Assembly (NCBI GenBank): GCA_973895155.1
Contig: OZ316896.1
Span: 6,314,166 to 6,378,165, forward strand
DNA length: 64,000 bases
Reading direction: 5' to 3'
Origin: Marsupella aquatica
Taxonomy: Eukaryota; Plantae; Marchantiophyta
Shown here: positions 1 through 64,000 of the stretch, one piece after another
Layout of the letters: every line of letters starts with the position of its first letter
Numbering within the stretch: the first letter of the stretch is position 1
Notes under the pieces: model-generated
What the model was told of the DNA's origin: nothing
The model's input: only the letters and a program-made list of their open reading frames with translations
Database searches by the model: none
Translations under genes and position numbers: made by a program

Positions 1-487
1 TTCCCCCCTCGGGATGCGACGCACTCTGACTACCCGGACTAAGTAAGTACTTAATCTGGGCCCCCTTGTTGTGTACCAACTGCTCATAGATGAGTCGTTG
101 GTCTTGAGTCAACGGACCCAGACCGTCGTCCACGGCTGGGCCCTTGCGGGTTGTATGAGGACGGTCCTCCAACCGTCTTTCCTTTGCGGGCTGCCTGTCC
201 TTAGGTTCTCTTGTGGATTTTGGTGACACCCCCCGCGTCTTGCGAGCACCATGACCTCCCGGGACTGAGGTATCACCCGCATCATCCTGGTTCTGCTTGG
301 TCAAATTATCCACGATGACGTCCGGCTCGGCATCATCCTCTGGTTCCGCATTCAACCCTCTCAAGGCTGGGATCAGTTCCTCTTCCAGGTCCTGACCCTC
401 TTCCTCTGTCTCGGATTCTGTGTTGTCGTCGCTTGCGGTTGCGTCGGAGTCATCGTCATCTGACCCATCCTCTGAAGGATCAGCCGC
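1..487 (-). mobile_element. Ty3/gypsy chromovirus copy 1, gag-region segment (continues at 17017 after nested insertions, and leftwards outside the window)
   Basis: Nearly identical to 38296-38782 of the full-length copy; homology breaks at 487 and resumes at 17017. Confidence 0.9.
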
Positions 488-789
488 TGTGACGCCGATG
501 ACATGGTCCTTATTCTATAATCTAAGTAACTAGGTTGCTGTATGCAAGGAGTAGTTATTGATACCGCATAACAATTAGCAAGATGGCAAGAATAAGCGCA
601 ATCATGGCGTTAAGAGTAGGGAAATAAAAGCTATGTCGCGGGTGGTTGGCGACCATATCTCTTTCAATATGTCACCAAATCCGGATTTGTAAAGAGCATT
701 GGGAAGATCTGGTCAAGGCGAGTAAAATCGATATAAAACACTCGAGAAACGGAGGTGTATTAAGGAAGATACGGCCTGATTAGTGTGAT

Positions 790-1160
790 AGGTTAGCTTG
801 TGGCCGGAATTAGCGGGTTTAGCTTCAGTTTCGGGTTAACCCAAGCTCGGCCACGGCTTAGCTCAGGTAAGCACGGCTTCAGCTTATCTCAGGTAAGCAC
901 GGCTTCAACTTAGCTCAAGTAAGCACAGCTTCAGCTTAGGCTCAACCCAGGTTCGGATTAGATTGATCCCGGGTTAGACTTAACTCGGGTTAGCCTAAAC
1001 TCGGGCTCAGGTTAGCATAGGTAAGCTCGGGTTCGGGCTCAACTTAGGCTAGGTTAGCGGATAGCGGGTAGCGGCCTAACTCGAGACCACGGGTTAGCTC
1101 TACTCGGGTTAGATAGGATAGCCGAACTCGGGTTAGCTATGTAACTCGGGTTAGCGCAGC
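790..1160. repeat. Degenerate short tandem repeats (CTCGGGTTAG-like; ~26-bp GCACGGCTTCAGCTTAGCTCAGGTAA) inside the solo LTR
   Basis: Recurrent GGGTTAG, GCTTAG and AACTCGGG motifs seen directly. Confidence 0.7.
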
Positions 1161-2058
1161 AGTGAGTACCCCCTCTCGGTTGCGGGGGCATAACTCTCTG
1201 TGTATTTAACCAAATTGGCTATAATTGACCTCGTTGGAAAGAGGAGCTCAAGCCGCTTCCAACGCTGCTATCCACGCAGCAAATGGTTGAATTAAGAAAT
1301 CGGGAGAGGAGGTGCAAGCTCGCGAAAACCATGGAGGAGGGCCAAATCCGAAGTACATAGCCAATTCGAGACAGAAATAAAGTTGCGAGTTAGGGTTCAG
1401 TAGTTAGAGATAGTGGCGGCTCTATTAGGGCTGGGATGGGGCTCCAGCAGCATAGTATCCACCCATTTGGGCTCAGTATGAGAGTATATAGAGCAGCCTC
1501 CCGGTAGAGGCAAGGGGGGGGGGGACTTCAGTTGTGTGATCTCACTTAGACTGAGCAGCAGGGAGGAGCTCTGTGCAAGCAAGGCTGGACTTGGACGCTG
1601 CGTGTTGGGGAGAGCTTGGTTGTGCTATTACTTAGGGAGTAATCAGCCAAGCTTCACAGCTGCAACGGGTTGCTAGGTTTGCGAGCTGGATTGTGGCTCT
1701 TTCTAGTGGGCAGCACAACTGGGTTCTTTTCCCCCGATACAGAGCCTTGGTGATAGGTGATGTATTGGTGATTGTAAACTGTGGAGAGGATTTCAATGTG
1801 ATTTGTGGTGAGCACATTAGGGAGGCTGAGACACTGATTGAGGGGCAGCAGGAGGAGCATTTATAGTTCAGTCTGGCAAGGCTACGGGATCCATGGGGAG
1901 TCCCGGCCTTTGTCTGGTAGAGAGCACTAAGGGATTTATGGCCAGAGCTGAGCTTGCACGGCAAGCGTGAGGCCGGGCCTCATTGCAGTCTGGGATAGAG
2001 AGGAGCAATCTCATCAGTTATTAGTGACTGATATCAGTCACCGACATTTTTTTGGACA

Positions 2059-2807
2059 ATCTCGGAGACCTCTCCGAGATTGACCCCTTTTTTTTAATCA
2101 ATCTTGGAGGCATCTCCGAGATTGACGTCCTATTTTGTGTCAATCTCGGAGGCCTCTCCGAGATTGGTCACCAAAGTCTCCAACAATTGTTACAATCTCG
2201 GAGAGCCTCTCCGAGATGGGATCAACACTGGGTTTGAATCTTGGAGAGCCTCTCCGAGATTGCCAAAAACACTGGGTTTAAATCTCGGAGAGCGTCTCCG
2301 AGATGGGATCAACATCACTTGGAATCTCAGAGAGCGTCTCCGAGATGGGATCAACATCACTTGGAATGTCGGAGAGCCTCTCCGAGAACATCACTTGGAA
2401 TGTCGGAGAGCCTCTCCGAGAACATCACTTGGAATGTTGAAGAGCCTCTTCGAGATGGGATCAACATCACTTGGAATCTCGGAGAGCCTCTCCGAGATGG
2501 GATCAACGTCACTTGGAATCTCGGAGAGCCTCTCCGAGATGGGATCAACGTCACTTGGAATCTCGGAGAGCCTCTCCGAGATGGGATCAACATCACTTGG
2601 AATCTCGGAGAGCCTCTCCGAGATGGGATCAACTTCACTTGAAATCTCGGAGAGCCTCTCCGAGATGGAATCAACGTCACTTGGAATCTCGGAGAGCCTC
2701 TCCGAGATGGGATCAACACTGGGTTGGAATCTCGGAGAGCCTCTCCGAGATGGGATCAACCTCACTTGGAATCTCGGAGAGCCTCTCCGAGATGGGATCA
2801 ACATCAT
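2059..2807. repeat. Left subterminal array of the 22/23-bp palindrome, mostly 42-bp period
   Basis: Unit TTGGAATCTCGGAGAGCCTCTCCGAGATGGGATCAACATCAC; about 19 palindrome copies by eye. Confidence 0.95.
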
Positions 2808-2892
2808 TTGAAATCTTGAACATTTATTATTATGAAAGGATACAAAAGTGTATCGTTCTACCCACTAAACCCGAAACATCTTTGACATGCAT

Positions 2893-5800
2893 TCACCCTG
2901 AGCCTGCTACATTTGACACCAATTTACGAACCTCGCTAAGTGTCAAGATTGGCTGGTGGATCTCTTGGTCGCTCTCTAGATCTCGTCCACAAATATTTTT
3001 ATAGCACCAATACAAGTGTTTGCAAGGAAAGAAGTATCTTCCAGTATCTCTCATGATGAAATCTTGACAAGAGCAAGTTGGGAACACACATATCTGTACA
3101 CAATGGGCTGAATTACGGTCACGATGAGTGTTGGAAAGTACCACTCGTAAGCCAGTTGCATTCCCTTTTTCAATTCGAGTCATGGAAGTGAACCTCATCA
3201 ACTCGGATTTGGCACTCTCAATACGTTTCTTTGCATCTGCCGTCACAACCAATCTCCTTCGCCGTAAGCGACCATTGCGCCGGCTCAGCCTGACATCAGG
3301 CTTCAATGGATCCAACTGCTCAGGGTAACTATTCAAGTCCACAATTACATCGCCAGGACTCACCATTGAATCACCAGGAATGATGGTCTGTACCACATTC
3401 AATTCATTCACATGGAGAAAATCAACTTTATCTTGTGTTAGATAGGTTCCTCGAGCAACTAGGACCTTCTCCGGTAGTGGGGGCAGCCGCCCAGTAACAT
3501 ATGCCATGGAGGATTTCTGGCAACACTTGTTGTTTGGGCAAAACCAAAACTTTTGTGGAATGTTTGGATCCTTGTAACTGCTCCCAGCCAATAAGCACAA
3601 TCCTACCACACCCAACGTTGCATGACAAAACCCCACCTCCTTGATGTATAGACCGCATGCTGGACATTCTGTGCCTTTGAAGGCACCTCTACAAGCGGGA
3701 CCACTTCCATGGCGACTGATGCGAGACAAAAACAACATTCCTGGCATCACATTGCTCTCCTGAACTTGTCTTTGTTGGCCTCTATTATGCAAAGGTTCAG
3801 CAAACCGCATTGGTGGATAAACAGGGGGTGACCTTGGTATTGACCTTGTTGGGGTTGGAGGAGGTGGAACACGTGTTGCCCTTGTTGGGGGCGGAGGAGG
3901 CACTCGAGTTGACCTCCTTGGGGTTGATGGTGGAGGGACACGTGCTGACCTTGTCGCACGCTGTACTGGGCTCTCCAAAATCACCACATCTGATCCACCA
4001 GAGCCTGTAGGAGAGTCTGACGAGGTTGACAAGTCGACCACGTCAAGAATGGTACTTTTCAAGTTTGCATCTTGGCTTGAAATCCCCTTGAACTTCCGCT
4101 TTTTAGGTCGCGTTACTAGAATGACATCATCGCGATGGGAGTCTTCTACTGCAATAGCATCAGCTGGAACCTTGCCTCGCGCCGACATTCGTTGAGTTTC
4201 ATAGTCACCAGGAATTGGGTCCCCCGAAGCATATTCAACCATCTCCGGTTGAGTCATCACCGTATTTAACTTTGGGAAGAAACTCTTAACATTCCCAACC
4301 ATCCTGGCATCTCGGAGACGAAGTTCAAAGAGGCTTGGGCCGCGGCCCTTCCTCCCGTGGGTCGTGTAGTTCACAAAGACACCAATTTGATTTGATGCAC
4401 GGGTTGCATCCGTTATACAAGATTGCACTATCCCAATCTTTGTTGTGGAAGACCATCGGCCCATCACGGCATGCACGGATTCTGCCCCGCTATGGTTCAG
4501 CATCAATGTAGACTTAGTTCTGTCCATGTCCTACACAAAAATCAAAGAAAAGAGTATTACCAAAAAATGTACATGGGTCATCTTGTACATCTGCAACATG
4601 TCCAACGGGGTCTATCCTGGAGAGGCTCTCCAAGATGACCAGTGTTTCATCTCGGAGAGCCTCTCTAAGATGAACCGTGTTACAAAATAAAAGTTGGCTC
4701 TCTAACATGTCTTCCGAGTCGCCCATTTATTTCATCTGGGAGAGGCTCTCCGAGATGACCCACCTCTTCCATCTCGGAGAGCCTCTCCCAGATGACCCAC
4801 CTCTTTCATCTTGGAGAGCCTCTCCGAGATAACCCATATGTTCCATCTCGGAGAGCCTCTCCAAGATGACCCATATGTTCCATCTTGGAGAGCCTCTTCG
4901 AGATGACCCATATGTTTCATCTCGGAGAGCCTCTCCGAGATGACCCACGTCTTCCATCTCAGAGATTACCCATATGTTCCATCTCGAAGAGGCTCTCCGA
5001 GATAGAATATTACTAAGAATTCATAGACTTACCAGCCGAATAAAGTTTCCCCACTGGGAGAACCGCACAATCCACCACGAAAGCCATGTCTCCAGTGACT
5101 TGGTTTTTCCTTTGATTGCATTCCCATTTTTCCACCAATCCTTCATCTTCTCAAAAGTCCGAAATGCAAGAATCACATTGGCAGCGTCCCTCAATGAATC
5201 CAGAAGCTCCTTATGCTCAACTGCTTTGCCTGGAAGAATGCATTTCTTTGTCATCTTCTCCACTGATTGCGCCCAATGAAATGCATCAGATCGCTCCTTT
5301 TGAGAATTAACTCTTCCATCCCAGAATGTGTTTTGAACTGCATTCCACCCAACTGCAGCATTATCGGCAATGAACCCACAAAACGTAACATTGTCAAGCC
5401 CATTTGCCTTACACACTCGCTTCATGACCTTCCATGCAGTTTGTAGTGCAGCAGTATCTTCCGAAACTAGCTCGCATATAAAAATTGTGCAGAGACCTCT
5501 GTATAGGTGGTCGTATACATGAGCTGACATTGTGCACCATTGCTTCTCAGTCATCCGATGCATGACATCAAACATCACCCATGAGTCTTGTAGATCTCCA
5601 CCAGGCTGCATCCTTTGAATGAGATCGATTCCAGACCCTGGACCCTTTACAGTCATCTTGAAAATGTGTGGGCGCTCATTTGTATCTAGCTTCTGGTTTG
5701 GAAATAGAGTGCTCTGGACAAATGAAAACACTGTTTCTTTTTGAAGATCAAGGATGACTTGGAGGTCGGATGAGGCATGGGTATACTTGCGTATGCTCTG

Positions 5801-6943
5801 TATCATAGATCTTACAACTGATCGATCTGATAGGATCGCTAATGTTTCATTCAGATCCCGTGCTTCCTCAAATGTGACAATCCCAGCAACCTTGTCATCA
5901 AAAATATCCCTTAGAGCTTTAATTGTGTCACTCTTGATCACAGACGGCATTGCATGAGGATTCTTCTTCAATTTCTCCTCCATCAACTTATGTAAGAAAG
6001 CTTTTCGATCTTTCTTGAGAACAAATTTGGCCGGATGTGAGTGACTCCCAACATGCATAGCAACACGTGTCATGTGCTTGTAAATATAATGGTCATGAGA
6101 GGTCAGAGTTATGTAGAACATTTCGGCTGGACACTTGGCTATACACTTAGGAGGCCGATCACAAAAGGCGCAAATCACACTCTCGGCTGGAACTAGTCGC
6201 CCAACAAGAAATGGAACCTCATTTCTCCCACCCCTATCTCGCTGCCATTCTGTGCAATTGCGCTCATTCTTACTTGTAAAAGCCGGACAATCTGAATGTG
6301 GACATTGCAAAGAGCCCAGGTATCTCACATTCCCAATCTTATACTTGAAGCCTCCCTTGTTCAGGTTGGGTCCAATTTGGGCCCCTGTCTCGATGAGCTT
6401 GCTCCACAAGTAGCAGTCATTTCTCCGCTCCATACCCAAGAAGAAGGCACCCTTTGTGTACATTCCTGTGAATGGGGGGAGCTCAAAAATGCAATCCCCA
6501 TCATACCATTCCGGCAGAGTCATGACTCGTTGTGGATAATGCACTCTAAGAATGGAATGGGCAGCCTTTACACATCGCGAAGTGCCTTTCCCTTTCAGCA
6601 TTGCAGCAACAACACTTTCAAGAAATTCGGCTTGCTCTACCTCTGCCGGCCACTCTGAAATCTCTCCAGTTTGAGATTGCAAACCAACTTCAGTAAGAGG
6701 AACAGAGTACACCCTCTGCTGAAGGACGTATGAAACTTCACTTTTCAGATGCCATATCCTTTCCTCTCCACTCTCCTCTGAGTCTGCCTCAATCAATGGT
6801 AAGACATCGTCGGCCTCAAAGAGTGCCCACTCCCCAATCTCAACATCGAACCGACGAGCTAATTCGTTGTCTGGTGTATGCCGAACAACACCATCAGTCG
6901 CTAGCACAACAACGTCTCCATTGTCTGGAAACGTGATCCTCAC
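2893..6943 (-). CDS. MULE-family DDE transposase with N-terminal WRKY/GCM-like Zn finger and C-terminal SWIM domain; exons >=6943-5033 and 4530-2893 (~1180 aa, true start uncertain)
   Basis: Motifs WVMFDVMHR (D1), FIADNAA (D2), ERSDAFHWAQS (CxxH position), GAESVHA (E), CSC-x15-CKH (SWIM), and an N-terminal CxxxxC...CxxC...C...HxH. Phase-0 intron 5032-4531 (CTG|GTAAGT ... TTGTGTAG|GAC) joins ORFs 5021-6943 and 2893-4527. The frame continues upstream past a TGA at 6977-6979. Confidence 0.85.
4612..5003. repeat. Palindrome array in the transposase intron, 37-bp period
   Basis: Unit CCATCTCGGAGAGCCTCTCCGAGATGACCCATATGTT; palindrome starts at 4771, 4808, 4845; about 10 copies. Confidence 0.9.
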
Positions 6944-7154
6944 ACGAATATTGTTGAATATGTCAAGATTGTTTTGTCAGAGTACCTTATCGCCCAGACT
7001 GAGCGTAAAAATTGTTACAATATTCTTCCCTCGTTGAATATGTAAGAATCCTTCTTGACAACGTACCCTTGTGAGCGTGAAAACTGTTATTGACAGTGAC
7101 TAAGTTTATTGGACCAACATCCAAGAACCTTTGACAGCAAGTTTAGGGTGTTCA

Positions 7155-8055
7155 TTAGGCTCTCTCAGATGCCATCTGGAAGCCTCGACCCATGTTAGAG
7201 AGGCTCTCCGAGATTAGATCTTGCACCGGATCTCACCAAGTTTCATCTTGGAGAGGCTCTCCAACATGCCATCTTGCGCAGGTATGAGGCCTCGACCCAT
7301 CTTGGAGAGGCTCTCCGAGATTAGATCTTGCACCGGATCTCACCAAGTTTCATCTTGGAGAGGCTCTCCGACATGCCATCTTGCGCAGGTATGAGGCCTC
7401 GACCCATCTTGGAGAGGCTCTCCAAGATTAGATCTTGCACCGGATCTCACCAAGTTTCATCTTGGAGAGGCTCTCCGACATGCCATCTTGCGTAGGTATG
7501 AGGCCTCGACCCATCTTGGAGAGGCTCTCCGAGATTAGATCTTGCACCGGATCTCACCAAGTTTCATCTTGGAGAGGCTCTCCGACATGCCATCTTGCGC
7601 AGGTATGAGGCCTCGACCCATCTTGGAGAGGCTCTCCAAGATTAGATCTTGCACCGGATCTCACCAAGTTTCATCTTGGAGAGGCTCTCCGACATGCCAT
7701 CTTGCGTAGGTATGAGGCCTCGACCCATCTTGGAGAGGCTCTCCGAGATTAGATCTTGCACCGGATCTCACCAAGTTTCATCTTGGAGAGGCTCTCCGAG
7801 ATGCCATCTTGTGGAGGTATGTAGCCTTGACCCATGTTGGAGAGGCTCTCCGAGATACCATCTTGCGCAGGTATGAAGGGTTTAGGGATGTTGGAGAGGC
7901 TCTCCGAGATGCCATCTTTAGGTGTGTAGCAAGGATTAGGCCCAATATTTGTCAGAGAGGCTCTCCAAAGTTATCACCAACCTGATATGTCATCTCGGAG
8001 AGCCTCTCCGAGGTCTGATCTTGTGTAATATTCAATTTTGGAGAGGCTCTGACAT
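7155..8055. repeat. Palindrome array upstream of the transposase, 107-bp higher-order repeat (53+54 bp)
   Basis: Alternating spacers TAGATCTTGCACCGGATCTCACCAAGTTTC and GCCATCTTGCGCAGGTATGAGGCCTCGACCC; central base mostly G; units at 7301, 7354, 7408. Confidence 0.9.
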
Positions 8056-8067
8056 GGGTCCTCAATG

Positions 8068-8680
8068 ACATGTCATCTCGGAGAGCCTCTCCGACTTACG
8101 TCCCCACTTTACATGTCATCTCGGAGAGCCTCTCCGACTTACGTCCCCACTTTACATGTCAACTCGGAGAGCCTCTCCGACTTAGTCCCCACTTTACATG
8201 TCATCTCGGAGAGCCTCTCCGACTTACGTCCCCACTTTACATGTCAACTCGGAGAGCCTCTCCGACTTATGTCCCCACTTTACATGTCATCTCGAAGAGC
8301 CTCTCCGACTTACGTCCCCACTTTACATGTCATCTCGGAGAGCCTCTCCGACTTACGTCCCCACTTTACATGTCATCTCGGAGAGCCTCTCCGACTTACG
8401 TCCCCACTTTACATGTCAACTCGGAGAGCCTCTCCCACTTACGTCCCTACTTTACATGTCATCTCGGAGAGCCTCTCCGACTTACGTCCCCACTTTACAT
8501 GTCAACTCGGAGAGCCTCTCCGACTTACGTCCCCACTTTACATGTCATCTCGGAGAGGCTCTCCGACTTACGTCCCTACTTTACATGTCATCTCGGAGAG
8601 CCTCTTCGACTTAAGTCCCCACTTTACATGTCAGAGTGGAGAGCTTATCTGACATGGGGGCGTGACATATCTCGGAGACA
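8068..8680. repeat. Palindrome array in the divergent intergenic region, 43-bp period
   Basis: Unit ACATGTCATCTCGGAGAGCCTCTCCGACTTACGTCCCCACTTT; about 13 copies. Confidence 0.95.
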
Positions 8681-9261
8681 ATCTGGAACTTGAGACTGGC
8701 TTGACATGTCGTGCAAGTACTGAATATTTTTTGGAATTAAATCCAGTCATTCAATGATCGTACTCATTAATACCAAGGAATGATAGGAAATCTTATCTGG
8801 TCTGGAATCAATCGTACCAAGGACATTATGGCGTGAAGGGGTAGTAATAATGAAAGCATCTGTACAGGTACTTCAGTGTTGCGACTCTGACATGAGTCAA
8901 ATCTAGGCATTCATCATTATCAGAGTATGACAACATATAAGCCAATAAACTGCTAACATGTCAACTTCCTCCCGTGGCCCCTACCACTTGTAATCAATGA
9001 GTGGTCCCATAGATCTCCTGTTGCTTGGATGGGACTCAACCTGCGTGACGGCGATAGTGAAGTCAGTTGTGATGCCCCTAGATCTTCCGTTGCCTAATAA
9101 TGATGATGACTACTTTGGTGAGTCCCAGCCGTCTCTCGCCTTTCCTCATTTGAAAGGCGAGCAATTGAGGCCAAGCGAGTGCGAGTGCGGATGCAATTTA
9201 CCTCATATTTCTTGGAGAGCGTAAGTTGCTTTGTGATCTTTCCCTCTCCGCGCTCTGTATG

Positions 9262-9692
9262 CTATGAGTTGTGTGCTGTGAGCTGTGGTGGTGCGAGTGC
9301 TGGAAGTAGTGCGATTGTGAGTGCAGTGCGATTGAGTGCGATTGTGAGTGCGAGTAGTTGTGCGGTGCGATTGAGTGCTATGCAAGTGGTGCGATTGAGC
9401 TTGCTGTGAGTGAGTTGTGGTGGTGCGAGTGCTGGAAGCAGTGCAATTGAGTGCGGTGAGTTGTGGCGGTCGAGTGCGAGTGTTGTGCGAGCGGTGTGAT
9501 TGAGTGTTGTGCCACTGCCAGTGATTGAGCTTGCTGTGACTAAGCTGTGGCGGTGCAAGTGCTGGAAGCGGTGCGATTGAGTGCGGTGAGCTGTGGCGGT
9601 GCAAGTGCGAGTGCTGTGCGAGCGGTGCGATTGAGCTTGTTGCGACTGAGCTGTGGGTGGTGCAAGTGTTGTGCAAGTTGTGCTCGTGCAAT
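9262..9692. repeat. GT-rich degenerate minisatellite (GTGCGATTGAGT / GTGCGAGT / GTGGCGGT), possibly within a 5' leader intron (9221-9696)
   Basis: Low-complexity repeats flanked by GTAAGT at 9221 and TTCAG ending at 9696, just upstream of the ATG at 9716. Confidence 0.7.
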
Positions 9693-10460
9693 TCAGTAGT
9701 TGGTGAGATTTGAAAATGACAGGGAAGAGGAAGCAACCCACTCCCTCTCCTTCATCGTCTGGTCGGCAGACCAGATCAAAGACAACAGAGAGCACCGCCA
9801 GTGGTCGGGAAACTCACACAGTGAAGAAGCTGGAGCCGAAGGTTCTGAACTTTGAAAATGTGTCTACTGAACGTCTGAACAAAGGTGCATTCGAAGGGAT
9901 TGTTGGGGAGTACTTGCTTTCATTTGGAGCTGAACCAAGTGGGAAGCCCAGAGAGCCACCTCGGATTCCACTATGTCGTTTGATGACAATGGAGGCAGTT
10001 TGGACTCTCCAACAGAGCTCCATTCTGAAGATGAAGAAGGACTTCGTGAAGAATGGGTATGTGGACAAGTTTTTGGAATTCCACATATCAGAGACCAATG
10101 CGCATAACGCCACCCACTCCATGTCTGAATTTTCCGCGGATTGGGACCCTCTATGGGAACAAGCTAACGCAAAATTTGAGATGGAGTGTGATGAGTACGA
10201 GGAGTTTCATGTTTTGAAGGGTAAGATGTTTTGGGTGTTTGATGGAAATCATCGCCTGAATGCATGTAGACAAGTGGCTGAAGAGTATCCTGACAAGCAG
10301 AAGTACCACCCTTGCATGAGATTCTCTCTTCTACAGCCTGGAAAACAAGGATTCAGGAAGATTGAGCAGGCAATGCACGGCCTCAACGCGTAAGTTTCCG
10401 CCCCCTTGGTTTTTGGTTGTTCTTGCATTTGTTGTTTTTTTGCACCCACATAGGCAATCC

Positions 10461-10666
10461 TATCTCGGAGAGGCTCTCCGAGATAGATACATACACACAT
10501 ACAATGTTTGGCTCTCAAAATGCTATCTCAGAGAGGCTCTCCGAGATAAACCTTCCCTTCTCGGAGAGCCTCTCCGAGATATCAATGCCTTCTTGGAGAG
10601 CGATGCCTTCTCAGAGAGCCTCTCCGAGATGTCCATGCCTTCTCGGAGAGCATCTCCAAGAGAGAT
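10461..10666. repeat. Palindrome cluster in intron 1 of the cargo gene
   Basis: About 6 copies of ATCTCGGAGAG(C/G)CTCTCCGAGAT or variants within intron 10390-10720. Confidence 0.9.
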
Positions 10667-13065
10667 GTAATTTTCAGGTATGAAGACTTTGACGCCAACA
10701 TTTGTCGCTTCTTTATGCAGGATAAGCGCAAACGTTGTGCAGACATCTTGGTTGACCGATGCAGACAGGGTGAAGAAGCTGTTGATGACACCTTTGGAGG
10801 AGTATCAGACATTGCTTCATCCGGATGGTTATGCTAGATTCTTAGCAGCAAGAAGCCATGGGCATGGAAAGACATGGTATAGCAAGTGCATGACAAAGGA
10901 TGCTGCTGTGTACATCATGTCGTGGAATAATATTGAAGACGGGAGGATTCGTCTTGCGAAGGAGATGGCAGCCGATGCTGCAATTGGCCATGCCTGGAGT
11001 TTGGATAAGTTCCAAAAGGAAACCGCACTCATGACGAGTGAAGCTTGTAGGTCTTGGGAGGGCAAAATGCAGAAGTTTGCTCAGATTGTCAATCTAGCAA
11101 ATGGAGAGGAGTTTCTAGAGATTGCCGAGGAGCTGCACCAGTTGCAGAGTTAACAAAAAGATCGGCCACAAGTGCAAGTGGGGTTGGATCGAGTTAAATT
11201 GTTTGCAAGTGCGGTGATGCCTGCTGAGTGTCGAAACAAGTTACTCCGCGTTCATTTCTCAACCGCGGAGGAGAAGAAGCGACACCACCATCCAGATGTA
11301 TATGGTGATTCAGCAGTGAGAGCTTGGTTGCTAGTGTGGTCAATGTGGTGTTACATTGCCCATGTTGGCAGTTTGATAATGTCAGAGTTTGCCGAGAGTG
11401 CATATGATTCTGGTGAGTGGCAGAACTTCAATGGAAGCAAAGACGAGTTTGTTGAGTTTCACAACAAGATGTACAAGCAATTTGTACAGACTCGGTCCTA
11501 TGAGGAGGGCAAGAAGATGTGGAATCCAGCAAAGCAAAGCAAAGATGTGTGGAGGAATCGTGCAAAGAGGTGTGTGGTCAGATATTTACTTCATCAGGAG
11601 AGCATTGGAGCCTCTACTTTCAAAGTGTTACCAAGTGCTCTGACTGCATGGATGACGGAGAAAGGCCCGCTGTCAATGTATCCAACAGATGGGCTGAAGC
11701 CATCAGCAAGAGTCTTTTCAGACTGGGAGAGACAAAATTGTCCATGGTTCATGGAGTTCAATGATTGGAATGAGTTCATTACGCCCGAAGAGAAGGAAGC
11801 TGCCAACCTCCTAAAGGAGGGGAAACTACCAGACAACCTTTTTGCACCTTCAAAGTTGGGAGATCTTGAGCTGTCGACAAAGGCTGCATTGGACTTGGAG
11901 GCCATTTTGCCTCTTGGAGAGCCAGAGTATGATGGGAAGAAGGTTCGGGGGAAGAAAGAAAAGGAATCAGAAGACACCACCTCAGAACAAGGCACTCCTG
12001 GTAAGGTTTACACCCTAGCTTGCATTGTACATCTGACATATGTTTGAGAGCCTCTCCGAGATAGTATCATTGTAAAATGATAACTAAACTCCTTACTTTG
12101 TTCTGCAGAAAAAAGTAAGGAAAAGTTTGGAACCCCAGGGTCTACCTCAAGCAAACGTCGTCCGATGGATGAGAAGATGGAGCCAAGAAAGACCGGGGAC
12201 AATGGAGAGGAGGATGAGAAAGTGGTGAGTGGGGACAATGGAGAGGAGGATGAGAAAGCGGCAAGTGGGGACAATGGAGAGGAGGATGGGATGGCCACCG
12301 GGGACAATGCAGAGGGCCATGAGGAGGAGGAGGAGCCTGACCTTTCAACCCCAAGCGGGACCCCGAGTGGGACCCCAAGCAAACCACAAATCTCTGGTAA
12401 GCCAACCAGTCGGCCAAAGAAGAAAGCCGACAAGAGGATAGACGAACCCACAAAGAAGCCAGTTTCAACAGAAGCCCCAGAAATTCCGGAGGATGATCTT
12501 TGCGAAATTCTTGGAGTACCTCGGCCCTCTCATGCTATTACATCTGCCCTGCGATTTTGCCATGCAAAAGAGCATATGACCTTACTAGAGTGTTCTTCTT
12601 GGCTGAAGGACAAATATCAGCCAACCACGGGAAAGTTGCCTCTCCCTCCATTCATGAGGGAATTCCGGGACTGGTGTAAGAAATTGAAGTTGGCTGGCTT
12701 GCGAAAACAAGGTTGGATAGTTGATGGTGTACCTAAGGGCCATGGTTGTGATATGATCTTTGTTCAGCTAGGGACAGATTATCGCATAGCGCAGGCTGAA
12801 AATAATGTTCCGGTGTGGAATAGATTTCGGCTCAGTGACCTAGAAGTGGCGACGACATTGGCAGACTCTCTACTCACAAACGACGGTTTCCTGTGCAGTG
12901 GTTCATTTGCCCACATAGGCTCAATCTTTGAGTACCTTCACATTGACTGGGCTGAGAAGTTGGATCACATTGACTCATTCACCATTTGGAATGACACACC
13001 TTGCTACATGGCGTCAAGCAAAAAAGTTGTAAGTTCACTTCAATTTTGGCATTTCAATAGAAGTC

Positions 13066-13682
13066 ATCTCGGAGAGGCTCTCCGAGATAGTTGAAAAATG
13101 TGTCCGCAATTACGATGTCGAACACCCTCTCCCTTATGGGTAACATTGATCTCGGAGAGGCTCTCTGAGATAGGTAGGATCCATCTCGGAGAGCCTCTCT
13201 GAGATAGGTAGCATGGATCTCAGAGAGCCTCTCTGAGATAGGTAGGATCCATCTTGGAGAGCCTCTCTGAGATAGATAGCATGGATCTCGGAGAGCCTCT
13301 CTGAGTTAGGTAGCATGGATCTCGGAGAGCCTCTCTGAGATAGGTAGGATCCATCTTGGAGAGCCTCTCTGAGATAGGTAGCATGGATCTCGGAGAGCCT
13401 CTCTGAGATAGGTAGGATCCATCGCGGAGAGCCTCTATGAGATAGGTAGCATGGATCTAGGAGAGCCTCTCTGAGATAGGTAGGATCTCGGAGAGCCTAT
13501 CTGAGATAGGTAGCATGGATCTCAGAGAGCCTCTCTAAGATAGGTAGGATCCATCTTGGAGAGCCTCTCTGAGATAGGTAGCATGGATCTCGGAGAGCCT
13601 CTCTGAGATAGGTAGGATCCATCTCGGAGAGCCTCTCTGAGATAGATAGCATGGATCTCGGAGAGCCTCTCTGAGATAGGTA
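13066..13682. repeat. Palindrome array in intron 3 of the cargo gene, 34-bp period with alternating spacers
   Basis: Unit ATCTCGGAGAGCCTCTCTGAGAT plus AGGTAGGATCC or AGGTAGCATGG; about 17 copies; right arm reads CTG instead of CCG in almost all. Confidence 0.95.
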
Positions 13683-14499
13683 GGATTTTTAGGGTTTAGA
13701 GAGGTAGGACCAATGTCGGATTAGTTTAGCAATTAGTGTTGCTAACAAGTGCGAATCTATTTTGCATGATGTGACAGGCTCAATATCTGCATTTGGATAT
13801 ATTCGCCATGAAGGGTACAGAGGTGACCCTCCCAAAGATACATATGAAGCCAATTACTGGTGATTTGTGCCCAGGAAAGAGCAATGCTCTATCCAATTTT
13901 ACAAAGGAAGATGATGCAGTGAGAGACGAATTGGCCGGAACCTTATCGCCTGCAACCTTGCAATGCATCATAGAGCACATCACCAGTCCCGGCGATATCA
14001 TATTTTCTTGGAATGTCCACTTTGGTGCTATCTACAAAGCTACCAATAATTGTGGGCAACTAGTATTTGGGATGGAAGCGCATGACTACTTTGGTGAGTC
14101 AGCAGCTTCGGTGGTGTCAAAACTCCTTTCAACACAGCAGGGCAATCAGACCAAGGCGGAGGGCGAGGAGAGTAAGAAGGAGGAGGCCAAGGAGACTAAG
14201 AAGCCTGAAGGGCGGAAGAAGCTTGTCCTTGAGTCTGATTCAGAGGAGGATGCCGCAGAAGGCAAGGGTGGGAATGCTCAGGATTGTGAGTAAACGTTGA
14301 ATCCAAGAACCCATTTGTTGTTAGTTTGCAATTTACATTGTGCCATGGTGAGGATAAATAAAAATGTGAAGTTCCACATTATTATGGTATTACCTTAAAC
14401 TGTCTACTTAACCAATAGGCAGTTCACTACAGGAACATCGAGTCCGAACAATGGCACACATCGGACAAGGACAAAGTCCATGAAGCATGGGAGGAAGCA

Positions 14500-15531
14500 T
14501 TGAAAACTTTCTCTCCAGAAAGATTTTGCCTTCCAACTTACGCAGAAGGGATTGTTGATTCACGCCCCTTCAAACGGCTCAAGGGTGTAGCTGAGAAGTA
14601 CACAAAGAGGCGAAAATCAAGATTTGTAGATGATAGAGCAGTAGAGGTAGACTACAATGAAAGTGAGAGTGTCAGCAGTGATAGTGATAAGATAGCTCAC
14701 CCTTCTTTTGTGACCTATAGCTCAGATGAAGATGATGCCTAATGCCATGCTGTTCAATCCTATGCAGCACGTGGTGGGAATACCCAGATACCTGGGTTAT
14801 TTGCTGAAGTAGTCTGCTCTCAAGACTTTTCCGACATAGTATCCACATGTCTATCCACAGAGCTCCCAGACGAGGAAGTACTATTCAACTTTGTAGATTA
14901 CAAGTTGACTAGGGCGTCAATGAGATGCTTGTCTGAAGGAAGAACAGGAGCTCAATGGCTACATTCAGATATCATCGATGCATATTTGGCCTTGTTGCAG
15001 TTTAGGGGGAGATCAAGAGGCTATCCAAAGTGTGCATTTTTCATCACAGCATTCTACATGTTGCTCTCAACGCCCGTATACTGTTTTGCCAATGTTGCTC
15101 GATGGACCAAAACAGAAAACATATTTGATTATGACAGGATATTGGTCCCTATCCACCAGGCAAACAGGGAGCATTGGGTGTTGGCAGTGATTGATTTAAC
15201 TGGAAAAGAGGTGTTGTTCCTAGATTCACTTTGGGAGAAATCAGGAAACTTTTGGGAGGCTCGAAATGAGTATCTCATGTATACTCTAACAAGGTATGTC
15301 GAGGATGAAGCAAGTCAAAGAGGCATGCCCTCACCAGATGCAAACAACTGGCCTAGAACTTTAGTGTCAGGCCTTCCATCACAAGAAGATAGTGTAAATT
15401 GTGGGGTATTTATCCTTAACTATGCAGAGCGCATAAGTCGAGATGCTCCTATGGATTTTGATGGCAGCTAGGTAGGAAACTTGCGAAAGAAGATTATTTA
15501 TGACCTGTGCACATATCAGATAACAGAATAA
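14500..15531 (+). pseudogene. Ulp1/SENP-family (peptidase C48) SUMO protease carried by the MULE; 5' end uncertain
   Basis: WLHSDIIDAYL, ILVPIHQANREHWVLAVID, FLDSL and QEDSVNCGVF give the H-D-C triad plus oxyanion Q. ORFs at 14500 and 14905 share a frame across TAA 14740-14742, and the frame continues past TAG 15469-15471 as VGNLRKKIIYDL to TAA at 15531. Confidence 0.9.
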
Positions 15532-15654
15532 AGTAGTGGCCAACAGGGGTTAGCTTTAGAGAAGGTAGCAATGATGAAGTGTTGCTGTGTACACATTATA
15601 ATATATATGAAAAGTGAATGTGATGTGTATCACTTGCAAATTTTTTGTATTTGT

Positions 15655-16037
15655 ATGTCGGAGAGGCTCTTTGAGATGGTCTTAGAAATGGAATGGGAAA
15701 GTCAATGATGGTTTGCAAAGTGACTTGGTATCTCGGAGAGGCTCTCCGAGATGGTCAACAAAAATACTTGGTATCTCGGAGAGGCTCTCCGAGATGGCAA
15801 TGGAGTGACTTGGTATGTCGGAGAGGCTCTCTGACATGGTGAGCAAACAAACTACCATGTCTCCAACATACTCCTGGAAGTGTGTTGGGATCTCGGAGAG
15901 CCTCTCCAAGATTGCCAAAAACAATTGTTGCCATCTCAGAGAGGTCTCCGAGATTGCCAAAAAAATGGTAGGGATCTCGGAGAGCTCTCCGAGATTGCCA
16001 AAAAAAACTGTCGCCATCTCGGAGAGGTCTCCGAGAT
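15655..16037. repeat. Right subterminal palindrome array
   Basis: About 9 copies; outermost ATCTCGGAGAGGTCTCCGAGAT (16016-16037) is the exact reverse complement of the outermost left copy (2059-2080). Confidence 0.9.
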
Positions 16038-17016
16038 TAGAGAAAAAAAAGGGGGGTGACTAATATCAGTGACTGATAACTGATGGATTACCTCCCCACT
16101 CTGGGATAGATCGTTGTTAGGCCTGGTATCAGCTTTGAAGTCGAGTCAACTGTGCATGCGTAACTTGACGTTCTGAATTGGAGGTGTGAGATCTGCATGT
16201 GCCCCCAAGAATGAAGTGCAGTGAAGGAGGTTGAGTTCAGGATTGAGTTTGCAAGGCAAGTACGGGATTGGTTTGAGTCCAATCTGCCGTTGCAATCTGG
16301 AGTGAGCCGGGCTCAGGTTCAGGATTGAGCTTGCATGGCAAGCATGGGGCTTGCAGGGCAAGCACGTCACAATCTGGAGGAGACAGCCTTCGGCCCTAGT
16401 GTTTGGATCAAGTGTTCTCAGTGAACTATTGTGCACATCTTTGAATCTAATTGATTTTTCCTCTCAAGCCTCATTTCTCTCATGGATGTGTGTGTGTGTG
16501 AGGCAATCTGAGTGTATGATGGGACTAGCAGCGCCACTGAGAGGTGTACATGGTGCATTGAAGCGGGCTGGGTGAGGACTGTCATAGCTCTGATTGCTGA
16601 GAGTGGAATGGCAGAGTGGTGGGGCAATGGCTTAGAAGTCCCTAAGCCGGGAATCAGTCAGGAGTCACTGGTTTATGGGTACATTCCGGCGGTGGAATAG
16701 AAACATACCTATGACAGTAAGCATACATATAGACCTATGCGCACCGTAGCGCTAGGCCCTGTGGGTACGGGCCCGATATGAAGACCCCTTCTCACCAGAA
16801 CTATCATGAGCGCAGATCTGATCCCCAACCTTGGTTCTTTGGGATTGAGCTTGGGTGATGTGTGATAGAGTCTTGCTATGATAGTCTGGTGTTAAGGGCA
16901 TAAATTTGTGTTTCCCGACCTTCACAACATCCCTTCGTGATCCTCAAGTACAAGGAGATGGTTTTGGCACCCATAGTGACATTTTTGGTGTTAAGACCCA
17001 TGTCAATCGCGTGACA

Positions 17017-18826
17017 GCCGCCTCCTTCCCTTTAAGTTGACGGCGCTCTGCACTTGATTTATTTGCCACAGCGGTCGACGGTTCAGCCGTTGCGTCTTCT
17101 TCATCTTGCTTGTAACGTTTGTCTAGGGAAGTCAACCCGTCCTCCTTCCGTTCATCTTGAACTTGGGCTCTCCCCTTGGTGGGGGGAGCCTGCTTGCCAC
17201 TCTTTGCACGAGTGTTTTTAGCCATGTTCCTAGCGACCGAATCTGCCCGTAGTCGAACCGCCGGGCACGTTGAAACACTAAGTCCCCGCAAAAACCGTTA
17301 AGATTTTTGGATTCCGACTTGGCACAACCCCGACCCGGTGTCTATGCCAACAATCGCTCTGATACCACAAGTGGTGGACCTTGCCGCCCAACGCCCTCAC
17401 CAATCCCAGCACTTGCGCCTAAGTGCCCTTGATGCCCAAACGCCTCCACGAAATACCTCGAGCAAGCATCCAAGTGCCTCTAGCACCACCAGCGGCCACT
17501 CCCATACGAAGCCGCACTTGCTCACCTACACGACCGCTACTCAACGGTCCTCACTGTCTGCACAAACAACCAAGCACCTTGGTAAGTAACCCCTTCGGAT
17601 CTAGAACTTGCCAAGTCTAGCATCCTAACTCAATCTCAACAGACGTTGGTAAATAGGTCAGCGATAGGTCCTCCCGATGCCATAAGCCGGAACCAGAACC
17701 CACGCCCACTGTCCGTCCAGGATAGCTCCTTCCTTGGGCGCGGCCCGGGTTCCCCCTCGTACCTATCCATCACCAACTGACCGCCCTGACCTCAGGACAT
17801 ACTCATGGCCCAAATAGCGTAGCTTGTCCTAAAGCTTATCCCAAGCTTGTCTCAACACGTCGGGACCATAACAGCCCCGACTCTAACTCCGACTCCCGGT
17901 TTGCCCCACTGATGGTCTAGGGACCGAGCGCTCTTGGGACTCAGCCTCCATACCTACTTGGCCTTGCCTCCCCAACGCAAGCTCCCTTGGGAGACTGAAC
18001 GCGGCTTGGCTGCTGTTCGGCAGGATTTGGTACACGGACGAGCTAACACCCGCAAACCACGAGAACCCATGGCGCCCCCAGAGCTTTCCAATGCACCTAA
18101 GAAGTCCTCCAACGGACTTCCCGTTGGAAAGATATCGCCATTTTCGTTTGGCGGTTTCCCTTAGTGTCGCGACCGCCGCGGCTCACGACTTCGGCTCGCC
18201 CTTAGCCCCCAGGGAGACACCACTCCCCTCATATATGCTTCTGGAGACCTGCCACCCCCGGACCAGCTTTGGTCCCTAAACATTTGGCCCCCAACCCGGA
18301 TCCCATCGCGCATAACGGGCGCGCCACCAACTGGCAACGCCCATAACTTTCTTGATAGGCATCCGCAAGCGGAGTGCCTTAGCCCGTTGTGACTGGGCCG
18401 ACCCAGTGCTCATGCCTAGGCCCTCAGGTCTGATCGCCGCTCGGGGCCCCCGGCCGGCCCAACCCGGCTCGGGCCACAACTTGCGCCCCAAGCGTCCGTT
18501 GCCAATGGCATCAACTCCATTGGCCTTGGGCCCAAGAGGAGCTCACTCCCAAGCCCTCAGAACTCAAAGCCCATCCGATGGTCTGGACGGCCACCCTTGA
18601 GCCTGGCTCATTTCCCCTTGACTCAACCAGCCATAGGCTAGTCCAAGTCCTTAGTGTGTGTCCCCAGCTTGGCCCCTTGCCTCGCTAGTGCCACGTCTCA
18701 TTGCCCACAAGTTTCCCCATGCTAAGTCCTCCCCGGATGGCCTATCCGGGCCTGGACCATAAGGGAGCTCGGCGTCGGAGTCAGCGACGCCGGAGCTAAG
18801 TGTTAAGGTAGTCGAGTTCCGTGACT
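17017..18826 (-). mobile_element. Chromovirus copy 1: gag start, tRNA-iMet PBS (17356-17367) and 5' LTR (17370-18826)
   Basis: Matches 38778-40610; GCTCTGATACCA is the reverse complement of the PBS TGGTATCAGAGC; LTR runs AGT...ACT. Confidence 0.92.
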
Positions 18827-19869
18827 TGTTGTGGATAGTTTGATGTATGCAATGACATGCACTACACCTGACATTGCCCACGCAATTAGCATTTTGAGCA
18901 GATTTATGGCAAATCCTGGTAAGCTTCATTGGGAAGTAGGGAAGTGGGTTTTACGGTATCTGAAATGTACCTTAGATTGTGGAATCTTATTTGACGGTAA
19001 AGCATACTCTACATTAGAGTTGGAAGGTTTTGTAGATTCAGATTATGATGGTAACTTTAATAACAGAAAGTCTACTACAGGCTATGTGTTTAATATGTTG
19101 GGTGGAGGTTGTATCAGCTGGAAGTTGACAACTCAATCCTGTGTTGCATTGTCTACTACTGAGGCTGAGTACATGGCTGTCTGTGAGGCAACCAAGGAGC
19201 TGATCTGGCTATGAAGATTGGTGAGTGATCTGGGTCTTTCACTTGAAAGACCGGTGCTTCTATATGTCAGTCAAAGTGCTTTGCATCTGGCTAAGAACCC
19301 TGTGTTCCATGTCTAGACAAAGCACATTGATATTTGTTATCACTTCATCCGTGAGGTGATTGAGATGAAGCAGATGTCTCTGGAGAAAGCGGCTTTAGAG
19401 GAGAATGCCGCAGACATGCTTACCAAAGTTTTACCTACCAGTAGCTTTAGTCATTGTGTGGATATTACTAATGTTAGGGCCAAACCGGAGACTATGTAGA
19501 TATGTTACTTAGTTACATATTGTATATCACCTGACTCATTGTGTGAACTAGAGTCAAGGTGGAGATTGTTAGGAATTGACTCGAGTTCCCGACTTAGTTA
19601 GTTGGCCTTACTAAGGTTAGTTTACCCTGGATTACATTAGGATAAGATCCACTTAGTTTAGGCCCACACATCTTGGCCCCCTTGGGGGGTATAGGTTGGA
19701 GGGAGAGCATTCTCTCCTCATTCTTCACATGTACTCTCATTTGCTACGGAGCCCCCGACAGAGCCTTAAGGAGTTTCTCCACTCTGGGTGTCTTGTCGGT
19801 GTAGCGTCTGATTGAGTCTCTCTCATGTTTCCACATTGATGTCTAGTCTAGAGCCGACGGTTTCTTACA
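18827..19869 (+). mobile_element. Ty1/copia 3' remnant (RT end, RNase H, PPT, probable 3' LTR 19567-19869)
   Basis: SLMYAMTCTTPDI, GFVDSDYDG...RKSTTGYVF, VALSTTEAEYMA, KHIDICYHFIRE with stops; purine tract AAGGTGGAGAT followed by TGTTAGG at 19567. Confidence 0.85.
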
Positions 19870-19949
19870 TATCCAACTCAGCTTGCACACATGTTACCAT
19901 GCATCTTGTGAACATGGACCTTCCCCAAACAAAGATGCATGCAAATGTA

Positions 19950-20350
19950 CCCCAAGAATAGGATCTAAAATATTTTCATGCTCTGGTCTCAAAAATCTAC
20001 TAGCAACCATGACCATTGGCACCATGTCGCTCATCATAAAGACTCACAAGGAAGCCCTATCTATTCCCACGTACTTAATAAGGTCCTTCAAATCTGTACC
20101 TAGGATCAAGCATTATACACACCATATTATGTGCAACATCATGCTTTGGCAAAACAAAAGAAAGGATGGAGGAGTGCCAAAGCTTCATTTGCCATCCATG
20201 AATGAAGCATCTCTAGCACAGAGTCAAACTCTCCAAAAATAGTGCTTGGGAAAAACGATGTTATCCTTTCAATATCAACCGTCAAATCTATGCTCAATCC
20301 CATGGCTGCATGCAAAGCATCCAACAACTGCCAATACCCACATGAGTTTG
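19950..20350 (-). pseudogene. Possible degenerate hAT transposase fragment
   Basis: Minus-strand translation includes AHNMVCIMLDPRY, resembling the hAT 'LDPRFK' motif; heavily disrupted. Confidence 0.35.
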
Positions 20351-22596
20351 ATTCAAGATGCACTGAGTCACAATAGGGCTCCAAACTGGAAGTGCACTTT
20401 TGTACGGTTCCAAGCTAGCCCAAGGAGGGAGGCGCCTCCCCTCCACCCTCCTCAAACCCTTACACCTATGTGGTATGAGTTTTTGTCTTTTTGTGATAGT
20501 GACAGAGGGAGAGGCGCCTCCCGTACGTACTCCTTCCCCAAACCTTTACATGTACTCTAAGTACTTCTTCATAAATCAATACTTGGCCTATATCTCCCTC
20601 TATACAATCATGGCAGGTATAGGTATTGATAAAGGTTTAGCAAAATCTATACCTGCCAGGCTGGGTATAGAGGCGGATATAGGAAGAGCGGATACCTGCC
20701 AGGTAACTAAGGTATTACACAAGATATAGCCAAATTCCATATATTTCAGGTAAGATTTTGCAATACCTTACCTTTACCTGGATGCTATACCTTGCCAAGA
20801 TAGTATTGCCAAAACTTCTTGTCACACTTACAACCCAGGCCTTAATTCCGGGTTAACGTTATTTACGTGTTTATGTCCACCAGTAGGGGTGAGGTACTGG
20901 CAAGGAGGGGTGTAGTGGGATTTTTACTCATACCAGCCTAAGTCCGTATGTATAAAGATATCATACTTAGGTGTGTTTGGATTCCACTGCTAGAATGCAC
21001 CCACAATTAGTTACTCTGACTAACTCCTGTCTTTGGAGCATAAGTAGAGTGACCTAGAATTATTTGTAACTCTGTATATGATTACTCTATCATGTATGGC
21101 TACAACTTAGTTCTAGTTAACCTTGGTACATAAGGAAGACCTGGTTTTAGGTTTTATTTCTAGAACTTCCCGCTAAGTATTCATATGGTTAGCAGATGTT
21201 ACAATCATACCCCAAGACCAGAGTCAATGCCTGGGGAGTTTGTTAGGGTTAACTCTAGTCTTGGGTTAGTTTCTTGATACTTCAGCTGAATCGCTTTTAG
21301 GGTGTTAATGGCGATTAGCCGCAGCTCTTGCATCTAGCATATAGAGGGGCTAGGAAGAGCTCTTCTTGGAGACTCATGCTCATTGTTGAGGGAGCTAACT
21401 AGGTTGTGGGAGGAGAGCTTGTACTAGGACGCTTTGTGTCGCCATGGTGGCCAAAGCTTAGTAAAGTTTTTTTGTGTTTCCATGGACATAGCCTTGACAA
21501 AGGTGAACCACGTATCTCTTGGTGTCGGTGTGTGTATGCTTGTTGGTTATGCTCGTGTTTGTTTTGTGAGGGTTTTCCCAACACCTATCCTTCAAGTGAC
21601 TTTTTGATAATGAACCCGAGTTCCTCCTCACAAGCAAACACTTGCTTATGTATATCGTGTGCAACATGGCTAACCTAACCAAGTATGCAACTATGGTTAG
21701 CCTACTATGGCAGCTACAATTGTAACTCTAGACCTAAGAGTAAAATTAATGCATAACAAAGCATATACTTATATGGCTTCTATATGACCCACATGATGAT
21801 CAAAGGTTGGTATGAATGACTCTCTGAGTAGTCACTCACGTGTCTCATCAAAACATTCACACAAATTTAGTTGATTATGTGTAAGTAACATGGCACCCAT
21901 CGACCGAGAGTCACATATTTTCCAAAGTTTTTATGAAATCACTTATTGTAGGGTGTCAAAATAGGGTACATCTTCTTCTAATATGACTGTGCATGTCCCA
22001 ATGCTCACAGAAAACTTGAGTTTCCCAAGAGAATTCCATGTGTGGAAAAGAAAATGTGAGGCATTCAGTGCCATTGAGAACATTCAAGGCAACTTTATAA
22101 AATTGAGTAATTTTGCATAGATTGCAATTTGTGACAAATTTGTGTGAACTATCAAGACCAGATACTACATGTGGGTGTGTTTGTTAAGAGGAACAGATAC
22201 AAAATTTAACAATGACTAGGGGCTAATTGAATCAGAGACGGTCAACGTCATGGATAATATCCATCATTTTCCAAAAGTGTTTGTTTAGGCCAGCTTGAGA
22301 GATATAGCCTCTTTTGATCAAAAACAATATACCATTGTCGTTTAGGTCAATGTCGAGCATTTTTATTTTAAACAATTTTCTTTGGAGTATGTTTATTAGT
22401 GACTCATGGGTGGCTACTCATGCCATCAAGCATAGCAAAGTTTGCAAGGAACGTCTAACCAATCAACAATTCTAGCGAGGTGCTGTGGCAAGAGCTTACA
22501 ATTATCTCGGGCTGGACCCACTCTTGACGCTGGCAACACCATGTTGTCGTCTGAGTCAGGAGGCTGGGAGTCAAGAATTACAACTTCACAAGGCTA

Positions 22597-23662
22597 CTGT
22601 CTTCCCTCGAACACAACGCCTGGGCGCCGTGTTTGAATATGGTCAAAACAGGGACTTTAGGCAAAAAAGACATTTTCACTCAAACACAATGCCATAATAT
22701 TAACACAGCGCCCGGGCGTTGTGTTCGAAATTGACTTTGTGTTCGAAAATGTGCACATTCAAGTGACTATAGGAGAAAGGTAACCGGGTTGCAACTACTA
22801 TCCCTTACTTTAAAATCGTCCAACACATCCGCTCTTTCAACTTATGAAATCCATCGTCCTTTGAGAAATGTAAGCTAATTTCAAAATCCTTCATTCGCGG
22901 AGAAGTGTGCGCTGTTTCCAAAATGTTAAGCAGCAATCCGGAAGTATTGATATATTCTTCTACTATGTGAACTTTTGACAGACTTTCACATCAACCTCTG
23001 ACTGATGCCACTACATCTTGTCAAAGAAATCCATAGTGCCAACGTGCATAATTAGGTCTGACTACTCACTTTCTCTATTTTCAATTTTCCATTGCCTTCA
23101 AGATCAAGGCACTCAAATAGAAACAAAGAGTCTCACGAACATTCCACACTGCATGAAGAAAGATTAAATAATTATAGAAATAAGCAAATTGGCCACAATA
23201 AACCGAACAACTGTGAAAAGTGGACGAATATGTTTTACTAAGTGATAGTAGCACACTTGGTATGGATGGTTTGTCAGGTTTTTTCTCTATTGCAAATTTG
23301 ATTTCTCCCCTTGTGTAATTTCAATGGTTCAATTATTTAGCTACACATCCTTTGAATGAGCAAATATTGTTGGGAAGTAAAAAAACCAAAACTTGAACAC
23401 ACTCCTCTCTAATACACATAACTTTTATGCATATCATTCCTACTTACACTTTACATGCATCTCACAATGCCAAAATTCAAGCACATTACCTTAAATTTGA
23501 ACACAACGCCACATTTCAAACACAGCGCCACAAGTCCAAAAAATGAAAACATTGGTCAACTTCAAACTCGAACACAGCGCCCTGGGCGCTATATTCGAAT
23601 AGAGCGCCCCTTGGCTCACTATTTGAATATAGCACCCGGGCCTTGTGTTCGGGAGAAGACGG
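22597..23662. mobile_element. Non-autonomous Tc1/mariner-pogo-like TIR element (~1.07 kb)
   Basis: TA|CTGTCTTCCCTCGAACACAACGCCTGGGCGCCGTGTTTGAATA ... TATTTGAATATAGCACCCGGGCCTTGTGTTCGGGAGAAGACGG|TA; ~43-bp imperfect TIRs, TA flanks, subterminal AACACAGCGCC repeats. Confidence 0.7.
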
Positions 23663-24366
23663 TAGTAGCGGGGCCAATTTGGATACTTGAAAACCTACTG
23701 TACTTGTTCAGCTCAGAAATGTCTGTGCTGATCTCCATGTTTGGTATGGCTACTACCGCCCCTGTCAATTTTCTATGGAGCTCCAAAATTGAGGAAATCA
23801 CAATTTGAAATCTCTGTGCAATCATTCAAAGCATTCATGAAGCTTCCAATACTTTACGGGCGTGTTCAAAAATTTGGAGGGGGAAGAGGTCCCGATTTTG
23901 GAGTTGTCTACCTCGGGTTAACTGCAGTTAGCCGGAAACCCAGCCATTTGCAAACAGCGCACCGCTACCCCACTCATATTTGACTACCCGAGAAGATAAC
24001 AGCCTGGTTATACCCTGTTTAGGTGCGCCCGAGTGCATCGCGGACTGCCCGCAAGGCCGAAAAGAAATCTATATTTGACACGCTTTGTCCTTCTCAGCCC
24101 CGTGCGGGAACAACTTCCCGAACGGCGAGTTGGGACTTCCTTCGAAAGTTCGACTGCCACCACCCTCTTCCCGTTGAAGTGCAGTACCAGCCCCTTCCTC
24201 GAGAGGAGAGTAAAAGTCTGGCAATTGGGACTCCTTTGGATAACATAGCGAGAAGATCCTTTCAGGATTCAACCCCCTGATTGGGAGATTGCGGCAAACG
24301 CGACGTACCTTGATCGAGATCAACAACCTGGATATATTTTCCTTCGCAGAGAGGAACGAAGTAGTG

Positions 24367-27300
24367 ATGTTCTGTTTGAAAGTGCATATGCCAGATCAGT
24401 TCACGGAAGTAGAATTGATGCCTCGGTCCATACGCCCAGACACGATCACCGATGGAGCAGCGGAAGGTCGAGAGGCGAAGCAACCCAGGGATGTCGGGGA
24501 CACTAAAACCGTGTGTTTTTCTTCAGGAAATCCTAGGGTGGAGTCTACGCGAGGGGTTGTGCACCTGTTCCGGAATACATCCGCAGACCCAGGCTCCGCA
24601 GACGAACTGCCGGTAAATTCAAATGCTTATTTTGCAGGATTGGGTGGCATGTTGGCTCCGCGAAGAGTGTCTTTTAATGGGATTGTGAAGTCAGCTTCAT
24701 TCGTGCCATTCCTGAACAACGAGATGGCAAATCTAGTTATAGCTTCGCCTACTTGGGCATCACTTTCCCTTCCTGAAGCTTTATTGATTTCTTGTCTTAT
24801 GCTCCCTCTTCAATTCTCCATATATACCTGTGTGCCCTTTCTCTCCTCCGCTCCACGACGGAATATGTGGTCTCTGTAAATCATTTGTACTCTCCACCGT
24901 CAAGTCATCTACTGCTCTCCAGACTCTTGGGTGATTGCCAGTTTAGATGGTGCAGAATGACACTCGATCACATCGGCCTTGTAAGCGGCACGGAGAACCA
25001 CGTTCTATTTTGGTGTAGTTTCCATGAGTGGTTTTCACCTGTTGTCGATTGCAATTCAATGTTCGCCTCAGTCATTATCGCACTTTGGTCAGAATTCGGG
25101 TTTGTTTATATCATTAGTCCTGCAGTGAAGATCAGGGATCTTGTGTGGCAATCTACCGTTTTGGCTGCTTAACCTGCTTTAATAGTATCAACCGTTCGTA
25201 AACAGTGTTTATTGTCGGTCTCATGTCTCAATTGAGTCTTTGTGCGTTTCAAATTGATTAATTCTTGCGTTCTAGACCTAAGTTTTCCGATAGATTCATT
25301 CGCTTCCTTCATTTCATTGGTTTTATCCGTCCAAGGAAATATTTCAGAATTGGTATTATTAATAATGCTCCCATAGCATCTAAGGTTGTCCAGCAGAAGC
25401 CAGACGGAATTACACAGGCAACAAAGTATTAATGTACTGGAAAAATGTACTAGAAAAATTGTAATAGTATGATTAAACAGATTTAAATGTTTATTGAGAA
25501 TCCATTGAGTTGAGAAAATTAACCCGGGCATTGCTGATGAGTGTAAAGTATGGTCAATTAGTGGCGTCATAGAAAGATTGATCATGACCTTGTTTCATCA
25601 TGTTTTAACGTGAGCTCCAGATTGGGGTGTATGGTAGTGCTATGAATGTAAACAGCTGCATGGTCTGTTATTTTGTCCCAAGACACTCCCTGTTAACGAG
25701 GAGAGAATACGGTGACAGTTCTCGGTAAGTTTATGTGATAGTTTGGCTTTTTCATATTGTTTTTGAACAAAAAAGGCTATATCTCGCAGGCTGGCCGCAG
25801 TGAACACTTGTGCGTACTTGCGGTACCAAATCATTTGACGGGTGCAGATTTTTGCCAGTTTACGGGCTCGTTTCTTCATGACATTGAAGAGATGCGGATT
25901 GTCAGGTGTGTAACAGTCGGTCAAGTTTCATCTCTATTGAAAGCTAGAGGGAGAGGAATCCAGTACTAGTCGGGAATTTTTTTTTAAGTGCTTTGCTGGA
26001 TCTCGCTGTTTCTGTCCTCAGGAATGACGGTGCAATGGATCGCTACAGTGTCCTCATGAAGTTTGATAAACAGAGTTCTGCTGATGAGTTTTATCGACAT
26101 TATAATGGGAAGCCGTTCTCATCATTTGAGGTTAGCTTTTAGTGATGATTTGTAAACGAAAGGTTGATACCATTAGCATTAACAGCAAAATTATTTTCTA
26201 GCCGTATTCCTTATGCAGTCGTTGCAGTACAGAACAGGGGAGCAGTGGTCTGGAGTGAATTGGCCCAGTTAAGGACTGCTTGTTGTAACTTTCACCACTT
26301 GCTAAGATTGCTGTCTGGCTGAAGGAAAGGATTGGATGTTCTGTCCGTGACCTCTCACTGATCTTTATACGTTTGAAACATACATGAATATCCTTCTCCT
26401 GATGCTGGGCTGATTCGTTTATCTTCCTCTCTCCTTTTGGATTGCAGGCAGAGGTGTGTCATGTATTGTTTACTGCGGATGTTCAGTATACCGATTCTGG
26501 AGAAGAAGCATCATTGCCCCCTGCAGGGTTAACTGAACTTCCAACCTGTCCAGTTTGTCTAGGTGGGTTGTCTGAGAGTGACGTCACTTTGCGTGGTGTT
26601 GATGTTCATTTCAATGATTTAGGTCAGGAAGCATTACTTCCCTCTCAAGGATTGACAGAAAATATTGCAATGCCTCAGATATTTTGATAGGATGAAACCT
26701 TGCCTTTAAGCTCTTCTATTACTGATTTGACTTTCATTTGTGTCAATTGTTGATTTGATGCAGAAAGACTTGACCAGAACATCAGTGGAATTTTGACGAC
26801 TGTGTGCAACCACTCTTTTCATAGTTCTTGCATATCCAAATGGACGGACTCATCTTGTCCTGTAATGTTTACTCCCTCTTGAAGTTAATGTCGTTTCTTT
26901 TTGTGTGTGTGTTTTCTTTTTGGGCCGGAGTAGGTTGGGGAGGTTCTTAATGCTGATAAAACGAGCCCGATTTCTTAATTGCAAAATTTAGTTGATCACT
27001 CGAGGACTTTCCTTGTTGGGTTAGGCGGACCCATGAATTCAGTTCTTCCTTCATTCGTCAGAATTGTCGGTCAGAGGTATATCTTTTATAGTTAGGTCTG
27101 AGCATTGTTGATGGAAGTTATTTGCTTCAGGATCCGTGGTAAATGGCTAGTTATCATTTGCGACTTTGCAGGTGTGTCGATACTGTCAGCAACAATCAGA
27201 GAAATCTACTTGCTCAATCTGTGATTCTCCCGAGAATTTGTGGATCTGTGTGATCTGTGGCTTTGTTGGTTGTGGAAGGTCAGAGTTGTAATTCGAGTTG

Positions 27301-29537
27301 TCTGCTATCTGTTCATTTTACAACGTAATGTGTTTTATTAGAATCTACAGTCAATACAAACCCGTTCCAGGCATGTACGAGGTGGGATCGGAGCAATGTG
27401 TACGAGATTTCTACTTTGCAAGAAAGAGTAAGGTACCAATGGTGTTGACTTGCAGGACCTATCAGTAGACTATCATGTGGTACTGCTACTCTCAAATTTT
27501 GACTGGACAGTTTTCTGGGTAAACAGGTATCAAGAAGGTCATGCAATCAATCATTGGAAAGAGACGCAACATTGTTACTCACTTGAGCTCGAGACCCAAT
27601 GTGTGTGGGACTATGTTGGAGACAACTACGTACATCGCTTGATACAGTCAAAGACTGATGGAAAGCTAGTTGAGCTCCCAGCACCTTGTAGAGATAGCAG
27701 TGAAGACTGTAGTAGCTGTGAGGCTTACAGTCGAAGTGCTGAAGTGGACGAGGCACTCTATGATAGTAAACTAGAAGCAGTAAGTCAACTCTCAATCAAT
27801 TACCTTGGGTTGCAATACTTGCCGAATACGCGCATGATAAGTCTGCATATCCTGACTGGTATTACGAGTGGAGACAAAATGAGAATGAAAGCTCCTCCCT
27901 GCGGGAGCACAAAAGAGAATTGTGCTGGTTTACGGATATTAGACTTCTGGTTTTGTGCTGAGTCTGTTGTATACGGCACAAGTAATTCATCACTAGTCTG
28001 ACCTCTCAATCATATACAGATAGCAACGGAGTATGATCATCTTTTGACGACACAGCTCGAGAGCCAAAGACAGGTCACTTTTTTCTCGTCATCAATGCCT
28101 GGTCTTGCCGTTTGTGATTGCATGAGTTTTGGAAGCATAGGTGACCTGGTCTTGAAATATTTTGTTTGTCTCCGTGGCAAGATTGACTTTGCTGACGTTT
28201 ACTAATGTTGTAGCTTGTGTTTTCAGTATTATGAGGGTTTGCTTATAGATGCAGAAAAGCGAAGAGATGCTGCTATTTCCGTGGCTGTTGAGAAGGCAAT
28301 GAGTTCAAAGCTACGAACCCAACAGGATATGAAGAAGTTGCAGGAGGACAACTTGTTCTTGCAACAGGTCGGTACACAATTTGTGCGTTTAGCTTAATCT
28401 ATTAGTCCGGAGAGATTTCTGGTTGCGATTCATTTTCCATTTCTCAGTAGTGCCAATATCCATACAATTTCAATTATGTGCATAGACAGGCTTCTATCGT
28501 CAGACATATCCTAATGCAAGCGATTAACTCAAAGGGGTTTCTGAAAAATCACCCTAGTGTGAAACGTGTGGAACTGAATCTGGGTGGAGGGTTGACAGTT
28601 TACCTGTATCTCTTTATTGTCGATTTAGGTTTTACTTAAATGAACAATGTCTTGGCAGGTGAATCAATCTTTAGTTGATAATCAGCAAAGATGGCAGCAT
28701 AAATTGAATGAACAGGAAGAACGGTAAGTACATGCTTTGGATTGAATTCTGTATGTGTCAATTGTTGACCATGGAAGTAGGGTGAAAAGTTGGCTTTTCA
28801 TGTAGTTGAACCGTAGCGAGTGATCATGCACCGGTCGTCCACCGATTTTATTCGTTTTTATTATAGCTTGATCTCTTGAGTTCTAGCTGTAATTATTAAG
28901 CCCTTCAGAAAGAAGCTTCCTCGGGTTCAAAGGGCAGGAGCCTTTGGGTGCAGCTGAACTAGCTCTGCAATATCTGTCAATGGGATGTGATAACGACTCA
29001 CTATCTTTGCAGGGCAAAAGTGGCTTTGAAGCAACGAGATGAGCGAATTGCAGATCTTGAGGAACAGGTTCTCAACTAGTTCACTTTTGTTATTTGTTAT
29101 CTGTTTCACCGTTAAATTGCTTGTCGGCCTCACAACTAAGCTTAACTTCTAGTATGGAAAATTGTCCTGCAAGACTTGTGCGTGTTCCCACAACCTCTTT
29201 GAAGCTACTTCTACAAGAATTGCACCGAATGAAAGCTTTCTTTCTTGCTTACCCTAGCTACAAGAGTTTTATGAAATAGCAAGCTTTCTACCCCAGATAA
29301 GATCAAAGTTTACTATAGGGGGCACGGTAAATGACGTTTTGCGTCTGTCACAATATGATATCTTAAATCTAACTTCGATAAATTCAGGTCAGGGACTTCA
29401 TGGTGTACATTGAGGCTCAGAAGACTCTGGAGGCAAGTGAAGATGCAGCTGAACTTCGGGATGGCACTATTCTACCATTACCTGCAACTGCTAATCGGAG
29501 TGCAAGGTTTGCCAAAGTTGGACGAAAAAAACGATAG
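24367..29537 (+). CDS. BRIZ: BRAP2 RING ZnF-UBP domain E3 ubiquitin ligase (BRIZ family), 502 aa; exons 24367-24612, 25790-25905, 26022-26130, 26448-26562, 26764-26861, 27172-27278, 27527-27779, 28020-28073, 28227-28367, 28659-28723, 29013-29067, 29388-29537
   Basis: [40 protein letters not shown]...[23 protein letters not shown] (RING), [15 protein letters not shown]...HWKETQHCY...[24 protein letters not shown] (ZnF-UBP), C-terminal coiled coil. Eleven GT-AG introns give a 1509-nt frame. Confidence 0.93.
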
Positions 29538-30539
29538 AAAAGAGGATAGTGTACAAGCCATCTGTAAAGGCTAGTATTGAAGTGAATCTGTATATAGCGC
29601 AATGGTGTAACGTACCTTTTAAAAAAAATCCATGTACTTTTAAAGTGCTGTTTCAACCCATTCTGAGATATTTAAGGTTGGTAAGACTGAAAGAGTGTGT
29701 TGTGACAGTGGCGTTCTAATAATATAATCAGCTGAAGCACTGGAAACCCTGGGATACCGACCTATCATCCTGAGTTATCTCGGTTTTGTAGTAGCCTACT
29801 TTGTAGTAGTTTCTTTATCCCACGTCTATAACAGAAAGTGGAATACTGTCAGCTAGCTGGGGATTATGAATTCGTTTATCCTTCATTTCTTTAAGTTGTT
29901 TCCGTGCGATTGCCAAAGGTTTAGAGCCTCCTCGGTGAGCATCCGCTGCTTGTGTCCTTTGCCTTGTCTGTTGGGGCGACTGCCTGATCATTGATCGCAC
30001 TGGCGTTCTGTGGACGATGATGGTTAGCTTTCATACGACCGAATCTTTTCACGGTTCTATTACCTTGATACGCTAAAACAAACAACATGATGAAATCGAA
30101 CTAACATCCAAGATCGTGCTAGCAATTGCCTTAGGGAAACCAAGTGGTCTCCGATAGGAAAACTTCCGCTGCCCTCGTTTTTTGTCCCGGTTGGAATTTC
30201 CTGGTTGCCGCCCCTGCGCATACGACTGCTTACACACCCGTGTAACCGCCCCACCAGGGCCTGTGCATTTCCGGCCTCGATACCTTTTTCCCCCTGTATT
30301 TTCTTGTTAAGGGGTTATAAACCTTCTCTAGCCCATTTTTATCATTTTTCCTGATTTTCTTTCGTTGGCCTTAGATTCTTGGATGTGCTGCTCACCATTT
30401 TAACCTGCCAACAGGGGGAGAGCTAGGCTTGTGGGTTATGGGGTGGTAATTAGTTTCAAGTTTTTTGAATAGTTGAGAAAAAAGTCAATTTTGTTGGGTT
30501 TCTCACATAAGTGGTTCGAAGGAGAATTTTGTTGTCAAT

Positions 30540-31900
30540 GAAGAGGACATTGACCTTGAAACACGAGTGTCACCGGAATAGTTAGTGGAGGAGAGCAAGT
30601 GTTCTCATCAGAGTGATTTGAGGTGAAAGAGGAGCGCTCACCCATGCAGCCAGAGGTGAAAGAAGTAGCCTCAAAGCTATTGGTACTGACAAAGAAAAAG
30701 ATGGTAACAATCAACCTTGGGAGAAGCAAATTTGAGGTTGTAAAGTATGACGGTCGTACGGATTACTTGTAGCAAAGTGACAGATGAAAGAGATACTCTC
30801 TGATATTGAGCTTGGTACAATGGTAAAAAAATCAGCCAGGAGATTAATGACTAGTAGTACATGCAAGAGCAGACTCTGAACACCATTATGCTTTGTTTAT
30901 AGTCAAATGTCATCAAGCAGATGGCGGACCATGTTCATTGTGCATCATTGTTTACGTCATTGCAGTAGAAGTACTAAAAAAAAACTATCAAATTGGCCTA
31001 CATGTCCATAGAAGCCATGAGCTTCACGATAAAAGATAGTGACGTAAAAATTTAGAATCACATCAATGGTTTTAATGATTTGGTCAACTTGAAAATTTTG
31101 GGGATGAGCAATAGGCTCCTTGCTTGATTAGCACTCTGCCTTGAATTCTTTGTATAAATCACTGTTATCGGCATGATAGGAAGACCATCACTTACAATGA
31201 GGTAAAAAATAATATATTGACTGATGACTTGCAGCAAAAGTTGACCATTATCTTTCGGTCATCTTTGTCATTTGGTGTGGCCTTGGATGTAAACTGTGAA
31301 AGATCACAATAGCGCACAAATGATAGGGACTGAAGTTAGTAAATCTAGGACAAGATATGCTTCTAGTTCCAAGTTCCAAGTGAGAAAGTTGGTGGTCTGT
31401 TGGAAGTGTGGCAAGGCTTGTCACGTGAAGAGAGATTATAAGGATAAGCAATTGGAGTCTTGTCAACCAATGTGACTAAGACTAATGGTGAAACTGATTT
31501 ACTCAATGATGAGTATGTTTTGCGCAGCCAAGAGTATAACATGTGCATTTAATCCAGACGAACCTAAATTTTTGAATGTGCTTGTTATTTTCACATTTGC
31601 TACATTTGCAATTTTTATAATTCTTGTTATGTATCAAGCAATTCAATTTGATGGGAAATGATCACCACTGTCAAATTGTGGGTAGTGGATGGTGCTATGT
31701 GCACAGCTTCTGGAGTTAAGTACAAACCTGGCATGTGTAAGAATTTAATTTCACTCCTTGTGTTGGATGTTGATCAAAAGCAAGCTTGAGAGGTACTGAA
31801 ATTCTGTGATTCTTTTCTATGAAATGGACCTACTCCTTGTCTATATTTCAAGTTAGAATGTTCCACAATGGCCAAAATATGACGTGGAATGGCTAAGATC
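30540..31900 (+). mobile_element. Highly degenerate Ty1/copia gag-protease remnant
   Basis: KFEVVKYDGRTDY (copia gag N-terminus) and zinc-knuckle-like VCWKCGKACHVKRDY; many stops and frameshifts. Confidence 0.6.
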
Positions 31901-31963
31901 ACGGCTAGGATTGTTTGGAAAAAATTGAAAGGTCTTGCATATCAAATCTCTTGGAAGTGTCCA

Positions 31964-34900
31964 AGTGGTGAACCTCGCCACCCAGCGCCCTCACCAATCC
32001 TAGCACTTGCGCCTAAGTGCCCTTGATGCCCGAACGCCTCCACGGAATACCTCGAGCAAGCATCCAAGTGCCTCAAGCACCACCAACGGCCACTCCCATA
32101 TGAAGCCGCACTTGCTCACCTACACGACCGCTACTCAACGGTCCTCACTGTCTGCACAAACAACCAAGCACCTTGGTAAGTAACCCCTTCGGATCTAGAA
32201 CTCGCCAAGTCTAGCATCCTAACTCAAGCTCAACAGACGTTGGTAAATAGGTCAGCGATGGGTCCTCCCGATGCCATAAGCCGGAACCAGGACAACTCCT
32301 TCCTTGGGCGCGGCCCGGGTTGCCCCTCGTACCTATCCATCACCAACTGACCGCCCTGACCTCAGGACATACTCATGGCCCAATTAGCGTAGCTTGTCCT
32401 AAAGCTTGTCCCAAGCTTGTCTCAACACGCCGGGACCAGAACAACCCCGACTCTAACACCGACTCCCGGTTTGCCCCACTGATGGTCTAGGGACCGAGCG
32501 CTCTTGGGACTCAGCCTCCATACCTACTTGGCCTTGCCTCCCCAACGCAAGCTCCCTTGGAAGACTGAACGCGGCTTGGCTGCTGTTTGGCAGGATTTGG
32601 TACACGGGTGAGCTAACACCCGCAAACCACAAGAACCCATGGAACCCCCATACCCAGATGAGCTCAGGAGGGCGTAGCCCTTCTCAAGAGCTTTCCAACG
32701 CACCTAAGAAGTCCTCCAACAGACTTCCCGTTGGAAAGATATCGCCATTTCCGTTTGGCGGTTTCCCTTAGTGTCACGATCGCCGCGGCTCACGACTTCG
32801 GCTCGCCCTTAGCCCCTAGGCAGACACCACTCCCCTCATATATGCTTCTGGAGACCTGCCATCCCCGGACCAGCTTTGGTCCCTAAACATTTGGCCCCCA
32901 ACCCGGATCCCATCGCGCATAATGGGTGCGCCACCAACTGGCAACGCCCATAACTTTCTTGATAGGCATCCGCAAGCGGAGTGCCTTAGCCCGTTGTGAC
33001 CGGGCCGACCCAGTGCTCATGCCTAGGCCCTCAGGTCTGATTGCCACTCAGGGCCCCCGGCCGGCCCAACCCGGCTCGGGCCACAACTTGCGCCCCAAGC
33101 GTCCGTTGCCAATGGCATCAACTCCATTGGCCTTGGGCCCAAGAGGAGCTCACTCCCAAGCCCTCAGAACTCAGAGCCCATCCGATGGTCTGGACGGCCA
33201 CCCTTGAGCCCGGCCCATTTCCCCTTGACTCAACCAGCCATAGGCTAGTCCAAGTCCTTAGTGTGTGTCCCCAGCTTGTCCCCTTGCCTCGCTAGTGCCA
33301 CGTCTCATTGCCCACAAGTCTCCCCATGCTAAGTCCTCCCCGGATGGCCTATCCGGGCCTGGACCATAAGGGAGCTCGGCGTCGGAGTCAGCGACGCCGG
33401 AGCTAAGTGTTAAGGTAGTCGAGTTCCGCGACTTGCACCCCCCTTTAAAAATGGTCACATCCGCGTGACCTAAGTAAACGTTCCAACACGCCTAGACCAC
33501 TTTGGGCCTTACAAACTTTTATGAGGTAACAAATGGTTTGCCCATAAGGCTGATGCAAACCAGGTTGGTATGCGCATTCCATACTTAGGAAATTCCAACC
33601 TATCCCACTTATCCAAGTAGGATGCCAGTCCAAACGGGTAAGCTAACTCCAAACTTGTCGGACCCATTGTCCTCCCCTTGGGGCGCTCCCCTTTGGTTCG
33701 AACTAGCCCGCCTACAGATGTAGGGCGGGCACCATCAACTTCCACTCGCAAAGAGCAAATCGGCCGCCCAACAACCTCTAGCCCCAACGCAATCCGACTT
33801 TATCCTTAAGAGGCCGAGAGGAGTGAAACTAGGATATAACTCACAAAGGTAGCTACAGCTGCCTGTACCAGTTCACAACGGCAGTAGGCCGCTTCGCTTA
33901 CGATAGCTTCCAAGGATCTCTGAGGCATTACCCAAATTTTCCTCCGGTTCCCAAGTACTCTCGGCCTGATCATAGCCAGCCCACTTCACCAAATACTCTA
34001 AGATTTGCCTTCCCAACTTGCATTTGTAATGGTGGTCCAGAATTGCCTCCACCTCAAACTCCTCGGCATCCTCCACTAGCATGGCGTCCGGACGCAAGAC
34101 CTGATCCCAGTTGGGATCATCGTCTTTGACAAACTTCTTGAGCCGGCTAACATGGTAGCTTTTGCCCACGCCCATTTCCTTGGATGTCTCCAACACCACC
34201 GAAACCAGATTATCCTTGTGGGCCCATCGTATAATGCGATAGGGCCCCGCATATATGGGAGCCAGCTTCCTACTTATGTTCCCGTGGTATTGCTCAGGTC
34301 TCAACTGCAACCAGGCGCTCTCCCCAATTTCAAAGCTTACCTGGCGTCAATATTTATCCCCTTGCTCCTTGTACCGACTTTGGGCAAGGGTCATACCCTT
34401 GGTAGCCGCTTCCACAACTAGGCACCACTCTTGAATAAAATCGTCCGCAGAAGGAACCTTGCTTTCCGTCCGCCAAGCTTCCGGATTTATAAACCAGGAG
34501 GGCGCCCTTGGCGTCCTCCCTGTGGCCAACACAAACGGCGCAAACCCCGTCGCCGAATGCTTGGTCGAGTTATACCTAAACTCGGCCATTGTTAAATGCT
34601 TTGCCCAATCCTTTTGATTGGCCGTCACAAAGTGATGCAAGTAGTCCTCCACGATACCATTAACCCATTCCGTTTGGCCATCTGTCTCATGATGATACGC
34701 TGATCCCCTAGTCAGGTCCATTCCGGATAACCGGAACAACGCCTTCCAAAAATGGCCCGTGAACTTGGTATCGCGATCGGACAGGATATGCAACGACAAT
34801 CCCCATTGTCGGAAGACATTGTCAAACACTAGACCGGCAACCTCTCGGGCCAAAACCACCTTCGTAGTAGGCAAGAAATACGCCATCTTGGAAAAATGAT

Positions 34901-37900
34901 CCACAATTGTTAAGATGGAGTTACTGTCGTGGGACTCAGGTAATCCAACAATGAAGTCCATGGAGATAGACTCCCATGGAGCCGCAACCACTGGTAAGGG
35001 TTGTAGTAGTCCTCCTTTTGCCCTATAGACCGTTTGGTTCTTTTGGCACGAGTAACAACTTTGCACATGTTGAAGGACCGAATGCTTCATGTCTGGCCAA
35101 TACACATCTCGCGACATGCTGTGATACGTAGCAGCTTGTCCTCCGTGCCCTCCCCAGGGCGAGTCATGGTACTTTTGCAGAACCTCTAACCTTAGAGACT
35201 CTGGTATGTACACACGCCTCTGCTTGTATCGCCATAATTGGACATTATGCGTCGTATCCAACCCCAACAATACGTGCCTTACCTTGCCCCGGCTACCCCC
35301 ATTGCTTTGCCAATCCTTGGCTAACGTGTCATCCCCATATGCTGCGGCCAGAACCTTTGGCCACTCGGATTCAAGCATCGTGATCCCATTGACACGATGC
35401 TGGTCCTTACGCGATAACGCGTCCGCTGCCGGATTTATCTTCCCAGGAACGTGGCGGACTTTGAAATCAAAATCCGCCAAGAACATCTGCCAGCGCATTT
35501 CCTTGGGGTTCAGCTTTGGCTTAGAACTGAAGTACCCGACCGGCGAGCTATCTGTGTGGATTACCACTTTGGGACCGTTCTTAAGGTAAATCTCCCACTT
35601 CTTCAACGCATAGATCACAACATACATTTCCCTTTCCGGCGTGATCCAGTGATTTTCCAACTTACATGACTCGAAGGCACAGGACGCCCATCTTGGTGAA
35701 GACAGGCACCAATGGCATAATCACTTGCGTCTGTCCAAATCTCGAACGGCTTCCCCATCTCAGGTAACTTTAGAACCGACGGCGTTATCATTAACCGCTT
35801 AAGTTCTAGGAATGCTAACTCGCAATCCTGTGTCCACACAAAGACTTTGTTTTTCAACGTTAGCGCATTTAGGGGCCTCGCGATCCTCGCATAGTCTTTC
35901 ATGTATCTCCGATAGAACCCCGTAAATCCTAAGAAGGCTCTAACTTGCCTTACATTGGACGAGCGCTCCCATTCTTTGATCTCCTTAAGCTTGTCCTGAC
36001 TAGGCGTAATCCCTTCCGGGGTAAAGGTATGGCCGAGGAACTGAATCTCGTTCATCGTAAACTCGCACTTGCTAGGTTTAGCAAAGAGACAAGCCTTACG
36101 AAGGCGAGAGAACACTTCTCTGAGCAACTGCTCATGCTCCTCCAACATTTTTGAGTAGATTAGGATGTCGTCAATAAAGACAACCACTCCTTGGTCCAAC
36201 AAGTCATGAAAGATGGTATTCATCATCTTCATGAACGTTGCGGTTGCATTACACAACCCGAACGGCATAACCAAAAACTCATAGGATCCGAACCTTGTGC
36301 GCATCGCGGTCTTATACTTGTCTCTCTTAGCCATGCGGATCTGGTAATGCCAGACCGCAAGTCCACCTTTGAAAACTTCTTGGCCCTAGAGAGGCAATCG
36401 AAGTCATCCATATGAGGTAACGGGTACTTGTTATTTACCGTCTGCTTATTGAGGGCTCAGTAATCTGCGCACAATCTCAAAGTACCATCCTTTTTGGACA
36501 CAAACAGAGCGGACGCCCCGTAAGGACTCTTACTAGGGCAAATGAACCCTTGGTCGATCAACTCTTCCAAGGCGTTCTTCAACATCATTCGCTCATTCAG
36601 GTTCAGACAATAAGGAGCTTTAGCCTGAGGAGCCGATCCCGGCTCCAACTCAACTTGGTGATCCACTTCTCTCCGCGGGGGTAAACCTTTAGGTAGCTTC
36701 TGCGAGAGCACGTCGTTGAATTCCTCTAAAATTTCAGGAATTCGACCGCAGTCGGGCCCGACCTTAGCTGACTTGACCTTTGGCTGCGACGCAACCTCCT
36801 TAGTTGGGTGGAGATGAAAGAGGAAACATTCATGTCCACCCTTGAAGTCTTTCCACCATTGCTTCGTCGATACACACAGAGACATCCATGACACTTTACT
36901 TACTTTAAGAAATCTTTCTTTATTTTTGGTAATTTTGTGTACAACGATGGGCTCACCGCCCTTATTGGGAAAATGGAGCACCTCACCCCCCGGTTTCAAG
37001 GTAACATTGTGCTTTCTGAGATAACCTACCGACAAAATGAAGTCACGGCTAGACCGTCTAGAACGTAGAACATCTCCTGACTAACAAAATTTTGTTGTTC
37101 GCCTATGACCTCTACCCGAAGTCTACGCACTACTCTCGACACTATCCCCTTCGTGTTGTTTGCGAACTTGCACACTAACGGTTGTAACAACTCTTGCACG
37201 TCCACCCCAAGATGAGTTGCCGCCTGCCCACTTATGAAGCAGGCGGTCGCGCTTGTATCCACCAAGGCAACACCCAAATTACCATTAGAAGTGACATTCA
37301 CAAAAATCAGTTTTTCAAGATCCATTGTCTTAACTTTAGGTATCTTCTCTCGCAACAACACCCTCTCTCCGTCAGGGACATCCCCTACAGGGACCTTGTC
37401 AGCTACTAAGGGTTCGGTTAGAGCGATACTTACCTTAATGCTCTTCTGCCCTCCACCATCTCCACTCGGCTTGCCATCTTTCATGGAACAATCCTTACTT
37501 TGATGGCCCATGGCACCACATGCGAAGCACAAACCTTCCACCCGCCTCTGCTCCATGGTTGCCTGTTTCTTTGCTTTCTGTGCCGATGAGGCTCCTTTTT
37601 GGAAGTTGTTGGCCTTCCGGTTTTGCTTAGCTCCCCCATTCTGGGGCTGGGGGTCCGAACCACCGGCCCCCGCCCCCTCAGGTTGCTTCCGCTTATTCCT
37701 GGGACCTTTTGCTTTCCCAGCTTCCCCTTCGGATCCCTTGCCATCCACCTTTGCCAAGTCTGGTCGGTTATTCACCAACGTAGTGGCCTTGTCAAAAGCG
37801 TCGGAAAGCGTTTTGAACTCATGACGCTTTTCCTGCAACTTTTCCCTGAGCAACGGTGGGAGCTTCACAATAAAGTTGTGAAGCTGTGTATGTAGGGTCT

Positions 37901-40610
37901 CTTGTCCCGCCGGGATACATGCCAACTGATTCTGGTAATAAGTGATGAACTTTTGGATATCACCCCTGAAACTCATCTCCGTTACGCATTTTTGAGCATG
38001 TCGCTTCGGGTACTTAGTGGTGACATGAGCACGGAGACCCTCAACCAGGTTTTCCCAAGTTAACGGTAAGGACTCCTCTCACGACTTCTTCCATGACTTG
38101 TACCAAGTCAAGACATAGTCCTTCAAGTAAGGAGCGGCCGCAGTAGCCCAAGTGGAACGCTCAACGCACGCTTGGAGATGAATCTCCATTGTGGAGAGCC
38201 AACTTAGGAACTTTTGTCCACTTTGCTCGTAGGCTTCGTCGTAAGTTGGAGGAGTCGGTAGCTGGTTCACTTGGAACATATCCGTCCAACTACCATTCCC
38301 CCCTCGGGATGCGACGCACTCTGACTACCCAGACTAAGTAAGTACTTAATCTGGGCCCCCTTGTTGTGTACCAACTGCTCATAGATGAGTCGTTGGTCTT
38401 GAGTCAACGGACCCAGACCATCGTCCGCGGTTGGGCCCTTGCGGGTTGTATGAGGACGGTCCTCCAACCGTCTTTCCTTTGCGGGCCGCCTGTCCTTAGG
38501 TTCTCTTGTGGATTTTGGTGACACCCCCCGCGTCTTGCGAGCACCATGACCTCCCGGGACTGAGGTATCACCCGCGTCATCCTGGTTCTGCTTGGTCAAA
38601 TTATCCACGATGACGTCCGGCTTGGCATCATCCTCTGGTTCCGCATTCAACCCTCTCAAGGCTGGGATCAGTTCCTCTTCCAGGTCCTGACCCTCTTCCT
38701 CTATCTCGAATTATGTGTTGTCATCACTTGCAGTTGCGTCGGAGTCATCGTCATCCGACCCATCCTCCAAAGGATTAGCCGCCTCCTTCCCTTTAAGTTG
38801 ACGGCGCTCTGCACTTGATTTATTTGCCGCAGCGGTCGACGGTTCGACCATTACGTCTTCTTCATCCTGCTTGTAACGTTCGTCTAGGGAAGTCGACCCG
38901 TCCTCCTTCTGTTCATCTTGAACTTGGGCTCTCCCCTTGGTGGGGGGAGCCTGCTTACCCCTCTTTGCACAAGTGTTTTTAGCCATGTTCCCAGCGACCG
39001 AATCTGCCCGCAGTCGACCCGCCGGGCACGTTGAAACACTAAGTCCCCGCAAAAACCGTTAAGATTTTTGGATTCCGACTTAGCGCAACCCCGACCCGGT
39101 GTCTATGCCAGCAATCGCTCTGATACCACAAGTGGTGAACCTCGCCACCCAGCGCCCTCACCAATCCCAGCACTTGCACCTAAGTGCCCTTGATGCCCGA
39201 ACACCTCCACGGAATACCTCGAGCAAGCATCCAAGTGCCTCAAGCACCACCAGCGGCTACTCCCATACAAAGCCGCACTTGCTCACCTACACGACCGCTA
39301 CTCAACGGTCCTCACTGTCTACACAAACAACCAAGCACCTTGGTAAGTAACCCCTTCGGATCTAGAACTCGCCAAGTCTAGCATCCTAACTCAAGCTCAA
39401 CAGACGTTGGTAAATAGGTCAGCGATGGGTCCTCCCCATGCCATAAGCCAGAACCAGAACCCACGCCCACTGTCCGTCCAGGACAGCTCCTTCCTTGGGC
39501 GCGGCCCGAGTTCCCCCTCGTACCTATCCATCACCAACTGACCGCCCTGACCTCAGGACATGCTCATGGCCCAATTAGCGTAGCTTGTCCTAAAGCTTGT
39601 CCCAAGCTTGTCTCAACACGTCGGGACCAGAACAACCCCGACTCTAACTCCGACTCCCGGTTTGCCCCACTGATGGTCTAGGGACCGAGCACTCTTGGGA
39701 CTCAGCCTCCATACCTACTTGGCCTTGCCTCCCCAACACAAGCTCCCTTGGGAGACTGAACGCGGCTTGGCTGCTGTTTGGCAGGATTTGGTACACGGGT
39801 GAGCTAACACCCGCAAACCACAAGAACCCATGGCACCCCCAGACCCAGATGAGCTCAGGAGGGCGTAGCCCTCCTCAAGAGCTTTCCAACACACCTAAGA
39901 AGTCCTCCAACGGAGTTTCCGTTGGAAAGATATCGCCATTTCCGTTTGGCGGTTTCCCTTAGTGTTGCGACCGCCGCGGCTCACGACTTTGGCTCGCCCT
40001 TAGCCCCTAGGGAGACACCACTCCCCTCATATATGCTTCTGGAGACCTGCCATCCCCGGACCAGCTTTGGTCCCTAAACATTTGGCCCCCAACCCGGATC
40101 CCATCGCGCATAATGGGTGCGCCACCAACTGGCAATGCCCATAACGTTTTTGATAGGCATCCGCAAGCGGAGTGCCTTAGCCCGTTGTGACCGGGCCGAC
40201 CCAGTGCTCATGCCTAGGCCCTCAGGTCTGATCGCCGCTTGGGGCCTCCGGCTCGGGCCACAACTTGCGCCCCAAGCATTCGTTGCCAATGGCATCAACT
40301 CCATTGGCCTTGGGCCCAAGAGGAGCTCACTCCCAAGCCCTCGGAACTCAGTGCCCATCCGATGGTCCGGATGGCCACCCTTGAGCCCGGCCCATTTCCC
40401 CTTGACTCAACCAGCCATAGGCTAGTCAAAGTCCTTAGTGTGTGTCCCCAGCTTGGCCCCTTGCCTCGCTAGTGCCACGTCTCATTGCCCACAAGTCTCC
40501 CCATGCTAAGTCCTCCCCGGATGGCCTATCCGGGCCTGGGCCATAAGGGAGCTCGGCGTCGAAGTCAGCGACGCTGGAGCTAATTGTTAAGGTAGTCGAG
40601 TTCCGCGACT
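31964..40610 (-). mobile_element. Full-length Ty3/gypsy chromovirus copy 2 (8647 bp): 3' LTR 31964-33433, PPT 33438-33446, PBS 39117-39128, 5' LTR 39131-40610
   Basis: Two ~1.47-kb direct repeats, TSD GTCCA (31959-31963 and 40611-40615), iMet PBS, domain order gag-PR-RT-RH-IN-chromodomain. Confidence 0.97.
33873..39052 (-). pseudogene. Chromovirus gag-pol, broken by stops and frameshifts
   Basis: CFACGAMGHQSKDC (zinc knuckle), ALVDTSAT (protease), VFIDDILIYS (RT), WTDASDYAIG (RNase H), HDSPWGGH...CYSC, SMDF...SDRD (integrase), FEVEAILDH...YLVKWAGYDQAESTWEPEENL (chromodomain). Confidence 0.95.
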
Positions 40611-40979
40611 GTCCACAACATTGTTGGAATTGCCCCCGACCTCCTGGAAATATATGTGTCCAACCTTTTAAGGAGGATGTTCAACCAAATTTCAACGAGA
40701 TTTAGTCTTTTCCCCCTCTTGTTTACAAATGGTTATCCATAGTTCAGATTATCTCCTTTGGTACCCCTCAATCTTGCACTTGACCAGCAATGGTCATCAA
40801 TGGAGAATAATTTATATGTATTTCAAGTAATGTCTGGTGAGATAGTGATTATGAAGGAGAGCAAATAAAAAATTGGTACAATGCAATATGATGTTTGGAG
40901 AAGTCAATATAACCAAGTCTCATGGGAAGATTACTCAATAGATCTGCTTTAGCAACTCTGGAGTATTATTTATTGAAAC

Positions 40980-42100
40980 ATTGTCAAGTGCCTTTCCCAT
41001 TCTGAGTCTTCAATCGGCAATCGGGATCACTTATATCGATACATTCTGGGAATTATGAGTTCACATGAATGCAAAGGTCGACACGATTGGGAGCACAAAA
41101 CTCCCCAACCTCTTCATATTGAATATAGAAAAGTCCACTGATCTGGAATCCTAATCCAAGCAGGAAATCTAACTTTGAAGGGGTCAAAGAAGCCCCTCGT
41201 TGAACATTCAGCACCTTGGGTGGAGGGGGAAGCTGAGCAAGAGCTCTTTGACCTTGGCTCTTATGCCAGATGTTGCTTGGGCAGAGCAACTGACAATGTG
41301 GAGACAATAATTAATTGCAGCCCGTGAATGGCAACCCCAATGACACCACCGTGTGTGGACTTGCATCCAATTTCCTTAATGAGATTTGGACATTCACCTC
41401 CTCCAAAAGCACTTTGGTCCACTGATCCGTTGCACACACATCTAGCGCCTTTCCCACTCCGCCTCAGATGCCACATGCCGTAAGAACATTGGCCTCTCAG
41501 ATTAAAGGGATCCTTTGGGGAGCATCCCAAAGATCATCCCCATCACCTTGGGAAGGTTGTGTGCTTGCCCTAGCAATCTCATCTGATATTTGACTTGCGT
41601 CATCACCATTAGTGTCCAAAATATGGATCATTTCAAGAGAGTCAACTCAAAGAGGGGTGGTGCAAGGGGCAACATTATATTCTCAGAAGTTGACTTTTGG
41701 GGGCTCTAAGCATGGAAGCCATCCTTGTGCTCACTTCCAGGAACATTGATGTAGTGGCAAAATTCAGCATAGAGGTTTCTCCTTTACAAACCTGAAGGGG
41801 AAGAGGCTGTGCGTAAAACTTTGTCATGCATGACGGTGGGAGTCATTTTCATGGATCGTGCCTGGCGCGCTTCCTTTCCATTTACTTCATGTAGTTTGGA
41901 TATCACTATGTAACGGTGCTGTCCGATAGAATTCATATTTTGCAGACGACTCCAATAGAAGATTAGTTGCCTTCTTGTAAGCATCCATGGACCCCATTGC
42001 GTCTGCATTCCTATATGCAAGCTTAAAAATGGTAGGCCCCTGGCCTCTCTAACATCCTTTAGTATAAGTACTAAATGCAAAAATGTGACCTACTGCACAA
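40980..42100 (-). pseudogene. Old, diverged relic of a transposase related to exon 2 of the MULE transposase
   Basis: Collinear peptide matches: RGQGPTIFKL vs KGRGPSLFEL; AFGGGECPNLIKEIG vs AFKGTECPACGLYIKEVG; LPPPPKVLNVQRGASLTPSKLDFL vs LPPLPEKVLVARGTYLTQDKVDFL; DPDCRLKTQNGK vs KPDVRLSRRNGR. Confidence 0.65.
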
Positions 42101-42512
42101 TTCTGGTCAACCTCATAGGCTTCAAGCAATCCTATTCATTTCTTAATCTGACATGATCTCATGGATGCATTGATTCCTCTCCAGTACAGTTTGCTCCTTT
42201 GCTATTGGGTCTGGTCAGGGAAAAAACAATATTAGAGATGGAACTCTCAGGCTAGCAAGGTCACTAGCCAAAATTACTCATATTCTGAGAAAGTAAAAGA
42301 ATGTACTTACAACTTGGAGAAAGTTTCCCCATGATTGTCTACATCTCACGACCCGCCAAGAAATCCACCCCTGAAGTGCATGGAGTTTTCCAGGGTAGCT
42401 TTTTCCTCTCTTCTACCATCGATGTATCTGGTCAACAATTCTATATGCCCGGACATATGTTGGTGTGATCCTCAGTCTCTCCCACATTTCAAAGTGCTCT
42501 TGGTGACAACAT

Positions 42513-42643
42513 TGTGACACCAATGACATGGCCCTTATTCTATACTCTAATTAACTAGGATGTTGTATGCAATGGTAGCTATTGATACTACATAACAATT
42601 AACACGATGGCAAGAATAAGGGCATTCATGGTGTTGAGTAGGG
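42513..42643. repeat. Truncated copy of the left end of the solo LTR at 488
   Basis: TGTGACACCAATGACATGGCCCTTATTCTATA...GATGGCAAGAATAAG...GAGTAGGGA aligns with 488-622. Confidence 0.8.
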
Positions 42644-42779
42644 ATAGAGATTCTGAGATAGAAACTTTTGGTTGACAGAAGGGGGCAGGAGTTGAGAGGA
42701 GATGAGTGGCTAACCGTCACGTTGGGAAATGGAGGAGGGTTTGGCAGCTGGGCTGTTTCATCTGGCCGGTTTGTTGCTA

Positions 42780-44790
42780 GTGGTATCCCTTCTTAACAAG
42801 CATTTTTATGGATGATTTGGTCACCAAAGATATGAGCAGCTCCCAAGATGAGAGCCATGCTCCAATCTTATCTAGAACAAACCTGTATAGTTGATCTCTT
42901 CTCAAATTCACACCCATAGGGGCACCCAGGTATTTTTGCATCTCTCCTTTTTTGCTAACCACACAGCTTGTGTTTGTCAGCCAACGTGGAATAGAAAATA
43001 ACACTAATGGGATCACCTCCAATTTTTTCAAGTTAAGTTTAGCTCCCATTTCCATTTCATAGCAATTCAACACTGTTCTAGCAATGTGAAAGCTCCTCTC
43101 CATTGCAGGTATGAACATGCCTACATCATCTGCAAAAAATTTGTAACATATGGTTAACACCTCCAAGATCTTGATCATTAGTAGTCTCCCAGCCACTAAT
43201 TCCGCATCCATTAGGTCCATTAGTGGTTGAGTTGATAGCAATGGAGATAGTGGACATCCTTGTCTGGCCCTGCGGTTCAGGCCAATGGATTCTGATAGCA
43301 AACCATTCACTAGTACTCTTGAGTTGGCATCTGTTAGTAGCGCTTGAACCAGCTTAATAAAATGACTACTGATCCTCAACAAATGCATCGTCTCCCAAAT
43401 GTAATCATGGTTTACTCTATCAAACTCTTTCTCAAAATCTAGCTTGAGAAAAATTGATTCTTGTTTCTAGTTCTTCACCCAGTCACACGTTAACCAAGCT
43501 AGTGAATATTTTCCAGAATAGTTCGACCAAAGATAAACCCAGTTTGTTGTGGATTTATCATCTTTGGTAGTATTAACTTCAACCGAGTAGCTAAAATATT
43601 TGCCACCAGTTTGTAGATTGTCTTCAGCGTGGTAAGACGTTGCCAGTCCTTCAGGAACCGTTTATCTGGTTTCTTAGGGATAAATTTAATGATCCCATCC
43701 TTAACTCCCGTAGCCAATTCACCAGTCAGCCAGAACACTTGTATCATGGCAGTCAGGTCATCTTGAATGAATTCCCAACATGCTTTGGATACCTTCGCTG
43801 TCATCCCATTCAGACCAGGTGTCTTATCTGGTGGTAGCATCTATAGAGTCTCCTTGATCTCCTTGCAAAACCTGAAGCTTTTCCAACTTTGTTAAATCTG
43901 CAGTTGATAGACTGAGTGCGTCTGGTATGTGTCAGCAACGCCCTCCTAGCTTGTAATGTCTCCCCTAGCTCAGCTGCAGGAGGGGTATTTGGAGCATAAA
44001 GTTGCTTACAGTGCTTGATCGACAACCTCTTTTAAAATCATCCTTGGATCCATGATTTCTATCCCTTCGTCAATGATCAGAGATTTCATCAATTCTCTGC
44101 TTCTTTAGCTTTAACCGTTGCAAAATAAAATTTGGCTGGCTCATCACCTTCACCCAACCACTTAATTTGGGCCAGTCGTCTCCCAATGTGTGCTTCTTTC
44201 AATTCTGCAGCTTGCAGCTGGTCCTCCACATTTATATATTCACTGAGTGTTCCTCTAGTATAGTTACTTTGAGTGCCCATAGTTGGTTACATAGGAGTAG
44301 CATTTCTTCAGCTCGGTCTTTAGGGGAGCTCTATTTCATCTTGTACATCCTCCTCATACTAGAGTTTGCCTTATCAAATGCAAGCAAAGGTTCTGCATGA
44401 GTATTCTCCTTTGCCATGCTACCAAGCCGCTTTGAGCTCTTCCATATATATCCCCTATTTTGCACCACCACTGGATTGGCTTTAAACCACATCGCCCTAG
44501 CTTGTGAGGTACCATTGTCTGTCTCCCCTAGTTGAATGTATAAAATCACAGGATCATGGTCAGAAAGAGCCGAGCCATCGGCGTGAATCAATTCCATCAG
44601 TTCTCCTAACCACTCCCCCTTCTCACTAATGTAAAACCTGTGAAGTTTAAACTAAACAGTGACATGATTCTTGCATCTACGCCAAGTAAATCGTGCTCCA
44701 GAGGCAGCACCTTTGATTAAGAAAGCATCACCAGGTCAAGCCTGACCTTCAAGAATCTCCACAACTCTACTTCACCTCCTTTTATCAAAG
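42780..44790 (-). mobile_element. Degenerate, truncated L1/Tx1-type LINE ORF2 (endonuclease and RT)
   Basis: LSDHDPV (APE endonuclease), KWLGEGD..AKFYF, KTPGLNG, INPQQTGFI.GRTILENI, RQGCPLSPLL, FADD, KYLGAP. Confidence 0.88.
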
Positions 44791-46137
44791 GTGAAATACC
44801 CATTGAGAATTTTTGGCAATGAGTTAGAATCTGGGCCATTTCTTAGAAAGGAAATGGCTGATCAAATGAGGTTGGAGGAGGCAATGACGTTGGAGCGACT
44901 GAAGAAAGAGGAAGTAATTGATTGGCTTCACAGGATGGAAGCCAAAGCTGCTAAGACGAGGGTTGATTACCAAGTTCAGCAAGATGTGTTGGCTAAACAA
45001 CAAGAGTTGGAGGTTACAAACGACCAATTGGACAACCAGCGGATCAAGGAAAAATTGACCAAGGTACAGGTAGAGTTAGTCGATACAAGGAAAGAAGTAC
45101 AGGGCCTTAATTGGCAAGTTGAGAGACTCAGATCAAAGGCTAAGGAGCAGCTCACTCAGAGTGATAAAGCCTTGGCAGAATCCCAGCGGAAGTAGGACAA
45201 GCTACTCGACCGACTGGAGGCCATGCGTGAAAAACATGAGGAGGCAACTTGTATAGTTGCCAATGACCACCTCAACCGAGTACAACAAATATGGAAGGAG
45301 CTTCAGGAGGAGTTAGCTAAGACAAAGGAGGCATGGACGGCTGAGGTCACAAAGTTGGAGGCCATCAACAACTCAAAAAAAGCAGCTTTAGATAAAAAGG
45401 AGTTTGAGATTGTGTAGATCTTAAATGAGGAGCTGAAGACCACCAAGGAAGAGGTACTGCGGCTTAACGATGAAGTAGAAGACTTATCTCAGGAGTTGGA
45501 GGAGGCCAAGGATAAGATGATCGGGTTGCAGAGGCGTGTTGACAACCAAATTGAGAAGCTAAAGAAGTATGCCAAAGCAGGACAAGGGTCACCAACCAGA
45601 AGGCTTCCCGTCAATGGCATGGTAGTCGGAAATACTACGATGCCAAAGCCAAACTCGATGTTGTCAGAAGTGACTGGGGGGAAAGCAATGCAGTTGGTGG
45701 CGGATCTGGCAAAAACATTCATGGGGCCGACAGGTAATAGTGGAATGCCCCTTAAGGCCACGCCAGAAGAGGTCAAAAGCATGGCCGCTCACATTTGCGG
45801 TATTGTAGCCGTGAAGGCAACTATGATGGAGGTAAGTAATGCGGATCAACTTGGAGCTGCGGTGACAGGTTCTGACACTGGTACTGCTTCCATGGATTAC
45901 AAGAACATGAAGCCGTGTGTGATCAAGACCGAGCGCATTGGGGAGCAGGCTTGGATAGAAGAAGTGAAGGCCAATATTATCCAAGTGGTTGCCAATGAGG
46001 ATGATGTCGATGCCAATGTCGATGCCGCAAAATTGGAACCCGAAGCCGAAGCAAAGGAAGCCGAGGGGATCAAGCCAAAGCTGGATGTAGAGGAATGCGC
46101 AGAGTCGGAAAGTTTGGGATTGCCTCCGGTCATCTGA
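44791..46137 (+). pseudogene. Interrupted coiled-coil/acidic ORF of unknown, probably transposon-derived, origin
   Basis: ORFs 44791, 45223 and 45496 share one frame separated by single TAG codons; E/K/L-rich heptad-like composition; no introns. Confidence 0.45.
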
Positions 46138-48088
46138 CAATTAAGGCGGGCCAGTCATCAGTTGGAAGGAGGACTTGGCGGAAGGAGAAGGGCTTGGGCC
46201 AGAAGGGTGCAGCCGTTGTAGGATATTGATAGGACAAGTGGAGCTCTGTCGGCTTATATTGCTTAGATAGTATTAGGTGTCCAGGTCCCTCAGGTTTCCG
46301 GCTTAGTCAGGTTGAATTTGTTTTAGATTAATAAACAAGAATTTCACGATGGAAGGTCGTGATTGAGTGGTTAGGATTTCCGCGGTTCTTTGAGGTTACG
46401 TTGCAAGGATAAAAACCTGGGCAGTGTGGCTCGAGGGGCTTTTTCTTAGTCAAGGCTTTAGTGTAAATGTGTATTTTTGTGAGCACAAGAAGCTCTCGGC
46501 TAAATCTAGACCGCGGGGTATCAGTAAACCACAAGTTCCCATGGACTTCTATGCAATTGTTTGAATTGAGTTGGCCTTGTTGCCTAGTTTGCAGACTCTT
46601 GCCGACCAAGAAGTTGTGTGTTGTGATATTTGTTGCTTGATTGATTTAAGTCAGATATAGTGAAATTGTTGAGCAAAGTATGATTGCATTGTCTTGATTA
46701 GAAACTGCCAAATCAAACTTGAGAGAAAAGTGAGGTATTGAGAGTGTTAGTTGGTGAAAGTGTGGGTTGAGTCCGTCTGAAAAAGACCTTCAGTCGGCTT
46801 AAGAAATTAAGCTGTAGAGGTACATTCTGGGGGCGGAATACAAATATACCCGATGAAGTCAAGTAGAAATTAGGTGTCTCTACAGTGCACGATTCACAAG
46901 TCTGGTAAAAGAATCAGTCCAGCAAAGTGTGGATCAAAGGCTAGACCACGTTTCCAATCCAGATAGCTGCCAAACTCCTAGAAGCCGGACATAAATCAGT
47001 GGTTTATGATCGGTTGCTGGTAGTTCTTGGGGTTAGAGGTGTCGGGAAATGAACCACGCTCCCTTAAAAACCAGTGGCTAAAGAACTGGGTCCAATTCCA
47101 CCGCTTGCACTGCTGCACCTGCATAATCGTGCAGAGGGAGATCTCGGATCATGGCTTGATCATGTGCATGGTGGTCTGGATGAAGTTTAACCGCTCCATA
47201 TAGATTAGATTGGTACACAATCCTTGCTTGTACCTGTTGTCCGTCTTGCCCTATGGTTTGGAGTACCAAGGGACATACATACTCCTTATCCCAGATCTAG
47301 AGTTTGACTGACGTAGGTCCTGTCGGTAGACAAAAGATCTGGGCTAACCGGTACTCCATCAGGGACAAGGTTTGTCCCAACACCTTGCTGGTAGGTGTGT
47401 CAATGTCAAAGTTTGAGATGAACTCATGCATCTCCCTTGCCCCGAAGGCAGTAGGCCTCCAGGTTAACTGAGAAAATGTATCTAGTTGATGCTCTTTGAG
47501 ATAGTCTGCGTGGTACGGGTTCTTGATTGCCAACCAGGCCACCTTAGGAACACGGACTAATTCCAGAAAGTTTGGTTGCGAAGGGGGTGGGGGGTTGACC
47601 GGGGCCAGAACTGGTACGGGGGCAGGGGCAGTCCATGCAAGCAATTCAGGTCCCTGCATCGTCCTAGCCCGCTTCCTTGAACATTGCGTCAGGTGTGGAT
47701 ACCTTCTCCGACTGAGTCTGAAAAACACTTTGTATTGTTCACTGCGCGTACCTGGGCCTGACTGGGCGGAACTCGCTTGGCCGGGACGATAGGCAGGTTG
47801 GTAGTCGGTTCCGGTGGAGTAGCCATATCCCAATTGAATGCATTGGAGCTTTCCCCGAGGAAGGTGAGGTTCTGCGCTGCCTCCCGCTGACAGTTGATTT
47901 CTTCTCTTCGCTCGGACGCAAGCTGCTGCTCAATATAGCCCGGGATCTTGTCGAACTTTGCCTGCATCAGCTTTCGGCCGCCTTTGAGCTTGAAGTACTC
48001 CGCTGGCACCAGTCAAAGAGGGGTATTCGGAAAGCTCTTTATTGCCCAAAATTTATACATAATGAGGCTGGCAGTGTTCAGCAGTAGG

Positions 48089-48195
48089 TAGATGAGTTAG
48101 ATGAGTCTACTGACAAGGAGTCCAACAGTGACCCTAGTACTAGATGAGTTAGCTGAGTTGACTGACAAGGAGTCCAACAGTGACCCTAGTACTAG
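48089..48195. repeat. 52-bp tandem duplication
   Basis: TAGATGAGTTAG...ACTGACAAGGAGTCCAACAGTGACCCTAGTAC at 48089 and 48141. Confidence 0.9.
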
Positions 48196-50237
48196 CTCTA
48201 ATAATTTGGAGTAGGATTCTCAATGACCGGATCATGTTTGGGTGGGATTGCATTCCTGAACACCTTTGTCAGAACAAAATTTTATTAAAAGTGTCTTTTA
48301 CAAAAGTTTTGTGTAAATCTTCTATTTCATGATTCAGGAATTGTCCTAGTTCATTACAAAAATTTGAATATTCTGCTATGGATGAAATGGTCACGTACTG
48401 GTTTCCAATTTGTACAAGGAATGAAACATGAAATGTCACACTGTCCTCTTGGGATGACATCTACAACCTGGTAATTGGGAGCTACAAATATGCCTTGCTA
48501 GCCTGTTTGCCTCACTAGCAAAACTCCTGTTTGCTTGCAGTTTACAATACCTCCTATATTTCAGATTTCATCATGGCTGTAAGGGAGTGTTGTGCTATTG
48601 TACCAACTTCTGTAATACTTGAGGTGAGCTTGGGTAACACTATGATGGTGATAATATGACTGGCTGTTCACACACATTTCCACATTTGTGGGCAGTTATG
48701 CTGAATATTGAGCCCGGATGGACTGAAGCGTTTCATCTGCAGAGTAGTACAACCATCTTCTGAACACATATAGTAGCTGTGTAACTTAGTTCAGCAGTTG
48801 TGAATGACCCCCTCTGTCACAGGCCTTTGTACTGCCATATCATATGCCAGTTTTATTCCATGTGCCAATATAGTGTGGCCTTGGAACAGTCATCCCTTAG
48901 ACCAAGAATGAAGTAAGTGTTACACATCCGACTCCTTTTTTCCAAAACTTCCTAATTCTTAGTTTAGCTAAGTCTGTAGTGGAGTAGACCATGTGGAGAT
49001 TTATAGATGCTCTCCAAAGAGTGCTTGGAGCCAAATCAAAGGTTTGAACCAGAGGCACTAAGACAATGTTTATGTTATTTGTGTCAACAGCAAAATCAGC
49101 CATGCTGATCAAAGGATTCCAGTCCAGTTGTAATAGTCGACCCCTGGATTGAAAAAGGAAGGCAGGGCCTCCTCATAGCTTGCCTCAAGGGGTACAAATT
49201 GGTTTCTACCTACAGATCTCGTGCAACTTCCATTGATTGGGTTAACAAAGAGGATGTCAAGCATTGGAAATATCACCACAGCACCCTAGAATAAGCTAAC
49301 CCTGTCATACTTAGCTAGAGTGCATTTATTTTTAGAGTTTGCTTATCATTGATTTATTGTCTGAGCTCAGATGTGGCGCTCTTACCCCAAGCTCTAACTG
49401 GTCTTTCTTTATCGAGACTAGAGGACTGAGTGGGCTTTCTTCCTTCACTCCCGTTAGGTCTGTTGCGGGGTTATTCACATCCTCTGCTAGTATTGTTTTG
49501 CATTGCTATCCTTGACCTCCGTGCCCTTATCTAGAGGTTTTTCCGTTCGTTTTGCTCCACTGATATGGGATCATTTGCAAGTCACGGAATTTAATACCTG
49601 GACAGATCACGAAGAATTGTTTTTTTGCTACTTTCAGAAAGGTACGCACCCGCAGTCACAAAGGTTTGCAGGCATGTTTAACCGACAGACAATACAAAAA
49701 GAAATTGAGAGCGTAACTCAACCCACTGATACAGGCTAACTGGATAGACTCCGAGACGCTGAATGGAACGGTTCAGCTCTCACACGACAACTTCAAAAAC
49801 ACAACAGGCCGCAAGGTTTCCTCATGTCCTGAAATCGGGCATTGCAAATATGAAGGGGCTCGACTGAGCCAATTCTCTCAGAGATCAGGCTGAAGTGGCG
49901 CTTACGTGTTCGTCTCCAAATGAAAGGAATAGGGAATCTGCTAAGATTTGAAAGTTGTCCACAAAAAACTTATTTGCTTTCTGATTCGATGCATTTTGAC
50001 GACAGGAAGTACCAAGCAGTAAACAAAACTACCCGTGGTGCACAAATAAAGATAGAACAAGAAATCTTCAACATCATTCAACGTGGTTTCGAATAGCTCT
50101 TCAACATTTTAATCATCATTAGCCACGATGGATTGAAGACCCACACATACGTGCAACCAAAATTGCCCAAAGTTCTGCACTACTGAAGAGGCAATCTAGA
50201 CAAAGCGCTGAACTTTCACAACTCAGCGATATAATTT

Positions 50238-53200
50238 TCAATAAGGAACCACATATGGCAAGGCGTACATGTCGACAGACGAAAGGTAAACAGCCTCTGC
50301 CCAAACTTCCTGTGAAGTAGCCTCTTCCACTCTGGCCTTGGGCTTTGAGCGGAGGCGATCACTTGAAGGTAACAGCCAATCCTCATCATCTAAAGTTGTC
50401 AAGGAGGCTAGCGGCGGCAAATTATCACAAATGGAAAAATCTGGTAGCTTTTGAGATCTTTGTGAACTGAAATTAGATTTTCGTGAGCTATCTATAAGGT
50501 GACTATGATTGCTAGGCCTAGTAGAAGGGGCAGCCTCTACATCAGGAGGGCTGCCACCAAGAGGCTTCGACAAAACTACGGGTGGCAGGGTAGGTGCAAC
50601 CGTGCCATTTGGTTGATGGTCTTTCTTAATGTACATAGAGGGCGGGTGAGAAGCAGGTCCTACAACACTATCACGAGGTTTCGCAGCATCTCTGCCGTCT
50701 CTGTCAAGAGAACATGCAACAGCAGCAGATTTTGTACTCTCACGAACTCTCCCATTTTCTTCGTTGAAATGAAGCACACTGTTGGTACGCGATGTCCGCT
50801 GGAGCTTACTGGACCGCGGGTCCTTGTCTGTAATCACAGGCAAGAACGGATCCAATGGCACATAATTTTGTGTCAAAGCAAGCCAGGTAATATGTGTCAA
50901 GAGAAAAACCCTGCTCTAACTGTGCAATCTGATGCCTTCTTTCCTTCCTTTTTTCACAGAGTCTGTAGAATAAACTGGCTAAACTGGCGGTGCAGCAGCA
51001 GGCAGAGACCTGTGAAGGGCATAAGTTCACCCAATCTGAAGAGAGGACAGACATAAAGAGGAAGGTACATTTATGCACATAAGGGGGGGATAGCTCATCA
51101 TTAACCTCCCTGTAATTTCCCGATCAAATCACCCTTTTTATCACTCGCCCTTCAATATACTCAGGTAATATATTACTATAGAGAGGATAGGATAGGCAAG
51201 GAGTCTCCCCACCAAGCCCAGCCTCCCTCTGTTTCCCAATCATGTCACCCGTTCATCACTCGCCCTTCAACATACTCTACGTAATACATTAACACAGAGA
51301 GGATGGGATCGACAAGCAGTGTCCCAGCTAGGCCCCAAACCAGTAACGAGTACAAAAACTGTCGACAGAAACATAGGAACTAGATGACTCACCATGTCCG
51401 ACGCCGTTAGTTTCGCCATCCTTCTTCCTTTTCTCCTTTTTGTTCTTGTCTCTCTTGTCCCTGTGTTTTTCTTTATCTTTCTCACCAGTGCTTTCCTTTT
51501 TCTCCTTATGAATCGCCTCTTTTGACTTCTTTTCCTTCTCCTTTTCCTTCTCAAGGTCTTTCACTTTCTTCTCTTTCTCTTTCTCTTTCTCTTTCTCCTT
51601 GTTCTTCTTCTTTTCCTTTGAAAAAACCTTACGGAACAAAGACACACAGGGATGAGAATGCAAATTTATAATGTTAAGCCAAAAACAGAACAGATTGTCT
51701 GCCATGGGGCAACCACATGCAAATGGTCAAACTCACATTCAAGAATATACACAACACTGGCAGACCCAACAAGGCAAAAAATCCTACGCTTCGGAAGTCA
51801 TTTCAGCTACAACAGATTGGCTGCAATATTTGACAATTTTCTAAAAACTTCGACCAAACATTGACAATGCCCTGAAGAAAACAAATCAATGGTTGTCTCA
51901 AATCCTACACCTTTGCCTGTTGAGTAAACTGCCCACTTACCTTACATCACAGCTTCCGAGAGTAGAACAAAAAAAAACACAAAAGAACCTTGAAAGATTT
52001 CAAGCCATGGCTTCATTTTGGCAAGAACACAATTTGCCATACCACTGGCATCACAAAAGGATAGTCTGTTGTAGTAGCATTTAGGGTGCATGCAAATGTA
52101 ATGACGGTCTCTTAATTGCCTTTGCTGAGCGCGCAGTCTGTTAACCGTTAGTAATGTCCTATGGGAAGGCCGCATTTGAAACAATACTCGTATCTTGCCC
52201 TGGGCAGCGCATTCACTGTATCACGAAGGAATTGCATAAAGATCCTTATCGTCCAACTCTAGGTTGTGCAGATCAAAGCCATTCTTGAGGTACTCCTGCT
52301 GTCGCCGTCCCTCTACAACTAGGGACCGTGCGAAAAACATTTACAGCCACATTCGTGACAAATGGTCTCATCCTGAAATGGAATCATCTGTCTAGCAAGC
52401 AGCTGTCCCGACATATTCTCAACGCTACCTAACAAGGAGACGGAAAAGGAGGTTTTTAGCCATGGCTCAAATGCAGGTAAGAAACGACCGCCCTATCCTC
52501 TGACCACTTTCCGTATCAGGCTCGCTGATATGATGTCACTGCAGAACGAATCGGGACCTGACCATAAGTGTAACTGTCTACGAACCAGGATACGTTAACC
52601 ACATTTGGTCGTCTTAGGTTATCCAACGCGGAGACCTCTCAGAAGGATAACCTTGACAACTCTTGACACAAAAAGTCTGCGGTGAATTCTGATCCACAGC
52701 AAACGTACTTTCAAAAGCTGCGACCTCGACTGCGTACTCAATACTAAGGATTCCACTTAGCCTGCAGCGATAAACCCGCCGGCTCGAGACAGAAGAATCA
52801 TAGTACCGTATAGATCTCCAGAAAATGTCAGCACGGGACACATCTGCTATCTAAGTTAGGTAATCTTGGCTGCAAGCCCATGTGCAAGATGAGTGACAGC
52901 AGCAATAGGGTAAGTGGATGCGTATTCCAGTAGAAGTAATTGATAGTCAAGTCATCTTGCTGGGTCACTCAACACACGTTTTGAAACAATTGGTCTGTTG
53001 TTGCCTCACCGACCAAGAGTGCTACAAAGCCTGATAAAGACACGGCTTTTTAGTGCGTTTTGAGCAATGCTGAAGTAAAATTTCTTCAGGACCCTTGCTC
53101 TCTCTCTCTTGCTCGAGTAGTATCTACTTGCAGAGCAATTGTTTGACAGACAAGGGCAGGGCCCTGTCTACAATATAGAACATGATAACTTCTGTAGTTA

Positions 53201-53910
53201 GGTCTGAAGGATTGTTAAACCCTTGCAAAACATATGGCGGTCGCGTGAAAGCCGAATGGAAGCAAAAAATGGGCATCACAAAATATTCCGCGAGAGACCA
53301 GCCGCGTCTGTGATAACAATGCCTTGATGAATGACTTCATGACCCTCCTCCTCCGAAACAGTTATTCCAGCAAGACTCCACTCGACAAGCATATACACCT
53401 GCCTCTGTTGATGAAGACCCCCAGAAGCAAACTTGGCAAACTCCCACTATCTCGGTTCCTAATCTTCCCCTAGAAAATTCTCACTTCGGATTGATAATTC
53501 AAGTGTGTGTCGTACTGAATACCGTGCCTTGCCTCCACTATCTAAAGATGCCAAACCATAAGGTATAGATTCATCCACCACTTTTTTTCTAACAAACTGA
53601 TGAAGAATAAAGTACTATAAGGTTTGCCCAACGACCAGTACACACTCCACAAGTGCAAGGAATCTCGCCAACTGTGACGATACATATCCAACATTTGACG
53701 AGCCCTAAGTAACCAATACGGACCCTTCAAGCTTGGAAACGAATTTTTCAGGGAGGATTTCCATGCGCAACAAGACAACAGGCAACCAGAGAGACAACAA
53801 AGGCGTGAAATTGGTAGGAAATGTAGGCCAACCTTAGCTGTCACGTTTACATCCGGGAGCTGTGCCTTCTTTTGGTATCCCGGAGGCGGGTATGGATAGC
53901 AGCGAGACAT
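50238..53910 (-). CDS. Conserved plant protein of unknown function with Lys/Glu-rich region (~296 aa); exons 53910-53833, 51615 (or 51627)-51393, 50827-50238
   Basis: N-terminus MSRCYPYPPPGYQKK and C-terminus DDEDWL...VWAEAVYLSSVDMYALPYVVPY typify a widespread land-plant family; splice phases are consistent; a small extra exon near 50960 cannot be excluded. Confidence 0.8.
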
Positions 53911-55899
53911 CGCGCCGACCGCTTATGTGAATGTCCACGGCTTCCTTCAGGAAATGCAGACAATAGCAGGCGCCAGTACCCAGTGAAGGGAGGCGTACCC
54001 CGCCACCTCCGCTGCACCATGTCACTGCATTCAACCCCGTGTTCCTCTCGCTCTCGCGCTTCTTTGCCGTAGATCCAGTCGGTTCTTCAATTTCTGTCAA
54101 TTCGAACCGGTATGACGTTGGGCTCGCATCAGTTTCGCGATCTAAAACCTAAGGGAAATCTAATCGGTGGGGGAAATCTCTTCGCAACATGGATAATCAT
54201 GTCGATTGAGTGCTAGCTGAAGCTTGTTGAAACCTGGGGTTCGAAAGCTCAGTGTAAACACAGGAATCGATACATCCTCATTTCATGACAATGCAGTGTT
54301 GCACTGGTGCAAGGAAGATGAAACTGATGAAACTAACTTTGCGCAATATGAGACTGAGCAAAAGGCTACAACGAGACAGTCTCTCCTATTTTCGCCGGAC
54401 AGAAAATTCTTTGTAGAAAGGCTGTGTGGTAAACAATTCCAACAAAGGACGCTTCCTTCGAAATGGCCAAAACTTGCATAGACTAGAACGCAACGAGGGG
54501 GAGAAGGACTTCTGTGAGAATCGCAACAGAATTATATGAAAGAGCATCAAACTTGGTCGCCGCTGAAGGAAGTTCCTTGTATGTGTGGCCTACGAGAAGT
54601 TGTAAAGGCTGTTGCGGTACCCATCACTAATTTTTACTACGGCCGCTCGAAGTACTTCAAGATGTCTTTAAAAGACGAATCTTTGAAAGATGGACAGGTG
54701 GACGGTCATTTCTTTACGGGAGGACATGATATCAACAAGGTCACACTACGCGAAGGTCGAGCACTTATTAATATCTAACAGACTTTCCAAAGTCAGACTA
54801 TTGAGTACTCCACGTACACTAAGCCAGCCAGAGATATAGGTGAAAAGTACTAAAGACGTCAATTGGAAATAAAGAGTGAAAATTCTTCTAAAGAGCAAAT
54901 TACTCAAACACACTTAGAGATATTAGGAATGTCAACTAGAGTTTGAGCTATGGGTATCCCAAACTCCAGACTAATTACTAATATCTGTAAAGTGAAAGAG
55001 TTTGATAAACCTAGTTGAGTTTAGGCAAGTGGACAGGTGTTGCAGTGTGGGAGCACGAGTTCAGCCCAGTTCAAGTTGAAACTTAGAGGGTCACCAAGCG
55101 GCACCCAGGACCTCTCCCCTGACTACCTTTCGTGCCATCTCTACCTTGGTACCTATCTTGCCATTGCTACTTAGGTACCTTTCTTGCCATCCTTGCCTAA
55201 GCAAGCTTTCATTCTTGCCCTAGGTGGCTCCTACATTGCTTGCCATCGCCAAAGTTCAAGCCAGGGCTGAGAAGTAGATAGAAACGGCAACATTGAAGCG
55301 GTTTTTTTAAATGCTCAGAAAATACCAGATGTAGCACCAAGTTGCCCCACCCGGAGCAGCAGGTTGCCCCTACCTTGATGACCCTCCCTCGCAGCAGCAA
55401 GTCACCCCTTCCTCGCAGGCGCTCCCTTCCATGCGGCAATCGGTTGCAGCTCACCGATGAAGCAAACCCGTACACTAGCGTAATGTCCGGCCATGATTAG
55501 GTTGAATGCAATTGTGCCATCCTCCACCTCCACCTTCTCATCCACCTCTATAGGCCGGAAGTAGTAGAACGGCTCGAGTTCCAACGATACACACTTCACA
55601 TGAGGGAGCCATGATAAGAGATATCTGCGGCTCAGGTGATTCAGGTGGAGAACTACCGGCCAAGGAAGTGGGCTTCTTTCTTCGCTAAGAAGTTCCATAA
55701 GAGATGGAATGGCGTAAGAAGACATTGTTCATCGGGGGCAAGGTGTACCTGGCTAGCCACATTGAGATTATTTTGGAGTGGTACGCCTGGTTTGATCGAC
55801 GAACACACCCACGATGTAATGAGCCAAAAATCATCCAGGCCAGCTACTGTCATAGAGTAATACTAGATCTCCTATCTGGATACTAACTGGTTTCAGCTT

Positions 55900-58620
55900 T
55901 TTGTCGTATTGTTGCTTCATTGTGTTCTGCCTATGTTCTACTCTCTCTGCTGAATCATCCTTTCTTCTTCTAAGGCCTCTAATTCATATTCTCGCTCTCT
56001 TAGGCTTTCTTCCTCTGAAGATCTCTCCTTAATTGTAACTTGAAATGTAGGAATCTCAAGTTGCAGGGTACCAGAGCTTCCTGTCCAAAGGTTAAGAAGA
56101 AGGGTGTATGACTGGTAGTTGACTTGTAGGCTAAGTTGTAAGCAAAAACAACAACAAACAATTTGTCATCCCAATCGATTTTGTTCTGAGCTACCATTTT
56201 GTTTAGGATTTTACCTAAGATGCCATTTGCTCATTCTGTCAACCCATTTGCCTTTGGGTGGTAAGGAGTAGTAGTTCGATGTTGGACTAGGTACTGTTCA
56301 TTTAAACGGCTAATTATATCATTCAAGAAATGAGTTCCTCTATCACTTACTAATTCTAGGGGTGCTCCATATCTGGTGAAAATTTGCTCATACATAAAAC
56401 AAGTCGTAGTGATTGCATCATTCAATTCCCATGGCCTGGCCTCTACCCATTTGGTCGCATGATCCGTAGCTAAGATTATGTACTTGTTTCTCCGAGGATG
56501 AGTCAATGATTTCAAAGGTCCGATGTAATCAATACCCCACTTCTCAAATGGTGCCAGAGGTAGAATAGGATGTAGCGGATGTCTTGTGGTAGCCCTTGGT
56601 CCTCCCACTCTCTGGCAAGGATCACATTGCTAGATAAACTGGTGTACATCCTTGTGTAAGGTTGGCCACCAATAGCCGACATCTAGAATCTTTTTAGACG
56701 TGGTTACTGGTGCAAAATGTCCTCTGACCTCTTCTCCATGCATAGCCTGTAGGACGCGCTTCACTTCTTCCCATTCCAAACCCCATTCCAAACACCTTTG
56801 AATTTTTCCATTGATTCCATACCTGCGTAAGATGCCTTTGATGCATTGATACTGCCTGACTTTTTGTAGGAAAATCGCGGCCTGCTCTTTGCTTAGTCTT
56901 GCCTGTAATCTTGACATGTTGAGAAATCGTAAAATATCAGGGTACCAAGTATCGATGACTTCTACGACAAATAGCTCCTCATCGGGGAAATGATCAGAGA
57001 TGCAGTTCGTGGTGGGTTCACCGCAATCCTTGAAAAGAAGTCGACATTGACATGCAACTTCCCCGGCTTAATTTTCAACTCATAGTCAAACTCCTGTAAA
57101 AACAATATCCATCTTGCTACCCTGCCTGTAAAGTCTGGCTTATTCACTAGGGATTTCAAACTCTCATGATCGGTATGAAAGATCACCTTGTAACCCATGC
57201 CTAAAGTTCTTACAAGAGTAAATGACTCCCAATGCCTCCCTTTTTTTGGTTGAGTAATTCCTTTTGGCATCGGCAAGTTGTCGGCTTGCATAGTATATGG
57301 GATGGTCCCTTCCATTCTCATCCAACTGGCTCGGTACTGAACCGATACAAAAGCCTGAGACATCTACATAAACATGAAAATCCTTGTTCCAGTTTGGTGC
57401 TATCATGACTTGGGCCTCAACTAGCATCTGCTTTAATTCAACTACTGTTGTCACCATCTCTAGTGTGGGCTCAAAGTTTGTTCCTGCCTTGAGCATATTT
57501 GTCAATGGTAAAGCTAGTTTGGCAAAATCCTTGATGAACCTACGATCATAGCCAATGCACCCCAAGAAGGATTGAACATCCTTTATGTTCTTAGGTTACA
57601 TGATATCCAGCCATACTGCTAGCTTACCTTTGTCAATCTCAATATATACCTTTCCTTGATACCTTGTGATCGAGTAGCACACCTTCCGTTACTCCAAAGA
57701 AACATTTATCAGGGTGTAACTTGAGACCCACCTCCCTACATCTCATGAAGGTTTTCCTAAGGTATTTAGCATGTTTTGATGCTTTCCCAAACATTGCAAA
57801 ATCATCAATGAAGATTCCATGAACTTTCTCAAGTAGTCATGAAAAATGTTCACCATCAACCTCTAGAACATAGCTGGTGCATTATAGAGTCAAACCGGCA
57901 TACGATTGAAGACATAAATCCCCCATTCCGTGATGAAGGCTGTTTTGATTTGGTCTTCTTGCCTAATCCTGATTTGGTTATAACCAGAGTACCCATCCAT
58001 GAATGAGTATAATTCATGACTGGCTACCATGTCTAGGACGATATCAGTAAAGGGTAATGGAAAATGATCCTTCAACGTGGCTTCATTTCACTTCCTATGA
58101 TCCTGACAAACCCGGATCTTGGGTTTACCATCTGGTCCGGCTTTCTTGGGAACTATCACAATTGGGGATATCCAGTCCGAATGTAGGACTGGGGTGATGA
58201 ATCCTGTTTCCACTAGTTTGTCAATTTATGCTTTGACCATCAGGGAGTACTTAGGGTTCATCCTACAGATTAACTGCCTAAACAATTTGGCTCCTAACAT
58301 CAGATCAATTTGGTGTTCCCCCAATTTTGGGTCTACTCCTTTTAGGTCTTGGTGGCTCCATGCAAACACATCCAGAAATTCAATCAGTATCTCATTGATC
58401 TCCTCCTCTAGCTCGGGTGCTAGATCCCTTCCCAAGTTTAGTTCCCTGCCTTCTCCTAGGTTGAGCTTCCAATATTGTCATGCTTGGATCATGTTAATCT
58501 GTTTTTTCAAATATGGGTCCAGCTTGGCTTCTAGCCTCTCAAGTCTCATCCCTCCATAGACTGGAATCTTGGCTATACTAGTTGAGTCTGTTGACTTGAT
58601 TCCTTTGTCGTCCAAGGACT
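55900..58620 (-). mobile_element. Degenerate non-chromoviral (Athila/Tat-like) Ty3/gypsy pol: RT, RNase H, integrase
   Basis: KDHFPLPF, FMDGYSGYNQI, YVDVSGFCIG, IYYASRQL, TDHESLK, WGIDYIGPL, LVSDRGTHF, TTPYHPKANGLTE; multiple frameshifts. Confidence 0.9.
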
Positions 58621-59615
58621 TTACCTCTTCCATAATGTTTGGCCTCAGATTCTGTAGCTTAGGTGTTGGCTTCTCCTTCTAACCCGGCTCTAGGTTGATA
58701 AGGTTGACCTCATCCTTTCTTGATTCCTTAGGTTTTGGTCGCTAGGCTCGTCCGGCTTCTAGTAGGGCCTATATCTGTTCTGCCCTGGTGATCGGCCTAT
58801 AAGTCGGTGTCTTGGGGTTTTAAACTACTCGAGAGGCACTGGGCCTTGCTGCCTATGCAAATACGACTACTCACCTGAACTATACAAGCACAAAAATACT
58901 TAAAGTTCCCCTTGGATGATCCCCGTAAAGTATTAGAGCTTCTTCCGAAGATACTATAATATTATACGACTCTTCTCCAAACTTTCTTACTAAGATTTCC
59001 CTACACGCTATCTTCCTTCGCACAATAATCTTTAGACTCAAGGAAGACATCAAATTTAAGATTGGACTTGGGACCTGATTCAAATCCATCTTTTCTAATA
59101 CAAAATATAGATAGTACACACCCACTCTTCTTCATAAGTAACTACAGGATATATGAGTGAAATATTTGAATTCATAACCATGGTGGCAAAATCTATACCA
59201 AACTGATACATAAGCGTTTGACGCATTAAATTTTTATCTAAACAATGTAATCTAATCAAAAATGGGTTGACAACCACTCCCGGTGATCTATGCACTCTTG
59301 GCAACCCATGCAACATCATTCACAATCTATGGGAATAGCTAAAGCCTAAGGTATAAGTTAATCTTTGATAATATATCTTTGATACAAGCGACATAGCCGT
59401 CCTTGCCAGATTTGAGTAATTAATTTAAGGTGCTCAAGTGGTGGCATAGCCCTCCATGACCATAAGAAAAATCCTCAATTCCTTCCATCATGAAAACCGG
59501 CGGCATAGCCCTCCGTTATATCAAGGCAAACCATGGACTCAACTCTCAATAGTGGGAACACAATGCCCTATGGGAAGCAAGTTCCCTTCTATTTATACTT
59601 TGAAATATTGACCAC

Positions 59616-59830
59616 CCACAATTTGCTAGCCCACTATTTTGCCCACTATCTTAGCACACTGTTTTGTAAAGTGAACTATCCACAATTTGCTAGTCCACTA
59701 TTTTGCCCACTATCTTAGCACACTGTTTTGTAAAGTGAATTATCCACAATTTGCTAGCCCACTATTTTGTCCACTATCTTAGCACACTGTTTTGTAAAGT
59801 GGACTATCCACAATTTGCTAGCCCACTTTT
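59616..59830. repeat. 64-bp tandem repeat, ~3.3 copies, in an AT-rich segment interrupting the gypsy pol
   Basis: CCACAATTTGCTAGCCCACTATTTTGCCCACTATCTTAGCACACTGTTTTGTAAAGTGAACTAT at 59616, 59680, 59744, 59808. Confidence 0.9.
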
Positions 59831-60273
59831 TTGGCACACTATTTTATTTTGTCCTATTCTATTAGCTTAGCCTAATATACTCATTTGGCCTACTATATTC
59901 ATTTGGGTCTACTATACTCATTTGGTATACTATTATTTTGGTATACTATTTTATTTTTACCTATTCTATGATTTTAGTCTATTATATCTAATAATTTATA
60001 AATGACTACTCTAAGTCACACTATTTATTTTTATTTAATTTTTAATAATGTCTAATGGAGTGAGAAACTCTATGTGAGGTATTCTAACTCCAAAACTCAT
60101 TTCTTTACGACACCGGAATGTTGGTAGTTAATTTGTTGCCAATGATAGCCGGCATTGTGGATCCTGCAGGCCCTGCCACAATGCCCGTTGATAATCCAAT
60201 ACCTGAGGTGCTGCTCTTCGCTTAGTTGAATTATCTAACCTGATGTCCCCTAGTGATTCCTCTAGAATTGAAG

Positions 60274-60710
60274 CTAAAAGGTGGACTCTATGGTGAAGTA
60301 GTCCTCTGCTTTTACATCACATTCCCCTTCCATACTACTCTCCATTGGTTCTTGCCAAAGTCCGTTGGGGGGTACATTTGGTCCAAAGACACTTTCTTTG
60401 GTCAGGTCTGTGAGGCATTCTAGCCAACGTACCTCATCGGCAGACTCTAGTCCACTGTCATACCTGTCTACCTCCCTGATGCTTTTCAATTCCCACAATC
60501 ATTCTTGGTGTCCCAGGATACCATGATAGTGGGGGTCCCAAAAGTGAATTCTTTCTTCTCCCAATCCTCTATCACCTTGGCTAGGTAGAGCCACGGCCTG
60601 CCAATCAGTAATCTGAACAATGTAGGGTTCACCGGCTTCATTACTACATAGTTGATACTAAACAAGACTCCTTCTATCGTAGTCTTGATGTCGGTGAGGA
60701 CTCCCGTGGG
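60274..60710 (-). pseudogene. Ty3/gypsy aspartic protease C-terminal fragment
   Basis: PTGVLTDIKTTIEGVLFSINYVVM...LLIGRPWL matches the retropepsin 'LLGRPWL' motif. Confidence 0.7.
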
Positions 60711-62355
60711 AATATTTGGTGCATCCCATGGCTCTCTAAACCCAAGAACCCTCCCTAAGCAAGCCGATTCCCACCGGTTTCTCGCTTGCCAAGGCCGGTT
60801 TTGCGATTTATCGGCACGGGACGCTGCTAACTCTTCTCTACTTTTTAACCACATATATTGGACAGATCCTTCATCGGGTCATGAGATATGCACCCGGCCT
60901 CTCCTTACTCTCTTCTATCAGTCTTCCTTTAGGTATGTTTGGATTCCGCCCCCAAAATGATGCCCAGTCGGCTTGGGTAGCCGCTAAGATCCATCTCAAC
61001 TCAACACATCCAACTCTCCCTGCTTCTAAACTTCCTTTCTCTCCTACAGTTGATGTGGGCAATCTTCACACAAGTTGATGTGACACACAATTAGAAAGAT
61101 GACTCCTACTGACTAAGGTATGTCATGCCATTGCCATACAAGGAGTACTTCTCATACACAAGGTCTGCGAACTAAGCCAGAAGGCCAACTCTATTCAACT
61201 CTTAGGCATGAGGAAACATGAATGTACACAAGGGTCACAACATAACTAACCACGCAAGAGCTTATCTTTACTAATTCATCCCAGCCTTGTTGGTGCACTA
61301 AAAACTTGTTTAAGAAGAAGGCCCTGGGGTCCCCGTTGCCTAGGTTTATCTCGGTAGTGTACCTACCTATTTCCTTGTTGCGTAAGCCAAATCTACCGCT
61401 AAGTGGAATCTACCTATGTGCAGCGGGGCAAGAGCACAAGTGTTGCTTTTACCAGTGGATCCGCAATCCCACTAATCTAAGTGTCAAGGCTGCTTCTTGG
61501 TTCTGATCCTAATTCTTAATCTGGAGGTCCGCGCTCGCTCTGCCCACTCATGCCTCCTACCTCCACGTCCGCCCTCCCTAAAAGGGATGGCGCCCTTCCA
61601 CTGTCATGACGCCGGTGGCTGACCCTCAATGGAGGCCCCCAATCCTTCCTTGGCGGCTAATGTAGGTGTCCCGTCCTCTGACAGGTTACCCACTCCTGAC
61701 TGGGTCAACCCATCCTTGGCGTAACCAGGTCCCACCTTACCTCAGCCTCGGCTTCCTCGGCTTCTGCCTGCCTGGACTCTACCTCCCTAGCTTCTGCTAG
61801 TGGGGGTCCACCCCTGCGGCTTTTGCACTGTCCCTCCCAGCATTGGCTACCCTGCCTTAGTGGTCCTCCTCGATCATAGGCTTGTTCTATGAGTCGGGTT
61901 GTCTTGTCCTCCCAAGGTTGCAGTTGATGCCGATCAATGGGTTGGCAACCTTGAGTTAGTGCCTGTCATGGCCTCCCCCAACCGGTCTTCTTGGCCTACC
62001 TCTAGGACTGCCTCCTTGACAGCCACTACCTTGCATAAGGCCGGTGCCATGCTCTCCACCTCAGCCACAGTGGCCTGACAAACAGTGTGACTCCCTGACC
62101 CGGAAGGCTTTTGCTTTTTGTCCTTCCCCTCCCAAGCAGCTGATGCCTTCCCCTTGCCACTTACTTCTAGCAAAGGTGAGGGTACGTACCATGGCTTGTC
62201 GTTCGGTCAGTACCACGCCTTGCAACCCCGTTGCCGCCACCAGGGGTCCACTTGTTGCGGCCAGCCAATTTAGCTCCTCAGACTGCTTCTTCAACCGCTC
62301 AGTTTGGTTGTCCGCCCGTCTCTGCAGATTTTCTATTTTCTGGGCGACCTCCTCC

Positions 62356-64000
62356 AGTAACAACTTTGCACGTGGCAAAGAACCAATTGCTTCATGTTTG
62401 GCCAATACACATTTTGCAACATGCTGTGATACATAGTAGCTTGTCCGCCATGCCCTCCCCAAGGCAAGTCGTGATACATTTGTAGAACCTCCAATCTTAG
62501 AGACTCTGGGATGTACACACGCCTATGCTTGTATTGTTATAATTGGACATTATGTGTGGTATCCAACCCCAAAGAAATGTGCCTTACCTTGCCTTGGCTG
62601 CCCCCATTGCTTTGCCATTCCTTGGCTAACCTGTCATCCCCATACGCCTTGGCCAGAACCTTTGGCCACTTGGATTTGAGCATCGTGATCCCATTGACAC
62701 GATGATGGTCCTTACGTAATAACGCGTCAGTTGCCGTGTTTGTCTTCCCTGGAACGTGACGGACTTCAAAATCAAAATCTACCAAGAATATTTGTCAGTG
62801 CATTTCCTTGGGGTTTAGCCTTGGCTTAGAATTAAAGTACCCTGCCGGCAAGCTATCCATGTGTATTACCACTTTGGGATCGTTCTTAAGGTAAATCTCT
62901 CACTTCTTCAATGCGTAGATCACTGCATACATTTCCCTTTCCGCCTTGATCCAACGATTTCCAACTTACATGACTCAAAGGCCACAAGACACCCATCTTG
63001 GCAAAGATAGGCGCCAATGGCATAATCACTTGCGCTTGCGTACGTCTATCCAAATCTCAAACGGCTTCCCCATCTCAAGTAACTTTAGAACCGACGGCGT
63101 TATCATTAGCCGCTTAAGTTCTAGGAATGCTAACTCGTAATCCTATGTCCACACAAACACTTTGTTTTTCATTGTTAGCGCGTTTAGGGGCCTCGCAATC
63201 CTTGCATAGTCTTTCATGTATCTCCAATAGAACCCCGTAACTCCTAAGAAGGCTCTAACCTGCGGCTCTAACCTGCTTTACATTGGATGGGCGCTCCCAT
63301 TCTTTGATCTCATTAAGCTTGTCCTGACTAGATGTAATCCCCTCCGGGGTAAAGGTATGGCCGAGGAACTGAATCTCGTTCATCACAAATTTGCACTTGC
63401 TAGGCTTAGCAAAGAGACGAGCCTTACAAAGGCAAGAGAATACTTCCTTGAGCAACTGCTCATGTTCCTCCAACATTTTTGAGTAGATTAGGATGTCGTC
63501 AATAAAGACACCCACTCCTTGGTCCAACAAGTCATGAAAGATGGTATTCATCATCTTCATGAATGTTGCGGTTGCATTACACAACCCAAACGGCATAACC
63601 AAAAAATCATAGGATCTGAACCTTGTGCGCATTGCTATCTTATACTCGTCTCCCTTAGCCATGCGGATCTGGTAATACCCAGACCGCAAGTCCACCTTTG
63701 AAAACTTCTTAGCCCTAGAGAGGAAATTGAAGAGGTCGTCCATATGAGGTAACGAGTACTTTTTCTTTACCGTTTGCTTATTAAGGGCCCAATGATCTAT
63801 GCAAATCTCAAAGTACCATCCTTTTTGGACACAAACAGCGCGGGCGCTCCATAAAGACTCTTACTAGGCCGAATGAACCCTTGGTCGATTAACTGTTCCA
63901 AGGCGTTCTTCAACATCATTCATTTGTTTGGGTTTAGACGATAAGGAGCTTTAGCCTAAGAAGCCAAACCTGGCTCCAACTTAACTTGGTGATCTACTTC
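62356..64000 (-). mobile_element. Chromovirus copy 3 fragment (RT, RNase H, integrase start), more decayed, runs off the window
   Basis: Collinear with ~35051-36670 of copy 2, with additional stops and indels; truncated within the integrase zinc finger. Confidence 0.92.

Follow-up and report, generated by a model that had tools for sequence, protein, structure and literature searches.

The element and its genes

A repeat-flanked element of 14.1 kb occupies positions 1998..16099 of the 64-kb stretch of Marsupella aquatica DNA that was analyzed (the window; Table 1). Contigs of two of the four runs (X1 and X3) connected position 1988 to position 16100, omitting 14,111 bases. This empty-site joint indicated that the insertion is real. 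Since 11 bases at the joint fit either side, the TSD is 9–11 bp long and the element ends can be placed only to within about 2 bp. The TIRs are about 175 bp long and identical at 134 of 181 alignment columns. Mutator elements and MULEs have TSDs of about 9–11 bp; the element has the 11-bp direct repeat with an empty site and long TIRs. An earlier note had proposed one TSD-bounded element holding a transposase, a ParB-like/methyltransferase-fold gene, and a Ulp1 protease. The empty site, the spliced frames, and the Ulp1 profile match (Table 1) bore this out.

The transposase gene has two exons and is open once spliced; no start codon was located in its exon 1. MULE-type DDE transposases carry a (C/D)xxH motif plus a SWIM finger. 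Candidate D, D, DxxH, E, and SWIM-like motifs were found in the expected order, with a SWIM match of only E=0.17. The profile search gave no match of the transposase to the Pfam MULE domain. The labels (Zn-finger, catalytic Asp and Glu, DxxH, SWIM) are putative assignments.

The accessory gene has five exons and is divergent from the transposase gene. Two family-conserved residues are altered in exon 1 of the window copy, and the stop codon noticed earlier in this gene is a premature stop in exon 2 (11151–11153). The Ulp1 frame follows exon 5 in the same frame. It contains what are presumably the His-Asp-Gln-Cys motifs and is interrupted by a stop at 15469–15471, about 20 codons short of its end. 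With these two premature stops, the window copy is a decayed member of a multi-copy Mutator-like DNA transposon family. The CpG o/e of the element exons was 0.36–0.58 versus 0.59 outside, a depletion at least as strong; therefore, the element was not spared methylation decay.

Table 1. Positions of the features in the window.
Feature	Position	Strand	Basis or remark
Left direct-repeat copy, 11 bp	1989..1999	.	Sequence; empty-site joint 1988->16100
Left TIR, about 175 bp	1998..2172	+	Tip motif GTGACTRAT twice, then three 22-bp palindromes
Left subterminal array, 15 23-bp palindromes, mostly 42-bp units	2195..2793	.	Palindrome scan
Transposase exon 2: putative catalytic Glu region, Pro-rich linker, C-terminal SWIM-like finger	2893..4530	-	Motif scan
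Transposase intron, 9 palindromes, 37-bp units	4531..5029	-	Relatives' frames stop at the same place
Transposase exon 1: Zn-finger region, two putative catalytic Asp, DxxH motif	5030..6976	-	Motif scan
Two intergenic arrays, 28 palindromes, 53/54-bp and 43-bp units	7192..8612	.	Between divergent genes
Accessory exon 1: predicted ParB/sulfiredoxin-fold domain with DGNHR (Box II)	9716..10389	+	Model, alignment
Accessory intron 1, 5 palindromes	10390..10720	+	Position conserved in L001–L004
Accessory exon 2: helical region, likely ParB-type DNA-binding domain with insertions	10721..12000	+	Frames, model comparison
Accessory intron 2, one palindrome	12001..12108	+	Alignment, palindrome scan
Accessory exon 3: acidic linker and methyltransferase-like domain, first half	12109..13028	+	Alignment
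Accessory intron 3, 17 palindromes, 34-bp units	13029..13777	+	Palindrome scan
Accessory exon 4: methyltransferase-like domain, second half; SAM-motif position degenerate	13778..14285	+	Alignment
Accessory exon 5: tail resembles Riccia relatives, reaches likely natural stop	14423..14742	+	Acceptor inferred from phase
Ulp1/C48 SUMO-protease frame	14743..15531	+	PF02902 E=4.9e-24
Right subterminal cluster, 5 23-bp palindromes	15655..15912	.	Palindrome scan
Right TIR	15922..16099	-	Three 22-bp palindromes (15933, 15974, 16016); tip motif twice
Right direct-repeat copy, 11 bp	16100..16110	.	Sequence; empty-site joint

Predicted domains of the accessory protein

The structure model of the ParB/Srx domain had a pLDDT of 94.1. 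The top Foldseek rows were sulfiredoxin and ParB 6sdk (prob 0.98–1.00, E 0.015–0.02), and no Foldseek match reached E 0.001. In the VIA comparison, KorB was the best match (Z 7.2–8.0, rmsd 2.6, 89 aligned). All 12 VIA rows were ParB-fold proteins, as judged by title or by family. These comparisons agreed with the ParB-like fold claimed earlier, and the N-terminal domain of the accessory protein has a predicted ParB/sulfiredoxin fold. GxxR, which is ParB Box II (10.1101/2025.10.10.680097), is present as DGNHR (G in 90, N in 98, H in 92, and R in 80 of 102 rows). According to the available part of the same source, the nucleotide specificity of ParB folds is not predictable from sequence or models. 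A CTP-gated clamp, the bacterial mode of action to which the earlier note pointed, is hypothetical for this protein.

The region after the ParB part of the Riccia relative P0023 aligned to the DNA-binding domains of ParB, KorB, Spo0J, and SopB (Z 5.2, 4.4, 4.3, and 4.1, respectively), although Z scores of 4–5 are at noise level for helical proteins and unrelated proteins score alike. The second region of the accessory protein is likely a ParB-type DNA-binding domain, as judged from the models. No ParA ATPase gene was found among the long frames of the element.

The catalytic motif precedes the SAM-binding motif in the Riccia relatives, and alignment places the two positions of the window protein in this order as well, which is the beta-class order of PF01555. 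The canonical catalytic motif is (D/N/S)PP(Y/F), and the canonical SAM-binding motif is FxGxG. The catalytic motif of Marchantia DN4MT1 is TSPPY; the same position in the window protein reads QLGTD, and the alignment indicated that the window protein is without both motifs. Judged by sequence, its methyltransferase domain is of the N4C/N6A type and degenerate, in line with the earlier term pseudo-methyltransferase.

Intact relatives might nevertheless be active N4C/N6A methyltransferases, targeted by the ParB part and placing a bacterial-type mark on their own element, with the activity lost in the family of the window copy. Riccia relatives matched PF01555 (E 9e-6 to 5e-5) and phage DNA-methyltransferase PHROGs (E to 4e-9). 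A SAM-type motif, D-F/Y-x-G-G (FAGGWG-type), was kept in 20 of 26 aligned Riccia rows. One Adiantum protein reads DVPFG. An Ectocarpus fusion is also predicted to make 4mC or 6mA in the available text of PMC12477816. However, of the 26 Riccia rows, 18 extend over the catalytic position, all of them reading D-L/M-P/S-S/T-G/R without an aromatic residue, and the window protein itself lost both motifs. We consider such activity very unlikely.

Palindrome arrays and their conservation

The element contains 86 palindromes, 80 of a 23-bp form and six of a 22-bp form, counted with a cut-off of at most four mismatches across 20 arm positions. The many palindromes described earlier were confirmed; the count of about 90 was slightly high, and a length of 23 bp did not hold for six copies. 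The palindrome centre is one unpaired base. The 22-bp form is restricted to the TIRs (on the left at 2059, 2101, and 2143, a 42-bp pitch). All 80 copies of the 23-bp form are identical at the centre (positions 8–12, 14, and 16).

All 86 copies are non-coding (termini, introns, and intergenic region). With the same cut-off, none was found in the eight coding segments of the element or in the rest of the window, as the earlier note had stated, and one weak match outside the element appeared once six mismatches were allowed. The exact core did not occur in the 49,898 bases outside the element. The chance expectation was 0.09 palindromes per simulated element, with a maximum of two in 100 simulations. 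Seven separate non-coding regions hold palindromes, and their spacers are unrelated (27 spacer families at 70% identity).

Riccia and Adiantum have relatives of the accessory protein. The only matches from prokaryotes spanned 37 residues, and no close relative emerged among them. In L001 and L002 (44 and 46% protein identity, respectively), a TCGG-N9-CCGA-type core was kept in the intron after the ParB exon, and the palindrome centres in these two loci differ. L001, L002, and the window form one 8-row clade (96/98). Among four intron-bearing related loci, only these two had the core. It was not seen in L003, where only about 60 bases of the intron are present, and was absent from the intron of L004, which belongs to another clade. 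Because every related locus is shorter than 2 kb, the family of the window copy is the only one in which cargo, arrays, and transposase were observed as a set.

The arrays might be neutral by-products, a hairpin-prone TIR sub-repeat having been copied inward, amplified by slippage, and tolerated in non-coding DNA only. Five or six recent tandem amplifications account for most copies, and exons would purge such inserts anyway. However, the palindrome was retained while the spacers are unrelated, its centre does not vary, and the core persists in the same intron at 44–46% protein identity. A neutral origin is highly improbable in our judgment.

The palindrome might also be the transposase's own site, spread inward from the TIRs, with the ParB-like protein having another target or no specific one. 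Each TIR includes three 22-bp copies, and intron read-through peptides of the transposase relatives P0002 and P0004 are compatible with the palindrome (translation only). AtMu1, a Mutator transposase, alone binds, hypomethylates, and activates its own family; in the available text it was bound at TIRs (10.64898/2026.08.24.746577), whereas most copies here are internal. The tips bear their own motif, distinct from the palindrome, which occurs four times in the 64-kb window and never more than 45 bp from an element tip. This motif is likely a candidate transposase site, separate from the palindromes. Red-algal arrays also accompany ParB genes in a different superfamily, as far as the available text describes them (10.1101/2025.02.11.637652). 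Use of the palindromes by the transposase seems unlikely.

Alternatively, the accessory protein may bind the palindromes in a mechanical or transcriptional role and not to counter silencing, for example by end bridging or transposase loading during transposition, or by KorB-like long-range regulation of the two divergent promoters. Arrays are found immediately internal to the two ends and in the region that separates the divergent genes, KorB was the best structural match, and bacterial ParB-like clamps are reported to regulate transcription in the available part of 10.1101/2025.10.10.680097. Most of the 13 distinct unit lengths approximate a whole number of turns of the helix (mean cosine 0.57 at 10.5 bp; p about 0.001), but two large arrays, with 34- and 37-bp units, are out of phase. 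In addition, 32 of the 86 copies are intronic, distant from ends and promoters, and the methyltransferase-derived domain and SUMO protease would suggest chromatin over synapsis. Such a role is unlikely.

Known systems and possible self-recognition

To our knowledge, transposon self-recognition or protection has been shown experimentally in only a few Arabidopsis and maize systems. VANC target motifs are tandemly amplified in introns, intergenic, and terminal DNA (PMC5735166), and KIU VANDALs, which like other VANDALs are non-TIR Mutator-like elements, have Ulp1 fused to VANC (PMC13317346). As described in the available texts, these elements share with ours a Mutator-like element, an accessory gene, amplified short non-coding motifs, and a linked Ulp1 domain. 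The VANDAL-like layout suggested earlier was found for 86 of 86 motifs. VANDALs are without TIRs and have 8–9-bp non-palindromic motifs, with anti-silencing shown experimentally (PMC5735166, PMC13317346), whereas TIRs, a 22/23-bp dyad site, and a predicted ParB-fold protein characterize the window element.

With bacterial ParB/parS, KorB, and Noc, the element shares the predicted ParB/Srx fold, Box II GxxR, a likely ParB-type DNA-binding domain, and palindromic candidate sites. It differs in having no ParA, large insertions, and introns. ParB-N6N4-methyltransferase fusions are a known architecture in bacteria and phages, according to the available part of 10.1101/2025.10.10.680097.

The earlier note presented this combination as a candidate new system, which was not supported. 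ParB accessory genes with inverted-repeat arrays and a ParB-methyltransferase fusion have been published for giant DNA transposons of red and brown algae, respectively, with the same self-binding hypothesis. Red-algal Plavaka (EnSpm/CACTA) transposons carry PAG2 and PAG3, and homologous accessory genes are reported in Chondrus crispus Mutators (10.1101/2025.02.11.637652). From the available descriptions, by which likeness was judged, Plavaka elements are also giant DNA transposons with a ParB-like accessory gene, adjoining inverted-repeat arrays, a PF01555 methylase, and a self-binding hypothesis. The Plavaka ParB carries a fused 2OG oxygenase, and the methylase of that element is encoded by a gene of its own, together with a SET domain. 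The window element instead joins ParB to the degenerate methylase, also encodes Ulp1, and has its termini and introns filled with arrays; the relatives that turned up are from land plants.

The accessory protein of Ectocarpus Sola1-1_Ec32 (about 1100 aa) is a ParB-like and N4C/N6A methyltransferase fusion, proposed to bind and modify its own transposon (PMC12477816). It shares this fusion and transcription opposite to the transposase with our element, but it belongs to the Sola superfamily of a brown alga and its methylase is predicted to be active. The available text of PMC12477816 mentions no palindrome arrays and contains no Ulp1 or SUMO term. The window element fits the description of the algal ParB accessory proteins (PAG3 and the Sola1 fusion) in its ParB-like gene, DNA-modifying-type domain, and nearby inverted-repeat arrays; their self-recognition role is a proposal in the available texts (10.1101/2025.02.11.637652; PMC12477816). 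The concept is thus not new, since PAG3 beside arrays and the Sola1 fusion were already published. The novelty lies in a Mutator version of a land plant that combines a pseudo-methyltransferase with Ulp1 and offers an exact site for tests.

The reading that we prefer, at a little short of an even chance, is that the predicted ParB-fold accessory protein would dock as a dimer on the 86 palindromes of its own element and protect this element against silencing by the host, in the manner of VANC on VANDAL elements, while the transposase would use the separate tip motif. Palindromes in seven non-coding regions and no exon match the layout reported for VANC targets. The fold model, the P0023 alignments (noise-level Z), the core kept in the same intron of L001 and L002, the distinct tip motif, and the Ulp1–VANC fusion of KIU VANDALs point in the same direction. 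Because red algae pair a ParB gene with inverted-repeat arrays in another superfamily, the arrays appear to go with the ParB gene and not with the transposase type. Caution comes from the 22-bp form within the TIRs, where a transposase binds, from a Mutator transposase that alone can activate its family, from the core in only two of four loci, from the few tandem amplifications, and from the CpG depletion of the exons.

The exact 23-bp site, subfamilies with differing site centres, and annotated liverwort relatives make binding, nucleotide gating, and anti-silencing directly testable. A further, quite doubtful, proposal is a nucleotide-gated ParB sliding clamp in a land-plant nucleus, which would load at the helically phased palindromes of its own element, spread over the element, and bring along a shield derived from the methyltransferase and, through alternative splicing, a SUMO protease. 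If true, a DNA clamp of bacterial type would be at work on eukaryotic chromatin, and might serve as a tool for locus-specific de-silencing. Sequence-specific anti-silencing would then have been invented a second time, from a bacterial source, and the site and the protein would diverge together from one subfamily to the next.

Boundaries and genes of the element

An 11-bp direct repeat lies at both borders of the element, and position 1988 was joined to 16100 in contigs of two of the four sequencing runs, representing the empty site. The transposon insertion is real, and the two observations bear out the TSD-bounded element of the earlier note. Inverted repeats of about 175 bp were found at the ends (identity in 134 of 181 columns). 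The element was assigned to Mutator because of its TSD, its TIRs and the putative catalytic and finger motifs of the transposase, which we take to be of Mutator type. A Pfam search gave no name for the transposase. Five relatives, including one from Riccia sorocarpa, were 31–67% identical to it. In three of the four runs, 29–30 of 30 bins were covered with many variant contigs, indicating that the element family is multi-copy. The insertion target is a much more abundant repeat.

Features of the element and its surroundings (window positions)
Feature	Position	Strand	Remark
Direct repeat	1989-1999; 16100-16110		11 bp
Flanks	1500-1997; 16100-16600		summed contig depth more than 10 times that of most element bins (runs X1 and X3; contig depth in the runs is not copy number)
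TIR tips	2016-2041; 16056-16083		own short motif, repeated, partly palindromic, unrelated to the 22/23-bp site
Transposase exons	6976-5030; 4530-2893	minus	1194 codons open after predicted splicing; no start codon found
5' end of transposase frame	6951-7074		loose ends and joints concentrated here in other copies
Accessory gene		plus	five exons, GT-AG borders, consistent phase, 1233 codons; predicted from sequence
Premature stop in accessory gene	11151
Stop after exon 5 of accessory gene	14740-14742
Candidate 3' splice site (phase 1) with branch point	14738-14768		splice site ends at 14768; sequence reading
Repeat directly upstream of accessory gene	9260-9700		GT-rich, strand-skewed, degenerate; 39- and 130-bp periods; palindrome-free
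Palindrome units	2059-16038		lengths near whole helical turns: 42/43, 53/54, 63, 75, 32/33 bp (95 bp in related locus L001)
Palindromes, left end			18
Palindromes, transposase intron			9
Palindromes, intergenic			28
Palindromes, accessory introns 1, 2, 3			5, 1, 17
Palindromes, right end			8
Host-gene exon fragments	24244-28001		translation resembling a BRCA1-associated (BRAP2-type) ubiquitin ligase
Broken retrotransposon frames	33873-38078; 63255-63860		taken to be Ty3/gypsy-type (reverse transcriptase, integrase, chromodomain-like)
LINE-like fragment	42777-43466

Given where loose ends and joints concentrate in the other copies, the transposase start region of the window copy may be rearranged.

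A HMMER search with the first exon of the accessory gene (the ParB exon) retrieved 181 relatives with E no higher than 0.001, many of which terminate at the identical intron position. No longer relatives were found among 386 candidates in a word-indexed search. When the source of ten relatives was checked, 5/10 came from Riccia sorocarpa and 3/10 from Adiantum. These sources suggest a seed-free land plant as the host of the element. The spliced accessory protein and the Riccia protein P0027 agreed at 27% over 1059 columns. The stop that follows exon 5 is likely the natural end of the gene, because this exon is similar to the tail found in Riccia proteins. The Ulp1 frame (PF02902, E = 4.9e-24) lies downstream of this stop in the same frame and is interrupted by a stop 20 codons short of its end. 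A splice from the exon 4 donor, or from a donor inside exon 5, could possibly fuse Ulp1 to the accessory gene in a KIU-like arrangement. In Riccia sorocarpa, dozens of ParB-methyltransferase family genes are annotated on many chromosomes (P0157-P0187), some auto-named 'trimethylguanosine synthase'.

Palindromes and their association with the accessory gene

The palindrome consensus was ATCTCGGAGAG-(C/G)-CTCTCCGAGAT in the 23-bp form. Allowing at most four mismatches over the 20 arm positions, 80 copies of this form and six of a 22-bp form were counted; 0.09 per simulated element was expected by chance. The eight coding segments, intron 4 and the remaining 49.9 kb of the window were free of copies, in agreement with the earlier description of about 90 copies confined to non-coding DNA of the element. 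All 22-bp copies are in the TIRs, three in each, with a pitch of about 42 bp. Helical phasing had a mean cosine of 0.57 at 10.5 bp (p ~0.001 for 13 distinct lengths, which are not fully independent), with the 34-bp and 37-bp arrays as exceptions. Neutral amplification is an alternative explanation of the arrays.

Another alternative is that the transposase binds the palindrome, for which passages on AtMu1 provide a precedent (10.64898/2026.08.24.746577). The motif of the TIR tips is a candidate transposase site. The tip motif GTGACTRAT occurred four times in the window, each time within 45 bp of the tips. Its placement outweighs its count, because 1.16 occurrences were expected and 2 of 100 shuffles attained four.

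One metagenome scan returned five related loci. L005 is bacterial, with a match of just 37 residues, and was left out of the intron count; the other four (L001–L004) all share the intron after the ParB exon. The earlier note had proposed looking for the palindrome together with the cargo gene in relatives. A 23-bp site with a TCGG-N9-CCGA-type core and a different centre was found twice in L001 and once in L002, and was absent from L004; the L003 sequence stops about 60 bases into the intron. In a 50-row tree, the window, L001 and L002 fell into one 8-row clade (support 96/98) and L004 into a separate 25-row clade; only these two clades were used, and rows P0023, P0025, P0026 and P0086 were badly cut with long branches. 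Direct evidence for a joint occurrence of site and gene is small and comes solely from these loci. None of the four is long enough to reveal a transposase. A peptide-footprint scan for the palindrome gave five matches in 187 proteins and is weak, because just one (P0004) was in intron read-through. Viral contigs contained no relatives of the ParB domain or the transposase and no paired palindrome, and prokaryotic genomes gave a single match of only 37 residues.

Predicted ParB fold and methyltransferase-like domain

The exon 1 model was confident (pLDDT 94.1). Its top Foldseek rows were sulfiredoxin, ParB, Noc, SbnI, KorB and PadC, and in no case did E reach 0.001. VIA gave 12 chains with Z of at least 2, the best being KorB (Z 7.2, rmsd 2.6, 89 aligned); by title or family, we take all 12 to have the ParB fold. 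Box II (DGNHR) was conserved in an alignment of 102 rows. The window copy deviates from this alignment, with W at a position that is R in 86 rows and C at one that is W in 83. The Pfam ParB label was absent from the ParB exon and all 102 aligned members, and PDB sequence searches (queries A4, A5 and A6) gave nothing meaningful. In the Atlas, DUF3723 made up 31% of one cluster.

In the model of the Riccia protein P0023, the helical region after the ParB domain aligned with four DNA-binding domains, from ParB (6s6h; Z 5.2, rmsd 6.2, 126 aligned), KorB (Z 4.4, rmsd 4.0, 108 aligned), Spo0J (Z 4.3, rmsd 3.0, 94 aligned) and SopB (Z 4.1, rmsd 4.8, 112 aligned), with Z scores not above those of unrelated helical proteins. 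What counts in this predicted structure is that four ParB-family domains appear to fall at a ParB-like position, not the Z scores.

The C-terminal domain of the accessory protein matched the Riccia protein P0160 (E = 4.4e-12 within the protein set analysed). Riccia proteins matched PF01555 slightly below its cut-off, phage DNA-methyltransferase PHROGs, and PF01555 Atlas clusters at 0.95; the window's own exons matched none of the three. In the window protein, both the catalytic and the SAM motif positions are degenerate, and the term pseudo-methyltransferase is well founded for this copy. The relatives might instead carry an active methylase. The SAM-type motif was retained in 20 of 26 Riccia rows, but the catalytic aromatic residue was missing in all 18 covering that position. 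Because of this missing residue, the Riccia family is likely pseudo-methyltransferase as well. Kinship with Marchantia DN4MT1 was not adopted; DN4MT1 has TSPPY, and its paper is silent on ParB (10.1101/2021.02.12.428880). The 'ParB-type HTH' adenine methylases of PMC4738411 fall in a different methylase group and were set aside.

Precedents and putative self-recognition

The element is real and well defined, and its kind has already been proposed in print. Passages of Petroll et al. report a ParB-domain accessory gene beside tandem inverted repeats and a PF01555 methylase gene, place these genes in Chondrus Mutators too, and draw the comparison to VANDAL (10.1101/2025.02.11.637652). In Ectocarpus, a 1104-aa fusion of ParB and N4C/N6A methyltransferase lies opposite a transposase, and that study regards such proteins as a possible new class (PMC12477816). 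Ulp1 is already known in Mutators, according to an extract of PMC13317346. The earlier note had taken the combination for a candidate new system; as a kind it is not new. No land-plant transposon with this module was described among the matches listed, most subscription journals being outside the literature scope. The new features are a likely land-plant, Mutator-like setting, the pseudo-methyltransferase, Ulp1 and the precise site.

Self-recognition of the element by its accessory protein is the most likely reading by analogy. A dimer of the protein would bind the dyad site of its own element, and tandem amplification of this site in every large non-coding stretch would mark the family for protection or activation. 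The tandemly amplified motifs bound by VANC, as outlined in part of PMC5735166, serve as a model for the arrays. Alternatively, the accessory protein may act in synapsis or promoter control. Within self-recognition, the clamp step is the weakest, because proteins of the ParB-type fold bind CTP, ATP or GTP depending on the protein, 17 of 28 purified members bound no nucleotide, and specificity was unpredictable, according to sections of one study (10.1101/2025.10.10.680097). The element exons are CpG-depleted, showing that the element had no lasting protection from methylation.

Follow-up and report, generated by a model that had tools for sequence, protein, structure and literature searches.

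We propose that a palindrome confined to non-coding sequence within a Mutator-like transposon (MULE) of 14.1 kb is bound by one of the element's own proteins, most likely the product of a four-exon gene (gene B) with predicted ParB/sulfiredoxin and probably inactive methyltransferase folds, and we give this reading a probability of about 0.5. The binder may be a dimeric protein. The layout of the motif matches that of the VANDAL/VANC anti-silencing arrays, and by analogy a binder encoded by the element may help it to evade host silencing.

The element and the placement of its sites

The element lies in a window of 64,000 bp, which is the whole stretch of DNA that was analysed, and its coding units are a MULE-type transposase (gene A), gene B and a Ulp1 protease. 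The features are as follows.

1989..1997, + strand: left target-site duplication, TCTGGGATA, most likely 9 bp, with 11 letters fitting either side
1998..16099, unstranded: Mutator-like DNA transposon, 14,102 bp, delimited by target-site duplication and end alignment, skipping contigs and differing flanks
1998..2042, + strand: left terminal inverted repeat (TIR), short and degenerate, with a second, different 18-bp palindrome at 2024-2041
2059..2793, unstranded: left subterminal sites, three 22-bp forms and then array A (period 42, 15 cores)
2893..4530, - strand: gene A exon 2, with the putative catalytic E and a C-terminal SWIM-type C-x-C..C-x-H
4531..5032, - strand: gene A intron (GT-AG), 9 sites including array B (period 37)
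5033..6976, - strand: gene A exon 1, with a Cys/His-rich region, D470, D538 and DxxH at 564-567; no start codon identified
7192..7910, unstranded: array C, dimeric (53+54 bp), 14 cores, between divergent genes
7992..8612, unstranded: single site at 7992 and array D (period 43, 13 cores)
9281..9635, unstranded: unrelated GAGTGCG-rich 130-bp repeat upstream of gene B
9716..10389, + strand: gene B exon 1, predicted ParB/sulfiredoxin-fold domain (DGNHR)
10390..10720, + strand: gene B intron 1, 5 sites; many homolog ORFs end at the same residue
10721..12000, + strand: gene B exon 2, no assigned fold, in-frame stop at 11151-11153
12001..12108, + strand: gene B intron 2, 108 bp, lone site at 12040
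12109..13028, + strand: gene B exon 3, acidic linker and then the first half of the methyltransferase-like domain
13029..13777, + strand: gene B intron 3, site at 13066 and array F (period 34, dimeric, 16 cores)
13778..14293, + strand: gene B exon 4, remainder of the methyltransferase-like domain, whose SAM-binding motif is degenerate
14431..15531, + strand: Ulp1/C48 protease frame, interrupted by in-frame stops at 14740 and 15469, a separate gene or an alternative exon
15655..16037, unstranded: right subterminal sites, five 23-bp and three 22-bp forms
16055..16099, - strand: right TIR, with the second palindrome at 16056-16073 (2 mismatches)
16100..16108, + strand: right target-site duplication

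The first-pass annotation of this DNA had described a palindrome with perfect 11-bp arms, and this is borne out, the whole palindrome measuring 23 bp. With up to three mismatches it has 77 matches, all inside 2195-15912 (shuffle mean 0.00; none of 100 shuffles reaches 77), and a relaxed scan gives 80 sites of 23 bp (up to four mismatches; only 14 of them perfect palindromes) and six of 22 bp near the ends, or 86. All 86 lie between 2059 and 16037, within the one transposon, and none in the remaining 50 kb of the window, where the sole match, at 47480, has 6 mismatches. No site is exonic, coding sequence making up 8,073 of the 14,102 bp, and seven of the eight non-coding compartments contain sites, namely every coding intron (4/4), both subtermini and the intergenic region; 60 sites are internal and 26 subterminal. 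Exon avoidance is what any tandem array would be expected to show, and this counts against a binding-site reading. The annotation had overlooked the confinement to one transposon, the lone site at 12040 and the cluster at 10462-10662, and had named neither the transposon nor a candidate binder. ORFs that run across arrays (e.g., 8065-8693) were rejected as repeat artefacts, and the GAGTGCG-rich repeat possibly lies in a 5′ UTR intron, as suggested by a donor-like site near 9221.

A target-site duplication of 9 bp is the most parsimonious, with 10-11 bp also fitting, and falls within the 8-10 bp range of MULEs. In the end alignment the left and right TIRs are identical at 35 of 45 positions, and the inverted repeat of the ends, for which the MULE criterion is long TIRs, extends over ~45 bp alone and ~170 bp once the subterminal palindromes are added. 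The second, 18-bp palindrome is confined to both TIRs. At least six listed sequencing runs, from four studies, share words with the window, three of them half or more, the run sharing the most being possibly the source of the window DNA itself, and no RNA run is among those listed. A pre-insertion form, in which contigs join 1988 to 16100 and skip 14,111 bp, is seen in three of four runs, and other copies diverge from the window beyond 16097, into flanks that differ; such differing right-end flanks come from at least two of the four runs listed, with 2 contigs (agreement 0.73) and 4 contigs (agreement 0.56). The element is thus dispersed, MULE-like, as copies at different sites, and contig joints reveal changes in unit number among them. 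It is likely a MULE of a non-seed plant, and a search of literature lying mainly outside subscription journals and supplements found no description of this element type. In metagenome contigs the palindrome pattern matched at 28 distinct loci, of which 27 contain a single exact site and the other contains two, and no arrays; they have no protein match to the element and were treated as chance or unrelated occurrences. Viral contigs gave 0 matches to the pattern.

Candidate binders encoded by the element

The spliced frame of gene A is open over 1193 codons, and the motifs, assigned by inspection, run in the order D470, D538, DxxH, E665 and SWIM-type motif. In the Atlas comparison the first match scored 0.94, with MULE in 61% of members and 162 shared features, and the ten best family matches all fall in one family or clan. 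Pfam gave no match at E up to 0.1, and hence gene A is a divergent member of the MULE group. Its relatives have 57-64% identity, and in two of four distant transposase ORFs there are peptides (6/7 residues) resembling a translated palindrome, once in P0001, past the exon end, and twice in P0002, counts that none of 300 shuffles reaches; none occurs in 155 gene B homologs. The motif thus seems long-lived, persisting at 57-64% transposase identity as judged from peptides. None of 147 pattern matches to transposase relatives in metagenome contigs was confirmed, and no longer homologs of the transposase or of gene B exon 3 were found, which is weak evidence.

The transposase could itself bind the palindrome, such that subterminal copies aid synapsis or excision and internal copies allow self-activation, an explanation that is possible, if unlikely. 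The 26 subterminal sites start directly inside the TIRs, the motif accompanies distant transposases according to the peptide matches, and in the accessible text on Muta1 transposase binding and excision rise with subterminal repeat number (PMC5499845). Likewise, AtMu1 transposase alone is described as activating and hypomethylating its own copies, but its binding peaks, in the same partial text, are located at TIRs (bioRxiv 10.64898/2026.08.24.746577), whereas 60 of the 86 sites here are internal, up to ~7 kb from an end, and the TIRs own a palindrome that is absent elsewhere.

Gene B is the binder that we favor. The N-terminal domain, for which exon 1 has 178 homologs, was modelled at pLDDT 93.5, and the top nine of 17 VIA rows are chains of ParB, Srx, SerK, SbnI or Atu1540, which we take to be one superfamily. 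The fold is predicted to be of ParB/sulfiredoxin type, the best Z of 7.2 lying below 8 and not separating ParB from sulfiredoxin or SerK; in Foldseek the best E was 0.03, with none <0.001. The G, N, H and R of the motif are kept in 58, 61, 59 and 55 of 62 homologs and do not discriminate between CTP and ATP use, and a conserved box-I Arg (51/62 homologs) is Trp in the window copy, where the stop in gene B is premature, two points that weigh against the reading we favor. Exon 2 has 29-36% identity to Riccia proteins, which exon 4 matches at E 2e-8 to 7e-8, and three of five Riccia homologs match Pfam N6_N4_Mtase below the cut-off (E 9e-6 to 5e-5). A low-confidence model (pLDDT 46) of one Riccia homolog, P0158, matches M1.HpyAVI in Foldseek at E 1.2e-8, with 49 matches <0.001, and has the permuted order in which motif IV precedes motif I. 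At the motif IV position the window copy has QLGT and six aligned homologs have D-x-P-x, and the catalytic (D/S/N)PP(Y/F) motif is absent from all seven. The C-terminus is therefore predicted to be a degenerate, probably inactive β-class N6/N4 DNA-methyltransferase fold. No DNA-binding domain, including HTH, was identified in gene B, for which the N- and C-terminal domains were modelled, and PDB sequence searches gave nothing significant. No VANC Pfam domain (DUF1985/DUF287) was found in five gene B exon ORFs and 22 homologs, and gene B was rejected as a VANC on this ground and because its modelled N- and C-terminal domains have other predicted folds. The Ulp1 frame matches Pfam Peptidase_C48 at E 2.1e-24 (87 bits, cut-off 20.7), and no ParA ATPase was found by Pfam among eight element ORFs scanned. 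A quite unlikely extension of the gene B reading is that a ParB-fold protein would load at the palindrome arrays and spread over the 14-kb element as a nucleotide-gated clamp, with the methyltransferase fold writing or reading a self mark (4mC or 6mA) that shields it from silencing. If this were true, VANC-type anti-silencing would have been invented independently in non-seed plants, and from prokaryotic parts.

Separate arrays around a common core

Repeat analysis recovers all of the periods given in the first-pass annotation (42, 37, 107 as 53+54, 43 and 34), together with its two dimeric arrays, those of 107 bp and of 34+34 bp, the latter having two spacers that alternate with a few slips. 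In both dimeric arrays, one half of the dimer is related to the other (p=0.018 and 0.004). As the annotation had also stated, spacers are near-identical inside arrays (divergence 0-13%) and unrelated between the five arrays it named, none of 19 pairs beating shuffles at p<0.05 (lowest 0.069), and the core consensuses of the arrays are identical at 19-23 of 23 positions. The spacer comparison rules out a single ancestral unit for all arrays. The spacers of a sixth array (15730-15912) are related to those of the left subterminal array (p=0.0025, an uncorrected value from one of 36 tests). Hence the core was tandemly amplified separately, with whatever flanking sequence was there, as the annotation had proposed; the opposing outcome that it named, a single ancestral unit with a core no more conserved than its spacers, was not found.

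The inner GAGAG-S-CTCTC is the least variable part of the palindrome and more constant than the spacers. Agreement with the consensus at half-site positions 8-11 is 160, 159, 160 and 157 out of 160, and within arrays the inner core has variants at 2/56 positions versus 20/124 in spacers (p=0.025), the comparison of all non-CG core positions with spacers giving p=0.074. Across other copies of the element, where spacer variants may be inflated by the placement of contigs on similar units, greater conservation of the core holds for its non-methylable positions (2/106 vs 21/150 in spacers, p=0.0006) but not once CG/CCG positions are included (12/158 vs 21/150, p=0.096), and the inner core has 0 variants in 50 positions. 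Changes in the core cluster at CG/CCG, with 44 of 87 in distinct cores being of the deamination type.

These data also bear on whether the arrays are neutral by-products, with a hairpin-prone palindrome provoking local duplication and copies persisting where harmless. The perfect core does fold as a DNA hairpin (-9.3 kcal/mol), unit number varies among copies, the whole-core comparison across copies is not significant and imperfect, damaged cores were amplified in three of the five arrays. However, the hairpins of the amplified variants are weaker (-3.4 to -6.1 kcal/mol) and compensatory double changes are in no clear excess (9 observed versus 7.2 expected in 43 distinct cores), which together rule out a strict hairpin requirement; moreover, the perfect 18-bp palindrome of the TIR stayed unamplified, lone sites in unique sequence retain the inner core, and slippage leaves the arrival of a core in every intron unexplained. 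We consider neutrality very unlikely. Least likely is recruitment of a host factor that sets chromatin state or reproductive-cell expression, e.g., of the BPC/BBR type, proteins that bind GAGA motifs: the least variable part is exactly GAGAG-S-CTCTC, both promoters are flanked by sites and introns are filled with them, but the inverted two-arm form is retained throughout at fixed spacing, the 8-bp half-site is absent from the window outside the palindromes, and the element encodes its own candidate binders.

If the sites are bound by an element-encoded protein, as we favor, each non-coding compartment would first have received a single site, which local slippage or unequal exchange then multiplied, with the inner GAGAG-S-CTCTC retained by selection and methylated CG/CCG positions decaying. 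A two-fold symmetric binder on dense sites would keep the element transcribable despite host methylation, as with VANC and VANDAL, and the transposase would use the separate palindrome of the TIRs.

Comparison with known systems

Muta1 and the foldback MULEs likewise have target-site duplications of 8-9 bp, a DDE transposase with a CxxH-type motif, and a terminal palindrome with separate subterminal repeats, in the accessible parts of PMC5225508 and PMC5499845; unlike the present element, Muta1 is there a 3.2-kb, one-gene element with repeats assigned to the TIRs, whereas here the sites are mostly internal. ParB, KorB and Noc with their parS-type palindromes resemble gene B in pairing a predicted ParB/sulfiredoxin fold (KorB Z 7.2, rmsd 2.8, 92 aligned) with palindromic sites, but gene B is without ParA or an identified HTH, is spliced and lies in a eukaryotic cut-and-paste element. 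Phage-origin ParB-linked amino-methyltransferases occur in some eukaryotes and, unlike gene B, those in the accessible text are algal or chytrid with a different domain make-up (PMC4738411). The C-terminus shares its predicted fold class with the β-class N4/N6 methyltransferases (such as Marchantia MpDN4MT1 and bdelloid N4CMT; matches include N4CMT, PvuII, CcrM and M1.HpyAVI), and DIRS1, in the part of its description available, also has element-borne inactive methyltransferase domains. Marchantia MpDN4MT1, compared by motif only, carries TSPPY according to the available text (bioRxiv 10.1101/2021.02.12.428880), whereas the gene B family has DLPT, DMPT, DMPS, DVPF or DFPI, with QLGT in the window copy. 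The relatives of gene B in Riccia and Adiantum suggest that Riccia and a fern carry a ParB-methyltransferase family that is multi-copy and unannotated.

VANDAL elements may share the Ulp1-type accessory gene, as VANB, for which the accessible papers gave no confirmation. The candidate site, the candidate binders and, as a control, the TIR-only palindrome are all defined, which makes two points testable, a possible second origin of transposon anti-silencing and the way in which a factor bound at its sites can act element-wide, for the latter of which ParB-type spreading offers a concrete mechanism. The closest layout is that of Arabidopsis VANDAL21 and VANDAL6, which are also MULEs with accessory genes and one motif tandemly multiplied in introns, intergenic and terminal regions, where VANC21 binds the arrayed motifs of VANDAL21 and array units evolve together (accessible text of PMC5735166). 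VANC is dicot-specific and MAIN-related as far as PMC13547354 is available, and is reported to derive from a plant chromatin factor. The VANC motifs are of 8-9 bp, in a single orientation and with fast turnover, whereas the motif here is a 23-bp palindrome that is seemingly long-lived, and the folds predicted for gene B are those of ParB/sulfiredoxin and methyltransferases, with no VANC Pfam domain. Here a VANDAL-like cis layout occurs in what is likely a non-seed-plant MULE, together with an unrelated accessory protein of predicted bacterial-type folds.

The element and its coding capacity

All 86 palindrome sites are confined to a 14,102-bp element (1998-16099), which is a divergent member of the Mutator-like (MULE) superfamily of DNA transposons. 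Its ends, in inverted orientation, are identical at 35 of 45 positions, and TCTGGGATA is present on both flanks (1989-1997 and 16100-16108). Other copies, on contigs from sequencing runs, terminate in TC, after which the flanks differ, and since this TC agrees with the left end, a 9-bp duplication is favoured. Contigs joining 1988 to 16100 occur in three of four runs. The flank belongs to a high-copy LTR, so these contigs probably represent sister copies of that LTR, but they still supply the pre-insertion sequence. The element lies inside a solo LTR (488-17016; TG..CA ends, 5-bp duplication GCCGC), which in turn lies inside a gypsy-type element; another copy of the latter is present at ~32000-40610 (chromodomain, integrase, RT). 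The window also holds a copia-type remnant near 18830-19500, seen by inspection, and a multi-exon host gene (~24000-29000) with a zf-UBP domain, which resembles BRAP2/BRIZ.

Gene A, the transposase (minus strand, two exons, spliced open frame of 1193 codons), has D470, D538, DxxH, E665 and a SWIM-type motif; a Pfam search gave no match, the protein-family resource Atlas groups it with MULE transposases, and its relatives are 57-64% identical. Decayed transposase-like remnants lie at 41020-41290 (E 6e-4) and 42305-42499 (E 1e-9), and the window scan placed no palindrome sites near them. A Ulp1 protease (E 2e-24), interrupted by two in-frame stops, is the third coding unit.

Gene B (plus strand) has four exons and three GT-AG introns, and its spliced frame of 1129 codons is interrupted by a single stop. 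A search with exon 1 gave 178 homologs; of the ten looked up, six are named, five from Riccia sorocarpa and one from Adiantum, and all six are hypothetical proteins. One Riccia protein (P0157, 1207 aa) is collinear with exons 1, 2 and 4. The chromovirus and these named homologs mark the host as a plant, and the Riccia and Adiantum relatives suggest a non-seed plant. The exon 1 structure model (pLDDT 93.5) resembles KorB, PadC, SerK, sulfiredoxin and SbnI (best Z 7.2). In the Riccia homologs, the C-terminal domain matches N6_N4_Mtase below the cut-off, and a low-confidence structure model of this domain resembles beta-class amino-methyltransferases (E 1e-8). The catalytic motif is non-canonical across the family and lost in the window copy, which is probably not an active methyltransferase. 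Gene B homologs are numerous and dispersed in R. sorocarpa (P0021-P0032, P0155-P0159), and the name 'trimethylguanosine synthase' automatically given to some is probably a misnomer, given their predicted beta-class DNA amino-methyltransferase fold.

A palindrome amplified in non-coding compartments

The palindrome described in the first-pass annotation, ATCTCGGAGAG-S-CTCTCCGAGAT, was borne out by a motif scan of the window, with 77 sites at up to three mismatches, all inside 2195-15912 (shuffle mean 0.00), and 86 sites (2059-16037) when four mismatches and a 22-bp near-end form were allowed. Tandem Repeats Finder recovered the array periods reported there (42, 37, 107, 43 and 34), and the two arrays called dimeric are indeed so (C, 53+54; F, 34+34). 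None of the 86 sites falls in the coding part, which makes up 57% of the element.

Palindrome sites by compartment
Left subterminus (array A, period 42): 18 sites
Gene A intron (minus strand; array B, period 37): 9 sites
Region between divergent genes A and B (arrays C and D): 28 sites
Gene B introns 1, 2 and 3 (plus strand; array F in intron 3): 5, 1 and 17 sites
137-bp gap before Ulp1: 0 sites
Right subterminus (sixth array, 15730-15912): 8 sites

Core consensuses agree between arrays at 19-23 of 23 positions. Their spacers are as unrelated as had been claimed, in that none of 19 consensus pairs between the five named arrays beat shuffles at p<0.05; of the 36 pairs tested in all, three were related, two of them formed by the halves of a dimer and one by the arrays of the left and right subtermini. 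Perfect palindromes are few (14 of 80 23-bp sites), and the core multiplied in arrays C, D and F carries, in each case, one or two fixed changes. This anatomy and pattern of amplification are directly observed. The 22-bp forms are the three sites closest to each end (2059-2164; 15933-16037), where the centre is one base shorter; some other copies have the extra base. Two near-perfect palindrome copies, 629 bp apart, also occur on a GC-rich metagenome contig (L002:2100-2751), for which a connection to the element was sought and none found. An unrelated GAGTGCG-rich 130-bp repeat (9281-9635) directly upstream of gene B follows a sequence near 9221 that resembles a splice donor; the repeat may represent another motif array, located in an intron of the 5' UTR.

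Proposed recognition of the array palindrome

The array palindromes might themselves be transposase sites, a reading that we consider rather unlikely. Peptides in two of four distant transposase ORFs match the translated palindrome at 6 of 7 residues, as none of 300 shuffles did, a peptide-level signal which suggests that the motif is old within the family. A different, perfect 18-bp palindrome, found in the window only in the two TIRs (2024-2041 and 16056-16073), is a natural candidate transposase site and a usable control in binding tests of the array palindrome.

Half-site positions 8-11 are nearly invariant (160, 159, 160 and 157 of 160), and positions 3, 5 and 6 vary most. Among 43 distinct cores, 44 of 87 changes are deamination-type at CG/CCG, the pattern that methylation would leave; the element and the remaining window have CpG observed/expected ratios of 0.56 and 0.59, respectively. 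Other-copy contigs placed on 15700-16125 gave 40 listed variant places, 33 of them within 15730-16037: CG/CCG core 8/42, outer core 2/56, centre 2/10, inner core 0/50 and spacer 21/150, the last possibly inflated by contigs misplaced among similar units. The proposed constancy of the core relative to its spacers held across copies for the non-methylable core (p=0.0006) but not for the core as a whole (p=0.096). Neutral duplication driven by hairpins seems improbable. Compensatory double changes number 9, close to the 7.2 expected, which suits a double-stranded recognition site better than a hairpin. Binding by host GAGA-type factors is slightly less probable still.

The best reading, to which we give a probability of about 0.5, is a VANDAL-like design built from different parts, with palindrome arrays bound by an element-encoded protein. 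A single site would have been seeded in each non-coding compartment and then multiplied locally; a symmetric binder, likely the gene B product, would occupy the arrays and counteract host methylation, and the transposase would work at the TIR palindrome. Binding, binder and effect are proposed here by analogy with VANC21.

Comparison with known systems

A ParABS identity was rejected, as the eight element ORFs scanned include no ParA. ParB-linked and element-borne amino-methyltransferases are known from algae, chytrids and DIRS1 (PMC4738411). In the Atlas, the gene B N-terminus (9710-10390) best matches fungal clusters with DUF3723 in 47% and 92% of their members, and a literature search lists DUF3723 in many Starship papers; a ParB-like accessory domain may thus recur in giant eukaryotic elements. 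The literature searched, with supplements and most subscription journals outside it, yielded no MULE with gene B or such palindrome arrays. VANC21 binds motifs that are arrayed in introns, between genes and in the terminal regions, and it removes methylation (PMC5735166; PMC10398659). The element may work similarly, yet it is not a member of VANDAL/VANC, since VANC is described as dicot-specific and MAIN-related (PMC13547354), and no VANC domain was seen in gene B.

Follow-up and report, generated by a model that had tools for sequence, protein, structure and literature searches.

A Mutator-like transposon of a liverwort carries a stop-broken gene for a putative ParB/Srx and methyltransferase-like protein among arrays of a non-coding palindrome

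The window analysed here, a 64-kb stretch of Marsupella aquatica DNA, holds a 14.1-kb (14,100-bp) multi-copy Mutator-like DNA transposon with terminal inverted repeats (TIRs) in which the gene under study sits as cargo. On balance, we favour the explanation that this gene is a passenger of the transposon, broken by a stop codon in the window copy, and that its putative product, a ParB/Srx domain joined to a non-catalytic methylase domain, would bind the element's own palindrome and counter silencing. We are confident of the identity of the components (the element, the gene model, the intact sister copies, the non-coding palindromes and the two predicted folds) and consider the self-binding mechanism, drawn by analogy and running from a helical reader to the removal of SUMO, to be about evenly poised.

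The element and its interrupted genes

The carrier is a Mutator-like transposon, with a target duplication of 9-11 bp, TIRs and a MULE-type DDE transposase with a SWIM finger. Its ends and the genes other than the cargo gene are as follows.

1989..1999, no strand: left copy of the target-site duplication, 11 bp (9 bp would fit just as well)
2000..2075, + strand: left TIR, imperfect, containing a palindrome variant, matched against the right end
2893..4530, - strand: last exon of the transposase, with the third catalytic residue candidate GAESVH and the SWIM finger
4531..5032, - strand: transposase intron with a palindrome array of period 37
5033..6976, - strand: upstream exon of the transposase, with a Cys/His finger region, FDVMH and FIADNA (D, D) and DAFHW
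14743..15471, + strand: Ulp1/C48 protease domain (Pfam PF02902, E 4.9e-24)
16020..16099, - strand: right TIR, paired with the left end
16100..16110, no strand: right target-site duplication, an 11-mer identical to the left one

The duplicated 11-mer was found only at the two element ends (the left one and 16100), and an empty site was confirmed in four of four sequencing runs. The TIRs pair at ~64 positions over 76 bases and are shorter than those of classic Mu, which are long. Between 169 and 1,393 contigs per run align to the cargo gene, with mixed identities, in the four runs. The transposase is arranged head-to-head with the cargo gene, a linkage observed in this 64-kb window only, and its two exons join into 1,193 codons with zero internal stops; a start codon was looked for in the upstream exon and not found. 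Its catalytic motifs were identified by eye, and its SWIM finger scores E 0.004 and 17.1 bits, under the Pfam cut-off of 19.6. The Pfam MULE profile gave no match in the transposase, which scores 0.92-0.93 to MULE/ZSWIM RNaseH-like clusters in the ESM Atlas. The TAG that ends the Ulp1 frame at 15469 is private to the window copy, every covering contig in all four runs having C for T at this position.

The cargo gene consists of four exons separated by three GT..AG introns of 331, 108 and 749 nt (phases 2, 1 and 0) and comprises 1,129 codons plus a stop.

9716..10389, + strand: exon 1, predicted ParB/Srx-fold domain at ~aa 81-227, DGNHR at aa 176-180
10390..10720, + strand: intron 1, in phase 2, containing 5 palindromes, its position conserved in relatives
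10721..12000, + strand: exon 2, predicted all-helical middle region
11151..11153, + strand: in-frame TAA, codon 369, private to the window copy
12001..12108, + strand: intron 2, in phase 1, containing a single degenerate palindrome
12109..13028, + strand: exon 3, encoding a disordered acidic linker followed by the first half of the predicted methyltransferase fold
12765-12776, + strand: motif IV position in exon 3, reading QLGT
13029..13777, + strand: intron 3, in phase 0, containing 17 palindromes of period 34
13778..14293, + strand: exon 4, second half of the predicted methyltransferase fold
14006-14026, + strand: motif I position in exon 4, reading SWNVHFG

The first-pass annotation had described a spliced gene of ~1130 aa spread over five open reading frames. 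Its three phase-correct introns stand, but the five frames are four exons plus an in-frame stop, the fifth existing because the TAA at codon 369 splits exon 2; the window copy is therefore unable to make the full protein. Position 11151 is A in all covering contigs of all four runs (1 contig in one run, 5-13 in each of the others), and the sister copies read lysine. A hidden intron around this stop was considered and ruled out, since the sisters read through it and homologues are collinear. That annotation had omitted the stop, the transposon setting, the transposase, Ulp1 and the palindrome arrays; the motifs that it quoted are all present, namely VFDGNHR (aa 174), DMIFVQLG (866), QLGT (871) and LLTNDG (906), followed towards the C-terminus by ITSPGDIIF (1026), SWNVHFG (1035) and ATNNCGQLVFGME (1046).

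The whole spliced protein is collinear with a 1,104-aa Riccia protein, P0001 (26%, E 2e-91), and one BLAST alignment between the two spans all three junctions and the stop, while a second homologue, P0067, spans junction 1 at 57% identity. Intron 1 lies at the same codon and in the same phase in 4 of 4 metagenome loci, 39 of 157 proteins (P0023-P0179) terminate no more than 12 residues from the last exon-1 motif (4 of the 39 being cluster mates of one), and P0066 and P0132 continue into an intron at the intron-3 position. Homologue alignments thus give the three splice junctions indirect support.

Two predicted folds in the cargo protein

Exon 1 is predicted to encode a ParB/Srx-fold domain, as had been proposed from its VFDGNHR, and two structure searches with middling scores agree on this. 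The predicted structure of the window's exon 1 (pLDDT 93.4) gave zero Foldseek matches at E<=1e-3, yet the first 17 rows listed were all Srx, SbnI, ParB or Noc; the ten best were sulfiredoxin (best E 0.021). In VIA, 11 of 12 rows were of ParB/Srx type, KorB and PadC ranked first, and the top match was CTP-bound KorB, with an rmsd of 2.8 over 92 aligned residues and a Z of 7.3 that falls in the range about which VIA itself warns. At the sequence level, Pfam ParB had no match among 60 family members, weak matches being to DUF1015 (5/60) and DndB (3/60); Pfam found neither ParB nor a methylase in the window's own exons, and PDB sequence profiles gave no match for the whole protein and one irrelevant match for the ParB domain.

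Conservation within this domain (115 rows) is highest around the quoted motif, at D176 (79/94), G177 (89/94), N178 (92/93), H179 (88/93) and R180 (83/93), and extends to R96 (76/84), where the window copy carries W, and N224 (67/68). In the family alignment a G-x-x-R nucleotide motif is flanked by R and N, and a ~40-residue insertion precedes DGNHR in the cargo protein. The sulfiredoxin rows, the appearance of SerK, SbnI, SspE and BrxU in VIA and the weak DUF1015 and DndB matches could all be taken to mean that the domain is not a DNA clamp but acts on a protein or metabolite, as a nucleotide enzyme of the sulfiredoxin, SerK or GmrS/DndB kind. We regard this as quite unlikely, as VIA puts KorB and PadC first, DGNHR also occurs in an ordinary phage ParB and the fusion partner is a DNA-methylase fold. 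The middle region is confidently predicted to be all-helical; no ParB-type helix-turn-helix was identified there in the full-length model, within which the region was searched and whose match list is filled by methylases.

An amino-methyltransferase fold across exons 3-4, also proposed earlier, is borne out by beta-class matches and Pfam. The fold was computed on the Riccia homologue P0001, not on the window copy, and that model gave 26 structure matches at E<=1e-3, among them CcrM (E 1.6e-5), M1.HpyAVI, BceJIV and the rotifer N4CMT (8s9m, 4.4e-4). Pfam N6_N4_Mtase was found in 8 of 21 members (best 3.3e-6), and motif IV precedes motif I, the beta-class order. The base-stacking aromatic residue of motif IV is required for amino-methyltransferase catalysis. 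An aromatic fourth residue occurred in none of 41 motif IV rows, 32 of which read D-[ILMF]-P-[TSMI]; many of these rows are Riccia near-copies, and the homologues come from 150 of 493 matches listed. The catalytic [DNS]PP[YFW] was found in 0 of 195 fetched proteins, one fern protein, P0113, having DVPF, and the window copy and two close relatives also lack the D and P (QLGT, SVGT and SMGA). At the SAM motif position, D-x-x-x-G-x-G is kept in 11 of 16 rows and H-x-G is found in 4; D-x-F-x-G-x-G is absent from the window copy, which reads SWNVHFG.

Both readings are common to the main sister contigs, with one other letter over 12555-12952 (QLGT) in run X1 and one over 13866-14029 (SWNVHFG) in run X2. 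By these alignments the loss of the catalytic motif is a trait of the family and not decay of the window copy, and the C-terminal domain is probably a dead enzyme, as the first-pass annotation had supposed; a transposon family, it would appear, can retain a methylase fold after its catalytic motif has been lost. We think it unlikely that the methyltransferase is instead active through a non-canonical D-x-P-T/S, at least in some subfamilies, and marks its own DNA with 4mC or 6mA. The kept fold, the D and P in 32 of 41 rows, the D-x-x-x-G-x-G in 11 of 16 and the DVPF of P0113 speak for such activity, as do algal homologues that are predicted writers (PMC12477816), but the base-stacking aromatic is missing from all 41 rows, the D and P are gone from the window copy and its two close relatives, and DIRS1 offers a precedent for transposon-borne dead methylases (PMC4738411).

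It had also been suggested that the gene was acquired horizontally and marks a route by which such enzymes entered plants. An ultimately prokaryotic or viral origin of the ParB and methylase domains is plausible; recent direct transfer is not indicated, because the liverwort and fern members have diverged deeply and share a conserved intron. None of 20 homologues looked up bore an algal name, the named relatives being land plants, and a further homologue search for full-length fern members returned 3 proteins, 1 of them new. A single narrow peptide pattern run against prokaryote genomes matched 3 times, each time in an unrelated sequence; viral scans, which were weak searches, gave 2 motif-only loci, one of them an ordinary phage ParB, and zero loci with a closer alignment. 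The route into plants found no support: Marchantia DN4MT1 contains TSPPY and is described as an active host enzyme (10.1101/2021.02.12.428880), the cargo family has no [DNS]PP[YFW] in 195 proteins, and no link between the two was found. We hold it extremely unlikely that a recent transfer from bacteria made this a host gene, whether as an ancestor or as a relative of DN4MT1. The predicted folds do have counterparts among the methylases of bacteria, phages and giant viruses and in rotifer N4CMT, but the gene lies inside a mobile multi-copy element, lacks SPPY and has diversified deeply with a shared intron.

A palindrome confined to non-coding DNA and its candidate binder

A search allowing <=4 mismatches finds a 23-bp palindrome 80 times, in every case between 2195 and 15890. 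The coding part of the element, 8,081 of its 14,100 bp, contains none, and 5 shuffles produced none. The copies occupy all four introns (cargo and transposase) and the intergenic spacer, most lying kilobases from the element ends, and a variant lies inside both TIRs. Outside the introns they form three sets of arrays.

2050..2816, no strand: left subterminal palindrome array, period 42-44
7182..8633, no strand: palindrome arrays between the transposase and cargo genes, periods 107/54 and 43
15656..16054, no strand: right subterminal palindrome array, period 42-43

Two relatives with 43-46% identity also have the outer arms of the palindrome in their intron 1, in 2 copies in L003 (0 in 200 shuffles) and 1 in L004; both relatives group with the window copy (tree support 100/98). 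The complete intron 1 of L006 is without the arms and the L005 sequence ends at ~60 nt of its intron, so that this conservation amounts to 2 of 4 short loci.

We suggest that the cargo protein is likely to bind the palindrome in the non-coding DNA of its own element. The palindrome is also present in the TIRs, and the transposase could therefore be its binder. We give a modest but real chance to the alternative that it is the transposase that recognises the palindrome, the ParB-methylase protein being a MudrB-like transposition helper or a non-specific DNA binder, an arrangement consistent with the variant in both TIRs, the subterminal arrays, a preprint reporting that a Mutator transposase itself activates cognate copies (10.64898/2026.08.24.746577) and the description of mudrB as needed for integration (PMC6446971). 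Against it, most palindromes lie kilobases inside the element, spread over the spacer and all four introns, the arms persist in cargo intron 1 of two diverged relatives, and inverted-repeat arrays adjoin ParB-like cargo in an unrelated transposon superfamily (10.1101/2025.02.11.637652).

Our best model, by analogy, is that the cargo product is a putative self-binding accessory protein, VANC-like in role. The helical middle region would read the palindrome; the ParB domain, in which DGNHR and an N are conserved, would use a nucleotide (CTP by analogy) and so close or oligomerise on the arrays; the dead methylase may have been retained as a grip on DNA or cytosine; and the neighbouring Ulp1 could strip SUMO from silencing factors, the sum being a VANDAL-like self-protection kit made of different parts. 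To our knowledge, no nuclear eukaryotic ParB clamp has been demonstrated so far. A bolder version, to which we assign a rather small chance, is that liverwort and fern Mutator elements own a ParB-parS system, in which CTP-gated clamps would load at palindromes and spread along the element in plant chromatin while the dead methylase shields cytosines and Ulp1 strips SUMO. Such a system would be the second against silencing in land plants and independently built, and it could have a fungal counterpart in DUF3723, an auxiliary family of Starships.

That ParB-like cargo binds and protects its own element is put forward, as a proposal, in work on algal transposons (PMC12477816; 10.1101/2025.02.11.637652). 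The present element offers a concrete pair, one protein family and a single 23-bp site whose arms are conserved, from lineages near Marchantia, a genetic model, which makes the self-binding idea directly testable. If true, land plants would have a second self-targeting anti-silencing system, which might be turned into a programmable tool for changing the epigenome locally.

Comparison with known systems

Bacterial ParB, KorB and SopB, with their parS-type palindromes, and the phage ParB-methylase fusions have the fold predicted for the cargo protein and share the G-x-x-R motif with that protein, which differs from bacterial ParB in its spliced eukaryotic gene, the insertion before DGNHR, the absence of ParA and the long helical middle region. 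The spacing of F-plasmid sopC resembles the 42-43-bp palindrome period, and the KorB operator resembles the palindrome in being odd with a central G/C. Rotifer N4CMT and Marchantia DN4MT1 likewise have a eukaryotic beta-class amino-methyltransferase fold, but the cargo family lacks SPPY and is transposon-borne.

Arabidopsis VANDAL elements are, like the present one, Mutator-like, with extra genes and short motif arrays confined to non-coding DNA. VANB/KAONASHI carry Ulp1, and VANDAL elements are without TIRs. VANC is described as binding motifs in introns, intergenic and terminal regions of VANDAL, which are amplified as tandem repeats and differ between subfamilies (PMC5735166); unlike the palindrome, the VANC motif is 8-9 bp and non-palindromic, and the present element has TIRs. 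Pfam scans of the cargo protein indicated other domains and no likeness to VANC. Dead methylases carried by a transposon are known from DIRS1 (PMC4738411).

The literature search, with most subscription journals outside its reach, returned no report of a land-plant Mutator element with ParB-methylase cargo; comparable genes are described from algal transposons. In Ectocarpus, the large DNA transposon Sola1-1_Ec32 carries, on the strand opposite its transposase, an accessory gene of ~1,100 aa with ParB-like and N4C/N6A methylase domains, and it has been proposed that the product binds and modifies the very element encoding it (PMC12477816). Compared by description, the present element shares this layout and differs in its Mutator-like carrier, land-plant relatives, Ulp1 gene and family-wide loss of the catalytic motif. 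The ParB-like PAG3 of red-algal Plavaka adjoins tandem inverted-repeat arrays, and PAG2/PAG3 include methylase cargo, with homologues in Chondrus Mutator elements (10.1101/2025.02.11.637652). As described, the algal cargo is divided between separate genes, one fusing ParB with a 2OG oxygenase and another fusing the methylase with SET, whereas here ParB and a degenerate methylase share one protein and palindromes occur in every intron and the spacer. By these accounts, ParB-methylase cargo and inverted-repeat arrays have already been reported in algal transposons, and the present element is their land-plant variant.

The cargo gene and its Mutator-like element

The gene encoding the ParB-like and methylase-like protein (the cargo gene) is contained, together with a transposase gene and a protease gene, in a Mutator-like element:

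2000-16099: Mutator-like element, 14.1 kb, enclosing the cargo gene
9716-10389, 10721-12000, 12109-13028, 13778-14293: cargo gene exons, 1,129 codons when joined

Joining the exons in the window gives three GT..AG introns in phases 2, 1 and 0. The first-pass annotation had proposed a spliced fusion across five ORFs, and its joined exons, phased introns and quoted motifs all stand; the exons, however, number only four, and five ORFs arise because of one in-frame TAA at codon 369, which it had omitted. Position 11151 is A in all contigs of four public runs (from two studies, with no run listed as RNA), and the stop is therefore private to the copy in the window. The predicted gene model is supported by homologue alignments and a shared intron 1 position: the product can be aligned over its full length to a Riccia sorocarpa protein of 1,104 aa (26% identity, E 2e-91), the family protein P0067 spans junction 1 (57% identity), and intron 1 occupies the same codon and phase in all four metagenome loci carrying relatives. 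Some sister contigs have a 9-base in-frame insertion at 12895, corresponding to a 3-residue gap against Riccia proteins, and a GT-rich, palindrome-free tandem repeat with a 130-bp period (9281-9635) lies a short way 5' of the start codon.

The element ends in imperfect inverted repeats, flanked by a 9-11-bp direct repeat that occurs only twice in the window, and contigs from 4/4 runs join the left flank straight to position 16100, representing the empty site. The transposase, on the minus strand and head-to-head with the cargo gene, has two exons (1,193 open codons), candidate D, D and E residues and a SWIM finger; a Pfam scan gave no match to MULE in it, and the ESM Atlas neighbours of its core are MULE/ZSWIM RNaseH-like protein clusters (0.92-0.93). 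A Ulp1/C48 protease (E 4.9e-24) is encoded 3' of the cargo gene, with an early stop likewise private to the window copy, two of whose three genes are dead. A 107-codon frame (14419-14742) lies directly 5' of the Ulp1 ORF, in the same frame and separated by one TAA. The cargo gene is matched, at mixed identities, by 169 to 1,393 contigs in each run, indicating a multi-copy family. The setting is a multi-copy stretch among LTR-retrotransposon pieces (1-1999, 16100-18828, 31962-40610, 56234-64000; repeats 88-97% identical) in which integrase, chromodomain and RT frames can be read by eye; host-gene pieces with a zf-UBP finger (E 4.3e-10) lie at 24244-27998.

A word search returned 22 family proteins, every one from Riccia sorocarpa, and a profile search 493 matches, 150 of them listed. 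Among 20 of these that were looked up, the species-named ones belong to Riccia (2), Calypogeia (2) and Adiantum (5), and 11 are nameless. Such relatives suggest that the host is a plant of liverwort or fern type. A 73-row tree of the ParB domain (fragments below 115 aligned residues omitted) resolves several deep clades and places the window copy with metagenome loci L003 and L004 and four further proteins (support 100/98). Two Riccia gene models in the family, P0014 (96-177, E 0.005) and P0021 (353-434, E 0.012), show weak, sub-threshold matches to SAWADEE, a histone-methyl reader domain.

The ParB-like and methylase-like domains

The predicted fold of exon 1 (pLDDT 93.4) agrees with the ParB/Srx assignment of the first-pass annotation. 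The first 17 rows listed by Foldseek are exclusively sulfiredoxin, SbnI, ParB or Noc, with a best E of 0.021 and none reaching 1e-3, and in the structure search VIA the top entry is CTP-bound KorB (Z 7.3, rmsd 2.8, 92 residues); 11 of 12 VIA rows belong to the ParB/Srx superfamily. Across the family, DGNHR and the R and N on its upstream and downstream sides show 84-99% conservation, which suggests a functional nucleotide site, and the window copy has W in place of the upstream R at aa 96 (10001-10003; R in 76/84 relatives). Residues 40-224 (9833-10387) have as nearest ESM Atlas clusters DUF3723 (0.94, 171 shared features) and ParB_N (0.90). DUF3723 is described as a Starship auxiliary gene family (PMC11162782); our literature search found no paper pairing it with ParB, and it may be a ParB/Srx-fold transposon protein. 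An ordinary phage ParB with DGNHR, adjoining terminase and 7-deazaguanine-type genes, was read by eye at 7848-8378 of L001, a locus from the viral scan.

The modelled C-terminal domain of the Riccia homologue matches beta-class amino-methylases (CcrM, E 1.6e-5; also M1.HpyAVI, BceJIV and rotifer N4CMT) as well as phage and giant-virus methylases, and sequence profiles agree weakly. By its model it has a beta-class amino-methylase fold, within which N4C and N6A ancestry are not distinguishable. Motif IV reads D-[ILMF]-P-[TSMI] in 32/41 rows, its fourth place is aromatic in none of the 41, and D and P are also gone in the window copy and two close relatives. The glycine loop is kept in 11/16 rows and reads H-x-G in 4, including the window copy. 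None of the 195 fetched proteins contains [DNS]PP[YFW], one fern protein having DVPF. The main sister contigs restore neither DPPY nor SPPY, carrying QLGT and SWNVHFG like the window copy, and are nearer the methylase consensus just downstream. Since open frames still encode the domain and its catalytic motif is gone, we infer a pseudo-enzyme, as the first-pass annotation had suspected; DIRS1 methylases offer a precedent (PMC4738411).

A palindrome and its candidate binder

The palindrome ATCTCGGAGAG[G/C]CTCTCCGAGAT occurs in 80 copies at ≤4 mismatches, confined to the element (0 in 5 shuffles) and absent from its 8,081 coding bases; its arms alone give 38 matches at 1 mismatch (0 in 100 shuffles). 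Arrays of it, with periods of 34, 37, 42-44 and 53-54, lie in every intron, in the spacer and in the subterminal region at either end. In intron 1 of the relatives at L003 and L004 (43% and 46% identity) the arms recur with another core of 9 bases between them, twice in L003 (0 in 200 shuffles) and once in L004; intron 1 of L006, from another clade, lacks the palindrome, and that of L005 is incomplete. Conservation of the arms in otherwise diverged intron DNA at two loci points to a candidate protein-binding site. Changes among the copies (2195-15912) concentrate at two CpG sites, with C>T at position 5 in 23/80 and position 18 in 19/80, counts that are not independent within arrays; this would be expected of a methylated, silenced copy.

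The VANC protein of VANDAL elements lowers methylation and binds motifs that have multiplied into tandem repeats within introns and in intergenic and terminal regions (PMC5735166). The anatomy of our element matches, which favours a self-binding accessory protein as the cargo product over the main rival, binding of the palindrome by the transposase, for which a palindrome variant inside the TIRs speaks. The favoured accessory protein would recognise the palindrome through its helical middle region, switch its ParB domain using nucleotide and hold DNA with the dead methylase, and Ulp1 would oppose SUMO-linked silencing. That a ParB-parS clamp operates in plant chromatin appears unlikely.

Comparison with known systems

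The first-pass annotation had also suggested a possible route by which bacterial-type amino-methyltransferases reach plants. Its folds and dead enzyme are supported, but this link is not: Marchantia DN4MT1 carries TSPPY (10.1101/2021.02.12.428880), whereas no fetched protein of the cargo family has such a motif, and the present data tie the family to DN4MT1 and rotifer N4CMT by nothing beyond the fold. The concept itself is already in print. Ectocarpus Sola1-1_Ec32 has a 1,104-aa ParB-like and N4C/N6A methylase gene opposite its transposase, and the same report refers to comparable genes of green and red algae (PMC12477816); in Bostrychia, the ParB-like PAG3 adjoins inverted-repeat arrays, and self-binding is proposed (10.1101/2025.02.11.637652). 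No paper in the literature searched describes the land-plant Mutator form with Ulp1, a catalytic motif lost throughout the family and a site that is defined and in part conserved.
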